64,000 nucleotides of DNA, from the NCBI GenBank assembly GCA_031372565.1, contig JANMLN010000201.1, positions 22,094-86,093 on the forward strand, read 5' to 3'. This document shows, piece by piece, positions 1-64,000 of the stretch; the first letter of the stretch is position 1; every line of letters starts with the position of its first letter. The DNA comes from Gemmatimonadota bacterium (lineage in GTDB: Bacteria; Gemmatimonadota; Gemmatimonadetes; Gemmatimonadales; Gemmatimonadaceae). The notes under the pieces were generated by a model, which searched no databases, had not been told where the DNA came from, and saw only the letters and a program-made list of their open reading frames with translations. Both the position numbers and the translations under genes were made by a program.

Positions 1-659
1 GCGCCGTCGAGGGTGGCGTCACCGTACTGGAGGTTCAGCCGGTACTCGCCGGGACGCAGCGCAATCGTGCCCTTCGTGCCGCGCGCCGCATCCATGCGGG
101 CCGCCTCGGCCTTCCAGTCGGCGAGGTCCATCACGCGGGCGTCCGACGGGACGCTCATGGCATCGTCCACCATGATGCCGCCGTCCTCGGCGCGCGTGTA
201 CTGCGCGAGCGTGCGACGCGTCGCCGCGACTTCATGCTCGTAGCGGATGCTGCCGATGTACGCCGGAGCCAGCACTTCGAACACCATCTTGCCCGAGCGG
301 GGACGGAGACCATCCGGATTGAGCTCGGCAATCCGCAGTTCGCCGCGGGCGGCGCCCTTGGCGTTCACGTACAGGATCGTGCCATTGTCCTGCGCCTGTC
401 CGACGTACCGGAGCTTGGCCGCATCAAAGCGAACCATGCCCTGCAGGCCGCCGATGTCCTCGGACGTGCCCTCGGTGCGCACGTCAACGGCGATCCGGCC
501 GCCGGCCGTCTGGCCCGGTGACGAGATCGCAAGCTTGGTGCTGAGCAGCTGGGTGCGTGCGGCGAGCGGCCCGTCGTTCGGGCTGCAGGCGGCCAGCGCC
601 AGCGTCGCGGCGACCGCACCCGACAGGGCGCGACGCGCGGGGTTCAACTGAATCATCAT
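1..659 (-). CDS. Lipoprotein with cohesin-like domain followed by the start of a dockerin-like motif (3' end runs off the window; absent from the ORF track)
   Basis: Manual translation from ATG 659: MMIQLNPARRALSGAVAATLALAACSPNDG (lipobox LAAC) ...IAVDVRTEGTSEDIGGLQGMVRFDAAKLRYVG...GELRIA...GKMVFEV (cohesin-like) ...LNLQYGDATLDG at the edge; open frame down to base 1. Confidence 0.8.
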   Translation of the reverse strand, partial: MMIQLNPARRALSGAVAATLALAACSPNDGPLAARTQLLSTKLAISSPGQTAGGRIAVDVRTEGTSEDIGGLQGMVRFDAAKLRYVGQAQDNGTILYVNAKGAARGELRIAELNPDGLRPRSGKMVFEVLAPAYIGSIRYEHEVAATRRTLAQYTRAEDGGIMVDDAMSVPSDARVMDLADWKAEAARMDAARGTKGTIALRPGEYRLNLQYGDATLDG

Positions 660-740
660 GGACGGAGAGTCTCGAGTGTGTGAGGGTGACCGGCCAGCGG
701 AACGCGAGGTTCCACTGGCCGGTCGAGGTGTTCGGTTGGT

Positions 741-2519
741 TTACGGGAGCGGGACGTCGGTGACGTCGATCCGCGGCACGAGGTTCAGGAGCGCCGGGGC
801 CGGACCCGAGGCCTGGTTCATCGTCGAGATCTGCGTCACCGTGCCGGCCGCGATGCGGCGGAACTTGAGGCGGAACAGGCCGACGTTGCCCGTGGTGGTG
901 GCACCGGCGAGGCTGAACACCGCGATGCGAACGATGCTCGGCGTGAGCGCCGGATTGTACGTGCGGCTGTCCAGGTCGGCGTTGATCGACGAGGAGGCGA
1001 CGCCGCCCGTGACGGCCACGAGGCGCGCGTTGTCGTACTGCACGTCAACGGTGATCGCGGAGAGCTGATCCGCGCTCATGTTGATGCGACCCTCGTAGAT
1101 GACCGTGTCGACCAAACCGGCGATCCACTGACCGGTGTAGGCGTAACGCGTCGGCGGGGTGACGCAGGTGAGGGTGATGGCCGGAATCGCGGCCGTTCCA
1201 CCGACGGTCAGGCCCGAGTACGTGAACAGGCCAGCGCCCAGCGCCGGCGCAGTGCAGTTGGCCGGAACGCCCGTGAAGCCCGTGATGCGACCAGCCGAGC
1301 CCGAGAGGGTCGGGATGGTGGCCGAGAAGGCACCGGTGGCACCGGTCAGCGCGGCCGGCTGGGCGGCGCCGCCGTTCGGGGTGATGATCACGCCAATGCC
1401 GGGCAGGTTGAAGCCCGCGCCACGCGAGTCGAGAATGGAGCCAGTGACCGTGCCGGTCGGCACGGTGCAGCCGGCGAGCGGGAAGTTGGCGGTCGAGGTC
1501 GCGCCGATCGAGACAACGACGCCCACGGACGTGGCCGAGCAGCCAGCCGGGAGACCAGCGGTCACCGTCGCGGTGCGCGAGCCGACGACCACGCTGTCGA
1601 TCTGGTAGGCGCCAGCCGCATCCGAGATCGCCGAGCGCGAGCCCACCGAGACCGTCACGCCGGCCACAGGGCCGCCGAGCGCGGCCGAGGACACCGTGCC
1701 GCCGACCGAGCCGTACGCGATCACGGCCGAGCGGAGGTCGGCGACGAGCAGGGCACGGATGCGGAAGCGGCTGACGGTCGGGTCGACCGTGAAGCCGACG
1801 GTGCGGCTGGTCGTCGTGCCGGCCGCAGGGATCGTCGGGTACGGCTCCGAGCGGTAGCAGTCCGTCGGGGCGCCGGTCGGCACGGTCGCATTGCAGTCCG
1901 TGTCATTGAAGAAGCTGTGCGGCGCGTTGTCCCAATCGCCATTCGGTGCGATGGCGCCGAAGGACGGCGTCTCGACGATGATCTCGGTGCCGTCGCCCGA
2001 CGTGCTGGAGCCACCGGTGGTTGTGGTGGTGACCGACGAGAACGGGAAGAGCAGCGGACCGGTGGCGCCGGCGGGCGGCGTGGGCCACGTCGGCGTGATG
2101 AGCTCAACACCCGTCAAGCGGTTCGTGATCGACACCTGGAACGACACACAGACCTTGGTGGCGGCACAGCCGACGGTGGTCGAGGTCAGGCCGCTCGTGG
2201 TCAGTTCGACCACATCGCCGGCCAGGATCGAGGTGTTGGGCGTGCCGTCGAGCGAGATGCCACCATTGCCATCGAGGCGGGCGCTGATCGCGCCGCCGTT
2301 CGGGGCGGTGATCTTCACCCGGCCACTGTTGCGGTCAACGTCAAACACGAAGGCGGCACCACGAATCTGTGGCGTCAGGGCCGGGTCGGACGGCAGGACC
2401 GGCGCGAGCTTGGTCGACTGGTCCGCGCTGCACGCGGCCATGCCGACCGTCGTCGCAGCGAGCAGGACCGTCGACAGCGTCCGAGACGGACGAGCAACGA
2501 AACGGGAGAGAAAGGACAT
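741..2519 (-). CDS. Lipoprotein with carboxypeptidase-regulatory-like beta-sandwich repeats and C-terminal cohesin-like domain
   Basis: 592 aa; lipobox MAAC; GSVGGTVSS..GGPVAGVTV and GTVTGSILDS repeats; C-terminal LSAITVDVQYDNARL...VRIAVFS...GNVGLFRLKFR. Confidence 0.8.
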   Translation of the reverse strand: MSFLSRFVARPSRTLSTVLLAATTVGMAACSADQSTKLAPVLPSDPALTPQIRGAAFVFDVDRNSGRVKITAPNGGAISARLDGNGGISLDGTPNTSILAGDVVELTTSGLTSTTVGCAATKVCVSFQVSITNRLTGVELITPTWPTPPAGATGPLLFPFSSVTTTTTGGSSTSGDGTEIIVETPSFGAIAPNGDWDNAPHSFFNDTDCNATVPTGAPTDCYRSEPYPTIPAAGTTTSRTVGFTVDPTVSRFRIRALLVADLRSAVIAYGSVGGTVSSAALGGPVAGVTVSVGSRSAISDAAGAYQIDSVVVGSRTATVTAGLPAGCSATSVGVVVSIGATSTANFPLAGCTVPTGTVTGSILDSRGAGFNLPGIGVIITPNGGAAQPAALTGATGAFSATIPTLSGSAGRITGFTGVPANCTAPALGAGLFTYSGLTVGGTAAIPAITLTCVTPPTRYAYTGQWIAGLVDTVIYEGRINMSADQLSAITVDVQYDNARLVAVTGGVASSSINADLDSRTYNPALTPSIVRIAVFSLAGATTTGNVGLFRLKFRRIAAGTVTQISTMNQASGPAPALLNLVPRIDVTDVPLP

Positions 2520-2656
2520 GCAGGGCCTCCAAAGGGGTAGGCCACGCGCGGAATCGCACGCGGCAGATCAAGCGCCCTATGATCGGCTTTCCATGTCCTG
2601 AGTCAGCGAGCGACGTGTATGGGAACCGTCTGCCTTGTGTGACGGTAACGACGCCG

Positions 2657-2673
2657 TGTCACGAACCGTGACA
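2657..2673. promoter_or_regulatory. Perfect inverted repeat TGTCACG-N3-CGTGACA, candidate operator
   Basis: Located in the 168-bp gap upstream of 741..2519, among further GTCAC/GTGAC/GTTAC words. Confidence 0.3.
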
Positions 2674-2687
2674 TTCACCTCGCGCGT

Positions 2688-4994
2688 CTACGGCAGCGTG
2701 AACGTCCCTTCCTGCACACGAATGCGGGACAGGTAGCTCGCGCCGCCCACCGAGGTCGCGGCCCGCACGTTGGAGACCGTGGTTCTCGTCGTGGTCGTGC
2801 TGCCTGACGCACCGACGGGTCGGAACCGGATGCGGGCCAGCGTGATCGACCCGACGTTGTTCGGCGAACCCGCCGTCGCCCGAATGCTCAACAGCCCCCG
2901 GTTGATGTCGCTTCCCGAAATGTCGGCATTGGTCGACCACTGCCCGAAGTTGAAGGAGACGAACTCCAGCACCGCCGGGTCCCACTGCAGACTCGAGATC
3001 ACCCAGTCGCCCAGCACGGACGTATCGGGCGTGGCGCGCGGCAGTTCCATGCTGATGAGCAACGTCACGAAGCCGCCACCGTCCACGCCAGAGAACCCGT
3101 GCGTGATCTGGAAGGCCGCGCCCGTCCCGCCGCTTCCACCAGTGCCGCTCCCACTCCCACTCCCACTCCCACCGCTTCCTGACCCGCCGGTACCCCCGCT
3201 GCCTGGCGTGCTCACGATCACGATCGACGTCGCCGAGGCGCTCGAGCCGCTCTGCGACACGGTGAGTCTGACGGTGTAGGTGCCCGCCGCCGCGTAGCTC
3301 TTCGATGGGGCGAACCCACTCCCGGTCGTGCCGTCGCCAAACTCCCATGCGTAGCTCGCACCCGCAGTGCTGCCGGCGGCCGAGAAGCTGACCGGCGATC
3401 CGACGGTCGCCGCGTACGGGCCGTTCGCCACCGCCGTCAGTGCGACGCTTCCCGTGCCCGATCCACCGGTACCCGAGCCACCCGTGCCAGTGCCTCCGGT
3501 GCCCGTGCCGCCCGTACCGCCCGTGCCTGTGCCGCCTGTCCCACCACCCGACGACGGTGCGGCAATCACCTTGAACACCGACTCGACCGAGCCGATCGTC
3601 GCGGTGTCCGTGGCGACACCGGCCGAGTCGACAAACAGCACCACCTTCGTCTCGGTCTCGGTGTTCGCGCCGATCGCGGCCCCCGCTGGCACGGTGAACC
3701 GAAGCGTCCCGAGCGACACGGTTCCACCGCGCAGCGTCCCTTCGCTCGGATCGGCCACCCCCGCCAAGAGCACCAGCCCAGAGGCCAGCCCCCCGTTCGC
3801 GCTCGCGAGCAGCTGCCCCCGCACGTACCGCACATACGTCAGCACGGCCGGGTTGTAACGCACCTGCACTTCAATCGCACCGACACTTCGGGTTGGGACG
3901 CGGGTGAGGTCGAGCGAGAGGGCGAGGTCGACCGTGGTCGTGCCCGTGGCCGTGTCGGGCGAGAAGGTGCTGCGCACGACAACCGGTCGCCCCGCCGTCG
4001 TGCTCGTGCGTGTGCAGGCGGCGGCGAACCGCACCGTGTCCTGGCTCAAGGCGGCGACCGTCACGGTGGCTGCGCGCGTGGCCGCGGTGCAGTTGGACGC
4101 GATGTCCTCGAACGCCACCGTGTACGTGCCCGGGAGCAGACGGTCGAACAGGACAGTCCCCGCGACACCGGCGCGCGCCGACACGGTCCGCGAGATGATC
4201 ACCGCCGTGTCCGGTGCCCCGGTGCGGCGCACAACACCGGAGAGCACGAGGCGGAAGCTCGTGTCCACGCTGGCTCCCGTCGGCGTTGCCATCACGACAA
4301 CGCGGCCCCGGCCGGGATCGCGACAGCTGAGTTCGAACCGGACATTCGTGATCGTGGCGATCACGTCATCGCGGACCCGCACCCTGGCGATGCTGTCGGG
4401 CACGCTGCACCACGACGGTACGCCCTGCACCACGACGCGGTACGCGCCATTGGGCAGCGGCGAGATGCGGCGTTGACCGTCGTTCGGGAGCACCACGCTG
4501 GCGCGCACGCTGTCCGTCGCGCTGTCCTTGACGACCAGCGTGTACGTCGCCGGCGCCTGCGCTTCTGCGACGGTGTTCATGCTGAGCTGGATGCCCGGCG
4601 CGGGTGGCATGCGCACGCCCCACGCCGTGGATGGCGCGGAGCGAATGCTGAGTTGGTCGACGCTGACGACGCGGTATCCGTAGTAGTGGTCGGCCGAGAC
4701 CGACTCATCGAGGAAGACCACGGAGTCTCCGGTGCCGGCCACGAGCTGCTCGATGATCGGCTGGAACTCGCCCTGCAGGTCGACGCGACGCAGCAGCGTG
4801 TAGCTCGCGGCACCAGTCACGCGTGGCCAGGTGACCCGCACCATCCGGATGCTCAGCGCCTCTGCGCGCAGACCGTCAGTCGGAGGCAGGCCGCTCGGGC
4901 CAGTGGACGGATCGCCCTGACAGGCGACGAGCGCCGCCAGTCCGGCGACCTGCATCGCGCGTCGGCACATCCGACGCCAGGCGTCAGAAGTCAT
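2688..4994 (-). CDS. Multidomain lipoprotein: FN3-like, two beta-sandwich repeats, cohesin-like, Gly/Thr linker, PKD, Gly/Ser linker, second cohesin-like domain
   Basis: Start moved to ATG 4994, overlapping the receptor's 3' end; lipobox LVAC; VRVTW..V.GA.SY.L.R...Y.YRV (FN3); VGAIEVQVRYNPAVLTYV and LQWDPAVLEFVS (cohesin-like); YAWEFGDG..YAAAGTYTVRLTV (PKD). Confidence 0.85.
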   Translation of the reverse strand: MTSDAWRRMCRRAMQVAGLAALVACQGDPSTGPSGLPPTDGLRAEALSIRMVRVTWPRVTGAASYTLLRRVDLQGEFQPIIEQLVAGTGDSVVFLDESVSADHYYGYRVVSVDQLSIRSAPSTAWGVRMPPAPGIQLSMNTVAEAQAPATYTLVVKDSATDSVRASVVLPNDGQRRISPLPNGAYRVVVQGVPSWCSVPDSIARVRVRDDVIATITNVRFELSCRDPGRGRVVVMATPTGASVDTSFRLVLSGVVRRTGAPDTAVIISRTVSARAGVAGTVLFDRLLPGTYTVAFEDIASNCTAATRAATVTVAALSQDTVRFAAACTRTSTTAGRPVVVRSTFSPDTATGTTTVDLALSLDLTRVPTRSVGAIEVQVRYNPAVLTYVRYVRGQLLASANGGLASGLVLLAGVADPSEGTLRGGTVSLGTLRFTVPAGAAIGANTETETKVVLFVDSAGVATDTATIGSVESVFKVIAAPSSGGGTGGTGTGGTGGTGTGGTGTGGSGTGGSGTGSVALTAVANGPYAATVGSPVSFSAAGSTAGASYAWEFGDGTTGSGFAPSKSYAAAGTYTVRLTVSQSGSSASATSIVIVSTPGSGGTGGSGSGGSGSGSGSGTGGSGGTGAAFQITHGFSGVDGGGFVTLLISMELPRATPDTSVLGDWVISSLQWDPAVLEFVSFNFGQWSTNADISGSDINRGLLSIRATAGSPNNVGSITLARIRFRPVGASGSTTTTRTTVSNVRAATSVGGASYLSRIRVQEGTFTLP
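3473..3550 (-). repeat. Low-complexity coding repeat (GGTGT/GGSGT linker)
   Basis: Encodes GGGTGGTGTGGTGGTGTGGTGTGGSG between the cohesin-like and PKD domains; a similar GS linker lies at about 3125-3205. Confidence 0.7.
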
Positions 4995-7779
4995 ATCCCA
5001 TGCCCATCGAGAAGTTGATGCCTTGGGGGATGCGCCCCGACTCGCTGACGCCACGGTTCACTTCCTGGTAGAACACCACGGGGACGTTCATGAGGTTGCG
5101 CGCACCGAGCGTCCAGTTCATGCGATTGAACCGGCGCGACAGTTTCGCGTCCAGCGAGAACCGCCCCCGTTCGTAGAGGTTGGGGGCCTGGTCCGTGCTG
5201 AGGCGACTCGCCTGCCCGTAGCGCACGATGCGATCGCCGAACCAGTTGCCGAGCACCGTCGCCGAGAAGGTGCGCTGCGCCGACTCGTATCCGAGGCTGG
5301 CATTGACGAGCCACGGGGATTGACCGGCGAGCTCAAGATCCGCGGGGTAGAGTCCCAGGTCGGATGGCATCCAGACCTTCGACTTCACGACCGTCACGTT
5401 GAGCGACGCGTTCAGTCGCTTGAAGCCACCCGGAAGAAAGGTCAGGGTGCGGCGCGCCTCGAACTCGAGGCCGGTGTTGATCGCCAACCGGGCGTTGGCG
5501 AATGACTGGTTGCATCCGCTCGCGCCATTGAACGTCGTCTCGACGATGGGACTGTCGAAGGTCTTGAAGAAGGCGGACACCGACAGGATCTCGCCGGCCG
5601 CCGGATACTTCTCCCATCGCAGGTCGTAGCTGTCGGCGCGCGCCCGGCGCAGCGTGGGCTGCCCGACCTGGTCGCACTCTCCCAGGACCGGCGAGTAGAA
5701 GTCCGGGGAGATCTCACGGGGATCGGGCCGCGACACGGACGAGAACCAGGCCGCCCGCAGATTCGAGGTCTCATCGAGCTTGATGGTGAGATTCATCGAT
5801 CCGAGCAGGTCGGACTTCGCCTTGTTGATGCCCTGGACCGTGGGCAGCAGCGGGTCGAGGGTCAGGTTGGCCAACCATGACTCGTAGCGCGCACCCGCCA
5901 GGACACGCAGGCGTGACCCCAGCGGAATGTCCAGGAGGCCGTACACTGCCTTCACCTTCTCGAAGGCGACATACTGACCCGTGCGCCCGATGATCCGGTC
6001 GAGCTTGAGCACCGGCCCCATCAGCTCTGGCGCAAAGAGCCGGTCCGGTGTAAGCGTGAGCTGCGTCGCGCGCACCCCGGTGTCGGCGGTGCGATAGTAG
6101 AACAGGTACGAATCGAACTGCCGCGTCCGTTCCCGGTAGAGGCCACCCAGCTTGAGCTGAGCGGCAAGGAACTTGCCCCAGCGCAACGGGACGCTCCAGT
6201 CGCTCCCGAACGAGGCCATGCGATCTTCGAGCGTGCGGGCCTGCAGGTTCGGCAGCAGCACGGTGTTCAGTCCGTAGCTGCCGTCAGCCGGATTCAATCC
6301 ATACGGCGCCTGTCGCGTATCCGGCTCGCCGCGCCGTGCCCGCGCCAGCGTGCCCCGCCACTCGAGACGCGAATCGAACAACCATCCGAGGAGATGATCC
6401 CCCGACAGCTGGGATTGCCACAGATCCCGCAACACGTATCGCGTCTGATAGCCGCGGATCGGCGACGGGCTCTTCTCGAGATCCACCCCGTTCGTCACCA
6501 GCAGGTAGTTCTCGGTGCTGCGCGTGTAGGTGTTCTTGAACCCGATCTTCTGCGTGGGACGGAGGCGGTAGCTGATGTTCGCAATCGCGCCGAGATCGAC
6601 CGTCGTCTGTGCGTCCGTACCCGAGAAGGAACGCGTCGGCGCCTCCGTGGTCGACGGATTGAAGACGAACAACCGGTCCGGGGTCAGCGAGCGCTGCAGG
6701 TTGTACGTGCCGGCGACGATCACGCCGAGCGGACCACCGAACAGGGTGGTCTGGTCGCCCACGCTGAGCGACGCCTTGAGATCGGGACCCACCATCTCCG
6801 TTGGGGGGACCCACTTGGCATTCACCGCCTGCGCGAAACGGTCCGGCGCGAGCCCAGTTCCCGGCAACGGACTCGGCAACTCGCGATCGGCGCCGCCGAA
6901 GCCGAAGTATCCTGCCCCTCGCTCCTGCGGGATCGCATGCGTGCCGCCCGTCGCCAACGAGTTGCCGCCGACGCCAAGGCTCATCTGGATGACACGCTCT
7001 TCCGGAAACTCCTTGGTCTTGATCTCGACCGATCCACCCGTGAAGTCTCCGGGCTTGTCGGGCGTGCCGGTCTTGCTCGTGACGATGGACTCGAGCAGAC
7101 TCGCCGGGAAAATGTCGAGCGGCACGATCTTGCGTGTCGGCTCGGGACTCGGCAGTTCAGCGCCGTTGAGGAGGGTGTTGCTGTACCGCTCGGCCAGACC
7201 GCGCACGACGGTGAAACGGCCACCGATGACGGACACGCCCGGCACGCGCGTGATCGCGTCGGCCGCGTTCGAGGACGGAGACTTGGCCATCGCCTCCGCG
7301 CTGATGCCGTCGGAGACGGACGCCGCATTCTTCTGCACGGCCAGCAGGCTCGCATCATTGCGCGTCTGCTTCGGAGCCTCCGCCGTCACGACGGTCGCGG
7401 CCAGCTGCGACGCCGCGGCCGTGAGCGCGAAGTTCGCGATCGCCGTCCGCCCGGGCGCGACCACGATCGAATCCTGTCGCGCCGGGCGGAACCCGATCAA
7501 TCGCACCGTCACGCGATGCCGGCCCGCTCGCACGTTCGCGAGAATGAACCGCCCGTCAAGATCGGTGGCGGCGCCGACGCGGCCGGAGTCGAGCACCACT
7601 TGCGCGTAGGACAGCGGCCGGCCGGTCTCCTGATCGATCACGCGACCCGCAATCTTGCCGGCGCCCGACCCTCCGCTGTCTGCGCGAGCAGGCGCGACGG
7701 TCGGCACTTGTGCCTGCGCCCCGGTGGTCGCCACGCCCACGATGAACGCGAACAGCGCCGTGCCGATGCATCCGCGCAT
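4984..7779 (-). CDS. TonB-dependent outer-membrane receptor with N-terminal carboxypeptidase-regulatory-like domain
   Basis: Start ATG 7779 overlaps upstream stop (TGATG); signal peptide; GKIAGRVID..TG.PL; plug motif VRGLAERYSNTLLNG.ELPSPEP.RKIVPLDIFP; ends MGYDF (C-terminal Phe). Confidence 0.93.
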   Translation of the reverse strand: MRGCIGTALFAFIVGVATTGAQAQVPTVAPARADSGGSGAGKIAGRVIDQETGRPLSYAQVVLDSGRVGAATDLDGRFILANVRAGRHRVTVRLIGFRPARQDSIVVAPGRTAIANFALTAAASQLAATVVTAEAPKQTRNDASLLAVQKNAASVSDGISAEAMAKSPSSNAADAITRVPGVSVIGGRFTVVRGLAERYSNTLLNGAELPSPEPTRKIVPLDIFPASLLESIVTSKTGTPDKPGDFTGGSVEIKTKEFPEERVIQMSLGVGGNSLATGGTHAIPQERGAGYFGFGGADRELPSPLPGTGLAPDRFAQAVNAKWVPPTEMVGPDLKASLSVGDQTTLFGGPLGVIVAGTYNLQRSLTPDRLFVFNPSTTEAPTRSFSGTDAQTTVDLGAIANISYRLRPTQKIGFKNTYTRSTENYLLVTNGVDLEKSPSPIRGYQTRYVLRDLWQSQLSGDHLLGWLFDSRLEWRGTLARARRGEPDTRQAPYGLNPADGSYGLNTVLLPNLQARTLEDRMASFGSDWSVPLRWGKFLAAQLKLGGLYRERTRQFDSYLFYYRTADTGVRATQLTLTPDRLFAPELMGPVLKLDRIIGRTGQYVAFEKVKAVYGLLDIPLGSRLRVLAGARYESWLANLTLDPLLPTVQGINKAKSDLLGSMNLTIKLDETSNLRAAWFSSVSRPDPREISPDFYSPVLGECDQVGQPTLRRARADSYDLRWEKYPAAGEILSVSAFFKTFDSPIVETTFNGASGCNQSFANARLAINTGLEFEARRTLTFLPGGFKRLNASLNVTVVKSKVWMPSDLGLYPADLELAGQSPWLVNASLGYESAQRTFSATVLGNWFGDRIVRYGQASRLSTDQAPNLYERGRFSLDAKLSRRFNRMNWTLGARNLMNVPVVFYQEVNRGVSESGRIPQGINFSMGMGYDF

Positions 7780-8750
7780 CACCGGGCCCCCGCGGGCCAC
7801 TGGCCATGCAGGAAGGTGTCCATGTCCCCGAAGGTGCGTTCCGGATTCATCAGCCACGGCATGTGCGGCTCGGCGTCCAGCGTATCGAGCCGGGACGATG
7901 CCATGGCATCACGCCACTGCCCCAGCATCGTGCTGTAGATCAGGTCGCGCCCACCCGCGAGGATGAGGACGGGGACCGCCGTGGCCTTGACGCGCTCACG
8001 CAGATCCACCTTCACGACCGACCCGAGCAGCCATCGATTGGTGCGCTCGAGCTGACGCAGGTTCATCGGTGAACGTCCGCACACGAGCGGTGCACCGCGA
8101 GCGATCGTGACGGAGTCCCACACGACCAGGGGCGACAGGTAGAAGGACCAGTACTTCCGGCAGAACGCCTGCGGGTCGAGCGAGTCGGCGCGGGCGCGGC
8201 TGTCGGCGTAATACGCGTTCAGTCGCGCACGATCACCGGTGTACGCCGCGAACTGGAATGCCCACGACGACAGCAACAAGTGAGGCGACAGCATCACCAC
8301 GCGACTGACGCGATCTGGATGACTCGCGGCATACGACGCTGCGACGACCGCGCCCCAGTTGTGGCCAACGAGGGCCATCCGCCCGAGTGCCAGCGACGCA
8401 CGAAGCAGCTCCAGATCCGACACGTCGTGCTCGAGTCCGAGTTGCGTGGAGTCCGGCACCCCCGCACCCTCGCCCCGCCCGCGCAAGTCCACCACGATGA
8501 CCGTTCGTCCAACCGCCAACGGGCCGAACGAACGCTCGAGATAGTCGGCGTTGAGCCCAGGGCCACCGGGCACGAGCACGACGGTATCAGGGCCGTTGCC
8601 ATGCACCCGGTACTGCACCGCGAGGCCGGCCGCCACCGACACACGTCCCGCGGAAACGACCGGCGGAAGCGCCGACGGCGACGAGCAGGCGGCGCTTGCC
8701 ATCGCGAGAATGGCAAGCGCGAGCCGAACCAGCGCGAAAGAGTGAGTCAT
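7779..8750 (-). CDS. Alpha/beta-fold hydrolase-like lipoprotein (proline iminopeptidase-like), atypical GHNWG elbow
   Basis: Start ATG 8750 (ATGA overlap); lipobox SAAC; PGGPG, DLRGRG, GHNWG, PVLILAGGRD, HMPW. Confidence 0.85.
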   Translation of the reverse strand: MTHSFALVRLALAILAMASAACSSPSALPPVVSAGRVSVAAGLAVQYRVHGNGPDTVVLVPGGPGLNADYLERSFGPLAVGRTVIVVDLRGRGEGAGVPDSTQLGLEHDVSDLELLRASLALGRMALVGHNWGAVVAASYAASHPDRVSRVVMLSPHLLLSSWAFQFAAYTGDRARLNAYYADSRARADSLDPQAFCRKYWSFYLSPLVVWDSVTIARGAPLVCGRSPMNLRQLERTNRWLLGSVVKVDLRERVKATAVPVLILAGGRDLIYSTMLGQWRDAMASSRLDTLDAEPHMPWLMNPERTFGDMDTFLHGQWPAGAR

Positions 8751-11506
8751 GGATATGCGAGGAGTCCCGCCACGAGCACGGGCAGGATCGACGTGCCGCT
8801 GCCGCCGTCGCCCAACTGCCCGGCGCTGTTCTCGCCCCAGCAGTACAGCGTCCGCGCGGTCGTGAAGCCGCAGGAGTGCGCCCTGCCCGCGACGATGCGC
8901 GTGAACGCGAGCCCGCCATCGACGGACAGCGGCACGCGCGAGCAGGACAGGTCGAAGCCGAAGACGGCGCAGGTGGTCGAGGTCTCCGTGCCCAACTGGA
9001 AGGTGCTGTTGTAGCCCCAGCACAAGCCGCCACCGCTTCCGGTGACCGCGCAGGTATGCAGAAAACTCGAGAGCTCCGCGGCGGTGGCGAGACTCGTCGT
9101 GAGGGGATTGCTGGCGACCACGCGCGGTTGCGACTCACCCACCGCGCTCCCCGTGCCAAGTTGACCGGTCTGATTCCCACCCCAGCAGTACGCTTGATTC
9201 CCGGTCGTGATGCCGCAGGTGTGGGACTCTCCCGCCGTGAGCGAGGTGAATCGAAGGCCGGTCGCGACCTGCGTCGGCACCAGCGCCTGTGTCACGGTCG
9301 GAATCCCGAGACCGCCGAAGACGTTGGATCCCCAGCAGTAGGCCTCGCCGGTGGCCGTCCACGCACAGGAGTGCACACCGCCCGCCGTGATGCCCACGAA
9401 CGCAAGCCCACCCGACGCTTCGGCGGGCCCGAGCGTCCGGATCGTGTTGCCGATGCCAAGCTGTCCCGCGTCGTTGCGCCCCCAGCAGTACGCGCGGCCG
9501 GTGATCGAGAGCGCGCAGTTGTGGTTCGCGCCAGCGGCCACCGCCGTGAAACCCACCGCGCTCGCAATGGGCGTGGGCAGTGGACGATCGAGCGTGTCGA
9601 GCAGACCGAGCTGGCCCTGTGTATTCGCCCCCCAGCAGCGCACGACGCGCGCCGAGGTGAGCCCACACGTGTGCGCATCGGACGCCGCGATGACCTGATA
9701 GGTCCCCATGCCGAGGACCTGCGCGGGCACGCGGCTCTCACTCGCTCCACCGATCCCGAGCTGGCCGCGGTCGTTGCTGCCCCAGCACCAGGCCTCGCCG
9801 ATCTCGGTCAGCGCACAGGTGTGGCGCGCGCCCGCGTCCAGCGAAGACTCGATCGCCGGGCGGCAGGGCACGCCGATGTCACGGGTGACGGCCGCACCGG
9901 CCGGGAGTACGAAGCTCTCCGACGCCGGAATCACGCACCCCGCCGGCACCGACGAGACGCTGAGCACGGACGGGCCCGGCGGGACGCCGGTGAGCGCGTA
10001 TGCACCCGAACTGGCACTGGTCGCCTGCCGCTGAGACGGCTCCAGCGTCACACGCACCCCCACCAGCGCCCCGCGGATCGCCGAGAAGACCTGCCCCGAC
10101 AATGAGGCGAGCGCCGGTGCCACGAGCACCTCGCCCACGGTCCACCCGCTGTACCACGGGGCGTTGGCGCGGCCGGCGTCCGCGGGTTTGACTCCGCCCC
10201 GCCACGTGGTCACATCGAACTCGGCACCGCCGCCGCCCACCACACTCAGCGTGGCCGCGGGCGAGTTGAAGGGCGGTCGCAGGTCGGGGAGCACCACATC
10301 CGTCCCGGCGATCAGCGTTCGGGCAACCTCGACCGGATCGCTGACCACCACGTTCTGCTGATCCGCGCGCGCGAGCCACTCCGACTCGGGATCCGGCGTG
10401 CCGTACGGGCCGCATGTCGAGGGCGGACTCCCCGGCGGGCCCAACGACGTCGCTGCAACGGTCACGACGCCACGTAGCCGCAGCCCGTTGGCGCCGACCT
10501 GCGCGCACGTGCTCGCGCCGTCGACGTCGAGCGCCACGGCGGGACGAAAGAGCAGCACGTCACGGACATCACCGGCCGTTCCGCGCTCCAGGACCAGGGC
10601 GCGAGGAGGCGTCGAGCCGTAGGGATTCGCGCCGTTGCTCTCGAGCACGATCGTCACGTTGGCCACCGACGGCGCAGACCTCGGCGTCGCATCATCACCG
10701 CTGCCGCCCCGTCCACCGTTCCGGCCTTGCATGCCCCCGGCCACCAGTGACGGATCGCCTTGCACGATCAGGTGCTGGGCGTATCCCGTCCAGCCACCGG
10801 TCCATGCAAGTCCGAACTGTGCGTTGGTTGTGAGCGCCAGAAACCGGAGCCCGACGTTGCTCCCGACGATGGTCACGCCGTTGCCGAGCGAACGATGCAC
10901 CTGCACGTACTCGATGCGCGTGGCGGCACCGACGGCAAGCAGTTCGAGGCCACGCACCGCGTACTCGATCCGCGCATAGCGCAGGACCCCGCTCGAGTCG
11001 CGGATGGCGCAGCCACCGTACGCGACCCCTCGATCGGACGATTCACGACACCCGGCCGCGCCAGACCCACGAACGGGCGGGCTCGTCGATGGGCCGTGAT
11101 TGATGACCCCGTTCCCCGCGATGGTCAGGCCGTTCCAGCAGCCCGCCGTCGGTGCAGGGTCGCTGCAGGTGAACACGATCGGCTCGAGGAACGTCCCGTT
11201 CGCGTTCAGGCGTGACTCGCGCGGCACGATGAGCTCAGCACCCGAGTCGGCCAGTACCACCGCACCCGCGCCGATGGTCAGCGAGCTTCCGGCGGACAAG
11301 ATCGTCGTGCCGCTGAGCCGATGCGTCTGGTGTCCGGCCCATCGCACGTCACCGCGCAACACGGTCACGGCACGCGATGCCGACACGCCTTTGGCGGGGA
11401 CGCGCGCCGTCGCGGCCGGCACGGCGCCGGTACCGATCAATAGTGGAACGAGCAGGAGGATGGCGAGCATCGCTGAGTCCAACGGGATGGCGCGCGTCGC
11501 GCGCAC
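8747..11506 (-). CDS. Secreted protein: beta-helix-like N-terminal region, carboxypeptidase-regulatory-like domain and RCC1-type beta-propeller repeats
   Basis: 919 aa; hydrophobic N-terminus; LNANGT..EPIVFT, DSSGVLRYARIEYA; seven repeats of HTC...G.AYCWG.N..GQLG. Confidence 0.85.
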   Translation of the reverse strand: MRATRAIPLDSAMLAILLLVPLLIGTGAVPAATARVPAKGVSASRAVTVLRGDVRWAGHQTHRLSGTTILSAGSSLTIGAGAVVLADSGAELIVPRESRLNANGTFLEPIVFTCSDPAPTAGCWNGLTIAGNGVINHGPSTSPPVRGSGAAGCRESSDRGVAYGGCAIRDSSGVLRYARIEYAVRGLELLAVGAATRIEYVQVHRSLGNGVTIVGSNVGLRFLALTTNAQFGLAWTGGWTGYAQHLIVQGDPSLVAGGMQGRNGGRGGSGDDATPRSAPSVANVTIVLESNGANPYGSTPPRALVLERGTAGDVRDVLLFRPAVALDVDGASTCAQVGANGLRLRGVVTVAATSLGPPGSPPSTCGPYGTPDPESEWLARADQQNVVVSDPVEVARTLIAGTDVVLPDLRPPFNSPAATLSVVGGGGAEFDVTTWRGGVKPADAGRANAPWYSGWTVGEVLVAPALASLSGQVFSAIRGALVGVRVTLEPSQRQATSASSGAYALTGVPPGPSVLSVSSVPAGCVIPASESFVLPAGAAVTRDIGVPCRPAIESSLDAGARHTCALTEIGEAWCWGSNDRGQLGIGGASESRVPAQVLGMGTYQVIAASDAHTCGLTSARVVRCWGANTQGQLGLLDTLDRPLPTPIASAVGFTAVAAGANHNCALSITGRAYCWGRNDAGQLGIGNTIRTLGPAEASGGLAFVGITAGGVHSCAWTATGEAYCWGSNVFGGLGIPTVTQALVPTQVATGLRFTSLTAGESHTCGITTGNQAYCWGGNQTGQLGTGSAVGESQPRVVASNPLTTSLATAAELSSFLHTCAVTGSGGGLCWGYNSTFQLGTETSTTCAVFGFDLSCSRVPLSVDGGLAFTRIVAGRAHSCGFTTARTLYCWGENSAGQLGDGGSGTSILPVLVAGLLAYP

Positions 11507-11662
11507 TTAAAGCCCCTCAGCTTCGGCTCTGCTCGTGAAGACTGCCGCGCGCCGGTGTCACAGACTGATATCAACGACGTCACGCCGACCGTGGCGGCCC
11601 GTGATCGTGACGTTTGAGTATCGAAACCGTGATTGTCGTTGACCGCGTGTCGCGCTATCCGG

Positions 11663-12154
11663 TCAATCCGTCAGCGGCACGATCTGCACGTCCACCGCGC
11701 CATCGAGCACGGTCAGTCTCGCCACGCTCGGCACGAGCTGAAACCGACGCGGGCCTGCCGCCCCGGGATTCACCACCAACCGGCCGTCGGCGCGCGTGAC
11801 CAGCTGCTGGTGCGTGTGCCCGTACACCAGCACGGCCTCCGGATAGGCCGCCAGCAAATTCGCGGGGGTGGGCGCACCGAGTTCGTGCCCGTGACTCACG
11901 TGAATGGCCACATCCCCGACGCGGTGCACGAACGAGGCAACCAGCGGCGGGTACGGCTCATCCGTGTTGCCGAAAACGGCGAGCACCGGTGCGATGGTTT
12001 CCAGTTCCGCCAACACGATCGGCTCGCCGACATCTCCGGCGTGCAGGATGAGCGACACCCCTGCCAGCGCCTCGTGCACCGACGGCCGCACCAGATTGTG
12101 GGTGTCGGAGATGAGCCCGATCACGATGGGCCCCGTCTGCGCTCGCCTGCTCAC
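11663..12154 (-). CDS. Metallophosphoesterase, YfcE/MJ0936 family
   Basis: ISDTH, HAGD, V.GNTD, SHGH, GHTH, NPG motifs; GTG start overlapping the ubiX stop. Confidence 0.9.
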   Translation of the reverse strand: MSRRAQTGPIVIGLISDTHNLVRPSVHEALAGVSLILHAGDVGEPIVLAELETIAPVLAVFGNTDEPYPPLVASFVHRVGDVAIHVSHGHELGAPTPANLLAAYPEAVLVYGHTHQQLVTRADGRLVVNPGAAGPRRFQLVPSVARLTVLDGAVDVQIVPLTD

Positions 12155-12762
12155 GCGTCCGTTGGGGCGTCGCCCTGCCAGCGCCGACCGACCGTGTGGT
12201 CGAGGTCGAGTTGGTCGAGCACGCGAGCCACCACGAAGTCGACGAGGTCGCTGATGCCCTGCGGCTTGTGGTAGAAGCCCGGCGCGGCCGGCATGACCAC
12301 GGCGCCTGCCTGCGTCACGCGCAGCAGGTTCTCGAGGTGGATCTGCGAGAACGGCGTCTCGCGCGGGACGAGGATCAGCTTGCGTCGTTCCTTGAGCACC
12401 ACGTCGGCCGCACGCTCCACCAATGAGCGCGAGGTCCCCGCCGCGATCGACGCCACCGTGCCCATCGAGCACGGGCAGATCACCATGCCGCGTGTGCGCA
12501 CGGAGCCCGAGGCCGGCAGCGCGCCACGATCGCCGTCGTCGAACACGCGCACGTGCGCGTCCCAGGCGCTCGCGCCAACCGACGCGCGCAGCGCCGCCTG
12601 ATCGGCGATGCCCACCTCGGTGGAGAGCAGGCGATAACCGTGCGACGAGATGATCAGCCACGTCGGCTGCGCCAACTCCGCCAGCGCGCGCACCAGCCGC
12701 ACCGCGTACGGCGCCCCACTCGCGCCGGTGATCGCGACAACAATCGGACGCGCCGCACTCAT
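12151..12762 (-). CDS. ubiX: Flavin prenyltransferase
   Basis: VAITGASGA, PASGS, PCSMGT, RAADVVLKERR.LILVPRETP, PGFYHKP. Confidence 0.95.
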   Translation of the reverse strand: MSAARPIVVAITGASGAPYAVRLVRALAELAQPTWLIISSHGYRLLSTEVGIADQAALRASVGASAWDAHVRVFDDGDRGALPASGSVRTRGMVICPCSMGTVASIAAGTSRSLVERAADVVLKERRKLILVPRETPFSQIHLENLLRVTQAGAVVMPAAPGFYHKPQGISDLVDFVVARVLDQLDLDHTVGRRWQGDAPTDA

Positions 12763-13706
12763 GCGCTCACCGCCGCGATCAGCCGGCCGGCCAGTACGCA
12801 CGCGAAGAAGAGCAAGCTCATCACGCCGTTCATGGTGAAGAACGCCGCGTCCAGCTTGGAGAGGTCATCGGCCTTCACGAGCCCGTGCTCGTACCACAGG
12901 ATGCTCGCAGCCACCGCGACCCCCGCCCACCACGCAACGCCCGCCGTCGCGCCGGCCATGGGCAGCGCCCATCCGACCAACGCGAACGCCACGACCGTGA
13001 GCGTGTGCAGCGCGCGCGCGACCACGATGGCGCGCGGCACCCCGATCGCCGACGGGATCGAGAACAGCCCCTGCGACCGATCGAACTCGGCGTCGGGCAG
13101 CGCATAGAGCACATCGAAGCCCGCGACCCAACTGGCCACCGCAACGGCGAGCAGCGGCAGCAGCCACCACGGCGTCGGCCACGCCCCCGTCACCGCGAGC
13201 CATCCGCCGGCTGGCGCGATCGACAGCCCGACGCCGAGCCACAGGTGCGCGTAGCGCGTGAACCGCTTGGCGTAGCTGTATCCCAGCACCCACGCCAGCG
13301 CGATCGGCGACAATGCGAGACAGAGCGGATTGAGCCGCCAGGCACTGACAATGAACAGCGCGCCTGCGAGCACCACCGAGGCGCGGGCCGCACCCACGCC
13401 AATCACGCCGCGCGGGATCTCGCGCTGCGCGGTGCGCGGATTGAGGGCGTCAAACCGTCGATCGACCAGCCGATTGAAGGCCATCGCCGCGAACCGTGCG
13501 CTCGTGAACGCCAGCACGGCCCAGCCCACCTGCGACACCGTGACCGCATGGGTCCAGCTCGCAAGGGTCACCCCCACGAGTGCAAACGGCAGCGCGAACA
13601 CCGTGTGCGGCAGCTTGACGAAGCTCGCCCATGTCGAGACAACGCCGGGCCCGGCGAAGGTCTGCCCTTCACGCGGTCCGCCGACGCTCGCCTGCGCGCC
13701 GCTCAT
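12759..13706 (-). CDS. ubiA: UbiA-family polyprenyltransferase (MqnP-like)
   Basis: KLPHTVFALPFA, AMAFNRLVDRRFDALNPRT..REIP.G, GFDVLYALPD; ATGA overlap with ubiD. Confidence 0.92.
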   Translation of the reverse strand: MSGAQASVGGPREGQTFAGPGVVSTWASFVKLPHTVFALPFALVGVTLASWTHAVTVSQVGWAVLAFTSARFAAMAFNRLVDRRFDALNPRTAQREIPRGVIGVGAARASVVLAGALFIVSAWRLNPLCLALSPIALAWVLGYSYAKRFTRYAHLWLGVGLSIAPAGGWLAVTGAWPTPWWLLPLLAVAVASWVAGFDVLYALPDAEFDRSQGLFSIPSAIGVPRAIVVARALHTLTVVAFALVGWALPMAGATAGVAWWAGVAVAASILWYEHGLVKADDLSKLDAAFFTMNGVMSLLFFACVLAGRLIAAVSA

Positions 13707-15184
13707 CGCGTTCCCAATCCGAGCGAGGGCCAGATCGCGTCGACCTTCGCTCTGGTGGTGGCATCCATCTCGATCACCTTGGGCCAGTTGCGCGTGAACC
13801 CTTCCTCGGGCCACTTCCGCGTGGCATCGAGCCCCATCTTGCTGCCATAGGTGAAGCCGCGACTCGCATGATCGAGCACGTCCACCGGTCCCATCGTGAA
13901 GCGGGCATCGCGCTCGGGATCGAGGTTGTTGAGCGCGACCCACCACGCTTCCTGTGGATTGCGGACATTGACCCAGTCGTCCACGATCACGAGCACCTTC
14001 GCCAGCGACATCAGCCCCTGTCCCCACAGCGCGTTCATCACCTTGAACGCCTGCCCGGGATACTGCTTGCGGATGCTCACGAACACGAGGTTGTGGAAGA
14101 TGCCCTCGGCCGGCATGTGGTAGTCGACGATCTCGGGCGTCGTCAGCTTGAGCAACGGCAGGAAGATCCGCTCGGTGGCATGACCCAGGTAGAAATCTTC
14201 CATGGGCGGCCGACCGACGATCGTCGTCGCGTACACGGGGTGCTTGCGCATCGTGACCGCCGTGATGTGCACGCGCGGATACAAGTCCGCCTCGGAGTAG
14301 AACCCCGTGTGATCGCCGAACGGCCCTTCGGTCACCAGCGGCTCCCGCGGATCGATGTACCCCTCGAGCACGAACTCCGCCTCGGCCGGCACCTCCAGGT
14401 CGCAGGTCAGCGCCTTGACGAGCTTGACCGGCTTCGACCGGAGGAAACCGGCGAAGATGAACTCATCGACGGCCGGTGGCAGCGGCGCACTCCCCGAGAA
14501 GACGCTCGCCGGATCGGCCCCGATCGCAATGCACACCGGCATCATCTGCCCGGTCTCTGCCATGTGGCGCCAGTGCTCGGCGCCCGACTTGTGCCGCTGC
14601 CAATGCATCGCGACATGGCGCGGCCCCATCTGCTGTACGCGATACATCCCCACGTTGCGGATGCCCCGCACCGGGTCCTTGCTGATCACCATCGGCAGCG
14701 TGATGTACGGTCCGCCGTCATCGGGCCAGCAGGTGATGATCGGCAGCCGGTCGAGGTTGATCTCGTCGCCGCGCCACACGATTTCCTGGCACGGCGCCCC
14801 GCTTCCGACCATCCGTGGCGGAAACTTCGAGACCTCGAGGAGACGCGGCAACAGCGACAGCTTGCCCATCAATCCTTCGGGCACCTTGAGGTCGATGAGC
14901 TTGGTGATGCGCGCACCCACCTCGTCGAGCTCCCGGACCCCCAGTGACAGCGACATGCGCGTCATGCTGCCGAACAGGTTGATGGCCACCGGATACGCCG
15001 AGCGGGTGCCGTCGCGGAGTACGGGGTGCTCGAACAGCAGCGCGGGCCCACCACCGGGCCGCTTCATGACACGGTCCGCGATCTCGCACAGTTCGAGATG
15101 GATCGAGACCGGCTCCTTGATGCGGACCAGCTCGCCGGCCTGCTCAATGGCGGCGATGAACTCCTGCAGCGTGTCGAGGGTCAT
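13703..15184 (-). CDS. ubiD: UbiD-family decarboxylase (menaquinone biosynthesis decarboxylase, MqnL-like)
   Basis: CWPDDGGPYITLP, RNVGMYR, EGPFGDHTGFY, GRPPMED, GSKMGLDATRK. Confidence 0.95.
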   Translation of the reverse strand: MTLDTLQEFIAAIEQAGELVRIKEPVSIHLELCEIADRVMKRPGGGPALLFEHPVLRDGTRSAYPVAINLFGSMTRMSLSLGVRELDEVGARITKLIDLKVPEGLMGKLSLLPRLLEVSKFPPRMVGSGAPCQEIVWRGDEINLDRLPIITCWPDDGGPYITLPMVISKDPVRGIRNVGMYRVQQMGPRHVAMHWQRHKSGAEHWRHMAETGQMMPVCIAIGADPASVFSGSAPLPPAVDEFIFAGFLRSKPVKLVKALTCDLEVPAEAEFVLEGYIDPREPLVTEGPFGDHTGFYSEADLYPRVHITAVTMRKHPVYATTIVGRPPMEDFYLGHATERIFLPLLKLTTPEIVDYHMPAEGIFHNLVFVSIRKQYPGQAFKVMNALWGQGLMSLAKVLVIVDDWVNVRNPQEAWWVALNNLDPERDARFTMGPVDVLDHASRGFTYGSKMGLDATRKWPEEGFTRNWPKVIEMDATTRAKVDAIWPSLGLGTR

Positions 15185-15957
15185 GGTGCGCGATCAACGC
15201 CCGGCTCGGCCGGTCGTTCCCCGACATGGATGGCCGCAACGCCGAGCGTCAGCGACTCCCAGCGCACGCGTGCGAACCCGGCCTGCGTGAGCCGGGCAGC
15301 CAGCGCCTCCTCGACGGGAAAGTGCTGTACGGAGCGCGGCAAGTACGCGTACGCCGTCCGGTGGCCGCTGATCAATCCGCCGATGAAGGGCAGGAGGTGG
15401 TGGAAGTACGCATGATACCCCGCGCGCACGATGGCTGCGCGCGGCGTCGAGAACTCGAGGATCACGAACCGCGCCCCCGGCTTGAGTACACGAAAGACCT
15501 CCACGAGTCCCGCATCGAGGTTGGCCACGTTCCGGATGCCGAAGGCGACAATGGCCCCCTCGACGCTCGCTGCCGGCAGTGGCAGCGCCAGCGCGTCCGC
15601 CACCACTGGTGCAATGCGGCCACCCCCCTTCCCGGCCCCGGCTCGGAGCATCGGTTCGGCAAAGTCGGCGCCGATCACCCGGCCGCGAAACCCCGCCGTC
15701 GCGGCGAGCTGCGCCCCCACGTCGAGGGTCCCCGCGCACAGGTCGAGCCAGGCACCGTCCGGCGCGCGCTCCACGCCCAACTGCGCGATGGCGCGCTCAC
15801 GCCAGCGCCGATCGATGTTGAAGCTCAGCAGGTGGTTGAGCAGGTCGTAGCGCGGCGCGATCTCGGAGAAGATCCGCTGCACATACTCGCGCTTTCCGCC
15901 GTCGCCGCGAGCGGCCGACTCAACCTCGCGCGCGTCGATGTCCGTGTGTACCGTCAC
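15181..15957 (-). CDS. ubiE: Demethylmenaquinone/ubiquinone methyltransferase (UbiE/MenG); start approximate
   Basis: F..IAPRYDLLNHLLSF.ID..WR, LDLCAGT.D, FGIRNV, E..RVLKPG....ILEFS.P, AY.YLP.SV..FP. Confidence 0.92.
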   Translation of the reverse strand: MTVHTDIDAREVESAARGDGGKREYVQRIFSEIAPRYDLLNHLLSFNIDRRWRERAIAQLGVERAPDGAWLDLCAGTLDVGAQLAATAGFRGRVIGADFAEPMLRAGAGKGGGRIAPVVADALALPLPAASVEGAIVAFGIRNVANLDAGLVEVFRVLKPGARFVILEFSTPRAAIVRAGYHAYFHHLLPFIGGLISGHRTAYAYLPRSVQHFPVEEALAARLTQAGFARVRWESLTLGVAAIHVGERPAEPGVDRAP

Positions 15958-16081
15958 CGTGGGAAAGCTCGCGGCCTGCGAGGGAGGCAGCAAGCGTCGC
16001 GCGCCCCTCGCCTGCCCCCTTGCAATCCGGTAGCTTCTCCATGCGCGCGCAGGGGGCCCCGCCCCGGCTGCGTGCGCTCCG

Positions 16082-16687
16082 ATGCCCACTACGCGAATCG
16101 AGCTCGAGAACCTCCCAGACGCGGACGTCGTCGCGCTCGCGCAGCAGGGTCGCGAGGACGCGTTCCGCGAGATCATCCGGCGCTATGAGCGCCCGGTGTT
16201 CTCACTTGTGTACCGCATGGTCCGGGATCGCGAGGTCGCCGAAGACCTCGCGCAGGACGCCTTCATCCGCGTCCTCAACAACCTTGACAAGTACCGGTCG
16301 GAGTTCAAGCTGTCGAGCTGGCTGTTCAAGATCGCCAACAATGTGGCGATCGATCATCTGCGCAAGCGACAGCTCGACACCATCTCGATCCACGGCTCGC
16401 CGAACGCCGCGACCGCGAGCGAGATCGAGGCGACCACCATCGATATCGACTCGGGCGAAGAGAACGCCCTCGACGAGATGGAGGCCAAGGAGCTCGGCAG
16501 CGCCATCGAGCGCGCCATCGCACAGCTCCGCCCCGAGTACCGCGCCTGCATCATGCTGCGGCACGTCGAAGGGCGCTCCTACGAAGAAATCGCCACGACG
16601 CTCGACCTCCCGCTCGGGACGGTCAAGACCTACATCCACCGCGCGCGCCACGAACTGCGCGAAGCCCTCGAACATCTGCGGGAATGA
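16082..16687 (+). CDS. ECF RNA polymerase sigma factor (RpoE/SigW-like)
   Basis: AEDLAQDAF, SWLFKIANN..IDHLRK, EGRSYEEIA..L..P.GTVKT.IHRAR. Confidence 0.95.
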   Translation: MPTTRIELENLPDADVVALAQQGREDAFREIIRRYERPVFSLVYRMVRDREVAEDLAQDAFIRVLNNLDKYRSEFKLSSWLFKIANNVAIDHLRKRQLDTISIHGSPNAATASEIEATTIDIDSGEENALDEMEAKELGSAIERAIAQLRPEYRACIMLRHVEGRSYEEIATTLDLPLGTVKTYIHRARHELREALEHLRE

Positions 16688-16767
16688 ACCGGCGCGCCCC
16701 GGCGCGCAACGCCTTGCCCGGTGAAACTCCCGCCTCGCCCCAGCCGTACGGAACCACGGAGACCTGC

Positions 16768-17358
16768 ATGCCTGACACACACCTCGAACCCGCCGACATC
16801 GAACTGCTCATCGACGATGAGCAGTCGCCGGGAGCCGCGCCCCTCGCGGCTCACGCGGCGCAGTGTGATCCCTGCCGCGCGGCGCTGGACGAGGCCCGTT
16901 TTGTCGCCGAGATGCTCTCGACGGCGCCGCACCTCAAGCCGACCCGCGAGTTCACGGAGCGCGTGATGGGCAGCGTTGAGGTGTCGTCGCCCTGGCATGT
17001 GGCGCTCACGGACTCGGTGCTCGCCGTCGTCCCTGAACGCGGGACGACACGCACGGGGATGCTGGTGGCGGCGTTGTTCGCCGGGCTGCTCACGACGGCA
17101 GGCGTCGTCTGGCTGGCGCTTCGGGCTGACCAGGCGGCGATGGTCGCGGGCATGGTCGCCGAGCGCGGGCGCACGGTCGGCATCCGGATCGGGAACGACG
17201 TGGCCGGCGCGTTGTTCGGGCCGACCGCGGTCGATCTGCTGCGCGAGCACGGCTTCACCGCCGTCGCCCTCGCCATTCCGGCGTTCCTGCTCACCGCCGC
17301 GGCCGCGCTGATGGGGTTCCGAGCCCTCGGCGTCGCGGCGCGTACGCGGAGGGGTTGA
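16768..17358 (+). CDS. Membrane anti-sigma factor with zinc-binding (ZAS-like) motif
   Basis: H...HAAQCDPC (HxxxCxxC), two hydrophobic segments; GGAG RBS before ATG 16768; follows the ECF sigma. Confidence 0.75.
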   Translation: MPDTHLEPADIELLIDDEQSPGAAPLAAHAAQCDPCRAALDEARFVAEMLSTAPHLKPTREFTERVMGSVEVSSPWHVALTDSVLAVVPERGTTRTGMLVAALFAGLLTTAGVVWLALRADQAAMVAGMVAERGRTVGIRIGNDVAGALFGPTAVDLLREHGFTAVALAIPAFLLTAAAALMGFRALGVAARTRRG

Positions 17359-17361
17359 GTC

Positions 17362-18459
17362 ATGCGACGTGTGCATGCCCTCCTGTTGGTCGCGGCCGCA
17401 TGGTTGCCCATGGCCGCGGTTGCGCAGGCCCCCAGCGACTCGATCGGCAAACTGCTTGCGCTGGTCGCACGCGAGTTTCCCAAGCGCACGCTGCCGACCA
17501 ACGCGTTGGTGACGGCGGGCGCCCGGACGGTGATTGCAGGGTCGAAGGAGCCGGGCGACGTGGCCACGGCTGGCCGTCTCGACGTGCTCGGCGATGTGGC
17601 CGGCAGTGCGTTCGCGTTGGGCGGCGACCTGATCGTCGGCCCCGGTGCGCACGTGCACGGTGATGCGATCAGCGTTGGCGGCGACGTGCGCCTCGATGGC
17701 GGTCTGGTGGACGGCGAGATCCGTCGCATCGCGACCACTGCGTCGGCTGCGGCCGGAGCGGTGGCAGGCGACGAGGACGGCCTGATGCCCGCCTCCGGCC
17801 GCTCACCGTTCGCGCAGGCGCTGGGCTGGCTGGTCGTGCTGCTGCTTGTGGGCATCGGCACGCTCGTGTTCGCCGACCGGTATCTCGACGGCGTCGTGCG
17901 CGAGCTCGAACGCTCCGTGCCGCGCGCCTTCCTGATCGGCCTCGCGGGAGAACTGGCGCTGGCCCCGGCGCTGCTCCTCATCTGCGTCGGGCTCGCGCTC
18001 ACGCTGCTCGGCATCCTCGTGATTCCCTTCGCGGTCGTCGCGTTCGTGCTGGCGGCAGCCGGCCTGCTCACGCTCGGGTATCTCGGCGTGGCGAGCATGG
18101 CCGGCAGCGCCCTGATGCGCGACGGCGCGCGCCACTCGGCCCGCGGGGCTGCGTTGCGCTCGTTGCTCGTGGGCATCGTGGCGCTCATGGCGTTCTGGAT
18201 CGTTGCGGGGCTCGTCGGCAACACGGGGCTGCTACTGATGGTCACGCGCGGACTTGCCGTCGCCATCACGTGGGTTGCCGCGACGGCGGGCTTCGGTGCC
18301 GCCCTCGCCTCGCGCGGTGGCGCACTCAAGCGGCGTCAAAGCCCCAGAACACCAGCCGGTGGCACGGATGCCGCGTGGCAGACACCGACGCCCGTGCGCG
18401 GTGTGGCAGCCGCCAAGCGGCCCGCAGCGACCACCGCGTCGGGCGGCGAACGCCGGTGA
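17362..18459 (+). CDS. Membrane protein with polymer-forming (bactofilin-like) beta-solenoid repeats and multi-TM C-terminus
   Basis: Signal peptide; GDVATAGRLDVLGDVAGSAFALGGDL...VHGDAISVGGDV; about 5-6 TM helices. Confidence 0.75.
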   Translation: MRRVHALLLVAAAWLPMAAVAQAPSDSIGKLLALVAREFPKRTLPTNALVTAGARTVIAGSKEPGDVATAGRLDVLGDVAGSAFALGGDLIVGPGAHVHGDAISVGGDVRLDGGLVDGEIRRIATTASAAAGAVAGDEDGLMPASGRSPFAQALGWLVVLLLVGIGTLVFADRYLDGVVRELERSVPRAFLIGLAGELALAPALLLICVGLALTLLGILVIPFAVVAFVLAAAGLLTLGYLGVASMAGSALMRDGARHSARGAALRSLLVGIVALMAFWIVAGLVGNTGLLLMVTRGLAVAITWVAATAGFGAALASRGGALKRRQSPRTPAGGTDAAWQTPTPVRGVAAAKRPAATTASGGERR

Positions 18460-19394
18460 ACATCGCGTTCGTTCGCCTGCACGCGCGGTCTGCGGTGTCG
18501 CGGGCGGCGCGCGTGCGTCCGTTCACGGTACGCAAGCGGCCTCGCCGGTTGACCTCGGTGGCGCTGGCGCTGGCCGGTGTGCTGCTCGTGCTGCTGCCGT
18601 CGTGCGCCGGAGCGCAGACGTGGCGGACGATCGATGCGTCACGCATGGTGCGCGATACCGAGCCCGTCGCCGTGAAGGTGCAGTACGGTGCGGGCCGGTT
18701 GTCCGTGCGAGGCGCCGACGCCCCATACCTCTATCGCGCGCAACTCCGATACGACGAAGCGCGCGCGCGGGCGCTCTCGACGTGGGACTCGGCCAACCGC
18801 ACGCTCACCGTGGGTGTGGATGCGTCCGGAGGCAGTCGGGATGTCGGAGGCAAGGCGACCGGCGGCACCATGACGCTGGCGCTCACGCGCGCGCTACCGA
18901 TCGACCTGCAGTTCGACCTTGGCGTGACCGAGAGCACGCTTGAACTCGGCGGCCTTCGCCTGCGCACACTACGGCTGCGTACCGGAGCGAGCGAGACGCG
19001 CGTCCGCTTCGATTCGCCATCAACCGAGCCCATGACGTCGATGGAGGTCGACGCCGGCGCGGCCGCGTTCCACGCGACCGGTCTCGCGAACAGCGGCACG
19101 GCCTCGATACGCGTCACCGGTGGGCTGGGACTCGTGGACCTCGACTTCGGGGGCACGTGGCGCCGCGACATCGCGCTGGAGCTCACGCTCGCGGTGGGCG
19201 GAGGCGAACTCACGGTTCCGGCCGCCGTGGGCGTGCGCCTCAGCGGGCAGAAGACGATGGGCTCGTACCAGTTCGACGGCATGCGTGAAGTGGGCCCGGG
19301 AGTGTGGGAGACGAGCGGCTTCACCGATGCCAAGCACAAGCTGACGGTGAAAGCCACCACCACGCTGGGCGCGCTCAAGATCGTGCGTCGCTAG
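18456..19394 (+). CDS. Exported beta-solenoid protein (LiaF/DUF2154- or DUF4097-like)
   Basis: GTGA overlap with previous gene; repeats V.YGAG.L.V, L.LRTGASE..V, .VDAGAA.F, L.L..GG.ELTVP, T.LGALKI. Confidence 0.65.
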   Translation: MNIAFVRLHARSAVSRAARVRPFTVRKRPRRLTSVALALAGVLLVLLPSCAGAQTWRTIDASRMVRDTEPVAVKVQYGAGRLSVRGADAPYLYRAQLRYDEARARALSTWDSANRTLTVGVDASGGSRDVGGKATGGTMTLALTRALPIDLQFDLGVTESTLELGGLRLRTLRLRTGASETRVRFDSPSTEPMTSMEVDAGAAAFHATGLANSGTASIRVTGGLGLVDLDFGGTWRRDIALELTLAVGGGELTVPAAVGVRLSGQKTMGSYQFDGMREVGPGVWETSGFTDAKHKLTVKATTTLGALKIVRR

Positions 19395-19460
19395 GTCGGT
19401 CGCCGCGAGGGTCTCCACGTCGCGTCGCAGCCGGGTCTCGGCGGTGGCCTGCTCCCAGCC

Positions 19461-20789
19461 CTACACCGTCCGCAGCTTCCAGCGTCCGCGCTTCCAGATG
19501 ATCGCCATCGCCACTGCACGCGCGATCGCGGTCCCCGTGATCACCCACCAGATTCCCACCGTTCCCCACCGCGCAGCGGCCCATGCGGCCAGCGGCACGC
19601 GCAACACGGTGATCAACGTGCTGGTCACCATCGGTGGCATCGTGTGCCCCGCGCCGCCCAGCGCGCTCTCGAGCACCACCTCGGTGCACACGGCCAACTC
19701 CGACCAGGCGCCGATGCGGAGGTAGCGCGCCGCTTCGTCGACCACCGTGGGGTCGCCGGTGAAGATCATCGCGAGCCGTTCCGGGATCGTCACGGCGAGC
19801 ACGAAGAACACGAGTGCCGGCACCGATGCGTACCCGACCGTGATCCACGCAGCGCGCTCTGCGCGCGCAGTCTGCCCGGCACCGAGGTTCTGCCCCACGA
19901 TCGCGGCCGCCCCGGCCCCGAAGCCGACGCCGATCATGTAGAGCCAGCTCTCGATCCGGTGGCCCAAGCCGAGCGCGGCGATCGCCGGCGTACCGAAGTG
20001 TGCGGTCGTGCGGGTGACCAGCGCGTAGATCAGCGAGAAGACGACCCCCGTGGCCGCCGTCGGTGCCCCCACCCGGCACATGGTCCGGATCAGTGTCCAA
20101 TCGAGTCCGCGCCAGCGCAGCATCCCGCGTCGCCACAGGATCACGACGCCCGTGATGAAGCAGACGCTGCGCGTGGTGACGGTCGCGATCGCCGCGCCGC
20201 GGATACCCAGTTCGGGCAGCCCGAGCAGGCCCAGAATGAGGATGGGATCGAGCACGAGCGTCACCGATACGCTGGCCGCGAGCAGCAGCAACGGCGTGCG
20301 GGTATCGCCGCTGGATCGGAAGGCAGCGTCGACGGCAAAGAAGCCGAACAGGAGCGGTGCGCCCAGCAGGTAGGTGCCGAGGTACTGCATGCCGAGCTTC
20401 GTGACCTGCGGCGGCGTCTGCATGCCGGCGAAGATGTACGGCAGCGCGACGGTCCCGACGGCAGCCACCGCGACCCCGAGCAGGAGCGTGAGCATGATCG
20501 CGTTGGCCGTGGCGTGCGAGGCTTCGTCGGGACGCTGCTGGCCGTAGCGGCGCGCGGCCACGGCCGTCAACCCGATCGAGATCATCTCGGCGATCGAGAT
20601 GATCAGCCAGACCCAGAAGAGACTCGTCGTGACCGCTGCGAGCCCCGCCGATCCCACGTACGTGCCGACCCAGAAGGTGTCGACGGCCGTGAAGAAGGTG
20701 AGGAGGAGCGTCGAGGCGACCGCGGGCAGCGCCACGCTGAGGACGACCCGCGACAGGTCGCCCTCCACGATGGCCGCACCACGACTCAT
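19461..20789 (-). CDS. MATE-family efflux transporter
   Basis: 442 aa, about 12 TM; VDTFWVG, GDTRTPL, LDPILI.G..G.PELGI.GAAIAT, VGQNLGAG. Confidence 0.93.
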   Translation of the reverse strand: MSRGAAIVEGDLSRVVLSVALPAVASTLLLTFFTAVDTFWVGTYVGSAGLAAVTTSLFWVWLIISIAEMISIGLTAVAARRYGQQRPDEASHATANAIMLTLLLGVAVAAVGTVALPYIFAGMQTPPQVTKLGMQYLGTYLLGAPLLFGFFAVDAAFRSSGDTRTPLLLLAASVSVTLVLDPILILGLLGLPELGIRGAAIATVTTRSVCFITGVVILWRRGMLRWRGLDWTLIRTMCRVGAPTAATGVVFSLIYALVTRTTAHFGTPAIAALGLGHRIESWLYMIGVGFGAGAAAIVGQNLGAGQTARAERAAWITVGYASVPALVFFVLAVTIPERLAMIFTGDPTVVDEAARYLRIGAWSELAVCTEVVLESALGGAGHTMPPMVTSTLITVLRVPLAAWAAARWGTVGIWWVITGTAIARAVAMAIIWKRGRWKLRTV

Positions 20790-21925
20790 GTCGGGGCCGT
20801 GACGCCCGCGCGCTCGAGCACCTTGGTCGCGATCGCGTCCAGCGCCTTCGCGGCGGAGGACGTCGGATCGGCGGCGACGATCGGTGTGCCATCATCGCCC
20901 GACTGCACGATGCGCGGATAGAGCGGCACGTGGCCAAGCAGCGGGACCTTGAGCTCATCGGCCAGCGCCTGCCCGCCGCCAGACCCGAAGAGCGCCATCG
21001 GCTTGCCCGTGTCGGGCGACTCGAACCAGCTCATGTTCTCGACGATGCCGTAGACCGGCACGCCGACACGCTCGAACATCTTGGCGCCACGCAGGGCATC
21101 GCCCACCGCGACCTGCTGCGGCGTGGTGACGATCACGGCGCCGCTCACCTGCGTCGCCTGCACGAGCGAGAGCTGCGCGTCGCCCGTGCCTGGGGGCATG
21201 TCGACGAGCAGCACGTCGAGCTGCCCCCAGTCCACGTCCCGCAGGAACTGCGTGACGATCTTCATCACGATCGGTCCGCGCCAGATGGCGGGCTGGTCGC
21301 GCTCGATCAGGAAGCCGAGCGACACGATCTTCACGCCGTGCGCCTCGAGGGGCACGATCTTCTGCGTGGCATTGTCGACCGGCAGGTGCCCCGACACACC
21401 GAGCATCCGCGGAATGTTCGGTCCGTAGATGTCGGCATCCATGACGCCGACGCGCAGCCCTCGCCGCGCGAGCGTGACCGCGAGATTGGTGGTCATCGTG
21501 CTCTTGCCGACGCCGCCCTTCCCCGACGACACCGCGATGATCCTGCCCAACTTCGGGTACACCACCGGTGCCGGCACCGACCCGGCGCCAGGGCGCTGGG
21601 CGCTCTGCGGTGAGGCATCCATGATCGGGAGCGCGCGCGGCGCACCGCCAGCCGCGCCGGCCGGCTTGGGCTTCGGCGCGAACTCAGCCGGGTCCTTGGG
21701 GTCGACGCGCACGTCCGTGACCCCCTCCACGCGCTCGACCGCCTGCCGCACGCTCCGCACCAGCGTCGCATCATCGGCGGGTGCGAGCAGCAGGGTCAAC
21801 CGCACCCTGCCATCGGTCGTCGTGGCCACATCACGGATCATCTCGGCCGTCACCACGTCGGTGCCGACGCGCGGGTTCATCACGGCGCGGAGCGCGCCAT
21901 CGATCTTTTCTGCAAGCGTGGCCAT
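20786..21925 (-). CDS. mrp: Mrp/NBP35 (ApbC) Fe-S cluster carrier ATPase
   Basis: SGKGGVGKST, DADIYGPNIP, WRGP, DMPPGTGD, ENMS. Confidence 0.93.
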   Translation of the reverse strand: MATLAEKIDGALRAVMNPRVGTDVVTAEMIRDVATTTDGRVRLTLLLAPADDATLVRSVRQAVERVEGVTDVRVDPKDPAEFAPKPKPAGAAGGAPRALPIMDASPQSAQRPGAGSVPAPVVYPKLGRIIAVSSGKGGVGKSTMTTNLAVTLARRGLRVGVMDADIYGPNIPRMLGVSGHLPVDNATQKIVPLEAHGVKIVSLGFLIERDQPAIWRGPIVMKIVTQFLRDVDWGQLDVLLVDMPPGTGDAQLSLVQATQVSGAVIVTTPQQVAVGDALRGAKMFERVGVPVYGIVENMSWFESPDTGKPMALFGSGGGQALADELKVPLLGHVPLYPRIVQSGDDGTPIVAADPTSSAAKALDAIATKVLERAGVTAPT

Positions 21926-21927
21926 GG

Positions 21928-22962
21928 TCAGCCTACGGGAATGGTCAGGAGATAGTCGCGCGCCGCCTGGATGACGCGCGGCTGTACCGCATCGAGCGCA
22001 CCCGGGATCAACGCGCCCGCAGCCTTGGCGTGCCCACCGCCGCCGAACTGGCGCGCAAGCACATTGACGTCCACCGCGCCCGTGGACCGGAACGAGACCT
22101 TGACCCGATCATGGCCGAGGTCACGGAAGAAGAGGGCGAGGCGTGTGCCCGCGATCGAGCGCGGATGCTCCGCCAAGCCATCGAGGTCCTCGGGCGTCAC
22201 CTGATGCCGCTCGAGGGCACCGGCGGCCAGCGAGATCCACGCGAGACCGACCGTCGGATCCTGCTCGACCGAGGCCAGCGCTTCGCGCAGCAGGTGCAGC
22301 CGTCCGACGGGCATCGACTGGTAGACCGCCCGATAGATCGACTCGGGCTCCACGCCGGCCGCGAGCAGCTCCGCCGCGATGGCGTGGCAGCGCGGGCTCG
22401 TGTTGCTGAAGCGGAAGCCACCCGTGTCGGTGAGCATCGCCACATACAGCGGCACCGCGATCTCGGCCGTGATGGGCACCCCCATCACGTGGGCCAGGTC
22501 GCGGATCATCTCCCCCGTCGCACAGGCTGCGATGTCGGACGCCGTGACGTCCCCCGCCGGCTCGTCGTGCGCGACGTGATGGTCGATCACGAGACGCGGC
22601 ACCTTGAGCGCGCGGACGGCATCGGCGAGCACGCCCAGCCGGCTCACGTCACTGATGTCGAGCACGAGCAGCAGGTCGGCGCCGCGAAACCCCTTCGCGC
22701 CCTCCTGGCTCCGCTCCATCACGTCATCGCCGAGCAGGAAGCGGAAGCCGTTTGGCCATGGCGTGGGGTTGACGATGCGAACGCGCAGCCCTGCCGCCTG
22801 CAGGATGCGCGCAGTGGCCACTTCGGAGCCGCAGCCGTCGCCGTCGGAGTTGATGTGCGTGCTGAGGACGACGGTCTTGCCCGGCGTCAGGTACGCCGCC
22901 ACGGCCGCGAGTGCGTCGCGTCGCTGCGGCGGGATGTCGAGCAGATCGGGAAGCGTGGGCAT
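21928..22962 (-). CDS. nrnA: DHH-family phosphoesterase (NrnA-like nanoRNase/pAp phosphatase)
   Basis: TH.N.DGDG.GS, IDHH, TDTGGFRFSNT, FGGGGH..AAG. Confidence 0.9.
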   Translation of the reverse strand: MPTLPDLLDIPPQRRDALAAVAAYLTPGKTVVLSTHINSDGDGCGSEVATARILQAAGLRVRIVNPTPWPNGFRFLLGDDVMERSQEGAKGFRGADLLLVLDISDVSRLGVLADAVRALKVPRLVIDHHVAHDEPAGDVTASDIAACATGEMIRDLAHVMGVPITAEIAVPLYVAMLTDTGGFRFSNTSPRCHAIAAELLAAGVEPESIYRAVYQSMPVGRLHLLREALASVEQDPTVGLAWISLAAGALERHQVTPEDLDGLAEHPRSIAGTRLALFFRDLGHDRVKVSFRSTGAVDVNVLARQFGGGGHAKAAGALIPGALDAVQPRVIQAARDYLLTIPVG

Positions 22963-22978
22963 GCGTGGGGCAGAAAGA

Positions 22979-23012
22979 CAGCGCGGCGCCCCACAGTCGG
23001 AGCGCCGCGCTG
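22979..23012 (-). terminator. Stem-loop CAGCGCGGCGC-N12-GCGCCGCGCTG followed by TCTTTCT on the minus strand; probable terminator of the permease
   Basis: 11-bp perfect stem about 40 nt downstream of the permease stop. Confidence 0.55.
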
Positions 23013-23054
23013 AAAGATAGTCACTCGCCACCCGCAGGTGGCGCGACGGCGTCG

Positions 23055-24596
<1,542 letters not shown>

Positions 24597-24809
24597 CGGG
24601 ACTTCCTCTCTGGGTGGAGCGACTGTGCGTGGGCGGACATGAATCGGCGGCCGAGCCCTTCCGGACCCCGCCGCCGGGAAGCGGTGGCGCAATCGACCTG
24701 CGACAACCCCCAAAGGTCGACGCAGAGGTAGTGCCCTGTCAAGGAAGCGTCACGGGGGCCGCGCGCGATCACCACCCCCGTGCACCGCCTGTTCACCCGG
24801 TCCGAGCCG

Positions 24810-26816
<2,007 letters not shown>

Positions 26817-27200
26817 TCACCGCTTCTTGCCGCGCGCCCCCGGCAAGAACGCCGCCGCGACACCCACCAGCTTGGCCACCTTCCCCTCGGTGATCCACCG
26901 CGGGTCGCCCTTCCAGTGGTCGAGGACGACATCAAGTCCCGCGTTCCGGAGAAGGCGCCGCACCGCCATCAGGAGCACCACCAGGTCGTCGACCTCGCCA
27001 AAGAACGGCAGGAAGTCGGGGACCAGGTCGAGTGGCATCACGAAGTAGAGCGCCGCGCCGACCACCAGCGCCTTGTCGAACAGCGAGACGCGCGCGTCGC
27101 GAGCGAGCCCCCACATGAGGCGGCCCAGGTTCGGGAGCGCGAGGAGCGCGTCCGCGACCGACGAGCGCGGACTACGTACCGGCGCGGGGGGCGCTGCCAT
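26817..27200 (-). CDS. YkvA/DUF1232-family protein
   Basis: LYFVMPLDLVPDFLP.FGEVDDL. Confidence 0.85.
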   Translation of the reverse strand: MAAPPAPVRSPRSSVADALLALPNLGRLMWGLARDARVSLFDKALVVGAALYFVMPLDLVPDFLPFFGEVDDLVVLLMAVRRLLRNAGLDVVLDHWKGDPRWITEGKVAKLVGVAAAFLPGARGKKR

Positions 27201-27693
27201 CGGTGGGCCAGTGCGGTTCGACCGCGATGCTCTCGGCCACGGCGGGATCGGGCTTGAGCACGGGGGGCGCATCCGCCGAGGGCAGCGGTGCGCCCGCCGA
27301 CGGGCTCGGCTTCGATGCGCCCGAGCCCGTGGCGGCGGCGTTCGCGGCAGCCACAGCGGCGCTCGCCGCGGCCGAGGCGTTAGTGCCCACCTTGTTCACC
27401 GTGCCCGAAATGTCGGTGGCCACGCTCTTGCCCGCCGCCACGGCCCCGTTGAGCACCCCCATGGCCTTGTTCATGAACCCCATCGTCTCGCTGATGGCGT
27501 TCGCGCTAACCTTGCCGGCGCGGAGTGTGTCTTCGACCGTGTCGGCGAAGCGGGTGAAGATGCTTGCTTGCGACGCGGGGGTGGTGGCGTACTTGGACTC
27601 GAGAAACTCGACGTAGTCGAGGACCTGGTAGCCCTTCTCGTCGGTGAGCGTGTCGAGCTTGCGGACGAGGCGATCGCGCAGATGGTCGTTCAT
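27172..27693 (-). CDS. Hypothetical protein (N-terminus DUF2281-like, Ala/Pro-rich tail)
   Basis: LDTLTDEKGYQVLDYVEFLESKY; typical codon usage. Confidence 0.7.
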   Translation of the reverse strand: MNDHLRDRLVRKLDTLTDEKGYQVLDYVEFLESKYATTPASQASIFTRFADTVEDTLRAGKVSANAISETMGFMNKAMGVLNGAVAAGKSVATDISGTVNKVGTNASAAASAAVAAANAAATGSGASKPSPSAGAPLPSADAPPVLKPDPAVAESIAVEPHWPTDGSAPRAGT

Positions 27694-27768
27694 GGCGGAG
27701 GCGGCCGGCGTGTGAGGGATACTCCCCCTACGATAGCGGCACGCCGAAGGTTCCGCCGCCTCCGGGGT

Positions 27769-28806
27769 TCACCCCCGCCAGCGCACCCGGTCACCGCGCA
27801 CATCCATGTGCACGTACGGGCTGGAGAAACGCCGACTCAGGTACGTCCCGATGCCGCCGACCAGTTCGGGGTGCGCTTCCTCCACCTGTTCGATCGCGCG
27901 CACCACGAGCACGAGATCCTTGCGCGTGAATCGGCCGTCGCGGTCGGCGTCGATGGCCACATCCAACGCTTCACCCGACTGGTGGCGACTGTCGCGGGCG
28001 GACCCCGGCACCTGCGCGTTGTGGAACGGCGTGCGGAAGCCGGAACGCACCTCGATCGCGAAACGCGGCGCCGCGCCGGCCACGGCCACGGTACCCATGT
28101 CGGCCTCGAGCTGGGCCAGGACCAGTTCCAGCTTGTCGAGGGCGCGCGTGTCGACGGCGAGGTAGCGCGGCCACTGCGACTGCGTGTCGTGCGTCAGCAC
28201 ATCCGACACACGCACATGCCGCGTGAGCGGACGGTCCAGATCACGCTCTTGCACCTCGAGGAAGCCCGCAGGCAGGGGTGCGCCGGCATCGGCATGCCGC
28301 TCGCCGCGCCACATCCCCATCCGGTAGCCGTTCAACGAGCGTCCGGTCTTTTCCTCGAAGGGCACGAGCACGCCCACGGTCACCCCCTGCACGAGCCGCC
28401 GCACCGCACCGGGGGCCGACAGGGCGAGGTGATAGAGCCCCGGATGCTCGGGCGTCACCACTTCGGCCCCTTCGAGCGCGCGCGCGGGCGCCACGGGCAC
28501 GCTGTCGTCGAGGGCCAGCCACTCGTAGCGGAGCTGCGAGGGATCGCCGGTGACCTGCAGTGGCATTTCGAGCGCCGCATTGGGCCGCGCGAAGCGCACC
28601 CGCACTTCGCCGCTCGCGCCAAAGGCATTCATGGTCGGCGCTGCGCTCGCGAGGGAACGACGCGTCATGCGCGCGGACGCCTGCTTGAGCGGCGCGACTT
28701 CCACATTCGCCCCGACGAGGGCCAGCGAGAGCAAGATCCCGGTTGCCGCGGCGCTCCGGGAGAGGGGCCGCGCGCGCAGGACACCCAGGCGCGCCGCGCG
28801 GCGCAT
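27769..28806 (-). CDS. Peptidase M15-family (YcbK/DUF882-like) cell-wall metallopeptidase
   Basis: SGFRTP.HN, SRHQSGEALD, YVHMDVRG...RW. Confidence 0.85.
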   Translation of the reverse strand: MRRAARLGVLRARPLSRSAAATGILLSLALVGANVEVAPLKQASARMTRRSLASAAPTMNAFGASGEVRVRFARPNAALEMPLQVTGDPSQLRYEWLALDDSVPVAPARALEGAEVVTPEHPGLYHLALSAPGAVRRLVQGVTVGVLVPFEEKTGRSLNGYRMGMWRGERHADAGAPLPAGFLEVQERDLDRPLTRHVRVSDVLTHDTQSQWPRYLAVDTRALDKLELVLAQLEADMGTVAVAGAAPRFAIEVRSGFRTPFHNAQVPGSARDSRHQSGEALDVAIDADRDGRFTRKDLVLVVRAIEQVEEAHPELVGGIGTYLSRRFSSPYVHMDVRGDRVRWRG

Positions 28807-29882
28807 CAGCGCGCGCTGCGTCGAGCCGCCGGAGCGGCCTTCGCCGTCGCCTTGCCTCGTGCCCTGCTGAGCACCGACTTGCCGCCGCTCTTCGCGCTCC
28901 CCTTCTTCTTCGCCTTGGACAGGCGAGGAATGGCCCCCGTCCAGCGCGCGCGGTCGCCGCGCACGTCGATGTGCACAAATGGCCCGTGCTGACGCGTGGC
29001 GCGATAGACGCCAAAGCCGCCGATCAAGTCCGGGTGGGCCGACTCGACCCGATTGACGGCGTCGAGGAGGACCTGATTGTCCTTGCTGTTGCTCTTGCCG
29101 TCGCGATTCAGGTCGTCCATGCGACCATCACCGTTGACATCGATGATCATGTCGGCGGCATCGCCGAACTGATGGCGACTGTCCCGCGCACGTCCACCCC
29201 GACGCGGTCCGACCCCTTCGGCATTGTATTCCGGCGTGCGGAAGCCGGACATGACGCGGACGCCGTCGACCTTGACGCCACGCGCCTTGAGATCGGCCAG
29301 CACCAGCTCGAGCTTGTCGAGCAGCTCCTCGCGGAGCACGATGTACTTGGGCCAGACATCGCTCTGATTGTGCGTCACGAAATCGCCGAGCTTGAAATGC
29401 TCGGAGACCGGCGCATCAACGTTCTCGGGCATCACCTCGATGAAGCCGTCCGGATTCTCGTATGCGGCGCTACGCGCGCCTCGCTTCTCGGCGGGCCAAT
29501 AGCCCAGCCGATAGTCGCCCACCTTGCCACCGAACTTCTCGGAGAAAGGCAGCAAGGTGATCAGCTTGACGGGCTGCGTGATCGTCGAGTCCTGGATCGG
29601 GTGGATGCCCGGGGTTGTCACCGCGCGCTCGCCGAACAGGCGCTGCAAGATCGGGATCGACATGGCGCGCGAGCGGCTGAAGAGCCGCATGCGCAGCTTG
29701 CCGCTCTTGCCCGCCAGCGAATCGGTGACCGCGCGTAGTTCGCTCGAGTCGGCCGGCACCGCCACCGGACCCGCATTCTCCAGCGTCTGCGCCGCCACAG
29801 GCCGCACCCCACACACCACGGTGCACGCCGACCCGATCAGGGCAGCGCGCAGCAGGCGGTGGGCGGTGGCGGCAAGACGCAT
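28806..29882 (-). CDS. Peptidase M15-family cell-wall metallopeptidase with basic C-terminal tail
   Basis: Signal peptide; VSEHFKLGDF, SGFRTPEYN, SRHQFGDAAD, FVHIDVRG..ARW. Confidence 0.88.
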   Translation of the reverse strand: MRLAATAHRLLRAALIGSACTVVCGVRPVAAQTLENAGPVAVPADSSELRAVTDSLAGKSGKLRMRLFSRSRAMSIPILQRLFGERAVTTPGIHPIQDSTITQPVKLITLLPFSEKFGGKVGDYRLGYWPAEKRGARSAAYENPDGFIEVMPENVDAPVSEHFKLGDFVTHNQSDVWPKYIVLREELLDKLELVLADLKARGVKVDGVRVMSGFRTPEYNAEGVGPRRGGRARDSRHQFGDAADMIIDVNGDGRMDDLNRDGKSNSKDNQVLLDAVNRVESAHPDLIGGFGVYRATRQHGPFVHIDVRGDRARWTGAIPRLSKAKKKGSAKSGGKSVLSRARGKATAKAAPAARRSAR

Positions 29883-30113
29883 GTGAGAGAGTTTCGGCCG
29901 GAGGAGGCGAGCGGCGGACGGCGATCCGTGCGTCGTACGGCGAGTATCCTGCGCTGGCGGGATATCCGACGGAAGTGCGGCAGGTCACACCCCACATGTG
30001 GGGCAGACTCGGACAGCGCTCTAAAGATATGCCCGACTTGGGGTTCGCGCGAGGGCCATGCGAATAGCCGCCAACCGCGTGACAGTCGGCGTCCGTATCC
30101 GCCGACCGGCTTC

Positions 30114-30968
30114 CTAGTAGATGAACACCGGCGTCCCGACCTTGACGATCTGATACAGCGTCTCGATGTCTTCGTTCCGGACGCGGACACATCCATGGCT
30201 GGCGCTCGTACCGATCGAGGTCGGGACATCGGTGCCATGAATGCCGTACCCGTCGCCCATGTACAGGCGAAAGGCGCCGAGCACGCCGGTGTACTTGCGC
30301 TGGTTTGACGTGAGCGGCGGGATCACCATCCGGCCATCGGCGATGATCTCGTGCCCCTCGCGCACCGCGTACGGCACGATGTCGCCGTTGGCGAGCCGCT
30401 TGACCACATCGTTCCCCACCATGGTCACGGCGCTGCCGTCACTCAGCCGCAGTTCCTGGCCCTTGTCGAGCCGCGCAATCCGCAGCTTCTTCTTCTTGGC
30501 CATCTCGATGTAGTGCCAGTCGGGCGGCACCCAGGCCGGCTCGACTTCCCGCCGCTCGACCTTGAGGCGCCCGCGCGGCGTCTCGAACTTCCACTCCTTG
30601 CCCCCCGGCTTCTTGAGCGTCTTGCCGGTACCGGTGGCCACGCGCGTCGTGAACAGCACCGAGTCGCGCAGCTTGTACCAGAGCCGGTTCTCCGAGATCG
30701 ACACGACGATGTACGGCTGCGTGTCGGGAACCGCCTTCTCGCTCGCCGCCAGCGCCGCTCGGCTCGTGTCGCCATAGATCCCGGCCGAGCTTTCGGCGCG
30801 CTGGAGTGACGCGCGCGCCTCATCGAGCTGGTGACCAGCGGCCGCAGCATCGGACTGGTTCGCCCGGACCGCGTAGACGAGGAAGCCGAGCGCGGCGAGC
30901 GAGAGCCCGAGGCCGGCGGCGAGCGCACGATCGAGGCCCGACCAAGCGGACGAAGCGGAATCAGCCAT
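30114..30968 (-). CDS. L,D-transpeptidase (YkuD family)
   Basis: N-terminal TM; YGIHGT.....IG..ASHGCVRV.N.DI..LY..V.VGTPV; ATG 30968 overlaps upstream stop. Confidence 0.92.
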   Translation of the reverse strand: MADSASSAWSGLDRALAAGLGLSLAALGFLVYAVRANQSDAAAAGHQLDEARASLQRAESSAGIYGDTSRAALAASEKAVPDTQPYIVVSISENRLWYKLRDSVLFTTRVATGTGKTLKKPGGKEWKFETPRGRLKVERREVEPAWVPPDWHYIEMAKKKKLRIARLDKGQELRLSDGSAVTMVGNDVVKRLANGDIVPYAVREGHEIIADGRMVIPPLTSNQRKYTGVLGAFRLYMGDGYGIHGTDVPTSIGTSASHGCVRVRNEDIETLYQIVKVGTPVFIY

Positions 30969-31651
30969 CAGAAGAGATATACCTTGACGCCCGGCTTCAG
31001 GTTCGGCAGCACCGCCTTGAGGTCGTCCGCCGACAGGCGGAGCGCGCCCGGCCAGACGTAGAGCGAATCGGCGAGCGGCCCGTCGGACGGCTGGGCGTAG
31101 ATGAGCGTGCCATCCTCGAGAAACGCGGCGCCCAGCCCCAGCGCCCCCTTGAGCTTGCGGCTTGCCGGCGTGGCGATCCCGCGCTCGCGGTAGAGCCATT
31201 CCGGCAGCTCGAACGCTGCCCCCTTGGCCACCACCGACTTCACGGTGCGTACGCCGCGCGGCGTGGACAATCGCTGCGTGTCGGGTGCCGCGCCCACCAC
31301 CGATTCGGGGCCGAATTCGACGCCGAGCGTGCGCAGCACCAGCCCGTCGCGCTCGAGCGTCGCGGCGCCTGAGTCGACATCGACGCTCAGGTGCAGGCCG
31401 CGATCTGCCGAGGCCTCGGCGCGCACGCGATCGAGGATGCTCTGGAGCCGTGCGCGCTGCGCCGCCATCTGCGCATCGGCGGTGGCATTGGCGGTGCCGA
31501 AGGCGTCGATGCGGCGCTGGTGCGCCTGGGTCTGCAGCGACCGGACGCGGACGGCGAGCCACACATCGGCAGCGACCACGAGGGTCAGGCCCGTGGCGAG
31601 GACCAGCGTCCGAAGCGGCAGCGCGCCCCATCGATTCGCGAGCCGACTCAC
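30968..31651 (-). CDS. YkuD-fold protein lacking catalytic His/Cys (pseudo-L,D-transpeptidase)
   Basis: TPRG, PEW.Y, GALG, then TLIYAQP...PGALRLSADDL..V...LKPG.KVY in place of IHG...HGC.R. Confidence 0.7.
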   Translation of the reverse strand: MSRLANRWGALPLRTLVLATGLTLVVAADVWLAVRVRSLQTQAHQRRIDAFGTANATADAQMAAQRARLQSILDRVRAEASADRGLHLSVDVDSGAATLERDGLVLRTLGVEFGPESVVGAAPDTQRLSTPRGVRTVKSVVAKGAAFELPEWLYRERGIATPASRKLKGALGLGAAFLEDGTLIYAQPSDGPLADSLYVWPGALRLSADDLKAVLPNLKPGVKVYLF

Positions 31652-32739
31652 TTGCGCGAGAGCTGCATGAGGTCCAGCACGGGGACGCCGGTCGGATCGC
31701 TGCGGCCCGTGCGTACGCGCGCCGTGATCAGGATCGTCGAGAGCGGCGGCAAGCCCTTGGCCTGCGCGACGAGCGACGGCGGCACCGCCAGATAGAGCAG
31801 CGCATTCTCGCGGTTCGGGCCGCGCGCGAGCAGGTACGGTTCGTCGGGAGTGAGATCCTTGCGGAGCGGATCGGCGACCTGATAGGCGATGACCTCCACT
31901 TCCCAGCGCACGACCTTGCCGCGTGATCCGGCCGGATCGGCGCGCAGGTCAGCGGCGGAGAGCGCGGTCCGCGCATTGCTGTCCGCCGGTGCCACATCGC
32001 CTTCACGGACCCATCCCTCGACGCGCACGCGCACCCAGCCCCGTTCGCGCGCGAGCGGCGTGAGCATGGCGTCCTTGGCCGCGGTGCCAAGCGTCACACC
32101 GCCGTCGGGGGCGGTGCGCAGCTCGGAGGGCCGCGTGGTCACCAGCGCGCCGTCGGGGAGCGGCGGGGCGGGCTCAGCGGATGCCGCCACGAGCGGTGCG
32201 ACGGACGCCGACTGCTGCGCGGATGGGGCGGACGGTGGCGGCGCGCTCTGCTTGCTGGCCGCGAGAGCGGTCGACGTGGGGCCAGCCGCGGCTGTCTCGG
32301 CGAAGGCGTTGTTCGCCACCCAACCGCCGCGGCGCACCTTCACCCACTTGCCGGTGCGCAGGACGACCGCGAGCCCGGTGCCGCTCTTGAGGCGCGCAGT
32401 TTCACTGGAGGCGCCGTCGGCCGTGGCATGGAGCGTGGCGCCCGACGACGCCGCCACGTGCACCTGATAGCGCCCCTTCCGGCCACCCAACGCCGCCCCC
32501 TCGACGAACCCTTCGACGACAACGCGGGTATGTCCGGCGCGCGCTTCCTGACGGGTCACGGCGGTGCCGCCCGCGAGCGTGGCCACGACGGGGCCCCCAG
32601 GGGAATCGCGCAGCGGGCTCTCGCGACCGATCGTGCGCGATTGCGCGCCCATCGGCAAGGCCGCGCACGCCAGAAGCGCGACGGCCTGCCGAATCGCTTG
32701 GAGGCCCCCTTGGGGGCGGCTAGCTTCCTGCAGTTGCAT
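31648..32739 (-). CDS. Exported SH3-like domain protein
   Basis: Signal peptide; three repeats like LR..P.G.....L.......L......GWV.VR..GWV. Confidence 0.75.
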   Translation of the reverse strand: MQLQEASRPQGGLQAIRQAVALLACAALPMGAQSRTIGRESPLRDSPGGPVVATLAGGTAVTRQEARAGHTRVVVEGFVEGAALGGRKGRYQVHVAASSGATLHATADGASSETARLKSGTGLAVVLRTGKWVKVRRGGWVANNAFAETAAAGPTSTALAASKQSAPPPSAPSAQQSASVAPLVAASAEPAPPLPDGALVTTRPSELRTAPDGGVTLGTAAKDAMLTPLARERGWVRVRVEGWVREGDVAPADSNARTALSAADLRADPAGSRGKVVRWEVEVIAYQVADPLRKDLTPDEPYLLARGPNRENALLYLAVPPSLVAQAKGLPPLSTILITARVRTGRSDPTGVPVLDLMQLSRK

Positions 32740-32779
32740 ATAGCGATGAACGTAAGCCTTCCCCCAGCACGGAACCAGA

Positions 32780-34330
32780 ATGGCTGCAGGTGATCGACGC
32801 CCGGTGGCGCTTGTGGTGCTCGACGGATGGGGCTATCGCCCCGAACGCGACGGCAACGCGATTGCCCTGGCCAACGTGCCGACGTGGGACCGCCTCTGGT
32901 CGCGCGCACCGCGCACCTTGCTGGACGCGTCGGGTCTCGCGGTGGGACTCCCCGACGGGCAGATGGGCAACAGCGAGGTGGGTCACCTCAACCTCGGCGC
33001 CGGGCGCGTGGTGATGCAGGATCTCGTGCGCGTCCACGCCGCGATCGCCGACCGCACCTTCTTCGACAACGCGGCGCTCGTGGCCGCGTGCGACGCCGTC
33101 AAGCGCTCGGGCGGCACGCTGCACCTCTGCGGTCTGCTGGGTGACGGTGGCGTGCATGCCCACGACGCGCATGCGGTGGCGCTGGTCGAGTTGGCGCGCG
33201 CCCGCGGCGTGGAGCGCGTCGCCCTCCATCTCTTTCTCGATGGACGCGACACGCTGCCCCGCTCGGCGGCCGGCTTCCTGCAGGACTTCCTCGCGCGCGT
33301 GGCGGGTCGTGCGGTGCTTGCGAGTGTGAGCGGGCGCTACTACGCGATGGACCGCGACCAACGCTGGGCGCGCACCGAGCTTGCCTATCGCGCCATGGTC
33401 AGCGGCACGGGCCCGACGGCACCGGATGCGCTTGCGGCCATCACCGCGGGCTACAACCAGAACGTCACCGACGAGTTCCAGCAGCCCGTCGCGATCACGC
33501 GCGACGGTGCTCCGGTTGCGCCGATCCGCGACGGCGACCAACTCGTGTGCTTCAACTATCGATCCGACCGGATGCGGCAGATCGTGCGCGCGCTCACGGA
33601 GCCGGGCTTCGACGGTTTCGACACGGGGACTCGTCCGCAGATCGGCGTGACGACGATGACGCAGTACGCCCAGACGTTCGGGCTGCCCGTAGTCTTTCCG
33701 CCGTTCTCCATGGCGCGCATCATGGCCGAAGTGCTGGCCGATGCGGGGAAGACGCAGTTTCGCACGGCTGAGACCGAGAAGTACCCGCACGTGACCTATT
33801 TTTTCAACGGCGGCGAAGAGCAGCCGTATCGCGGCGAGGAACGGCAACTCGTGGCGAGCCAGAAGGTGGCCACCTACGATCTCGCGCCCGAGATGAGCGC
33901 GGCGGGCGTGACCGACAAACTCTGCGGCGCCCTTGAAGGGCGGCATCACGATTTCATTCTCTGCAATTACGCCAATGGCGACATGGTCGGACACTCCGGC
34001 AATCTGGCCGCGACGATCAAGGCGGTGGAGACGGTGGACGCGTGCCTGGCCCGCATCATCGCCAGCGCCGAGCGCTCAGGCGCGCGCCTGCTGATCACGG
34101 CGGATCACGGCAACTGCGAGATGATGATCGATCCGGTCACGGGTGGCCCGCATACCGCGCACACCACCAACAAGGTGCCGTTCCTGCTGATTGACCCCGA
34201 TGGCAATCGGCCGCTCCGCTCCGGCGGTGCGCTGTGTGACGTGGGCCCGACCGTGCTCAGCCTGCTCGGCCTCGAGCAACCGGCCGAGATGACCGGAACT
34301 TCCTTGCGCCTCCCGGAGGCGACTGCCTGA
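32780..34330 (+). CDS. gpmI: 2,3-bisphosphoglycerate-independent phosphoglycerate mutase
   Basis: LDGWG, GQMGNSEVGHLNLGAGR, GRYYAMDRD, AETEKYPHVTYFFNGG, DMVGH, TADHGN. Confidence 0.97.
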   Translation: MAAGDRRPVALVVLDGWGYRPERDGNAIALANVPTWDRLWSRAPRTLLDASGLAVGLPDGQMGNSEVGHLNLGAGRVVMQDLVRVHAAIADRTFFDNAALVAACDAVKRSGGTLHLCGLLGDGGVHAHDAHAVALVELARARGVERVALHLFLDGRDTLPRSAAGFLQDFLARVAGRAVLASVSGRYYAMDRDQRWARTELAYRAMVSGTGPTAPDALAAITAGYNQNVTDEFQQPVAITRDGAPVAPIRDGDQLVCFNYRSDRMRQIVRALTEPGFDGFDTGTRPQIGVTTMTQYAQTFGLPVVFPPFSMARIMAEVLADAGKTQFRTAETEKYPHVTYFFNGGEEQPYRGEERQLVASQKVATYDLAPEMSAAGVTDKLCGALEGRHHDFILCNYANGDMVGHSGNLAATIKAVETVDACLARIIASAERSGARLLITADHGNCEMMIDPVTGGPHTAHTTNKVPFLLIDPDGNRPLRSGGALCDVGPTVLSLLGLEQPAEMTGTSLRLPEATA

Positions 34331-35031
34331 TGTCTTGCCGCTTTGTCCTCGTTCGTGCGTTCGCGTGTCTCGCGCTCGCCGCGCCCCCATCGGCTGCGCA
34401 GCTCGGCACCCTGCCCGAGCAGAGCCCATTCCGCGACGTGGAGTACACGCACGAGTGGACCTTCTTCTCCGGGTATCTCTCCAACCGGTCGGATCCTGCG
34501 GGGGTCGCGCCCGGTGGCGGCCCGATGGTCGGGATCCGGTACGACTACCACTTCTCGGGGCCGCTGTTCGGCTACGTCCGGTTGACGGAGGTTGCCAGTC
34601 GACGCCTCGCGCTCAATCCCGGCAAGCCGGTCGCGACTCGACGCGTGGGTGACTTCAGCTGGCCGATGACCTTCTTCGATATCGGCCTCGAGACGAGCCT
34701 CACGGGACGGAAATCATGGCATGGCATCATGCCGGTCGTGTCCGTCGGTGGCGGCCTCTATTCGGACCTGATCTCGGGCGCCGATGCGGGCGGCTTCGAG
34801 ATTGGCACCGGGCTGATGCTCAGCTTTGGCGGCGGCGTCCGCTTTGCGCCGGCGCGTCGGTGGCAGCTGCGAGCGGAGGTGTACAACTACTTGTATGGAA
34901 TCGACTACCCGGGGAGCTACGAGAACGCACCGACGGGCGGGTCCACGGCGATCCTGCCGTCCGGTGCGAAGGGCGGACTCCGGAGCAACTGGTCGATCCA
35001 GATCGGCGCGTCGTACACGTTCCTGCGATGA
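34330..35031 (+). CDS. Outer-membrane beta-barrel protein
   Basis: Signal peptide, alternating amphipathic strands, C-terminal IGASYTF. Confidence 0.7.
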   Translation: MSCRFVLVRAFACLALAAPPSAAQLGTLPEQSPFRDVEYTHEWTFFSGYLSNRSDPAGVAPGGGPMVGIRYDYHFSGPLFGYVRLTEVASRRLALNPGKPVATRRVGDFSWPMTFFDIGLETSLTGRKSWHGIMPVVSVGGGLYSDLISGADAGGFEIGTGLMLSFGGGVRFAPARRWQLRAEVYNYLYGIDYPGSYENAPTGGSTAILPSGAKGGLRSNWSIQIGASYTFLR

Positions 35032-35453
35032 CCATGCGCGTCACGCTGACGCGCCGCGTCACTTTCAGCGCCGCGCATCGCTATCGACGGCCGGACTGGA
35101 GCGAGGAGCGCAACCGCTCCACCTTCGGCGCCTGTGCGAACCCGCACTCGCACGGCCACTCCTACAAGTGCGACGTGACCGTGAGCGGCGCGGTCGACGC
35201 CGAGACGGGATTCGTGACCGACCTGGCACTCCTCGATCGCGCGCTCGCCTCCGAAGTGCGCGAGCGGTTCGATCACCGCAACATCAATGACGAGGTGCCC
35301 GAGTTCGCCGATGGGCGCCTGATCCCGACGGGCGAGAACCTCGCGCGCTTCATCCTCGAGCGAGTGCAGGCGGTGCTGGGCACCGCGTCGCGCGTCACCT
35401 CGGTGACCGTCGCCGAAGACGACACGCTCTGGTCGACCTGTCACGCCGAGTGA
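35028..35453 (+). CDS. queD: 6-pyruvoyl/6-carboxy-tetrahydropterin synthase family protein
   Basis: FSAAHR, C.NP..HGH.Y, DH.N.N, PT.EN.A, V.E; ATGA overlap. Confidence 0.85.
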   Translation: MTMRVTLTRRVTFSAAHRYRRPDWSEERNRSTFGACANPHSHGHSYKCDVTVSGAVDAETGFVTDLALLDRALASEVRERFDHRNINDEVPEFADGRLIPTGENLARFILERVQAVLGTASRVTSVTVAEDDTLWSTCHAE

Positions 35454-35456
35454 TCG

Positions 35457-36083
35457 GTGCGCGCCATGACGCCGAGCATCGGAGCGATCCTGGCTGGCGG
35501 CGCGGGGACGCGCATGGGCGGGATGGCGAAGGGGCTCCTCGAGGTGCGCGACCGGCGTACGGTGGAGTGGGTCGCCGACGCGGTGGCTCCGCTCGTCGAC
35601 GAGTTGGTGCTCGTGGGAGGATCGAAGGTGCTCGCGACCGGACTGGGGGCGCGCGGGATCGATGACCTTCGTCCCGGGCTGGGCGCGATCGGTGGCATGC
35701 ACGCGGCATTCGAACTGGCCGGCGATCGCGGCTGCTTCGTCGTGGCGTGGGATCTGCCGTTCGTGACCACCGCACTGCTGTGGGCGCTGCACGCTCAGGC
35801 CATGGCCGAGGACGCTGACGCGGGCCTCTGTGTGCGCGCCGGATCGCGCTGGGGGGTGGAGCCGCTGTGCGGATGGTACGATGCCGCCCGCTGCCGGAGT
35901 GCCCTCGATCGGGCCCTCGCCGCGGGAGACACGCGCGCGGGCGGCTGGTTGTCCGAGGTGCGCGTCGCGCGGCTCGGCGTCGCGGCTCAGGCGGCGTACG
36001 GCGACCCGGCCTTCCTCCTGCACGACCTCGATACCCCCGAGGACTACGAGGCGGCCCGTGCGGCCGCGCGGGAGATGACGTGA
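35457..36083 (+). CDS. mobA: Molybdenum cofactor guanylyltransferase
   Basis: ILAGG.G.RMGG..K, DLPF, EPLC..Y, D.DTPED. Confidence 0.88.
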   Translation: MRAMTPSIGAILAGGAGTRMGGMAKGLLEVRDRRTVEWVADAVAPLVDELVLVGGSKVLATGLGARGIDDLRPGLGAIGGMHAAFELAGDRGCFVVAWDLPFVTTALLWALHAQAMAEDADAGLCVRAGSRWGVEPLCGWYDAARCRSALDRALAAGDTRAGGWLSEVRVARLGVAAQAAYGDPAFLLHDLDTPEDYEAARAAAREMT

Positions 36084-37624
36084 GCAGGCGCGAGTCACGC
36101 ATGTGGCGCTGGGCCGCTCTTGTCACGACGTGCCTGGTGGTCGGCACGGGCGCCCACGCGCAGGCGCCTGCAGCTCCAAGCAGTGCCGCGAACAGCGCCG
36201 GCGGCGTCGCAGCCGCTCCGCCATGGACCGCACTGCGTGCCGGCATCGACTCGTTGCTCAACGACCCGGCGTTTGCCAATGCGCACTGGGGCGTGCTCAT
36301 TGTCGATCCCCTGCGCGGCGACACCCTGTATGCGCGCAATGCGGGCAAGCTGTTCATGCCGGCGTCCAACCAGAAGATCCTCACCGGCGCCGTCGCACTC
36401 GCCAAGCTCGGCGCGGAGTATCGCTGGACAACCGTCCTTGCCGCCCGCGGCCGGGTGCGCGCCGGGACCCTCTCCGGTGATCTGCTGGTGTTCGGCTCCG
36501 GCGACCCGAGCATGAGCGATGCGGTACGCGGTGACGTGCGCGCCGCCTTCGACTCACTGGCCGACGCCGTACGCGCCGCGGGGGTAGAGCGCATCACCGG
36601 GCGCCTCGTACACGCCGGGGATGCGCTTCCGGGCGACACGTACGGGTACGGGTGGGCGCATGACGACTTCGACGAACCGTACAGTGCGCCGGTCGACGAA
36701 CTGTTCGTGAACGAAGGGATCGCGCGGGTGATCGTGCGTGCCGCCGCGCGCGCGGGACGCGCGGCCACGGTCGACGTGCTCCCCGCGATGGGCGTCGTCC
36801 CCGTACGCGTGCAGGTGCGGTCGACCGCCGCTCCCGTCGCGCCGTCCGAACGGCCCACGATCAGCTTCGACGACGGCGCGTACGTCGTGCGCGGGCAGCT
36901 GAGCGTCCGCGACAGTGCGGTGTTCACCGTTGCCATTCGCGATCCGGCGCGTGCGTGGTTGGCCGCGTTGCGCGCGGCGCTCGTGCGGCGTGGCGTGCGG
37001 GTGAGCGCGCAGTTCGCGCGCGACACGGCACGCGACGCCGCGCGCGACACCCTGGTGCGGTGGTCGTCGCCGCCACTGTCGCAGCTCCTCGGCGCGCTCG
37101 AGAAGCCCTCGCAGAACCAGCTTGCGGAGCTCTTCTTCCGCACGCTCGGGGGCGCCTTCGACTCGGCCGCGACCGCGCGGGCCGGGCGCCGCGTGGTCAC
37201 GACGCAGTTGGCGCAGTGGGGGGTCGACACCACGCATGTGGCGGTGCGCGATGGCAGTGGCCTGTCGCGCCACGATTACCTCGCCCCGGACGCCGTCGTG
37301 CGCGTGCTCGACGTGATGGGCCGGAGTGCCGACAGCGCGTTGTTCCGCGCATCGCTGCCCGTGGCCGGTGTGGACGGCACCTTGATCAACCGCCTGCGCG
37401 GGACCACGGCGCAGGGCCGCGTGCAGGCCAAGACGGGGACGCTCGACAAGGCGCGTTCGCTCTCGGGCTACGTGACCACGGCAGGGGGCGCCACGCTGCT
37501 GTTCAGTCTGCTGGCGAACAACTGGACCACATCCGTGCGCGCGGTCGAGCGGGTGCAAGACGCCATCGTGCTGCGGCTCGCGGTGCTTCCGCTCACTGTT
37601 CCGGTCGATGCTGACCGCCGCTGA
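36080..37624 (+). CDS. dacB: D-Ala-D-Ala carboxypeptidase/endopeptidase, peptidase S13 (PBP4)
   Basis: PASNQK (SxxK), GSGDPS, SQN (SxN), DGSGLSR, AKTGTL (KTG). Confidence 0.93.
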   Translation: MSRRESRMWRWAALVTTCLVVGTGAHAQAPAAPSSAANSAGGVAAAPPWTALRAGIDSLLNDPAFANAHWGVLIVDPLRGDTLYARNAGKLFMPASNQKILTGAVALAKLGAEYRWTTVLAARGRVRAGTLSGDLLVFGSGDPSMSDAVRGDVRAAFDSLADAVRAAGVERITGRLVHAGDALPGDTYGYGWAHDDFDEPYSAPVDELFVNEGIARVIVRAAARAGRAATVDVLPAMGVVPVRVQVRSTAAPVAPSERPTISFDDGAYVVRGQLSVRDSAVFTVAIRDPARAWLAALRAALVRRGVRVSAQFARDTARDAARDTLVRWSSPPLSQLLGALEKPSQNQLAELFFRTLGGAFDSAATARAGRRVVTTQLAQWGVDTTHVAVRDGSGLSRHDYLAPDAVVRVLDVMGRSADSALFRASLPVAGVDGTLINRLRGTTAQGRVQAKTGTLDKARSLSGYVTTAGGATLLFSLLANNWTTSVRAVERVQDAIVLRLAVLPLTVPVDADRR

Positions 37625-38861
37625 AGCGAGCGCGCAGCTCGTGGCACAGGTCCGGCCCTCACCGGTCGTGGCGCTGCCGCTGACGGACGCGCACGCGCTT
37701 GTGCTCGCCGAACCCGCGTTCGCCACCGTGACGCTGCCGCCATGGCCGAACGCCGCCATGGATGGCTACGCCGTGCATGCGCGTGACGTCGAAGGCGCAC
37801 GTGCGCAGGCGCCCGTGACGCTCACGGTGAGCGAGACGATTGCGGCCGGCGCCTTCCCGACGCGCGCGATCGTGCGCGGCGAAGCGGCGCGCATCATGAC
37901 GGGCGCACCGATCCCGGCCGGCGCCGACACGGTCGTCCGGGTTGAAGACACGGATGGCGGCGTCGACCTCGTGGTCGTGCGCGATGCGCGTGACAGTGGC
38001 CGCAACGTGCGGGCCGCCGGCGAGGACGTCCACGCCGAGGAGGAGCTGCTGATCGCCGGTCGCTGGCTGGGCGGCGCGCAGCTCGGGTTGCTGGCGGCTG
38101 CGGGAGTGCCCGCGGTACGCGTGCATCGGCGCCCGCGTGTGGCCATCCTCAGCTCGGGCGACGAGCTCGTGCCGTTGTCGCAGGTCGAGGAAGCGCGCGC
38201 CGGGCGCAAGCTCATCTCGTCGAACTCCGTCGCGTTGTGCGCGCTCGTGCGTGAGGCCGGGGCCGAGGCGCTCGACTTCGGCATTGTCGCCGACGACCCC
38301 GTCGCGCTGGCCGAGCGGTTGCGCGCTGCGAGCGCGGAGGCCGATCTCATCCTGACGACGGCCGGCGTATCGGTCGGTGCGTTCGACTTCACCCGCGACG
38401 CGGTGCGCGCGGCGGGGGGGGTGATCGACTTCTGGAAGGTGCGCCTGCGTCCGGGCGCGATGCTCGGTGCAGGACGCGTGGGTCACGTGCCGTGGCTCGG
38501 ATTGCCCGGGAATCCGGTGTCGGCCGTGGTGACGTTCGAGTTGTTCGCCCGCCCCATGCTGCGGCGCATGCTCGGACATGCCGCCTGCTATCCGCAGGCC
38601 GTCGAGTGCGAGCTCGCTGCGCCCGTGCGCACGGCGGGCGGCACGACCTACCTGCTGCGCGTGATGCTGACGCCGCGCGCAGGTCGTCGCCCGCTCGCGA
38701 CCCTCGCCGGCGCTCAGGGGTCGCATGTGCTGTCCGCGCTCGCGCGAGGGAACGCGCTGTTGGTGGTACCTCCCGCTGCTGCCCAGGCAGCGGCCGGCAC
38801 GTTGCTGCACGCCATTCCACTCGGCGAGTCCCTGACCTTCGGTACGGAGTTCCCATTCTGA
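37608..38861 (+). CDS. moeA: Molybdopterin molybdenumtransferase
   Basis: AMDGYA, RIMTGAPIP.GAD.VV..ED, SSGDEL, GVSVG..D, LPGNPVS. Confidence 0.95.
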   Translation: MLTAAEASAQLVAQVRPSPVVALPLTDAHALVLAEPAFATVTLPPWPNAAMDGYAVHARDVEGARAQAPVTLTVSETIAAGAFPTRAIVRGEAARIMTGAPIPAGADTVVRVEDTDGGVDLVVVRDARDSGRNVRAAGEDVHAEEELLIAGRWLGGAQLGLLAAAGVPAVRVHRRPRVAILSSGDELVPLSQVEEARAGRKLISSNSVALCALVREAGAEALDFGIVADDPVALAERLRAASAEADLILTTAGVSVGAFDFTRDAVRAAGGVIDFWKVRLRPGAMLGAGRVGHVPWLGLPGNPVSAVVTFELFARPMLRRMLGHAACYPQAVECELAAPVRTAGGTTYLLRVMLTPRAGRRPLATLAGAQGSHVLSALARGNALLVVPPAAAQAAAGTLLHAIPLGESLTFGTEFPF

Positions 38862-39571
38862 CGCACGCTGGCGCCGAGCTGTTGGCCCTCGAAAGCGAGC
38901 TTGAACGCCGGCATCGCACCTGCGAGTCCGACGTCGACCTGGGGACGCGCCACGTGACGATCGTCCATCCGGCGAGCGCCGACGAGTTGATCAGCGAGGT
39001 CGATTTCGGGCTCGATGGGCGGCTTCCGTACTGGGCCGACCTGTGGCCGTCGGCGCGCGTGCTCGCGCGCCATGTCGCAACGCTCGGTGCCGACGGGCGC
39101 GCGCTGCTCGAACTCGGGTGTGGATCCGGGTTGGTGGCAACAGCGGCTGCCTGCGCCGGCTTCACGGTCACCGCCACCGACTACTACCTGGACGCGTGCG
39201 CCTTCGCTCGGCTCAACGCGTGGCGCGCCACGGGCGAGGTCATTCGCACGCGCCTGCTCGATTGGCGCTACCTCCCCGACGACCTTGGCACGTGGGACGT
39301 GATTGCCGCGAGCGACGTGCTCTACGAGCTTCCGTATGCGACGCTGGTCGCCGACCTGCTCGCGCGCGCGCTGGCGCCGCACGGCGTGGCCTACCTCGCA
39401 GACCCGGGGCGCGTCGCGTTGGACCAGTTTCTGACAGCCTGCCGATCGCGCGGCCTCGAGCCGGGCGAGCCAGACGCGGTGCCCTACGACTTCGACGGAC
39501 AGCGCCAGACGATCCGGATCTTCGCGATTCGCCGCGCGGACGCGTTGACCGGCCCCCCTCGGGAGGCGTAG
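38858..39571 (+). CDS. SAM-dependent methyltransferase (Methyltransf_16-like); start uncertain (CTG 38858 or TTG 38882)
   Basis: PYWADLWPS, LELGCGSGL, TDY, LDW, ASDVLYE, ADPGR. Confidence 0.85.
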   Translation: MTHAGAELLALESELERRHRTCESDVDLGTRHVTIVHPASADELISEVDFGLDGRLPYWADLWPSARVLARHVATLGADGRALLELGCGSGLVATAAACAGFTVTATDYYLDACAFARLNAWRATGEVIRTRLLDWRYLPDDLGTWDVIAASDVLYELPYATLVADLLARALAPHGVAYLADPGRVALDQFLTACRSRGLEPGEPDAVPYDFDGQRQTIRIFAIRRADALTGPPREA

Positions 39572-39579
39572 CGTTCGAC

Positions 39580-40539
39580 ATGGCGGCCCCGATCATCAGC
39601 GCACCCACACCGCTCGGCGGCACGCCCAGGGTGAACACGCGCGGAATCCGGGCAGCGCAGGCGGGGCTGCTCGTGAACGCCGTACTGACGGTCGTGAAGC
39701 TGCTCGCAGGGGTCGCGGGCAACAGCTACGCGCTGATCGCCGACGCGTTCGAGTCGATGTTCGACATCCTCGGGTCGTTCGTCATCTGGGGCGGGCTCCA
39801 GATCTCGAGCCGCTCCCCCAACGAGCACTACCCGTTCGGCTTCGGCCGTGCCGAGACGCTGGCCAGTGCGGTGGTCGCGCTGATGCTGATCGGCGCGGCG
39901 ATCGGCATCGCGATCGAAGCCGTGCGCGAGATCGTGACCCCGCACCACGCCCCGGCCCCGTTCACGCTGGCGGTGCTGGTGGCCGTCATCGTCATCAAGT
40001 ACGTCATGGCGCGCCGCGTGAACGCCATCGGCGACACGACCGGCAGTTCGGCCGTGAAGGCCGATGCCGTGCATCACCTGAGCGATGCCATCACGTCGGC
40101 GGCGGCGTTCGTCGGCATTTCGGTGGCGCTCTGGAAGGGACCGGGCTACGAGGCGGCCGACGATTGGGGAGCGCTCGTGGCGTCGGCGGTCATCCTGTTC
40201 AACGGGATTCGCCTGCTCTCGGAGGCCACGAGCGAGTTGATGGACCGCACGCCATCAACGGGGGTCGTGGATGCGATCGGGCGCGCAGCGTGCGACGTCC
40301 CCGACGTGCGCGCCATCGAGAAGCTCAAGGTGCGCAAGCTGGGTGCGGGTTTCTGGGTCGAAATCCACGTGCAGGCCGACCCCGCCATGCCGCTGGTCGA
40401 GGCGCACGGATTGGGCGGCGCGGTCAAGTACGCCATCCGGACCGCCGTCCCTGCCGTGCACGCGGTGCTGGTGCACATGGAACCATATGAATCGGCGCCG
40501 CTGCCTCCGGAACCGCAGGGGATGTCGAGGTTATCTTAG
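39580..40539 (+). CDS. Cation diffusion facilitator family transporter (FieF-like)
   Basis: S.ALIADA.ES..D, HYPFG.GRAE, ADA.H..SD, VHMEP. Confidence 0.92.
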   Translation: MAAPIISAPTPLGGTPRVNTRGIRAAQAGLLVNAVLTVVKLLAGVAGNSYALIADAFESMFDILGSFVIWGGLQISSRSPNEHYPFGFGRAETLASAVVALMLIGAAIGIAIEAVREIVTPHHAPAPFTLAVLVAVIVIKYVMARRVNAIGDTTGSSAVKADAVHHLSDAITSAAAFVGISVALWKGPGYEAADDWGALVASAVILFNGIRLLSEATSELMDRTPSTGVVDAIGRAACDVPDVRAIEKLKVRKLGAGFWVEIHVQADPAMPLVEAHGLGGAVKYAIRTAVPAVHAVLVHMEPYESAPLPPEPQGMSRLS

Positions 40540-40600
40540 GGGGATCACGTCCCGGGCCCCCACGCGCCGGACTCTCTGACGGACTCCAGCCATCTCGTCC

Positions 40601-40963
40601 ATGCGTCCTGCCCTGTCCGCTCCCCTCGTTCGACTCGGCGTGCTCAGCGCCGGGGCCCTGCTCGCCGCCGCGGCCTGCACCGCCGACAGCAGCGTCATCC
40701 TGATGGGCATTCCCACGATCACGCCCAACCCGGTCAGCGCGGGGAGCCGGTTCGTCATCAACGTCGGCGTGACCAACGCGGTGGGCTGCGATCGCGCGAC
40801 GGTATCAGTGCAGTACAACGGTGTGACCGTCAGCACCAAGCAGCAGGCCATCGGGACGCAGTACAAGGACTCGACCTTCGCCGTGGCGTCCGGCACCGTC
40901 ACGGCCACGGGCACCTGTGGATCGGCGGTGCAGACGTCGACCGAACTGGTGACCGTCAACTAG
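40601..40963 (+). CDS. Small lipoprotein, beta-rich
   Basis: Lipobox AAAC; two further Cys; typical codon usage. Confidence 0.65.
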   Translation: MRPALSAPLVRLGVLSAGALLAAAACTADSSVILMGIPTITPNPVSAGSRFVINVGVTNAVGCDRATVSVQYNGVTVSTKQQAIGTQYKDSTFAVASGTVTATGTCGSAVQTSTELVTVN

Positions 40964-43101
40964 GTCGCGCGAGTCGCCTGCGGCGCGAGGCGGCCCGCCA
41001 CGATCTCGGCGAGATCCAGTACGTCGGCGCTCGCGCCCTTTGCCGTCACGCCGTCGGCGATCATCGTCATGCAGAACGGGCAGGCCACCGCGATCGTGCT
41101 CGCACCGGTGGCCAGCAACTCTTCCGTCCGCTCGACGTTGATCCGCTTCCCTTCCTTCTCCTCCATCCACATGCGGCCGCCCCCGGCGCCGCAGCAGAGC
41201 CCGCGGTCCTTGGTGCGGGCGGGCTCCACCAGATCGAGGATGGGAAGCGCACGACGCAGTGTCTCGCGCGGCGCGTCGTACACATCGTTGTAGCGGCCGA
41301 GGTAGCACGAGTCGTGGTACGCCACGACCAGGCGCTCGTTGTCCGCTTCATCCATCGGCACGCGCCCCTCCTTGAGCAACCGCTCGAGATACTCGGAGTG
41401 GTGGATCACCTCGTAGGTGCCCCCCCACTGCGGGAACTCGCTGCCGATCTGGTGGAAGCAGTGCGGACAGTGCGTGACGATCGTTGTCACCTTGTAGCCA
41501 TTGAGCGTCTCGACGGCCGCCTTGGCGAGCACCTGGTACAGGTACTCGTTCCCCATGCGCCGCGCCGGATCTCCGTGGCACGCCTCTTCCTGGCCGAGGA
41601 TCGCGAACTTCACGTCGGCTGCCTTGAGGATCCGGGCGAACGCGACCGTGACCTTCTTGGCCCGTTCGTCAAACGAGCCCATGCAGCCGACCCAGAAGAG
41701 GATGTCCGGGGTGTCGTTGCTCGCGGCCAGCTCCGCCATCGTCGGAATCTCGAGCCCCTCGGCCCACCCGGCGCGGTCGCCCGGCGCGAACGACCAGGGA
41801 TTCCCCTTCTGCTCCATGCCCTCGAAGGCCGGCAGCAGTTCCTCGGGAAACCGGGACTCGGTGAGCACGAGATTGCGCCGCATCTCGTTGATGATCTCGA
41901 GCTGATCGATCGAAACCGGACATTCCTGCACGCAGGCGCGGCACGACGTGCACGCCCACAGTTCCTCTTCCGTGATGTAGTGGTCGAGCAGCGACTTGCC
42001 GAGCAGCGCCTCGATCGCCGCATCCGGCGCCTCGGCAACGGCGGTGCCACCGTGCGCGTCGTGATCGCCGCCGCCCGCATGCGGGCCCGCCGCGGCCGCC
42101 TCCTCCCGGGCCACGAGCAACGGTGCCTTCTCGAGGAGCCGCGCGCGCGTGTCGACCACGATCTTCCGCGGGCTCAGCAACTTGCCGGTGAGGTTGGCCG
42201 GACAGGCGGCGGTGCAGCGGCCGCACTCGGTGCAGCTGTACCCGTCGAGCAGGTTCTTCCATGACAGCTGCTCGATGTCCTTGGCGCCGAAGATCTCGAC
42301 CCCCTCCGCCTCCAGGTCCATCGGCTTCATCGCCCCCTTCGTGCCCGGGCCGCTCGTGTTCGAGAAGAAGGTGTTGATGAGCGACGTCAGCACGTGCAGG
42401 TGCTTGGAGTACGGCAGGAAGTTGAGGAAACCCAGAATGAGGAGGGCATGCAGCCACCAGTTCACGGCGAAGCCGGTGAACTGCGCGTCCGCCGAGAGCC
42501 CGCTGAAGGCGTGACCCAGCATGCCGCCGATCGGGTGCAGCCCGGGCTCCATCCCGCGCTGGCGCGCCGACGCGAAGCCGAACATGAGCAGCAACGTGAT
42601 CATCAAGGCCGCGATCACGCCGAGAATGATGACCGCTTCGGCCTGATGCGTCCCGGGGCCCTGAAGCCGCTTGGGCTTGGTGACGACGCGACGCCAGATG
42701 AGCGCCGAGACGGTCGAGAGGACCAGCAGCGCGAACAGCTCTTGCGACAGCGTGTAGACGGCGAAGACCGGTGCCGGCAGGAAGGCATCGTACGAGAAGC
42801 CGTTGAACACGCCTTGCAGCAGGATCTCGATCGTGCCGATGGTGAGCACGAGGAAGCCCCAGAACACGCCGGCGTGGAGCGGTCCCGCGAGCGGGTCGCG
42901 CAGGATCTTGCTCTGCGCAAACCCGATCCAGAGCAGGTTCTTGATCCGCGTCGGCATCTCGGAGATGCGCGACGACTCGGCCCCTTGCCCGAACTGCAGA
43001 TAGCGCGCGAGGCGCTGGGCGTTGAAGGCGAAGAAGCCCGCGGCTGCGAGCAGCACGGCGGCGAACACGACGTTACCGGTCGTCATCTGCTCCACGTGCA
43101 C
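40960..43101 (-). CDS. Membrane Fe-S oxidoreductase, HdrD/FadF-like (probable ETF dehydrogenase)
   Basis: N-terminal TM helices, CTECGRC...CP and CTSCRAC...CP ferredoxin motifs, CCG domains (YHDSCYLGR, CCGAGGG, ACPFC). Confidence 0.9.
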   Translation of the reverse strand: MHVEQMTTGNVVFAAVLLAAAGFFAFNAQRLARYLQFGQGAESSRISEMPTRIKNLLWIGFAQSKILRDPLAGPLHAGVFWGFLVLTIGTIEILLQGVFNGFSYDAFLPAPVFAVYTLSQELFALLVLSTVSALIWRRVVTKPKRLQGPGTHQAEAVIILGVIAALMITLLLMFGFASARQRGMEPGLHPIGGMLGHAFSGLSADAQFTGFAVNWWLHALLILGFLNFLPYSKHLHVLTSLINTFFSNTSGPGTKGAMKPMDLEAEGVEIFGAKDIEQLSWKNLLDGYSCTECGRCTAACPANLTGKLLSPRKIVVDTRARLLEKAPLLVAREEAAAAGPHAGGGDHDAHGGTAVAEAPDAAIEALLGKSLLDHYITEEELWACTSCRACVQECPVSIDQLEIINEMRRNLVLTESRFPEELLPAFEGMEQKGNPWSFAPGDRAGWAEGLEIPTMAELAASNDTPDILFWVGCMGSFDERAKKVTVAFARILKAADVKFAILGQEEACHGDPARRMGNEYLYQVLAKAAVETLNGYKVTTIVTHCPHCFHQIGSEFPQWGGTYEVIHHSEYLERLLKEGRVPMDEADNERLVVAYHDSCYLGRYNDVYDAPRETLRRALPILDLVEPARTKDRGLCCGAGGGRMWMEEKEGKRINVERTEELLATGASTIAVACPFCMTMIADGVTAKGASADVLDLAEIVAGRLAPQATRAT

Positions 43102-43116
43102 GGGCTCCTGTGAAGG

Positions 43117-44097
43117 TCAGCGATTGGCGCGCACAGCCCTGACAGCTTCGGTCAGCTTCGGAACGATCTCGAAGGCATCGCCCACGATGCCGTAGTCGGC
43201 CACCTTGAAAATGGGGGCCTCCTTGTCCTTGTTGATCGCCACGATGGTCTTCGACGTGCGCATGCCGGCCAAGTGCTGGATGGCGCCGCTCACGCCGACG
43301 GCAATGTACAGATCGGGGCTCACCAGGCGACCGGTCTGGCCGATCTGGTCCGAATGCGGCCGCCAGCCGTCGTCCGTGACCGCGCGCGTTGCGCCCACGG
43401 CGGCGTTGCCGAACGCCTCGGCCAGCTCCTCGACCAACTTGAAGTTCTCGGCTGCCTTGAGGCCGCGACCGCCGGTCACGATGATCGGCGCCTCGCCCAG
43501 GTCGAGCTTGGCCGTGTTGCCACTCGTGAGACCCGTGGTCTTCACGCGCGACGCGGCGGGATCCGCCACCGGCGCGAGCATGGTCACCGTGGCGGCGGTT
43601 GCCGCCGGCACCGGCGTGAACGCACCGGGCCGCACCGACACCACGGCCGGATTCGCCGTGAGCGTGATGATCGACACGACCTTGCCGGTGTTCACCGGAT
43701 GCGACGCGACGATCGCATCACCCTCCATCCGCGCTGCGGTCACATCGGCGGCCATGCCGACGCCGAGCTTGGCCGCCACGCGCGGCGCGAGGTCCTTGCC
43801 ATGTGCGCTCGCGGACAGCACCACGCCGCGATAGCCGCCCGCCTTCACCTGCGCCGCAATCGCCGCGCTGGCCGCCTCGGGGTTGTGGTGCGCGAGCGCG
43901 TCGTGCTCGACCACGAACACCGTCGAGGCGCCGCACTCGCCGAGCGCTGCGGCCTTGGCCGAAATGCCGGGCCCGCCCAACACGATCGCATGGACATCAC
44001 CGCTGCCGGCGAGGGCCTTCGCTGCCGTGATCGCCTCGTGCGCCACCTTGCGGAGCTCGCCGTTGCGAGCCTCCGCGACTGCCAGGAAGTTCGCCAT
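43117..44097 (-). CDS. etfA: Electron transfer flavoprotein alpha subunit
   Basis: GGRG, VGATR, QIGQTG, LYIAVGVSGAIQHLAGM, AINKD.EAPIF..ADYG. Confidence 0.95.
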   Translation of the reverse strand: MANFLAVAEARNGELRKVAHEAITAAKALAGSGDVHAIVLGGPGISAKAAALGECGASTVFVVEHDALAHHNPEAASAAIAAQVKAGGYRGVVLSASAHGKDLAPRVAAKLGVGMAADVTAARMEGDAIVASHPVNTGKVVSIITLTANPAVVSVRPGAFTPVPAATAATVTMLAPVADPAASRVKTTGLTSGNTAKLDLGEAPIIVTGGRGLKAAENFKLVEELAEAFGNAAVGATRAVTDDGWRPHSDQIGQTGRLVSPDLYIAVGVSGAIQHLAGMRTSKTIVAINKDKEAPIFKVADYGIVGDAFEIVPKLTEAVRAVRANR

Positions 44098-44099
44098 GA

Positions 44100-44855
<756 letters not shown>

Positions 44856-44952
44856 CGCGCTGACTCCAGGCAAATTTGTTGTCGAAGAGGAACGGGCAAA
44901 AGCTAGTCGCCCGCACCGGAACCGCATACCACGAACGACCGAGGATTGGACC

Positions 44953-45741
44953 ATGGTTCCGAGTGCCGCCGAGCGTCCGTTTGCCGTGATCACGGGCGCC
45001 TCTGCGGGGCTGGGCAAGGTGTTCGCGCAGAGGCTCGCCGCGAAGGGCTATGACCTCGCGCTGGTGGCCCGGGACGGGGCGCGCCTGACGGCGCTTGGCG
45101 CGGAGCTGACCGCCGCGCACGGCGTACGGGTCGAGACGTGGCCCGCCGACTTGGGGCGCACCGACGCTGTGGACGCCCTCGTGGCGCAACTCAGGGCAGC
45201 CCCCCGCGTGGACCTGCTGGTCAACAATGCCGGCTTCGGCACCCAGGGCGCGCTCGCCAAGGCGGACCCGGCGGGTCAGGAGCAGATGATCGCGGTCCAC
45301 GTCGTGGCCACCAACCGGCTGACGCAGGCTGCCCTCCCCGGCATGCTGGCCCGGAGGACCGGCGCGATCATCAATGTGGCGTCCGTGGCCAGCTTCACCG
45401 CGTCGGAAGGGAACGTCAACTACTGCGCCACCAAGGCCTACCTGCGCGTCTTCTCGGAGGCATTGGCGCTCGAGTGCGTCGGGCGCGGCGTCACCGTCCA
45501 GGCGCTCTGCCCCGGCTTCACCTACACGGAGTTTCACGATCGGCTGGGCTTCGATCGGGGCAACGTGCCCACGTGGCTGTGGATGAGCGCCGAGCGGGTG
45601 ATCGACGATTCGTTGGCGGCCGTGGCGGCGCGCGGGCCGGTGGTGGTGGTACCCGGCAAGCGATACAAGCTGATCGTGTGGCTGCTCCGGTACTTCGCCT
45701 GGGTGCTGGCGCCGCTCAAGGGCCGGCATCGCCGCGACTGA
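44953..45741 (+). CDS. Short-chain dehydrogenase/reductase
   Basis: TGASAGLG, LVNNAG, YCATK (YxxxK), CPG.T.TEF. Confidence 0.93.
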   Translation: MVPSAAERPFAVITGASAGLGKVFAQRLAAKGYDLALVARDGARLTALGAELTAAHGVRVETWPADLGRTDAVDALVAQLRAAPRVDLLVNNAGFGTQGALAKADPAGQEQMIAVHVVATNRLTQAALPGMLARRTGAIINVASVASFTASEGNVNYCATKAYLRVFSEALALECVGRGVTVQALCPGFTYTEFHDRLGFDRGNVPTWLWMSAERVIDDSLAAVAARGPVVVVPGKRYKLIVWLLRYFAWVLAPLKGRHRRD

Positions 45742-45749
45742 CGCCCCCC

Positions 45750-45815
45750 GTCGTCCTGAGCGCAGCGAAGGACCTGCTTCTCGCTGTCGTCCTGAGCGAA
45801 GCGAAGGACCTGCTT
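45750..45815 (+). repeat. Two tandem copies of a 30-bp REP-like element (45750-45779, 45786-45815)
   Basis: GTCGTCCTGAGCG(C/A)AGCGAAGGACCTGCTT. Confidence 0.9.
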
Positions 45816-45835
45816 TCTCCCCTCCTTCTCCCCCC

Positions 45836-46255
45836 TCACGGCACCAGCGTCAACACCCGCCCCTTCCGGTCCCGCACCGCCCCGAAGTGCCGCCGGTCCG
45901 TCGTGAGGATCGCGCGCGCGCCGAGCCGCTCCGCCATCGCGAGCACGCACGCGTCCACGTAGCCAAGCGGATGGTCCACGTACTTGCGCATGATGTCGAC
46001 GCATCGAAACCGGTCGCTGTCCGTGAGTGCTTCCACCACGAAGTCGTTGCGCCGTATCCCCTGCACAAAGTCGATCTCGGCCAGCGGACTCACACGCGTC
46101 TGCAGGAGGTAGCACAGCTCCGGCAGCACCGCATCGCAGATGACCACGTCGGCCCCGTGGTGCATCCACCAGGCGAGCACGCGCTCGTGCCAGACGTCCG
46201 ACGCGTTGACCAGGGCGAACAGCGGCCCCGTATCGGCGACGACGATCCGGCTCAC
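45836..46255 (-). CDS. vapC: PIN-domain toxin (VapC-like)
   Basis: VADTG.L.A, E, LGYVDA, ILTTDRRHF; ATGA overlap with antitoxin. Confidence 0.9.
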   Translation of the reverse strand: MSRIVVADTGPLFALVNASDVWHERVLAWWMHHGADVVICDAVLPELCYLLQTRVSPLAEIDFVQGIRRNDFVVEALTDSDRFRCVDIMRKYVDHPLGYVDACVLAMAERLGARAILTTDRRHFGAVRDRKGRVLTLVP

Positions 46256-46479
46256 TCGTGCGGATGCGCCCAGAGCAGTTCGTCGACGCGCTCCGAGACG
46301 TCCGTCTCACCCGTGCGGTACTTGCCGGCGATGCTCGGAACGGCCGACGGTGCGGCCCGCAGCACATAGGCCGCCGCAGCCTCCCGCACCACCTGCGCGA
46401 CGCTGACCCGCCGCTGCTTGGCCACGCGCGCGAGCGCGGCGAGGAGCGCTTCGTCGAGGAAGAGAGAGGTTCGCTTCAT
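46252..46479 (-). CDS. vapB: Ribbon-helix-helix (CopG-like) antitoxin
   Basis: MKRTSLFLDE.LL..L...AK....S.A.VVREA...Y; C-terminal DVSERVDELL; directly upstream of the PIN gene. Confidence 0.85.
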   Translation of the reverse strand: MKRTSLFLDEALLAALARVAKQRRVSVAQVVREAAAAYVLRAAPSAVPSIAGKYRTGETDVSERVDELLWAHPHE

Positions 46480-46481
46480 AT

Positions 46482-46516
46482 GCATACATCATATAGTGCA
46501 TGTATGCCTGTGTCCA
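46482..46516 (-). promoter_or_regulatory. Sigma70-like promoter TGGACA-17-TATGAT overlapped by inverted repeat GCATACAT-N10-ATGTATGC
   Basis: -35 at 46511-46516, -10 at 46488-46493, ATG 8 nt downstream. Confidence 0.7.
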
Positions 46517-46555
46517 GTCGTGCCGAAGACGGGGCCGGCCCTGCAGCCGGGGCGC

Positions 46556-46595
46556 AAAAAGGGACCGACCTCTCGGGTGGAGAGGCCGGTCCCTT
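46556..46595 (-). terminator. Rho-independent terminator of the acyl-CoA dehydrogenase gene
   Basis: Stem GGGACCGGCCTCTC/GAGAGGTCGGTCCC followed by TTTTT on the minus strand. Confidence 0.8.
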
Positions 46596-46616
46596 GGCGT
46601 ATCAGAGCGAGGGGAC

Positions 46617-46646
46617 AAGCAGGTCCTTCGCTTCGCTCAGGACGAC
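46617..46646 (-). repeat. 30-bp REP-like element, copy 3
   Basis: Exact reverse complement of 45786-45815. Confidence 0.9.
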
Positions 46647-46649
46647 AGG

Positions 46650-47879
46650 CTAAAAGGCGTTCAACCCCGTAATCGCCTGCCCGATGATGAGCGAGTGGAT
46701 ATCGTGCGTCCCCTCGTACGTGTAGACGCTCTCGAGGTTGGCCATGTGGCGCATGCTCGCGTACTCGGCGAGGATGCCGTTGCCGCCCAGCAGCCGTCGC
46801 GCCTCGCGCGCGATGTTCGTCGCCACGTTCACGTTGTTCCGCTTGATGATCGAGACCTGCACCGGGCTGAACGTGCCCGCGTCCTTCATGCGTCCCACGT
46901 GCAGCGCCATCAGCTGCCCCTTCACGATCTCGGTGAGCATGTCGGCCAGGCGCACCTGCTGGATCTGCGTCCCGCCGATCGGGCCGTTGAACATCACGCG
47001 CTGCTTGCTGTAGCTGACCGCTTCCTCGTAGCAGGCGAGCGCCGCACCCATGACCCCCCACGAAATGCCGTAGCGCGCCTGGGTCAGGCACATGAGCGGA
47101 CTCTTGATGCCGCCACTCTTCGGGAGGATGGCATCGGCGGGCACCTTCACATCCACGAGCACGAGCTCGCTCGTGTCGCTCGCCCGCAACGAGAGCTTGC
47201 CCTTCTGGTCCTTGGCCGAGAACCCGGGGGTGTCGGTCGGCACGAGGAAGCCGCGAATCGACTTGTCGCTCTGGTCGTCGCCGGTCTTGGCCCAGATCAC
47301 CGCAACCTGCGCATTGGAACCGTTGGTGATCCACATCTTGGCGCCGTTGATCACCCACGACCCGTCGGCCTGCTGCTTGGCCCGGGTGATCATCCCGCTC
47401 GGATTCGATCCGTAGTCCGGTTCGGTGAGACCGAAGCAACCGATCACCTCGCCCTTGGCCATCTTCGGGAGCCAGTAGTGCTTCTGCTCCTCGGAGCCGA
47501 AGGCGAAGATCGGGTACATCACCAGCGAGCCTTGCACCGACGCCATCGAGCGAAGTCCGGAATCGCCGCGCTCGAGCTCCTGCATGATCAGCCCGTACGA
47601 CACGCTCGACAGCCCGGCGCAGCCGTACTCCTCCGGCAGGTTGGCACCGAACATGCCAAGCTCGGCCATCTCGGGGATCAGCTCGCGAGGCGAGCGCCCG
47701 TCGACGTAGGCCTGGCCGATGATCGGCAGGACGCGGTCCGTCACCCAGCGGCGCACGTTGTCGCGAATCGAGCGCTCTTCTTCGGTGAGTGCCGCATCGA
47801 TGCCGAAGAGGTCATCCGCGCGGGGCCTCAGCTCGGGCGAGGCAAGATGGAGATCGGTGTCGGTGGCGGAGGCGGCCAT
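46650..47879 (-). CDS. Acyl-CoA dehydrogenase (glutaryl-CoA dehydrogenase-like)
   Basis: ELERGDSGLRS..SVQ.SL.MYPI, GCFGLTEPD.GS.P.GM, G.KMWITN, NLESV.TYEGTHDIH. Confidence 0.93.
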   Translation of the reverse strand: MAASATDTDLHLASPELRPRADDLFGIDAALTEEERSIRDNVRRWVTDRVLPIIGQAYVDGRSPRELIPEMAELGMFGANLPEEYGCAGLSSVSYGLIMQELERGDSGLRSMASVQGSLVMYPIFAFGSEEQKHYWLPKMAKGEVIGCFGLTEPDYGSNPSGMITRAKQQADGSWVINGAKMWITNGSNAQVAVIWAKTGDDQSDKSIRGFLVPTDTPGFSAKDQKGKLSLRASDTSELVLVDVKVPADAILPKSGGIKSPLMCLTQARYGISWGVMGAALACYEEAVSYSKQRVMFNGPIGGTQIQQVRLADMLTEIVKGQLMALHVGRMKDAGTFSPVQVSIIKRNNVNVATNIAREARRLLGGNGILAEYASMRHMANLESVYTYEGTHDIHSLIIGQAITGLNAF

Positions 47880-48036
47880 GGGGCGCTCGTGGCTGGCGTC
47901 TGGTGGGGCGAGTCGGCTCGTCGGCGGGGCCGGCGGCAGGGGGAAAGATAGCGAGGGTGTGGTTGGGCGCGCAGGGAATGGGGTGCGTTGATCCCCAGTG
48001 TGAGCGTTGCTAGGCGTGTGCTTGTTCCCGGATGAG

Positions 48037-48066
48037 AAGCGGATCCTTCGCTTCGCTCAGGATGAC
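48037..48066 (-). repeat. 30-bp REP-like element, copy 4 (variant)
   Basis: Minus strand GTCATCCTGAGCGAAGCGAAGGATCCGCTT. Confidence 0.88.
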
Positions 48067-48079
48067 ATTCGCTGCGACA

Positions 48080-48898
48080 CTAGACGGCGCGCCGAGCCGC
48101 CGGCGTGATGCCCAGCTCCCGCGCCTTGCGCCGGAAGGCGCGTCCGTGATCGACCGGCAGTCCCGCCTCGTCCTGCCACTGGTGCACCATCTCGTGCAGA
48201 AGCGTCTCGGCTGTCTGCTGCCAGCCGTGGCGACGGAGATGACGGCGCGAGATCGCGATCTGGCCCGGTACGCCGTCGCGGGCAAGGGCGTAGTGTCCGA
48301 GGCGTGTCAGCATGCGACGAGAGACCACCACCTCGACGGGCGAGAGCTGCCCGCCGAATCGCTCCTCGTTGAGCGAGCGATGGAGCGCGGCGAGGCGCTC
48401 GGCGATCGCGCGATCTTCGGGACTGGTACTGAGCCGTCGCGGTGGGCGTGGCGCGCGGTCGGGCAGGTCATAGCCGCGCAGCAGGCGCACGGCGGCGGTG
48501 CGATCCGACGCACGACGTGCCGTGACGAACTGCACGATGGCGCGGAGAATCTCGGGCGGCGCGAGCGCGAAGCCATCGTGCACGCGCAGCTCGGTCCCCT
48601 TCCACGACACCATGACCGTACGATTGCGGGTCAGGCGGAGCGAGGTGATCGTGGTGAGGCCGAGCGCGCGCAGCTCGGCGAGAAGGGTGGCGGCGTCGCG
48701 GCGGGGGGCGGGGGCAAGCAGGTCCTTCGCTTCGCTCAGGACGACAAGATCGAGCCCGATCTGCGCGTCAGCATCGACACTGTGGGGCTTGGACGGCGCG
48801 CGCGGGCGCGACCTAGGCGCGGTCCGCGGCGGCACCGGTGCCGGCAGCGTTCCACCGGCGAACAGGTCGCCGAGAAAATCGGTCAGCGCGGAAAGCAT
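48080..48898 (-). CDS. SprT-like zinc metalloprotease
   Basis: LN...F.G.L, RLG, ETLLHEMVH, HG..F...A. Confidence 0.85.
   Translation of the reverse strand: MLSALTDFLGDLFAGGTLPAPVPPRTAPRSRPRAPSKPHSVDADAQIGLDLVVLSEAKDLLAPAPRRDAATLLAELRALGLTTITSLRLTRNRTVMVSWKGTELRVHDGFALAPPEILRAIVQFVTARRASDRTAAVRLLRGYDLPDRAPRPPRRLSTSPEDRAIAERLAALHRSLNEERFGGQLSPVEVVVSRRMLTRLGHYALARDGVPGQIAISRRHLRRHGWQQTAETLLHEMVHQWQDEAGLPVDHGRAFRRKARELGITPAARRAV
48716..48745 (-). repeat. 30-bp REP-like element, copy 5, in-frame within the SprT-like CDS (VVLSEAKDLL)
   Basis: Identical to copy 3. Confidence 0.9.
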
Positions 48899-49704
48899 CG
48901 CCGCTGTGTGGTGCCGAAGCCGAGCGATGCGTGCGACCAGCCGAGCGTGTCGACCGCGATCTCGCGGTCGCTGACCTCGATGACGTTCACGGCCGACGGG
49001 CGGCCCCCGCGCGAACGGTCGGACAGCGTGCCGGCGGTGGAGACGATCGTCCCCGAGTCGGCGTGTTCGACGAAGTGGATGGCCTCCTGATGGTCGTGCC
49101 CGCAGCAGACCAGATGGGCGCCGGTGCGCGCGATCGCGCGCATGATCTGCGACGGGCGCTTGAGACCATACCGGCGCGAGAGCTCCCCGCGCACGGGGTT
49201 GTGGTGCAGCACCAGCACCTTGAGGTCACCGGCGGGCGCGGCGGCAAAGCGGGCGGCCGCGGCGTCCAGCTGCGCGGCGCGCAGGTCGCCGATGACGGAG
49301 AGATCCCGCATGTTCCAGGTCAGCGTGCGCGGCGTGATGCCGTGTGACGTATTGAGCCCGACCATCGTGACACCGGGTCGCTGCAGCACTGGCTCGATCG
49401 GGCGGAGCAGGTAGCGATGCCACGCCGCGAAGAGGTTCGCCTCGCGTCCCACGCGCATCGGGGCCAGCCACCACCGCACGTCGTGATTGCCGGGCACGAC
49501 GATGGTCGGGGCGTGTTGCTCGACCGCGCGCAGGAACACCGCGGCGCGCTGGAACTCGCCCGCGCGGGCACGCTGGGTGAGGTCACCCGACACGATGACG
49601 GCCGCAAACGGTCGCTCCGCCACCAGCCGCTCAATCGCATCCACGTGCGCGGGGACGGCATGGCGACCAAAGTGCAGATCGCTGACGTGCAGCAGCGCGG
49701 TCAG
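48883..49704 (-). CDS. Calcineurin-like metallophosphoesterase (CpdA/Icc-like); probable CTG start
   Basis: LLHVSDLHFG lies upstream of the track's GTG; SGDLTQR, VPGNHD, LHH, GHDH. Confidence 0.88.
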   Translation of the reverse strand: MTALLHVSDLHFGRHAVPAHVDAIERLVAERPFAAVIVSGDLTQRARAGEFQRAAVFLRAVEQHAPTIVVPGNHDVRWWLAPMRVGREANLFAAWHRYLLRPIEPVLQRPGVTMVGLNTSHGITPRTLTWNMRDLSVIGDLRAAQLDAAAARFAAAPAGDLKVLVLHHNPVRGELSRRYGLKRPSQIMRAIARTGAHLVCCGHDHQEAIHFVEHADSGTIVSTAGTLSDRSRGGRPSAVNVIEVSDREIAVDTLGWSHASLGFGTTQRRCFPR

Positions 49705-50414
49705 GGGGCCGCGACCAGGTCGGCCACGCGCTCAGCGAGACTCGCGGCGAGGGCGGGACTGAAGCTGGCCGCGGGATCGCTCGTCACCGCGCCCATCCAC
49801 ACGAGGGATGCCCCGCGCGCGTCGATGAGCGCGAGCTTGAGGACCGCGCGTCCGGCCCCCTTCGGGCCCGCGAACAGCACCTCGTAGGGAATCAGCACGT
49901 AGCGAGATTCGGTGCCCACCGCGATCAGGCTGCGCATGTTGCCGGCGAGCGGCTCCGGCAGCTGTTGCCGCACATCGAGACGCGGATCGCGCAGCGGCGC
50001 CGACGCGACGTCGAACACATCGATGCCATACGGTCCGTTGGCCTTCATGCGCCGCGCCAACACCTTGGGCCCCTGCCACTGCTTCGCGGTGCGCCGCGCC
50101 GTGAGCGCGAACTCGATCTCGTCGTCCAACCGCGCGAGGAAGGCCGTCGGATCGCCAGCCTTGCCCACGAAGCCCAGCGAGTCGGCGGGGTTGAGGTACT
50201 GGGCCGGAAGCACGGCGAGCGGGCGCGACGCGAACGGGCCAAGCGGCCGGCCGTTGTCGATGGCGGCGGTGTCCCCCGGAGCGGCGGCGGGGTTGAGCGG
50301 CCGCTGTGCGGCGGCGGGCGGCTTGGACGCGCATCCCGCGATGGCCACACTCGCGAGGAGTGCGACGCACCGTGCTGCATGGCGTGAACCGGGCGAGCCG
50401 GACAGAGAGGGCAC
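49701..50414 (-). CDS. Hypothetical lipoprotein
   Basis: Lipobox IAGC; TATCTT hexamer 6 nt upstream of the GTG. Confidence 0.7.
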   Translation of the reverse strand: MPSLSGSPGSRHAARCVALLASVAIAGCASKPPAAAQRPLNPAAAPGDTAAIDNGRPLGPFASRPLAVLPAQYLNPADSLGFVGKAGDPTAFLARLDDEIEFALTARRTAKQWQGPKVLARRMKANGPYGIDVFDVASAPLRDPRLDVRQQLPEPLAGNMRSLIAVGTESRYVLIPYEVLFAGPKGAGRAVLKLALIDARGASLVWMGAVTSDPAASFSPALAASLAERVADLVAAP

Positions 50415-50454
50415 GGGCGAAAGATAGCGGGGGCGCGAGCGACGGCTACGTTAC

Positions 50455-50799
50455 CAGCGTGCTGAAAAAGTACGGTGAGACGATGAGACGGCCTGACGCA
50501 GCGACGAGCCGGTGAGCGTCCCACCGTCGGAGGACCGTCGGTGCTGCCGTGCGGAGGCCGGCGGGACACGCGTCCGTGGCGCGCCCTCACCCGGTCGGCA
50601 CCAAGCGGCGGAGCCGGATCAGATTCTAGGCGGCGCTCGTGAAGCCGAAGATGAAGCTCACCGTCTCGCGGCCCCGGTGGTGGAGTTTGCGCAGTGGCCC
50701 CACGCACGTCGCCCAGCCGAAGGCCTGCTCCACGAGCTTCCGCTTCCATTGACTGACCGCGTAGCCCGGGTGCCGCGTCGTCCGTCCATCGACGCGCGA
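50455..50799 (-). mobile_element. Remnant of an IS5-like insertion sequence (3' end of transposase plus probable terminal repeat)
   Basis: Transposase-like C-terminal peptide plus CAGCGTGCTGAAAAAG at 50455-50470, resembling ends of this IS group (recalled, not searched). Confidence 0.65.
50587..50799 (-). pseudogene. Truncated DDE transposase fragment with internal stop
   Basis: SRVDGRTTRHPGYAVSQWKRKLVEQAFGW...LRKLHHRG...FTSAA*NLIRLRRL; TAG at 50626-50628 replaces the Tyr of AAYNL. Confidence 0.8.
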
Positions 50800-51123
50800 T
50801 AGGAAATTCAATCGGGGTCGGTGGAGTCTGGGGCGCGGGCCGTGCCCCGGCTCGGGCGGGCCCGCGTCGAGGGCGGGCTCCGCGCGCCAGCGTGGGTGGC
50901 GGGTGCCGCGCGGCTGCGGAGGTGGGTGCGGATCTGGTCGCTCACCGACGTCTGGATCAGGAGCTGTGCAGCGCGGCGTTCCGGAAATCACCGATGAAGT
51001 GCGCGAAGTTGCGCGGATTGCAGCGGAATGCGGCGGCGGTGCTCGCCAATCGAGCCGAACGCTGATCTCAGCCAAGCTCGGGGTTGTGTCATCGAAGGCG
51101 TGCGTGACGCATGCCGGCCGATA

Positions 51124-53844
51124 TCACCGCACCGCCCCCGCCAGCTTCGCCCGCACCTCGGCGGCCCAGTTCGTGATCTGCACCAGCTCCACCTTGCCAC
51201 CGGTCGCCGCCGAGACCGGCAGACGCAAGAGCAGGAAGCGCTGCGCATCGGGCGACGCGTCGTAGAACAGCGAGAGCTCATTCGACGCATAGCCGTTCGT
51301 ATTGAACAACGGCGTCTGCGTGCCGAGCTTGAACGTTGCATCAGGCAGCACCGCCGCGCTCACGAGCATCCCGGCACCGTCGAGGTAGAACAACTCGCGA
51401 CCGTTGCGCGACCAGAGTGGGGCGAGCCCGCCCGCCTGCGACAGCTGCCACCGCCCAGCGTTCACGTCGGGGTACGGCCGGACATACACTTCGTACCGCC
51501 CCGATTCATTCGACGCATACGCAAGCCACTTCCCATCGGGCGACAAGGCGGGCCCGATCTCCTGATAAGTGGGCGACGCCACGAGCGGCACCGCGGTGTC
51601 GCGGCCGCGCTGCGCTTGCACGATGTCCCGCGAACCCGGCGCAGTGAGGCGGACCAGAAACGTGGTGCTCTCGGGGGTGACCACCACCTCGTTGAGGCCC
51701 CGGGCGAGGCGCACGACGGTGTCCACCACCCCTGTGCCATCGGCGGGTTTGCGAAACACGAACCCGCGTCGCCCGCTGCTCCCGCTCGTGAACAGCAGTG
51801 AACGCCCATCGGGCGACCACACCGGATTGGCGTTGCCGCCGCCGAACGTGACCCGGGTGTTCGTGAACGGCGCGCGGTCCAGTTGCTTGACCCAGATATC
51901 TGCCACGACGGCACCGCTGCGAAGCACCATGACGGCCAGCTGCCGTCCATCGGGTGACAGCGCGAGCGTTCGGCCGTTCTCAAAGGCGGTGCCCAGGCGC
52001 CAGCCGGTGTCCACTGGAGTCGCCGTCCCGGATCGACTGACCCACACGGGCATCGCGTCGCTAAACACGGAGAGTATCCCATTCCCCGGCACGTACAACG
52101 CCATTCCCGACGCCGACACCACCATGTCGGCATTCCCCGGCGTGCCGCGCACACCTGTGAGTACGGCGACCGGCGTCCGAGTGAACGACAACGTCTTCAC
52201 GTCGAACGGCGCGGCATACACCTGTCCGTCGCGTGCGGCATAGGCCACCACGCCACCGGCAAGCCACCAGGCATCGAGCGCGTCTTCGGCGAGCCGTGTG
52301 GGTTTGCTCGTCCGCAGATCGACCGCAAGCAACGCCGAGCCATTGCACCCCGCTTCGCACATCATGAACAGCGCCGAGCGCCCGCCCGGGAGTGCCGACA
52401 CGTTGCGCACGGTGCGACCGCCCGTGTCCGCGGCCAGGATAACCCGCGAGGGACCGCCATTCCTCGAGACCGCGCGGAGCCCGTTGTCCTGATGGACATA
52501 CAGGACGGTATCGGTCTCCAGCCACGCTAAGCTGGTGTTCGCTGCTCTGAGTGAGTCGGCCAGCGCGGTCGGCGACCCACCCGCCCGCGGGATCGTGTAC
52601 AGCTTCCGGTCCCGTCCACCGGCATACGCCAGCCACTGACCGTCGGGGGAGAAGGTCGGAGCCGTTGGCTGCCCGCTGGTGCCAGGGATGACGGTCGCCG
52701 TGACTTCATCGCGCCGCTTGAGATACAGTTGCGTGGTCTCGCCCCGTCCGTGCGTGAAGACGATGGCCGAGCCATCGGGCGCAATATCCATGGTCCGCCC
52801 GATCGTGCCAAGGTTACTCGTCGCGAGACTGTCGCTCAGCACAATGCGGTGGCGCGACACCTCGGCTGGTGGCGCCGGCTTGAGCCAGCCCCAGAGCGCG
52901 ACTGCCGCTGTCGCTGTGGTCACGAGCAGTGCGGCCATCGTGAGGCGTTGTGCGCGCGGTGATTGCGCGGGGGTACCTGCGGTGGCGCTGGTCGCGGCGT
53001 AGGTGGCGCCACTGTTGGTGGACAACGCCGTCGCGAACTCGGCGGCGCTGGCAAAGCGATCGGCGGGCAGCTTGGCGAGGGCCGTGAGCACCGCGACTTC
53101 GATGTGAGGCGGCACCGTCTTGCGAACGACCGACAACCGTTCGGGTTCGCTGCTGATGACCTTGGCGACGATCGCCTGCACGCTGCTGCCGGTGAACGGC
53201 GCATCACCGGCGAGCATTTCGTACGTCACCGCGCCGAGCGCATAGACGTCACTGCGCGCATCGATGGTGCGCTCTCCCATCGCCTGCTCGGGACTCATGT
53301 ACTGCGGCGTGCCGAGACTCAATCCGGTTTGCGTCATGCGCTGTCCACCGGCCGTCTGCACGGCGAGCGCAATGCCGAAGTCGGCCACGAGCGCACTCCC
53401 ATCGTGCAGGAGAATGTTCTCCGGCTTGATGTCGCGATGAATCACGTTCTGGCGATGCGCGTAGTCGAGCGCACTCGCCACTTCGCGCGCGATGCGCACG
53501 GCGTCGGCGATAGGAAGCTGGCGTTCGCGCTCCAGCCGTGCGCGCAACGTTTCGCCCGTCACTAGAGGCATCACGTAGTACAGCAGCCCATCCGCCTCGC
53601 CGCTGTCGAGCAGCGGCAGAATGTGCGGATGCTGCAATCGCGCCGTGGTGCGGATTTCGGTCAGAAACCGCTCGCCGCCGAGCGCGGCACCCAAGTCGGG
53701 GTGCAGCACCTTGATCGCGACGTCGCGCTCGTGCTTGATGTCGTGCGCGAGATACACGGTGGCCATGCCACCAGCGCCGAGTTCGCGGTCGAGGCGGTAG
53801 CGGTCGGCGAGCGCGGTGGTGAGGCGTTCGATCGGAGACGTCAT
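51124..53844 (-). CDS. Membrane Ser/Thr protein kinase with PD40/TolB-like beta-propeller ectodomain (copy 1)
   Basis: LGAGGMATVY, VAIK, HRDIKPEN, DFG, GTPQYMSPEQ; one TM; repeated SPDG..LA. Confidence 0.95.
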   Translation of the reverse strand: MTSPIERLTTALADRYRLDRELGAGGMATVYLAHDIKHERDVAIKVLHPDLGAALGGERFLTEIRTTARLQHPHILPLLDSGEADGLLYYVMPLVTGETLRARLERERQLPIADAVRIAREVASALDYAHRQNVIHRDIKPENILLHDGSALVADFGIALAVQTAGGQRMTQTGLSLGTPQYMSPEQAMGERTIDARSDVYALGAVTYEMLAGDAPFTGSSVQAIVAKVISSEPERLSVVRKTVPPHIEVAVLTALAKLPADRFASAAEFATALSTNSGATYAATSATAGTPAQSPRAQRLTMAALLVTTATAAVALWGWLKPAPPAEVSRHRIVLSDSLATSNLGTIGRTMDIAPDGSAIVFTHGRGETTQLYLKRRDEVTATVIPGTSGQPTAPTFSPDGQWLAYAGGRDRKLYTIPRAGGSPTALADSLRAANTSLAWLETDTVLYVHQDNGLRAVSRNGGPSRVILAADTGGRTVRNVSALPGGRSALFMMCEAGCNGSALLAVDLRTSKPTRLAEDALDAWWLAGGVVAYAARDGQVYAAPFDVKTLSFTRTPVAVLTGVRGTPGNADMVVSASGMALYVPGNGILSVFSDAMPVWVSRSGTATPVDTGWRLGTAFENGRTLALSPDGRQLAVMVLRSGAVVADIWVKQLDRAPFTNTRVTFGGGNANPVWSPDGRSLLFTSGSSGRRGFVFRKPADGTGVVDTVVRLARGLNEVVVTPESTTFLVRLTAPGSRDIVQAQRGRDTAVPLVASPTYQEIGPALSPDGKWLAYASNESGRYEVYVRPYPDVNAGRWQLSQAGGLAPLWSRNGRELFYLDGAGMLVSAAVLPDATFKLGTQTPLFNTNGYASNELSLFYDASPDAQRFLLLRLPVSAATGGKVELVQITNWAAEVRAKLAGAVR

Positions 53845-54203
53845 GTCTCTGCGGCCACGCCCAAGGCCCGCGCTGCCTGATCGAGCCGCTTATCCAGGCT
53901 CCAGAGCCGCGTGTCATCAAGCACCGCCGACGCCAGGAGGTGGATGTCGATGTACCCGAGGCCTCGGCACATCAGGCGCCGCGCATCGATAAACGCGAGC
54001 GTCTCCTCGGGCGTGCTCACCGTGCTCGCCGGGAGCTTGCCGAGCAGCTCGAGCACCACCGCGCGTTGGCGGAGGGTCCCGCAGGCCAGCTCGCCCACCA
54101 CAAACGGATGGGAGCGCACATCACCGCGCTCGAGGAGCGCCGCGAGTCGCGCGTTGTCGTGCCGCAGGTGGTCGATCCAGACCGACGTGTCCACCAGAAT
54201 CAC
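53841..54203 (-). CDS. vapC: PIN-domain toxin (VapC-like)
   Basis: ILVDTSVWIDHLR, HPFVVGELACG, GLGYID.HLLAS, LWSLDKRL; stop overlaps kinase ATG. Confidence 0.92.
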   Translation of the reverse strand: MILVDTSVWIDHLRHDNARLAALLERGDVRSHPFVVGELACGTLRQRAVVLELLGKLPASTVSTPEETLAFIDARRLMCRGLGYIDIHLLASAVLDDTRLWSLDKRLDQAARALGVAAET

Positions 54204-54415
54204 GGCGCCGTCGTACCCCGAGGCGGACGTGACCGGCGGCGCGGGGGCGCCGCGGCCTGTGGATCTTTCCCACCGAGCGCCGCGAGCCGGCGTGCACTCT
54301 CCCGGGCAATCAAGGCACGGAGTCCCTCATGCACGAGCGCGGTTTTCTCCTCGATGCCCGTCAGGCGGCGCGCCTCGTTCAGCACGGCGTCATCCAGATT
54401 GAGTGTCGTTTTCAT
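54200..54415 (-). CDS. vapB: VapB-family antitoxin
   Basis: MKTTLNLDD..L.EA.RLTG..EKTALV.EGL.ALI.RE.ARRLA.LGG. Confidence 0.9.
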   Translation of the reverse strand: MKTTLNLDDAVLNEARRLTGIEEKTALVHEGLRALIARESARRLAALGGKDPQAAAPPRRRSRPPRGTTAP

Positions 54416-54451
54416 ATGTATCAATATGGGTGTTGGATACATACGTCACAA
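54415..54451 (-). promoter_or_regulatory. Candidate promoter TTGTGA-17-CATATT with inverted repeat TATGTATC-N13-GATACATA
   Basis: -10 at 54423-54428, 7 nt from the ATG; IR arms 54415-54422 and 54436-54443. Confidence 0.6.
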
Positions 54452-54474
54452 GCGGAGCGCCAGCGGGGTCTCAC

Positions 54475-54524
54475 GGGGTCGGAGTGGTAGAACGGGGCGC
54501 TTTCAACGACTCCGACCCCTTGAA
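54475..54524. repeat. Inverted repeat GGGGTCGGAGT...ACTCCGACCCC (second REP-like family)
   Basis: Arms 54475-54485 and 54509-54519; the motif recurs at 58001-58064. Confidence 0.7.
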
Positions 54525-54537
54525 CGAACCCCGTCGT

Positions 54538-57198
54538 TCACTTCGCCGCTCCATCCACGGCGGTTTTCAGACGCGTAACAAAGTCCGGGATGAAACGCAG
54601 ATACCGCGAGTCGGTTTGCTCCGGGCCTTGGGCGTAAACGATGCCACCGTCCCACGATGCGCGATTGGACCACCCGGGCGTGTCGAGAAAGCGGGGATCG
54701 CGCGCCCACACGCTCGGCGCGCCGACGAGCGCGCCGGTCGTGCGATCAAAGCGCGCGCTGTACCACGTCACGCCCGATCGGTAGAGCAACTCGGTCGGCG
54801 AGAGCCAGACCGGCTCCACGCCGCCGACCGCCACCTGCTGCTGTTGGGTACCGCGCGGATACGGCCCGACGAGCAGCTGATTGGTCTGCGACGTATGCCA
54901 AGCGAGTCGTGTCCCGTCGGGAGAGCGCGTCATGAAGATGGCGTCCTTCGACAGGGTGTCGATGCGTACCGACCGTCCGGCCATCATGAGACGAAAGACG
55001 GTCGGGGTGCGACTGTCGCGCGCCAGGATCGTCGAGTCATCGCTGAAGTCGAGGGCATCGAGGGCATCCTGTTCGCGGACGCGCCGCATGAGCGTGTCCG
55101 GGGCGCCCGTCGCGTCAGGAGAACCGATCAGCAGCGCCGCGCCGGCGTCGTCTTCCACGCGCACCACGATCCGATCGCTCCGCGGGTTCCAGAGCGGCAT
55201 CCGGATGATCGCCGCTCGGAGCCAGACCTGCATCAGTCCACTACGCAGATCGTAAATGCGAAGCTCGTCACCCTCGGGCGTGGCCACTACGGCGGCCAGT
55301 CGCTTCCCGTCGCGGGAGAGATCGAAACGCAGAAACGGACCACGTTCCATGGACAGCGGGACCGCATCCGCCCCTACGCGACGCACCACCATCGCCGCCA
55401 GCCGCTCAGCACCAGCGGGTGCGTACCCCAGCAGTCCGTTCGTCGACATTTCGAATTGCGCGATGCCATTGGCATCGCGGCTCACGCCGCGCACCAGCGA
55501 AACCGCCCGGCCCAGCTGACGTGTGCGCGCGTCATACGACGCCCCACGGAGCGTGCCGTCGAGCGAGACGTACATCATGTAGGCGCCGTCGATGAGAAGG
55601 AACGCTGTCCCCGACACCGCTCGCGCCGTTTTGCCTTCTTCACGCGTCGTCGTGATGGGCAGCACCTCACCGGACGCCGGATCGATCAGCGTGGCCGACT
55701 CGTTGTAGCTGCACAGCACTTTGCGTTCGGCGGCAAGCCACTGACCCCATGGGCAGCGCGTCCCCGAAATCTTTCGATCCTCTACCACGCCCAGTTCCGG
55801 ATCGAGCCCGGTCAGTCGGTAGCCGTCGCCCGCGAGCGCGAACAGACGCGTATCGGAGATCCATTCCAGCGTGGGCGGCGGTGCGCTCTGCATCAGTTGG
55901 CGAGGCTCGCCGCCACCGATAGGCAGGATCATGATGTGCGTCCTGGTCGCGAACGCGAGGCGCTGCCCGTCCGGAGAGATGCGCGGACTGCGGCCACCCG
56001 ATGTGCCGGTGATCGGCGCCGCCGACGCATCGACGAGACTGCGGCGCCACAGCATCGTGGAGTCGCCGCGCTGCACGGCGTACACCACAAAGTCGCCGCC
56101 AGCCGAGACCGACAGTTGGCGACTCGACGAACCGAATCCGGTGGCGATCGTGCCCGCCACGCGTGCCATGGGCGCGCTGTCCGGAAGCGCCGCATCGAAG
56201 ATCGCGGTCGAGGCTACGGCGGGCACTCGCGTGAGCGCCCGTCCGGCTGCCGCAAGCGACACCACGGTGGTGACGGCCAGCACGGCGGCGACCACCCGTA
56301 AACCCCGGCCGCGATCCGTTGAAGCCGGTGCCAGCGGCGCGTCTCCCGCGTGGCGGTCCAACGCGGTCGTGTTCGCGATGAGCGCCGCCGCGAACTCCGT
56401 CGTACTGGCAAAGCGGTCAGCCGGCAGCTTGCTCAGCGCGCGGAGCACCGCCTGCTCTGCGCCGACCGGCACCGTATCGCGCACCGTGCGGATTGACGGC
56501 GGTTTCTCCGTGAGCACGCGCGCCACGATGGCCTGCACACTCGAGCCAGTGAACGGCGCGTCGCCGGTGAGCATTTCGTACGTCACCGCGCCGAGCGCGT
56601 ATACATCGCTGCGCGCATCGATGGTGCGTTCGCCCATCGCCTGCTCGGGGCTCATGTACTGCGGTGTGCCGAGGCTCAGGCCGGTCTGCGTCAGGCGCGC
56701 ACCGCCGGCACTCTGCACCGCGAGCGCGATGCCGAAATCGGCCACGAGCGCACTGCCATCGTGCAAGAGAATGTTCTCCGGCTTGATGTCGCGGTGAATG
56801 ACGTTCTGGCGATGCGCGTAGTCGAGCGCGCTCGCCACTTCGCGTGCAATACGAACGGCGTCATTGATCGGCAGCTGCCTCTCGCGTTCCAACCGCGCGC
56901 GCAGCGTTTCGCCGGTCACGAGCGGCATGACGTAGTACAGCAACCCGTCCGCTTCACCACTGTCGAGCAACGGCAGAATGTGCGGATGCTGCAACCGCGC
57001 GGTGGTGCGGATTTCGCTCAGGAACCGCTCGCCGCCGAGTGCCGCGCCCAAGTCGGGGTGCAGGACCTTGATGGCGACGTCACGCTCGTGCTTGAGGTCG
57101 TGCGCGAGATACACGGTGGCCATGCCACCGGCGCCGAGTTCGCGGTCAAGGCGGTAGCGGCCCTCGAGGGCGGTGGTCAGGCGTGTCAGCACGCTCAT
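54538..57198 (-). CDS. Membrane Ser/Thr protein kinase with beta-propeller ectodomain (copy 2)
   Basis: Kinase motifs as copy 1; one TM; ISPDG, LSRDG, SPDG repeats. Confidence 0.95.
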   Translation of the reverse strand: MSVLTRLTTALEGRYRLDRELGAGGMATVYLAHDLKHERDVAIKVLHPDLGAALGGERFLSEIRTTARLQHPHILPLLDSGEADGLLYYVMPLVTGETLRARLERERQLPINDAVRIAREVASALDYAHRQNVIHRDIKPENILLHDGSALVADFGIALAVQSAGGARLTQTGLSLGTPQYMSPEQAMGERTIDARSDVYALGAVTYEMLTGDAPFTGSSVQAIVARVLTEKPPSIRTVRDTVPVGAEQAVLRALSKLPADRFASTTEFAAALIANTTALDRHAGDAPLAPASTDRGRGLRVVAAVLAVTTVVSLAAAGRALTRVPAVASTAIFDAALPDSAPMARVAGTIATGFGSSSRQLSVSAGGDFVVYAVQRGDSTMLWRRSLVDASAAPITGTSGGRSPRISPDGQRLAFATRTHIMILPIGGGEPRQLMQSAPPPTLEWISDTRLFALAGDGYRLTGLDPELGVVEDRKISGTRCPWGQWLAAERKVLCSYNESATLIDPASGEVLPITTTREEGKTARAVSGTAFLLIDGAYMMYVSLDGTLRGASYDARTRQLGRAVSLVRGVSRDANGIAQFEMSTNGLLGYAPAGAERLAAMVVRRVGADAVPLSMERGPFLRFDLSRDGKRLAAVVATPEGDELRIYDLRSGLMQVWLRAAIIRMPLWNPRSDRIVVRVEDDAGAALLIGSPDATGAPDTLMRRVREQDALDALDFSDDSTILARDSRTPTVFRLMMAGRSVRIDTLSKDAIFMTRSPDGTRLAWHTSQTNQLLVGPYPRGTQQQQVAVGGVEPVWLSPTELLYRSGVTWYSARFDRTTGALVGAPSVWARDPRFLDTPGWSNRASWDGGIVYAQGPEQTDSRYLRFIPDFVTRLKTAVDGAAK

Positions 57199-57223
57199 GG
57201 CGTAGCCGCCAGCACCGACGGGG

Positions 57224-57667
57224 TCACGGTTCGGCCGTCAACGGATCGACGACCTCGACGAAGGGGAAGCGGGCAAAATCGGTATCGCGCGTACAGATGC
57301 GGCGAATTCCGTGCTCGCGCATGAGCACCGCCGTCTCCGCGTCGTGCCACAAGTTGCCGCTGATGATCGGAACCTCCGACATGACTTCCGCCAGCACCGC
57401 GGCATGACGATCGGTCGGCGTGAGCATCGACAACCCCGGAGACTGCTGCAGGGCCGTGAGAAACTCCCCGGCGGCGTGACCGGTCCACGGCTTACGCAAG
57501 ACGCGGGGATGCGTGACAACGCGGAGAAACTCGTAGCAGTTGCCCCAGGTGAGATACCACGCGCCATGCTGCGCGCGCCAGCGTTCGAGGAGCAGGCGAC
57601 ACCGCGCGTGTTCCGGTGCGCTGACGTCGGCCGCGTACACCAGCACATTGGTGTCCACCACGAACAT
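57224..57667 (-). CDS. vapC: PIN-domain toxin (VapC-like)
   Basis: VVDTNVLVYA, EFLRVVTHPR, GNL.HDA..A.LMREHG...ICTRD.DF.RF. Confidence 0.92.
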   Translation of the reverse strand: MFVVDTNVLVYAADVSAPEHARCRLLLERWRAQHGAWYLTWGNCYEFLRVVTHPRVLRKPWTGHAAGEFLTALQQSPGLSMLTPTDRHAAVLAEVMSEVPIISGNLWHDAETAVLMREHGIRRICTRDTDFARFPFVEVVDPLTAEP

Positions 57668-57895
57668 CTATCGCTCCTCCATCACGCGATAGAGCGCCTC
57701 GCGATCGGCCACATCCACCAACGCCCCACCAGAATCGAAGCTCGGCAGCGGCACCAGTTCCGGCGCGGCCGACCGACGCTGCAGGAGCTGCCGCAACGCC
57801 ATCTCGACGAGCTCCGACATCGTGCGGCCGCTCCGCGCGGCCTCGCGGCGGAGCCGGTCCATCACCGTATCGTCGATGTTCAGCGTGGTCTTCAT
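57668..57895 (-). CDS. vapB: Ribbon-helix-helix antitoxin
   Basis: MKTTLNIDD.VM..LR.EAAR.GRTMSELVE.ALR..L; C-terminal LP.F..G...VDV.DR.ALY. Confidence 0.9.
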   Translation of the reverse strand: MKTTLNIDDTVMDRLRREAARSGRTMSELVEMALRQLLQRRSAAPELVPLPSFDSGGALVDVADREALYRVMEER

Positions 57896-57902
57896 ATGGC
57901 TA

Positions 57903-57931
57903 ACCATACGGGGCACACGGAGCTATGTCAA
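57903..57931 (-). promoter_or_regulatory. Sigma70 promoter TTGACA-17-TATGGT, 7 nt upstream of the antitoxin ATG
   Basis: Consensus -35 at 57926-57931, -10 at 57903-57908; IR TATGG-TTAG-CCATA over the -10/start. Confidence 0.8.
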
Positions 57932-58000
57932 AGTGAAGGGACGACAGTCGAGCCGATTCGCCCGCGTTCAACGCCGCTGACCGCATGAACTCACGTCCAA

Positions 58001-58064
58001 GGACGCTGACCCCTTGAGCCGAAAGGACTCTGACCCCTTCAACTCTCTGACCCCTTCAACTCTC
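58001..58064. repeat. Three direct copies of CTGACCCCTT, two of them in a 17-bp tandem
   Basis: GGACGCTGACCCCTTGA; GACTCTGACCCCTTCAACT; CTCTGACCCCTTCAACTCTC. Confidence 0.75.
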
Positions 58065-58080
58065 GGACAGCTGAAGAACC

Positions 58081-60753
58081 TTACCGCGTGAGCTTCGCCC
58101 GCAACTCCGTAAACCAATTCTCCGCCATCACCACCGGCGGCACCTTCGGCGCTGGCGTCGCGGTGATCATGAGGAAGCGATCGTCACCCGGCGCGACGTC
58201 GTACTGTTGTCGATTCGCCGCGTGTTTGTAGCCGTTGACCGAAAACAGCGCGCGCGGCGTGCCGAACGTGAACGACGGCCCAGGCAGCACCGGCACGACC
58301 GTGAGCGATCCGGCGGACACGAAGAACAGCTCTTTGCCGCTCCGCGAAAAGCGTGGCTCTTCACCACCACCACGAGAGACCTGACGTCGTGTCGTGCCAT
58401 CGGGAATCGAGGTGACGTACACCTCGCGCGCGCCACCTTCGTCGGAGACATAGGCCAGCCACCGTCCATCGGGAGACAGCGAGAAGACCATAGGCTGCGA
58501 AAGATCTGCCAGGATACGCCGCGGCGTCGTATCGCCGTCCACGCGACGCACGTAGACGCCGTAGCGGTCGTCCGGCTCGTTGGTCCGGTACACCATCCAG
58601 GCATTGTTCGCTGCGATCTCGACCTCCCACACACCGAGCGGAGCCTGCAGCCACGAGCGGACGGCCGACCCATCGCCTTCGGCCCGCATGATTCGCCAGG
58701 TCGCGCTCGAATCAGAAGGACGATTCACAAACGCCAGCGACTTGCCACCGTTGAACCAGAGGGGACGCCACTGCGTCCCACTTCCGCCGCGCACGCGTTG
58801 CGCCGGAGCATCGGCCGTTCGCAACCAGAGATCGATCGCTGTGCCAGCGGTGTTCCCCGCGTTCGTGCTCACGGCGATCGCCCGACCATCGGGCGCGATG
58901 GCGGGACCCGATAGCGGCGCCTTCCACGACGAATCGGCCGAGAGCACACGTCCGGTTCGGTCCACCCAGTGTAGCTGCTCCGCTTGATCGGCCCGCGGGT
59001 CCACCCGGTACAGCAATTGACCAGACGTAGCCACGCCGTAGAGTTTCGTCACGGGCCCATCGAGCACCGTCACCGACGCGCCAGTCGTTGTGAGGGCCTT
59101 CGCATCGAATGGCGTGGCCGTGACGCGGCGGTTCGATTCTATGGCCAGCAGGTGCCCCGTGTTGCTGTACTCCACCGCCACGAGATTCGTCAACAGCTCC
59201 GTCTTCTTGCCGCTTTCCAAATCCATCACCGCGCCGTAGGTGCGGAACGAACAGTTGTTCTGGCACCCGTACGCGAGCAGGCCACGCGAACCGGGGAGCG
59301 GGACCAGCCCTTGCACCGAGGTGGTCGTTCTCGCTTCGCCAAATTGGTAGCGCCGTATCTCGCGGCCGTCGGCATCGATCCGAACGCCTGTGTTGATATT
59401 GGCGAGGTACATGATGGTGCCGTCGTGCAGCCACACGGCCAATCGATTGACTCCCTCGATCCGCGCGACCAAGGTGATGGGCGCTCCACCGGATAGCGAC
59501 ATCTTCTTGAGGGCCCCGTCCATGGTGAAGAAGCCCAGCGTTTGCCCGTCCGCTGACAGGAAGGGCGAGACCCCATTCTCCGTGCCGGGAATCAGTTGGG
59601 CACGCTCTGCGTCCCGCGCTTTGCGATACAATTTCCACTGACCATCGAGCGAATCGGCGAACACCAACGTGGAACCATCGAGCGCCATGGCCAGCTGCGT
59701 GCGATAAGCGTTTAGCTGCGCCGAGGAAACGATGGCATGCTGCCATAACACCACCTGTTGCCGTGACGTGGGTGCCTCAGATGTACGGCGCCACAACAGC
59801 GAGGCGCCGAATCCGACGGCCACGCCAATCACACCAAGCGCCACCGCGAGCCCCCGTGCACGCGAGGTCGCCGCGTGACGCACTACCGTTGTCGCCGCCA
59901 TGCGCGCGCCGGTGCCACCGCGCACCGCCTCAGCGAACTCGGCGGTCGTCGCAAAGCGATCAGCGGGAATCTTTTCGAGTCCTTGCAACACCGCCGCTTC
60001 CACATGCGGCGGCACCGCGGGCCGCTGTGTCACCAACGCGCGCGGCGCTTCTGACATCAGCCGCGCCACGATGGCCTGCACCGTGGGTCCGGTAAACGGC
60101 GGTTCACCCGCCAGCATTTCATAGGTCACCGCGGCCAGCGCGTACACGTCCGATCGTGCATCGATGGTGCGTTCGCCCGTGGCCTGCTCGGGACTCATGT
60201 ACTGCGGCGTGCCAAGGCTCAATCCGGTCTGCGTCATGCGCTGACCACCGGCGCTTTGCACCGCGAGGGCAATCCCAAAATCCGCGATGAGCGCCGAGCC
60301 ATCGTGCAGGAGGATGTTGTCCGGCTTGATGTCGCGATGAATCACGCCTTGCCGGTGCGCGTAATCGAGCGCACTGGCCACTTCGCGTGCGATGCGCACC
60401 GCGTCGGCGATGGGCAGCTGCTTCTCGCGCTCCATGCGGGCACGCAGCGTTTCACCCGTCACCAGCGGCATGACGTAGTACAGCAGGCCGTCGGCCTCGC
60501 CGCTGTCGAGCAGCGGCAGAATATGCGGATGCTGCAACCGCGCGGTGGTGCGGATTTCGCTCAGAAAGCGCTCGCCGCCGAGCGCTGCGCCTAGGTCGGG
60601 ATGCAGCACCTTGATCGCGACATCGCGCTCGTGCTTCAGGTCGTGCGCGAGATACACGGTCGCCATGCCACCGGCGCCGAGTTCGCGGATAACGCGATAG
60701 CGGTCGGCGAGGGCGGCGGTGAGACGCGCCAGAGCCGGGGTGGCGTTACTCAC
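58081..60753 (-). CDS. Membrane Ser/Thr protein kinase with beta-propeller ectodomain (copy 3)
   Basis: Probable GTG 60753 overlapping the upstream stop by 8 nt; kinase motifs (HRDIKPDN, DFG); one TM; SPDG repeats. Confidence 0.93.
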   Translation of the reverse strand: MSNATPALARLTAALADRYRVIRELGAGGMATVYLAHDLKHERDVAIKVLHPDLGAALGGERFLSEIRTTARLQHPHILPLLDSGEADGLLYYVMPLVTGETLRARMEREKQLPIADAVRIAREVASALDYAHRQGVIHRDIKPDNILLHDGSALIADFGIALAVQSAGGQRMTQTGLSLGTPQYMSPEQATGERTIDARSDVYALAAVTYEMLAGEPPFTGPTVQAIVARLMSEAPRALVTQRPAVPPHVEAAVLQGLEKIPADRFATTAEFAEAVRGGTGARMAATTVVRHAATSRARGLAVALGVIGVAVGFGASLLWRRTSEAPTSRQQVVLWQHAIVSSAQLNAYRTQLAMALDGSTLVFADSLDGQWKLYRKARDAERAQLIPGTENGVSPFLSADGQTLGFFTMDGALKKMSLSGGAPITLVARIEGVNRLAVWLHDGTIMYLANINTGVRIDADGREIRRYQFGEARTTTSVQGLVPLPGSRGLLAYGCQNNCSFRTYGAVMDLESGKKTELLTNLVAVEYSNTGHLLAIESNRRVTATPFDAKALTTTGASVTVLDGPVTKLYGVATSGQLLYRVDPRADQAEQLHWVDRTGRVLSADSSWKAPLSGPAIAPDGRAIAVSTNAGNTAGTAIDLWLRTADAPAQRVRGGSGTQWRPLWFNGGKSLAFVNRPSDSSATWRIMRAEGDGSAVRSWLQAPLGVWEVEIAANNAWMVYRTNEPDDRYGVYVRRVDGDTTPRRILADLSQPMVFSLSPDGRWLAYVSDEGGAREVYVTSIPDGTTRRQVSRGGGEEPRFSRSGKELFFVSAGSLTVVPVLPGPSFTFGTPRALFSVNGYKHAANRQQYDVAPGDDRFLMITATPAPKVPPVVMAENWFTELRAKLTR

Positions 60754-61081
60754 CGCCGAGCGCCTCGATGTCAGCGAGATCCTTGAGGCGGCCGCTTGCC
60801 GGCTTGTTGCGGATGAACGCGGCCTTCCCGATGAACGGTACGAGCACGTCATCGAAGTAGGCCTCGATCCGATCTGGCCATGCCTCGTCGAACGTCACGC
60901 CGCTGATTCCCGTGAGGATATCAATGCGCCACGGAGGGAGTCCGAACTGCGCGACGGTGTCTGGACGCGTGAAGTCGGCTGGCGTGATCGCCAGTGACTC
61001 GAGTGGCGCACCAAAGGCGGCCAGTGCCGACCAGACACGCGCGGCGTTCTCCGACGGCAGATCGCGGAAGTCCTCGACCAT
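60746..61081 (-). pseudogene. Nucleotidyltransferase-family (DUF6036-like) protein with apparent in-frame internal deletion
   Basis: ENAARV..AL..FGAP, G.PP.RIDILT.I.GV.FDEAW, NK.ASGR.KDLAD present; DFRDL is joined directly to PSEN without the usual G...RxTxDxD segment. Confidence 0.65.
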
Positions 61082-61086
61082 ATCCG

Positions 61087-61302
61087 CTACCCTTGTGGTG
61101 CCTGACGCGACACGATGCAGATGGGAATCGCGCTGCGCTCATAGTCAGGGAGCGACTGCTGTGTGCGCGCCCACAGCTCGGCACTGAGCACACCAACCAA
61201 TGCGACACGCTCGGATGGCGTGCCACCGACACGGCTGTCCCCCGCTTCGGAACTCCGGAGCGGCACCAGTCGAACAGTCATGTGGCGGCGGGCGGTGGTC
61301 AT
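61087..61302 (-). CDS. Small hypothetical protein, probable partner/antitoxin of the nucleotidyltransferase
   Basis: 71 aa, TPSERV.LV..LS..LW; 5 nt upstream of the NTase; TAGATT 6 nt before the ATG. Confidence 0.6.
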   Translation of the reverse strand: MTTARRHMTVRLVPLRSSEAGDSRVGGTPSERVALVGVLSAELWARTQQSLPDYERSAIPICIVSRQAPQG

Positions 61303-61382
61303 GCGTGGAATCTACCGTCGGACTGGGCGCGAGAAGAGAGGAGAGTAGGCGGTGGTGAGGCTGGACAGGGCAAGCGTCGCCG

Positions 61383-64000
61383 CTACCTCTGCGCCTGCTG
61401 CGCCCGCCCAATCTCCGCGGCGAAATTGCGCACCACCACCACCCGCGGGAAACGCGTCTGGCGCACGAACACCACCGTGCCGTCGGGGCCCACATCGAAC
61501 GGGGCGTGCACGGCATCGTCGCTCGCGAACTCGGCGCCAAGCAGTTCCCGCGTGCTTCCCACCTTCACGCCCGCCGCGAGATCGACCATCGTGGCCACCA
61601 ACCCGGTTGGCGTGTAGTAGTAGAGGCTCCGGCCGTCGCGGGCCCACACCGGCGCGAGGCCGCCCGCGCGGTCGATGCGCACCTGCGCACCGGGGCCGGG
61701 GAAGGGTGCGACGTACACATGCCGCGGCGCATCGGCGCTGAACGCGATCCATCGCCCATCGGGCGAGAAGCGGGCACCGGTCACCGTGCCACCAGCATCG
61801 GTGTTCACATGGGGCAACGTGCGCACCGTGCTGTCACCACGTGTCCACCAGAGCAACCCTTGCGCGAGTTCGACGGCGTCGTTCTGGACACGGCCCAGCA
61901 GCGTCTTCCCGTCGGGCGCGAGCACCACTTCGTACACCGCGCGCCTCCCTCGCAGAAGCATGGTATCGGCACCGCTGCCATCCGCCGTGCGCAGCATCGC
62001 ACTCCGCAACGAGTCGGTGAGCGACCGGAACAGGATGCTCCGACCGTCGGGGGTCCACTCGGCGCGATCGCGTCCGGCTTGTTGGTCCTGTCCCGCCAGC
62101 GGCGAGAAGAATCCGTTGGACTGGTCGAGAACACTGAGCGAGCGGCGACGCGTCACACTGTCACTGATGGTCACCACGAGGCGACGCCCGTCGGGCGAAA
62201 ACCGCGGATGTTCGAAGGCCAGCGTATCGGGTAGTGCCGAGGAGAGTCGGCCCTGTGCATCACGATATGTCAGCAGCCCGGCGCTGCTCTCATTGACGTA
62301 CACCAGGTCGCCCGACGGAGACATCACCGCGTAGCCGAGTCCGAACCCCGTCGGATTCATCTTCACGCCGTCGCCCATCCGTTCGCCGGGGCCGGTGACG
62401 GTGAGCGCGCGTGCATCGAAGGGCGCCGCGAAGAGGTCCCCGGTACGATTCAGGTAGACCAGATGCCCGCGGGCGACGCCAACCACCGCGTAGGCGTCGG
62501 TTCCCACGTCGGTGACCTTCCCATCGGCCAGTGACAACGCGAGCACGCGAACCGAGTCGCCTGTGCGGTGGTTGGCCGCGAAGAGCACCACGTTCGATGC
62601 CTCAAGCGCGACGGGCCACCGTGCCGCAGCGCCCGCCGGCGCCGCGGCGAGTGCGCGGGGCACCCCGCCCGTTTCCTTGACCGCGAACAGCGAGTCGGAC
62701 TGCACGGCGTATACGATCTCGCCACCCGACGTCCACGCGATCCCCTGCGGCTGCACGGGCAGCGTAGCGAGGCGGATCGGATTGCCGCCCGTCACGGCGA
62801 CCTTGAAGAGCTGACGCGCGACCGCGAAGGCAATCCAGCGACCATCCGGGGAGAACGTCGGCTCGATGCCGTTGATGCTCCCGGCAATGGGCGTCATCTC
62901 CAGCTGATCGAGCTGGCGGACGAACAGCTGCGCTCCGCGGTTGGCGTCGGCTCGCCATAGCACCAACGTGCGGCCATCGGGGGAGAGCGCCAAGAGCCGG
63001 TTCTGGGTGACGTACGTGCTCTTCCCCTCGATGGTGAAGCGCGTCACGACCTCGGCGGACGATGCCCCGTTGCCACTTCGTCGCATCACCATCCACGTCG
63101 CGCCGACGGCGGTGGCCGCGATCGCGACGGCGCCCATCAGCGTGATTGCCAACGAACGCGCGCGGATACCGCGCGCCGGCGCCGTCGTCGCACCGCTGCT
63201 CCGCGCGCCACTAGTGGTTGCGAGCGCCGTCGCGAATTCCGCCGCACTCGCCTGCCGATCGGCCGGCAGCTTCGCCAGCGCCGTAAGCACGGCCTGCTCC
63301 ACGTTGGCCGGAATCGAATTCCGCACGCGCGACGGCGGCTCGGCCTCGCTCGACAACACACGCGCCACAATCGCCTGCACGCTCGCACCCGTGAACGGCG
63401 GCGCACCGGTGAGCATCTCGTACACCACTGTACCGAGCGCGTAGATGTCACTGCGCGCATCGATGGTGCGTTCGCCCATCGCCTGCTCGGGGCTCATGTA
63501 CTGCGGCGTGCCGAGCGAGAGCCCCGTTTGCGTCATGCGCGCACCGCCGGCGCTCTGCACGGCGAGCGCGATGCCGAAGTCGGCGACGAGCGCACTGCCA
63601 TCGTGCAGGAGAATGTTCTCCGGCTTGATGTCGCGATGAATCACGTTCTGCCGGTGTGCGTAATCGAGTGCACTCGCGACTTCGCGCGCGATGCGCACGG
63701 CGTCGGCGATGGGCAACTGGCGCTCGGCCTCCAACCGCGCGCGCAGCGTTTCGCCAGTCACGAGCGGCATGACGTAGTACAGCAGCCCGTCGGCGTCGCC
63801 GCTGTCGAGCAGGGGCAAAATGTGCGGATGCTGCAAGCGCGCGGTCGTGCGGATCTCGGAGAGAAAACGTTCGCCGCCCAGCGCTGCACCAAGATCCGGA
63901 TGCAGCACTTTGATGGCGACATCACGATCGTGCTTGAGATCGTGCGCGAGGTACACGGTGGCCATGCCGCCGGCGCCGAGTTCGCGCTCGATGGTGTAGC
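61383..64000 (-). CDS. Membrane Ser/Thr protein kinase with beta-propeller ectodomain (copy 4; 5' end beyond the window)
   Basis: Frame open to 64000 (YTIERELGAGGMATVY...); kinase motifs; one TM; SPDG repeats. Confidence 0.95.
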   Translation of the reverse strand, partial: YTIERELGAGGMATVYLAHDLKHDRDVAIKVLHPDLGAALGGERFLSEIRTTARLQHPHILPLLDSGDADGLLYYVMPLVTGETLRARLEAERQLPIADAVRIAREVASALDYAHRQNVIHRDIKPENILLHDGSALVADFGIALAVQSAGGARMTQTGLSLGTPQYMSPEQAMGERTIDARSDIYALGTVVYEMLTGAPPFTGASVQAIVARVLSSEAEPPSRVRNSIPANVEQAVLTALAKLPADRQASAAEFATALATTSGARSSGATTAPARGIRARSLAITLMGAVAIAATAVGATWMVMRRSGNGASSAEVVTRFTIEGKSTYVTQNRLLALSPDGRTLVLWRADANRGAQLFVRQLDQLEMTPIAGSINGIEPTFSPDGRWIAFAVARQLFKVAVTGGNPIRLATLPVQPQGIAWTSGGEIVYAVQSDSLFAVKETGGVPRALAAAPAGAAARWPVALEASNVVLFAANHRTGDSVRVLALSLADGKVTDVGTDAYAVVGVARGHLVYLNRTGDLFAAPFDARALTVTGPGERMGDGVKMNPTGFGLGYAVMSPSGDLVYVNESSAGLLTYRDAQGRLSSALPDTLAFEHPRFSPDGRRLVVTISDSVTRRRSLSVLDQSNGFFSPLAGQDQQAGRDRAEWTPDGRSILFRSLTDSLRSAMLRTADGSGADTMLLRGRRAVYEVVLAPDGKTLLGRVQNDAVELAQGLLWWTRGDSTVRTLPHVNTDAGGTVTGARFSPDGRWIAFSADAPRHVYVAPFPGPGAQVRIDRAGGLAPVWARDGRSLYYYTPTGLVATMVDLAAGVKVGSTRELLGAEFASDDAVHAPFDVGPDGTVVFVRQTRFPRVVVVRNFAAEIGRAQQAQR

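Follow-up and report, generated by a model that had tools for sequence, protein, structure and literature searches.

What can a group of cohesin-bearing lipoproteins be doing beside a TonB-dependent receptor (TBDR)? To our knowledge, cohesin-dockerin docking is understood almost solely from Gram-positive cellulosomes, and many non-cellulosomal cohesin and dockerin copies are without an assigned role; a survey by Peer and colleagues in 2009 reportedly placed cohesins and dockerins outside cellulosomes, in roles that are non-cellulolytic or unassigned. Gemmatimonadota, a common and poorly studied soil phylum, supply the case considered here. The window is a 64-kb stretch of a Gemmatimonadota contig, and an ORF scan finds positions 3-11506 of its minus strand filled by six long ORFs, all co-oriented, as claimed in an earlier reading made from the letters alone (the sequence-only reading):

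8747-11506, minus strand: g6, secreted protein, 919 aa
7779-8750, minus strand: g5, probable lipoprotein with an alpha/beta-hydrolase fold
4984-7779, minus strand: g4, TBDR, 931 aa
2688-4994, minus strand: g3, two-cohesin lipoprotein
741-2519, minus strand: g2, one-cohesin lipoprotein
3-659, minus strand: g1, ORF running off the window edge, first 219 aa of the 782-aa lipoprotein P0017

The genes are closely packed. The g6 stop and g5 start share ATGA (a 4-nt overlap), and the g5 stop and g4 start share TGATG (a 1-nt overlap). The g3 start codon is uncertain (4994, 4970 or 4955, the last being the database model); with the ATG at 4994, g3 overlaps g4 by 11 nt, and with the ATG at 4970 the two are separated by a 13-nt spacer. 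Overlap of the four 5'-most genes, as first proposed, is therefore certain for g6/g5 and g5/g4 and hinges on the start codon for g4/g3. The tight translational coupling of the receptor to g3 (-11 to +13 nt) suggests that g3 is a direct partner of the receptor. Intergenic distances are 168 nt between g3 and g2 and 81 nt between g2 and g1; no promoter-like or terminator-like sites were found between the genes. The three lipoproteins expected downstream of the receptor are present, with a lipobox Cys after the signal peptide in g3 (LVAC), g2 (MAAC), and g1 (LAAC), called by eye. Each has its own lipid anchor; because all three are self-anchored, docking would be dispensable for attachment.

Four segments of these lipoproteins are cohesins:

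3570-4007, minus strand: cohesin D, first cohesin of g3 (Pfam PF00963, 29.6 bits against a cut-off of 24.1)
2691-3131, minus strand: cohesin C, C-terminal in g3 (Pfam 19.1 bits; AF2 and Foldseek)
744-1169, minus strand: cohesin B, C-terminal in g2 (hhalign to the D family; PDB profile matches)
200-560, minus strand: cohesin A, in g1 (Pfam 16.4 bits; hhalign; PDB profile matches)

A Pfam score above cut-off and a fold search identify the segments as genuine cohesins and not generic sandwiches. When the segments are scanned singly, D alone exceeds the gathering score of PF00963 Cohesin (24.1 bits), A and C fall under it, and B gives no match; whole g3 scores 41.3 bits over two stretches. Among the orthologs at a related locus (L004), the g1-type protein reaches 26.1 bits, above the cut-off, and cohesin B of g2 reaches 15.1 bits. 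A, B, and C are nevertheless tied to D by hhalign of the segment-family profiles, in which the four families are mutually homologous (probabilities of 99.1, 98.9, and 96.7%); the B family aligns to the D family at 98.9% (E 2.2e-17) and the A family at 96.7%. Searched against the PDB, the D family profile has the ScaC cohesin 5lxv_A as its best match (E 0.0026), the B family profile retrieves only the cohesin chains 5nrm_A and 5nrk_A (E 0.02), and all ten matches of the A profile are cohesin modules (best E 0.012).

Cohesin C, the segment with the least sequence support, yields an AF2 model with pLDDT 88.4. Foldseek returns 78 PDB matches to this model at E≤0.001; the 35 of them that are listed are cohesins without exception, with TM 0.55-0.72; the best is 4ums (E 6.7e-8, TM 0.72), and identity to solved cohesins is 9-18%. 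The flattened beta-sandwich (jelly-roll) superposable on solved cohesins is thus present in the model of segment C, the one to which this comparison applies. HMMs built from the four segments find no further copy in a six-frame translation of the 64-kb window, so that there are exactly four cohesins, mutually homologous and located where the sequence-only reading had placed them. Its sequence motif fared less evenly: the strict form occurs in two of the four segments (at 3884 and 455), and a relaxed core occurs in all four and at one unrelated place (49323), against means of 0.0 strict and 0.04 core matches in 50 shuffled windows.

A cohesin-dockerin locus also needs a dockerin, and g1 supplies one. 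It was invisible to the sequence-only reading because only eight of its residues (nt 26-3) lie inside the window:

3-26, minus strand: first 8 residues of dockerin-like repeat 1, the rest past the window edge (the Pfam Dockerin_1 match starts at P0017 residue 212)

The full-length protein, P0017 (782 aa), was recovered from the same 86-kb contig with 100% identity to g1, and its lipoprotein signal is followed by cohesin A, then by a dockerin-like module of two repeats (aa 212 to about 305), and last by a Beta_helix_4 domain (PF28492; aa ~330-770). This architecture is repeated in 20 g1-type ORFs from 17 loci. The isolated 106-aa module scores 20.1 bits against Dockerin_1 (E 7.2e-4, two stretches), under the cut-off of 22.9, and whole P0017 scores 11.3 bits; among g1-type homologs, 4 of 19 match Dockerin_1 at E≤10 (best 0.0026). 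As in type I dockerins, the module has two tandem repeats of a 12-residue putative Ca-binding loop followed by a helix. By eye, loop positions 1, 3, 5, 9, and 12 of P0017 are occupied by acidic or amide residues, and 19 homologs keep both repeats, with Asp invariant at positions 1 and 12 of the loop; many homologs have an insertion ahead of the second repeat. A profile of the module (A4) searched against 1.84 billion proteins retrieves 231 representatives at E≤1e-3. Nine matches with at least four matched stretches are listed, and Pfam assigns eight of them to Dockerin_1 (E 5e-37 to 1e-85, 3-10 stretches per protein); the profile reaches these eight at library-wide E-values of 8e-17 to 1.5e-8, each summing many repeats. 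Against solved dockerins the dockerin profile is not significant (best E 0.049). By its sequence, g1 carries a divergent two-repeat dockerin. A search of the window and, across 27 related loci, of the sequence within 10 kb turned up no further dockerin-like module; each cassette has four cohesins to one dockerin, and the sole carrier found is the beta-helix protein, whose sequences fall into at least 135 clusters at 50% identity.

Outside the cohesins, g3 and g2 hold further domains. In g3, an N-terminal FN3-like region and then two beta-sandwich domains precede cohesin D, and cohesin C closes the protein. Between the two cohesins lies a PKD domain (Pfam E 6.4e-15), set off on each side by a Gly-rich linker (rich in Gly, Thr and Ser):

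3216-3434, minus strand: PKD domain of g3 (Pfam PKD_4 55.4 bits, PKD 48.8 bits)

g2 consists of an N-terminal domain (aa ~35-265), one or more CarboxypepD_reg-like domains (Pfam E 1.5e-6), and cohesin B. Its N-terminal domain has no Pfam match and no atlas family (best score 0.85).

The g4 protein has the plug and C-terminal beta-barrel that define a TBDR, preceded by a signal peptide and a CarboxypepD_reg domain (Pfam 63.3 bits for CarboxypepD_reg; 38.6 bits for the plug, cut-off 23.9). Its nearest NCBIfam model is TIGR01782 (TonB-Xanth-Caul), to which the barrel region aligns at model positions 517-848 and g4 scores 211 bits, under the cut-off of 310; the SusC/RagA model TIGR04056 gives 34.4 bits against a cut-off of 368. 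A sequence search of g4 against the PDB at 1e-3 gave no match.

Relatives of g3 occur in 27 Gemmatimonadota loci from species-level genomes, and every informative locus among them has the order TBDR, two-cohesin lipoprotein, one-cohesin lipoprotein, and cohesin-dockerin-beta-helix lipoprotein. The predicted conservation of gene order is upheld: orthologs of g4 (37-43% identical) lie directly upstream of g3 wherever upstream sequence is available (25 of 25 loci), a g2 homolog comes after g3 in 20 of the 21 loci that extend at least 1.5 kb downstream, and g1 follows g2 in 17 of the 17 loci that reach it. Second g2-like copies are present in L004 and L018. Two genes past the window edge accompany the cassette in relatives: a conserved 447-aa lipoprotein is next after g1 in 13 loci, and in L004 and five further loci a same-strand gene downstream encodes a 565-aa protein with an HExxH motif. 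The flanking genes upstream are less constant, with a full g6 ortholog in two loci (L003 and L010) and a g5-type hydrolase immediately before the TBDR in 6 of the 21 loci whose upstream sequence is long enough. The conserved unit is TBDR-g3-g2-g1, together with these two downstream genes in relatives, and g6 (RCC1) and g5 (hydrolase) are variable neighbours outside the core; the six-gene locus first proposed as a unit is thus kept in its receptor and lipoprotein part.

g5 has an Abhydrolase_1 fold (Pfam E 1.2e-16) and is proline-iminopeptidase-like, with 64.9 bits against TIGR01250, under the cut-off of 167.65. g6 combines a pectate-lyase-like beta-helix (aa ~30-460), a CarboxypepD_reg-like domain (aa 468-520), and seven RCC1 repeats (aa ~555-900; Pfam RCC1 and WD40_RLD matches). 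All 30 matches of the g6 beta-helix in the atlas search are PF28492 (score 0.98), and the AF2 model of this domain is a beta-helix with a regular strand ladder (pLDDT 76) whose PDB matches are all generic beta-helix proteins and weak (best E 6.7e-3). Family and right-handed parallel beta-helix fold thus agree with PF28492, which on P0017 and its relatives is a precomputed assignment. Acidic residues clustered on successive rungs are conserved in g1-type beta-helices and lost in g6; this cluster may be an active or metal site. The sequence-only reading saw no SusD or glycoside hydrolase, and that holds: neither these nor a CBM or catalytic family gave a Pfam (E≤1) or NCBIfam match in the six proteins.

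The best explanation of the cassette, on an evenly balanced judgement, is a surface complex that captures or processes a substrate and feeds it to the TBDR, with cohesins and dockerin as Sus-like partners. In this mechanism the three lipoproteins would sit at the outer membrane beside the receptor, and the g1 dockerin would plug in a Ca-dependent manner into one or more cohesins of the locus. Docking would hold the beta-helix, a likely substrate binder or cleaver, on an Ig-like spacer scaffold above the receptor; polymer fragments could then pass to the TBDR for import powered by TonB. Such a complex would amount to a 'utilisome' of Sus-like function, with cohesin-dockerin modules where SusD-type partners would otherwise be, and the arrangement suggests that a docking system of the cellulosome type has been reused on the surface of a Gram-negative cell. 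A more fully specified version, a Ca-dependent cohesin-dockerin assembly on the outer membrane of a diderm cell whose lipoproteins replace SusD as surface partners of the transporter and dock a new class of beta-helix enzyme (PF28492) that cleaves an environmental polymer above the pore, is put forward tentatively. As to substrate, the beta-helix and a barrel of TonB-Xanth-Caul-like type speak for a glycan, and a protein or glycoprotein would fit the prolyl-aminopeptidase-like hydrolase and the HExxH protein of relatives.

The lipoproteins might instead act singly, their cohesin folds serving as ligand-binding or spacer sandwiches, in the manner of surface glycan-binding proteins, and the dockerin-like module as a Ca-binding, EF-hand-type linker, with no complex formed. 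An unbalanced count of four cohesins to one dockerin-like module, a separate lipobox in each protein, a dockerin under its Pfam cut-off, and three of four cohesins likewise under theirs when scanned alone all agree with such independence, which is nonetheless unlikely given that cohesin and dockerin occur together in the cassette in all 17 loci reaching g1, that both dockerin repeats, loop Asp 1 and 12 included, are conserved in 19 homologs, and that the module profile reaches true dockerins.

The architecture of the preferred complex could also serve a protein-utilisation system that takes up protein or peptide instead of glycan. Translation of the proline-iminopeptidase-like hydrolase is coupled to that of the TBDR in this locus, and six other loci have the hydrolase upstream of the receptor; the 565-aa HExxH protein is conserved downstream in L004 and five further loci, and L012 and L018 have M1-type and aminopeptidase genes nearby. 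Set against these, Pfam gives no match to the HExxH protein at E≤1, just 6 of 21 loci have the hydrolase, and the solved look-alikes of the PF28492 beta-helix are almost all glycan-active, which makes a protein substrate decidedly improbable. Least probable, and quite unlikely, is a cassette that builds or exports a surface structure (an adhesin, matrix, or S-layer-like coat) in which g1 polymerises head-to-tail by way of its own cohesin and dockerin and the TBDR acts as an Oar-like exporter or anchor: a cohesin and dockerin within the single g1 chain, numerous Ig-like spacer domains, no catabolic enzyme recognised by Pfam or NCBIfam in the six proteins, and an N-terminal CarboxypepD_reg domain in the TBDR, as also found in the Myxococcus Oar protein, would suit it, but the subfamily closest to the barrel, TonB-Xanth-Caul, is one of nutrient uptake, the conserved acidic cluster of the g1-type beta-helix resembles a possible active or metal site, and hydrolase genes recur beside the cassette.

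The surface-capture complex has partial counterparts among known systems. Clostridial cellulosomes (type I/II cohesins, Dockerin_1) share the cohesin fold (TM about 0.7 to the ScaB, CipA, and CipC cohesins), the two loop-helix dockerin repeats, several cohesins per 'scaffold' protein, and an adaptor-like protein with both modules; they differ in that the modules here are carried by lipoproteins of a diderm host, in an operon with a TBDR, without glycoside hydrolase, CBM, or SLH, and with one dockerin per locus. The dockerin-bearing glycoside hydrolases and CBM-bearing scaffoldin that define a cellulosome are absent from the six proteins. Non-cellulosomal cohesins are known from Archaeoglobus fulgidus (2xdh) and Clostridium perfringens NagJ (2jh2/2w1n), and both 2xdh and 2jh2 turn up in the fold search with cohesin C. 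Sus-like PULs, or 'utilisomes', of Bacteroidota likewise couple a CarboxypepD_reg-type TBDR tightly to downstream lipoproteins with Ig-like domains and presumably have the surface-capture logic in common, but belong to another phylum; the SusC/RagA TBDR (TIGR04056, 34.4 bits against 368) and SusD lipoprotein that define them are lacking here, and no CAZyme is recognised. Bipartite receptors of the TbpA/TbpB type pair a TBDR with a surface lipoprotein. There, too, the TBDR gene adjoins that of its lipoprotein partner, but there is no sequence relation, and the present locus has three lipoproteins with cohesin and dockerin modules. Within the reach of the literature search, no published description of a conserved TBDR-linked cohesin/dockerin lipoprotein cassette was found.

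A compact conserved set thus ties four cohesins and one dockerin to a TonB-dependent transporter and makes a concrete function testable, namely which cohesin takes the dockerin and whether the receptor carries the resulting complex. If the surface-capture complex exists, it would show another way than SusD of assembling surface complexes on a transporter, and would open a first functional approach to PF28492 beta-helix proteins and to the way Gemmatimonadota acquire nutrients.

The beta-helix is without a close solved relative. PF28492 is assigned in all 120 relatives listed, every one named 'hypothetical protein' at source. The C-terminal domain of g1 and the N-terminal domain of g6 belong to this family, and members from Rheinheimera or with a T9SS tail (PF18962) differ from them in length and in the families listed.

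The locus joins a TonB-dependent receptor (TBDR) to lipoproteins of identified domain content in a conserved, tightly coupled gene order, within which the beta-helix lipoprotein is the sole dockerin carrier. The six genes of the window (g6 to g1, in transcription order) and the four cohesin-like segments (D and C in g3, B in g2, A in g1) are as follows.

Genes and cohesin-like segments of the window locus, with Pfam Cohesin scores of the segments scanned singly (cut-off 24.1 bits)
3-11506, minus strand: six-gene block, which fills the interval
8747-11506, minus strand: g6, secreted protein of 919 aa with a beta-helix, a CarboxypepD_reg-like domain, and seven RCC1 repeats
7779-8750, minus strand: g5, proline-iminopeptidase-like alpha/beta hydrolase, probable lipoprotein
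4984-7779, minus strand: g4, TBDR with CarboxypepD_reg, Plug, and barrel
2688-4994, minus strand: g3, two-cohesin lipoprotein
741-2519, minus strand: g2, one-cohesin lipoprotein
3-659, minus strand: g1, lipoprotein truncated by the window edge
3570-4007, minus strand: segment D, 29.6 bits
2691-3131, minus strand: segment C, 19.1 bits
744-1169, minus strand: segment B, no match alone
200-560, minus strand: segment A, 16.4 bits

The sequence-only reading described overlapping stop/start junctions for the four 5'-most genes, which is borne out at g6/g5 (ATGA) and g5/g4 (TGATG); g4 and g3 either overlap by 11 nt or have a 13-nt spacer between them, according to the g3 ATG chosen. Intergenic gaps of 168 nt (g3/g2) and 81 nt (g2/g1) follow. 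The G+C content of the window is about 69%. A scan for promoters and terminators found no promoter-like sites and one terminator-like site, which lies within the TBDR gene (3.5 expected by chance). Lipoproteins g3, g2, and g1 carry the lipoboxes LVAC, MAAC, and LAAC, assigned by eye. The nearest NCBIfam model to g4 is TIGR01782 (TonB-Xanth-Caul) at 211 bits, under the cut-off of 310; the SusC/RagA model scores 34 bits (cut-off 368), and PDB sequences gave no match to the TBDR at 1e-3. The N-terminal domain of g2 matches no Pfam family, its best atlas score of 0.85 serving as a lead only. Long Gly/Thr/Ser-rich linkers (GGT/GGS-type runs) flank the PKD domain of g3 (3135-3215 and 3435-3569, minus strand); extra PKD domains replace these linkers in four of five aligned relatives.

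By profile comparison and predicted fold, the four segments, which the earlier reading had called cohesin-like and given a motif, are cohesins; the strict form of that motif fits two of the four, and its relaxed core fits all four plus one stray match (means in shuffled windows of 0.0 and 0.04, respectively). Segment D is above the Pfam cut-off. When family alignments assembled for each segment from relatives were compared by hhalign, the D and C families proved homologous (99.1%, E 5.9e-19), and D paired with B at 98.9% and with A at 96.7%. Profile searches of PDB sequences were weak, yet agree with a cohesin identity: all 10 matches of segment A are cohesin modules (best E 0.012), the two matches of segment B are both the ScaB cohesin (5nrm/5nrk, E 0.02), and segment D has a ScaC cohesin as its top match (E 0.0026) among six that include unrelated chains (RNase G/E, fibronectin, and two lipocalins). 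Segment C had no match in this search, and was picked for folding because its sequence support is the weakest of the four. Its predicted structure (pLDDT 88.4, pTM 0.82) has 78 Foldseek matches in the PDB at E<=0.001, and each of the 35 listed is a cohesin, whether type I, type II, or non-cellulosomal (best match 4ums, E 6.7e-8, TM 0.72). HMMs of all four families found no further cohesin copies in the six frames of the window.

Pfam detected no dockerin within the window, and a strict dockerin regular expression had zero matches in its six frames; the dockerin sits beyond the edge. Among the 82 other ORFs of 140 aa or more in the window, Pfam at E<=1e-5 recognised housekeeping genes only, with no dockerin or cohesin. 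The g1 sequence at the window edge resembles the beginning of a dockerin loop, and only nt 26-3 of the module fall inside. The full-length g1 product (P0017, 782 aa) is encoded on the same 86-kb contig and is 100% identical across the 219 window residues. Its signal with lipobox is followed by cohesin A and, after a linker of about 60 residues, by a two-repeat module at aa 212 to about 305; the PF28492 (Beta_helix_4) domain comes last. In each repeat, as judged by eye, a helix follows a 12-residue loop whose positions 1, 3, 5, 9, and 12 hold Asp, Glu, Asn, or Thr. The isolated module scores 20.1 bits against Pfam Dockerin_1 (E 7.2e-4, two stretches), slightly short of the cut-off of 22.9. A profile of the module built from 19 homologs has 13 matches among solved structures, all non-significant (best E 0.049): 10 are dockerin chains by name, two are 'serine protease' chains matched over dockerin-type repeats, and one is unrelated. 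In a search of 1.84 billion representative proteins, this profile found 231 at E<=1e-3 (135 at E<=1e-10), and most of the 150 matches listed show the g1 architecture, with the module around residues 190-330 in a protein of 700-830 aa. Nine of those listed have at least four matched stretches; eight are canonical multi-dockerin proteins (Pfam Dockerin_1 E 5e-37 to 1e-85), and the ninth is a HYR-repeat protein. From these profile matches the g1 module is concluded to be a divergent member of the dockerin family or a close relative, so that the dockerin anticipated for the locus is present, mostly beyond the window.

Conservation of the gene order was assessed by scanning one genome for each species with a three-sequence g3 alignment, which returned 51 loci; 27 match g3 across several domains and were kept, and 24 PKD-only loci were set aside. 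Gene order was counted by tblastn, for which the six proteins of the window were the queries. Of the 27 loci, 25 have 2.2 kb or more of sequence upstream of g3 and two have none; in all 25 the TBDR directly precedes g3. Sequence extends at least 1.5 kb past g3 in 21 loci, and 20 of these have a g2 homolog there (the exception, L019, has 1.5 kb). In all 17 loci that continue for at least 0.9 kb past the first g2 (L004 and L018 included), the next gene of the cassette is a g1 homolog. The predicted conservation in Gemmatimonadota thus stands: 26 of the 27 kept loci have a Gemmatimonad-type label, the other (L011) being labelled Alphaproteobacteria. That locus, on contig CAVZRU010000019.1 of an 'uncultured Alphaproteobacteria' bin, holds a full cassette with identities comparable to those of Gemmatimonadota loci and a TBDR that appears frame-shifted; it could reflect mis-binning or transfer. 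In one metagenomic relative (P0002, 1057 aa) a g3-like protein is fused to a g2-like C-terminal half (CarboxypepD_reg and a third cohesin-like end), a natural fusion that ties g3 to g2 functionally.

Upstream of the TBDR, the sequences of L004, L012, L016, and L018 are mutually unrelated, hydrolase g5 recurs in six of 21 loci, and a full g6 ortholog recurs solely in L003 and L010; the conserved unit therefore begins at the receptor, not at g6. The six-gene set first proposed was accordingly right for the receptor and three lipoproteins and too wide in taking in the variable upstream g6 and g5. An upstream regulator was considered for these four loci and rejected on the unrelated regions. Beyond g1, a 447-aa lipoprotein is conserved in 13 loci (L004, at 16745-19817, and 12 others hold this continuation of the cassette), followed in L004 and five further loci by a 565-aa HExxH-motif protein, encoded on the same strand, with no Pfam match; the window ends before the counterpart of this region on the source contig. 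The 17 loci hold 20 g1-type ORFs, with two apiece in L012, L017, and L018, where a second g1-type gene (cohesin, dockerin, and beta-helix) comes after the 447-aa lipoprotein gene (18403-20868, 18066-20495, and 18206-20410, respectively). L004 and L018 have extra g2-like genes; together these copies suggest local duplication of cassette parts.

The beta-helix region lies strictly within the same ORF in 17 of the 20 g1-type ORFs; L011 has a contig end or frame break, and in L037 and the second L017 copy the match overruns the ORF end. The search with the P0017 beta-helix found 444 proteins at E<=1e-3 among 8000 candidates scored. All 120 matches listed carry PF28492 and have the source name 'hypothetical protein'; the named taxa among them are Gemmatimonadota, Rheinheimera and other Gammaproteobacteria, and one Phycisphaerae label, and five of the listed proteins have a T9SS tail (PF18962). 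This C-terminal domain of g1-type proteins has a homolog in the N-terminus of g6 (aa about 22-458), which has PF28492 in 30 of 30 atlas matches (score 0.98) and an AF2 model that is a regular strand ladder (pLDDT 76). Look-alikes in the PDB are right-handed beta-helices (P22 tailspike, PL6 alginate lyases, GH87, and AlgE epimerase); no PDB fold match reached E<=0.001, and for this reason no CAZy-type family is assigned. Acidic residues are conserved on successive rungs in the alignment of all g1-type copies, and the cluster is lost in g6-type beta-helices (window, L003, and L010). The acidic run of g1 may form an active or metal site, with g6 possibly a degenerate copy; g6 looks like a degenerate paralog joined to an RCC1 propeller.

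Cohesin and dockerin modules occur widely outside cellulosomes, and these non-cellulosomal copies were reportedly surveyed by Peer and colleagues in 2009. Such modules and TBDR-lipoprotein loci are already-known elements; a full-text search, mainly of journals outside subscription, found no description of a locus such as this one. The papers found to join dockerin, cohesin, TonB-dependent, and outer membrane concern rumen or gut PULs and cellulosomes, treated as separate systems. Cellulosome and PUL were both weighed as the class of the locus, and both were rejected: the six proteins gave no Pfam match to a glycoside hydrolase, CBM, or SusD family, and the TBDR scores far below the SusC/RagA cut-off.

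In the proposed mechanism, the lipoproteins would sit at the outer membrane, the g1 dockerin would bind one or more cassette cohesins, and the Ig-like domains (FN3-like, PKD, and CarboxypepD_reg-like) would serve as spacers; the beta-helix would be the part that binds or cuts a polymer, fragments of which would pass through the TBDR. Against docking stand the ratio of four cohesins to one dockerin, the lipid anchor that each protein has of its own, the Dockerin_1 score under threshold, and the lack of a recognised catalytic family, and the lipoproteins might instead be independent binding proteins that do not dock, a reading that is unlikely but carries appreciable weight. Joint complex prediction for the L004 cohesins D, C, and B with the L004 dockerin-like module gave 0.02 against a mark of 0.32, with an uncertain partner fold and the g1 cohesin left out, and so counts neither for nor against docking. 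The same docked architecture with protein as its substrate is improbable. A surface structure or export system, in which g1 would polymerise head-to-tail through its own cohesin and dockerin, is marginally less probable still. Overall, the original observation of a cohesin/dockerin-like lipoprotein locus around a TBDR is confirmed.

Directly upstream of the locus are genes for a UbiX-like flavoprotein, UbiD, and UbiE (a ubiquinone/menaquinone-type cluster; 12154-16182, minus strand), and after these is a divergent ECF sigma factor (16034-16684, plus strand). On the minus strand, 51127-63998 holds four large genes for Ser/Thr protein kinases, paralogs of one another (51127-53889, 54541-57237, 58084-60894, and 61386-63998), three of them with PD40 beta-propeller repeats; small PIN-domain genes lie between the kinases (53844-54326 and 57227-57667), with a further PIN gene at 45839-46306.

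Follow-up and report, generated by a model that had tools for sequence, protein, structure and literature searches.

Why should genes for receptor kinases alternate strictly with toxin–antitoxin (TA) pairs, and what holds such an arrangement together? The question is raised by positions 51124–64000 of the window, by which we mean the whole stretch of 64,000 nucleotides analysed here, from a Gemmatimonadota bacterium. The window is the terminal part of contig C101 in a genome of 4.44 Mb and 201 contigs (G000), and contig and window end together. As the initial annotation described, four kinase–transmembrane (TM)–propeller genes alternate here with two vapBC pairs and one nucleotidyltransferase (NTase) pair. 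The kinases are of the Hanks type, the NTase pair is MenAT1-like, and all the array genes lie on the minus strand. The features are as follows.

51124..53844, minus: K1, Hanks Ser/Thr kinase–TM–tandem β-propeller sensor, 906 aa (Pfam Pkinase and PD40, motifs, hydropathy, sensor model)
53841..54203, minus: vapC1, PIN toxin, 120 aa, stop overlapping the K1 start in ATGA (PF01850, E 1.5e-10)
54200..54415, minus: vapB1 antitoxin, 71 aa counted from the ATG at 54415 (PF09957, E 1.8e-16)
54415..54443, no strand: inverted repeat with 8-nt arms and 13-nt spacer, seen in the sequence and ending at the vapB1 start; probable operator
54444..54537, minus: hairpin with REP-like motif, immediately 3′ of the K2 stop and lacking a poly-U tail (fold z −2.8 for 54416–54540)
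54538..57198, minus: K2 receptor kinase, 886 aa (Pkinase and PD40)
57224..57667, minus: vapC2, PIN toxin, 147 aa, 25 nt before K2 (PF01850; TIGR00028 over cut-off)
57668..57895, minus: vapB2, ribbon-helix-helix (RHH) antitoxin, 75 aa (PF01402, PF09957)
57895..57931, minus: vapBC2 promoter TTGACA-17-TATGGT with a 5-nt inverted repeat across the −10 box and start (promoter scan; kept in 7 other copies)
57990..58080, minus: repeated REP-like hairpin motifs, 3′ of the K3 stop (sequence, motif scan, fold)
58081..60753, minus: K3 receptor kinase, 890 aa, with a probable GTG start (Pkinase and PD40; start context alike in L085, L282 and L283)
60746..61081, minus: MenT1-like (DUF6036-like) NTase toxin, disarmed: 37 codons with the catalytic segment deleted in frame (homologue comparison)
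61087..61302, minus: NTase partner, 71 aa, probable antitoxin (upstream in 30/30 homologous loci; predicted complex)
61383..>64000, minus: K4 receptor kinase, about 15 N-terminal residues lost at the contig end (Pkinase and PD40)

Each of the four kinases has Pfam matches to Pkinase and PD40, intact VAIK, HRD and DFG motifs, and a single hydrophobic segment near residue 300, which is weakest in K1 (mean hydropathy 1.69). They have the catalytic motifs, single TM helix and extracytoplasmic sensor of Hanks-type receptor Ser/Thr kinases. The K1 sensor, folded with a 52-row alignment, is modelled as all-β with a pLDDT of 90, and its best fold matches in the PDB are tandem propellers at a TM-score of only about 0.3; the full-length K1 model made without an alignment has a pLDDT of 35. 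In the species collection, the 76 kinase loci closest to these all come from Gemmatimonadota. The K3 sensor had no matches in a metagenome scan, and no contig within the assembly overlaps the cut end of K4.

Both vapBC pairs have the type II order, in which a small RHH/VapB antitoxin is followed by a PIN toxin in one operon. vapBC2 has a consensus promoter of its own (57931–57903) and a conserved repeat, while vapBC1 has the inverted repeat only, no promoter having passed the scan. The vapBC2 cassette is minimal: homology to its 7 other copies runs from the −35 box to the vapC stop, and the sequence farther upstream is unrelated. REP elements were considered as borders of the units and rejected, since the REP-like motif of the array, which among the matches listed is intergenic almost only here, is carried by just 2 of the 3 junctions. 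The genome's common REP (452 matches) was not found at the array junctions among the matches listed. The modules share gene order, sizes, and PIN and RHH domains with known VapBC and MenAT1-like systems, the latter compared through the available part of PMC11375011 and the MenT1 structure 8an4. With MenAT1 the NTase family also shares the NTase fold with its R.T.D.D motif and a small partner predicted to bind; the array differs in that the partner has no family match and the window NTase has no catalytic segment.

The NTase has been disarmed. The family's best PDB match is MenT1 (8an4, E 8.7e-11), and the motif GxxA..HG..R.T.D.D is kept in 29 of 30 close homologues. The window copy, though its family matches MenT1, lacks the intact catalytic motif of a MenT-type NTase, because an in-frame deletion of 111 nt takes it out. 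A contig from a public run covers 60652–62228 with zero differences and carries the deleted form; it is not independent support for the deletion, since the assembly may derive from that run. The complex of the intact L085 NTase with its 71-aa partner was predicted with a score of 0.81, against 0.00 for the best of 3 controls; the mark used for this score is reached by 116/157 solved pairs and 2/215 mismatched pairs. Model runs share at least 92% of contacts, with a partner pLDDT of at least 68, and likeness to the solved MenA1–MenT1 complex may add to the score. The small upstream partner is thus predicted to bind the toxin in the L085 pair, and the window deletion also removes much of this predicted interface.

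The junctions between toxins and kinases are exactly as first annotated: an ATGA overlap at 53841–53844, a 25-nt gap at 57199–57223 and an 8-nt overlap at 60746–60753. We rejected the overlaps as a sign of coupling, because 4-nt overlaps are ordinary in this genome: among 2669 same-strand neighbours, a 4-nt overlap is found in 18.8% and a distance of no more than 30 nt in 50.6%. What stands above chance is the identity of the genes that abut the kinases. Contigs from two further runs of one study span K2–vapB1 and K3–vapB2, so these two junctions are not assembly artefacts; the bridging contigs listed do not include the toxin–head junctions of K1 and K2. A contig of run X5, from another study, joins the end of K1 to a kinase head. 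Depth in run X5 is about 5–25 over the four sensors and about 1–6 over the module stretches, where low cover proves nothing.

The initial annotation proposed that the kinases are placed under TA autoregulation. A terminator scan of the array found no terminator-like site at any toxin–kinase junction, nor was the hairpin at 54444..54537 called as a terminator. The vapBC2 promoter is the sole intergenic sigma-70 consensus on the array's coding strand. Read-through from toxin to kinase is therefore plausible, and to judge from these sequence features transcription from each TA cassette probably extends into the next kinase and brings it under autoregulation by the antitoxin. This part of the proposal is plausible; the stable unit of which it was a part is not supported (see below), and we take transcription of the next kinase to be a side effect and not the reason for the layout. 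A stronger version holds that TA cassettes are selected as plug-in promoters or stress switches, with the kinase induced when antitoxin is depleted and perhaps phosphorylating antitoxin or toxin. Such selection would fit the promoter and operator of vapBC2 and the operator-like repeat of vapBC1, with no terminator before the kinase and no other promoter consensus on the coding strand. It would also fit the mostly overlapping kinase–kinase junctions, the polarity of toxin-type genes into heads elsewhere (34 against 3, below), and the disarmed NTase pair, which keeps its reading frame and upstream region. Kinase control of VapB in Mycobacterium tuberculosis, as described in the available part of PMC11160731, offers a precedent. 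However, any module family serves, including single AAA_14/DUF4143 genes; kinase-side copies are 80–90% identical to copies elsewhere, with no specialisation seen; long arrays function with no modules; and MenAT1 is described, in the available part of PMC11375011, as non-autoregulating. We consider selection as promoters possible but doubtful.

The initial annotation named, as a check, whether TA genes are enriched upstream of these kinases genome-wide, and in G000, where genes were called with a purpose-built hexamer model, they are. Of the toxin-type genes, 10/34 lead into a kinase start no more than 150 nt away (PIN 3, AAA_14 3, NTase 4), compared with 27/3652 called genes overall. The 34 genes are 18/18 PIN matches, 8/11 AAA_14 matches over cut-off and 8/8 NTase matches; ParE, Phd and HTH_3 matches were left out. 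Control accessory genes (glyoxalase, DinB and DUF4440, with one glyoxalase row removed as a second domain) abut a kinase in 0/37 cases (Fisher p 3e-4), and when the window's three modules are removed 7/31 toxin-type genes still do (p 3e-3); the loci are related and clustered, so that these p values and those below overstate the significance. TA adjacency is thus far higher than that of other accessory genes, and the proposal escapes the refutation that the initial annotation named. Some of the seeds of the NTase profile were genes beside kinases, so PIN and AAA_14 alone (6/26) give the cleaner figure.

The enrichment is confined to heads close to K1, where the head is approximately the first 200 codons. 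Grouped by increasing head identity to K1, toxin-type genes precede 0/21 heads below 55%, then 1/22 and 3/6, and 6/9 at 80% or more; put otherwise, they precede 9/15 heads that are at least 70% identical to K1 against 1/43 more distant heads (p 4e-6). Nine of the 10 head-adjacent toxin-type genes look full length, which fits function as well as selfishness.

The kinase–TA layout recurs in other Gemmatimonadota. At the 76 loci, which were chosen as best matches to K1 and so do not give a phylum-wide rate, 113/152 heads have a co-oriented gene directly upstream, of which 60 are kinase-family by profile and 53 are not. Nine of these 53, stubs or plainly other proteins, were left out of the Pfam search; the remaining 44 include 10 PIN, 5 AAA_14/DUF4143, 2 NTase, 1 NYN and 1 Uma2. 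With purpose-built profiles, a toxin-type gene lies upstream of 22/164 heads outside G000 (15/77 at 80% identity or more, 7/87 below). The polarity is strong: in the kinase-centred loci 34 toxin-type genes lead into a head, and 3 stand behind a sensor and have no head after them. Ten genomes picked for few contigs, some of which had appeared in earlier results, hold 75 heads and 74 PIN genes; 2 of these PIN genes lead into a head where at most 0.14 are expected, and 5 lie within 1.5 kb of a head where 0.47 are expected.

These counts bear on whether kinases and TA pairs merely co-inhabit plastic islands and alternate by chance. The array does sit at a lineage-specific breakpoint with IS remnants, and 2/74 is a small share; but 2/74 still exceeds 0.14, none of the 37 control genes abuts a kinase, and neither the polarity nor the restriction to one homogenised subfamily is what chance would give. 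Chance is largely refuted for G000 and is, overall, very improbable.

G007 has a long kinase array with two TA pairs before kinases, one stub and one inverted pair, and in G218 a kinase beside queG is flanked by two Phd–PIN pairs. On contig C10 four modules are stacked with two kinase stubs among them. The loci examined contain twelve head stubs of 40–115 aa, none reaching the catalytic loop, which mark lost or half-duplicated kinases; truncated kinases stand behind a toxin (5/18 cases) just slightly more often than full kinases do (27/199). Kinase arrays with no TA modules are common.

Seen from the toxin, the association looks much looser. Among 351 genomes of the family, vapC2, vapC1, the intact NTase and, as a control, a stand-alone PIN gene at 45836 of the window have matches in 30, 50, 79 and 35 genomes respectively, and we took the best 30 loci for each. 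Outside G000, direct reading into a kinase was found for vapC2 in 1/29 loci, vapC1 0/29, NTase 0/30 and the control PIN 1/29, which is 2/117 in all with the control included; two further weak adjacency flags were unconfirmed on re-check. A kinase in any orientation lies within 1.5 kb at 15/117 loci (vapC2 4, vapC1 2, NTase 5, control PIN 4), compared with 22/400 random small G000 genes (p 0.013) and 0/29 lipoprotein loci. By these counts the modules, which the control PIN resembles in its behaviour, are promiscuous, and none is a dedicated kinase partner. In this sample, modules near kinases are inverted or follow a sensor no less often than they precede a head. One vapC2 locus and one NTase locus in these counts come from the unpublished genome G055, and no conclusion hangs on it.

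Identity among K1–K4 is 90–100% over residues 41–200, 55–75% over 201–280 and mostly 10–40% in the sensor. Fourfold-site differences are 0.19–0.39 in the head and 0.51–0.64 in the sensor, saturation being at 0.61. By these sequence measures the sensors are old and distinct and the heads homogenised; strong purifying selection on the kinase domain accounts for part of the head similarity. Identity profiles against orthologues show head exchange. K4 and its L085 orthologue have 82–89% DNA identity over the first 900 nt and 95–100% after it, and K2 and L082 have 71–89% at the start and 89–94% after it; the K2 sensor is 92.6% identical to that of the L082 kinase and the K4 sensor 97% to that of L085. 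In 4/11 orthologous pairs, two of them marginal, the sensor is better conserved than the head, the opposite of normal conservation; in the other 7/11 the head is conserved as much as or more than the sensor.

Modules are exchanged as well. The NTase-to-head junction with its 8-nt overlap is shared by the window, L085 and L282/L283, with three different sensors behind it. Downstream (3′) of a K4-type sensor lies the NTase pair in the window and L085, an inverted VapBC plus Phd–PIN in G349, and Phd–PIN in L282/L283; upstream (5′) lies a DUF4143 gene in G463 or a DUF6036 gene in G129. The module context of K4-type sensors differs in 5 of 6 other loci or locus pairs, and the L082 kinase with the K2-type sensor is followed directly by another kinase. 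Orthologous sensors thus carry exchanged heads, and modules and sensors reassort freely. The stable antitoxin–toxin–kinase unit of the initial annotation is not supported: modules and sensors recombine, the TA subfamilies occur mostly elsewhere, one toxin is disarmed, and arrays free of TA modules exist.

Together these results suggest that the TA pairs are interchangeable passengers and not dedicated partners of the kinases. We put the probability at a little under 0.6 that the locus is a cassette array driven by recombination, in which TA pairs ride as passengers among receptor Ser/Thr kinases. The linkage of TA genes with heads is observed; the mechanism behind it we infer. Heads pass between genes and between genomes, presumably by homologous or homology-facilitated recombination of the RecA type. 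Because the kinases normally abut, with stop and start codons overlapping, the head junction is the sole place where DNA can be added without breaking genes. Small TA-type cassettes, consisting of their own promoter and operator, antitoxin and toxin and nothing else, would insert there, and would then travel to new sensors with the head as homology anchor, or between two heads as a head-to-head cassette. The TA pairs would persist mostly through addiction, could decay, and could leave or outlast short kinase stubs. Against this explanation, no recombination event was seen directly, and the after-sensor and inverted modules of the toxin-centred sample weaken the head-anchor step outside the close subfamily.

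The explanations as passengers, promoters and stabilisers are not mutually exclusive. Stabilisation by addiction is possible in itself. On this view TA pairs would be retained for their stabilising effect on the receptor repertoire: a cell in which a head-to-head segment is lost would be killed, as with the TA cassettes of chromosomal integrons (PMC13108822, available part). This would be in keeping with the direct repeats that flank each module, about 82% identical in DNA over 800 nt, and with the 15/34 head-adjacent toxin-type genes that sit between two kinases. Yet the other 19/34 were not scored as between two full kinases (some loci being incomplete), one of the window's three toxins is disarmed, kinases beside intact modules have been reduced to stubs on C10 and elsewhere, and TA-free arrays persist. 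We regard stabilisation as the reason for the layout as quite unlikely. A more elaborate system can also be imagined for the Gemmatimonadota, combinatorial and free of integrases, in which TA operons would serve a library of receptor kinases as exchangeable regulatory heads. Recombination at the constant head could place each sensor under whichever TA promoter arrived, and the kinase so induced would phosphorylate antitoxin or toxin, so that an outside signal would lead in a closed loop to growth arrest; this we consider unlikely.

The initial annotation also raised a role in defence. In anti-phage sensor-effector units the propeller would sense infection, the kinase would signal and the toxin would arrest the cell. 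The kinase domain does match PADLOC PD-T4-6 models, the AAA_14/DUF4143 neighbours match the candidate system PDC-S01, and the sensors are diverse and move between genera. The kinase match is a generic one, however, PknB-type models scoring equally well; 0 of the window's TA proteins matched PADLOC; and the pairing of sensor and toxin is not conserved. Assignment to the PD-T4-6, MADS or BREX defence kinases was rejected, as only the kinase domain matches, all NCBIfam scores are below cut-off and there are no partner genes. Defence therefore found no backing beyond generic kinase-domain matches, and we judge it very unlikely.

How does the array compare with known systems? The parts are all of known kinds. 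M. tuberculosis PknD is a receptor Ser/Thr kinase with a β-propeller sensor and shares the kinase–TM–propeller topology of the array kinases, which differ from it in their tandem propeller of about 570 residues and in occurring as dozens of paralogues in arrays. PknA and PknK of the same organism reportedly control VapB and RelK. Kinases can thus act on TA proteins, and in the parts of the sources available PknA and PknK are not reported as co-encoded with their TA targets.

The sedentary chromosomal integrons of Vibrio cholerae, as the available part of PMC13108822 describes them, hold promoter-bearing TA cassettes among mostly promoterless units. They share with our locus a variable array of such units among which TA pairs with promoters of their own are interspersed; the array here differs in having no attC-like site or integrase, a repeat that is a coding kinase head, and a cargo of one receptor family. 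No R-box-bounded attC hairpins were found in window positions 50000–64000 or in five other kinase–TA stretches. Run genome-wide, the R-box hairpin scan gave many chance matches and, among them, attC-like sites on C73 and C125. The sole IntI over cut-off in G000 is on contig C195, away from the array, whose own contig does not hold the region upstream of K4. The integron reading was rejected on these grounds, as the array has no attC-like sites and IntI is elsewhere.

The V. cholerae Aux1 type VI secretion system (T6SS) exchanges effector-immunity cassettes by homology-facilitated illegitimate recombination, according to the available part of PMC9711863, and so offers a precedent for the recombination at the head proposed here. 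Like polymorphic toxin cassettes, it has a conserved gene part as crossover anchor, swapped 3′ parts and accumulating remnants. Their variable part is a secreted toxin accompanied by cognate immunity genes, whereas ours is a periplasmic sensor on a kinase, with self-contained TA pairs upstream of the anchor. A polymorphic toxin system was rejected, since the variable part is a β-propeller and what lies downstream is an unrelated TA pair, which differs between loci with the same sensor.

The kinase–TA arrangement was not found in the open-access literature searched; the arrangement is real and lineage-wide, and within that literature it is new. Its interest is that TA modules colonise a cassette array with no integron sites, in a little-studied phylum, where a protein-coding repeat is the probable recombination site. 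It suggests a route to diversity in large sets of bacterial receptor kinases. The array also offers a natural test of whether chromosomal TA pairs act as selfish elements, stabilisers or regulators, a long-standing question, since a given sensor can be found accompanied by different modules or by none and one of the modules here is a natural knock-out.

Finally, three features, with no strand assigned, mark the downstream edge of the array.

50626–50811: IS5 transposase remnant (NF033581, weak)
50829–50955: terminal part of a repeated IS-like element (also present on 9 other contigs)
50907–51032: queG-like 3′ fragment, a weak label (E 0.0017 on the L086 copy)

In relatives of the same genus and family, cstA stands beside the flanking lipoprotein with no array (10 loci, among those listed). 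The unpublished genome G012 supplies 1 of these 10 loci and 1 lipoprotein control locus, and no conclusion hangs on it. In G000, cstA is at the end of contig C127, followed by a queG-like fragment and then a cut Phd–PIN pair. The rest of this PIN gene is absent from the assembly, and no contig bridges C127 and K4. Two short segments are common to the end of C127 and the downstream edge in the window. We infer that C127 is the other flank of the array and that a fourth module heads it; the Phd–PIN type of C127 reads into a kinase in G218.

Kinase remnants occur within a stack of toxin-antitoxin (TA) modules and behind a TA pair elsewhere in the genome of the window, as indicated below; C numbers are contigs of this genome, and L numbers are fetched loci with their own coordinates.

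Features in the window, its genome and other loci
C10:100588-106188 (L063): TA stack with kinase stubs
Window 50907-51032; C127:10077-10262; also L227, L238, L086 and L286: queG-like 3' fragment
Window 45836-46485: further intact VapBC pair
Window about 45750, 46620, 48030 and 48740: copies of a palindromic repeat
L061:2171-3343; L063:8685-9860; L064:4059-5309: AAA_14/DUF4143 ATPases (PADLOC candidate PDC-S01)
C195:34068-35434 (L288): integron integrase
C73:880-985 and C125:794-908: attC-like sites (hairpin scan)

The stack on C10 comprises a VapBC, two NTase pairs, an HTH-NTase pair and an AAA_14/DUF4143 gene; kinase stubs of 53 and 63 aa stand between its members, and one full kinase follows it. 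At C140:381-1281 (L068), all that remains of a propeller sensor behind a copy of vapBC2 (82% DNA identity) is its final ~60 codons: the TA pair is intact, and the kinase behind it was lost. Although single genes, the AAA_14/DUF4143 ATPases resemble TA cassettes in their behaviour at kinase heads. At L085:4448-7360 the same kinase head is joined to a different output, which by eye reads as an FGE-sulfatase-like and an alpha/beta-hydrolase-like region.

The queG-like 3' fragment is probably a second homology anchor for small cargo. Two direct-repeat copies flank an NTase TA pair in L227 and L238, and kinases in L086. In another genome, G218, the fragment adjoins a kinase-TA block that comes after queG itself.

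The further VapBC pair in the window, which was the control for the array modules, lies between short-chain dehydrogenase and acyl-CoA dehydrogenase genes, and is found at the same site in same-genus relatives. The palindromic repeat is abundant genome-wide (452 matches) and is frequently inserted in frame at gene starts, including those of kinases, where its translation gives KQVLRFAQDD-like peptides.

The C195 gene, at a contig end, encodes a true integron integrase, exceeding the TIGR02249 cut-off; after it come an attI-like box and then the start of a small gene. The two attC-like hairpins are on short or terminal contig stretches other than C195.
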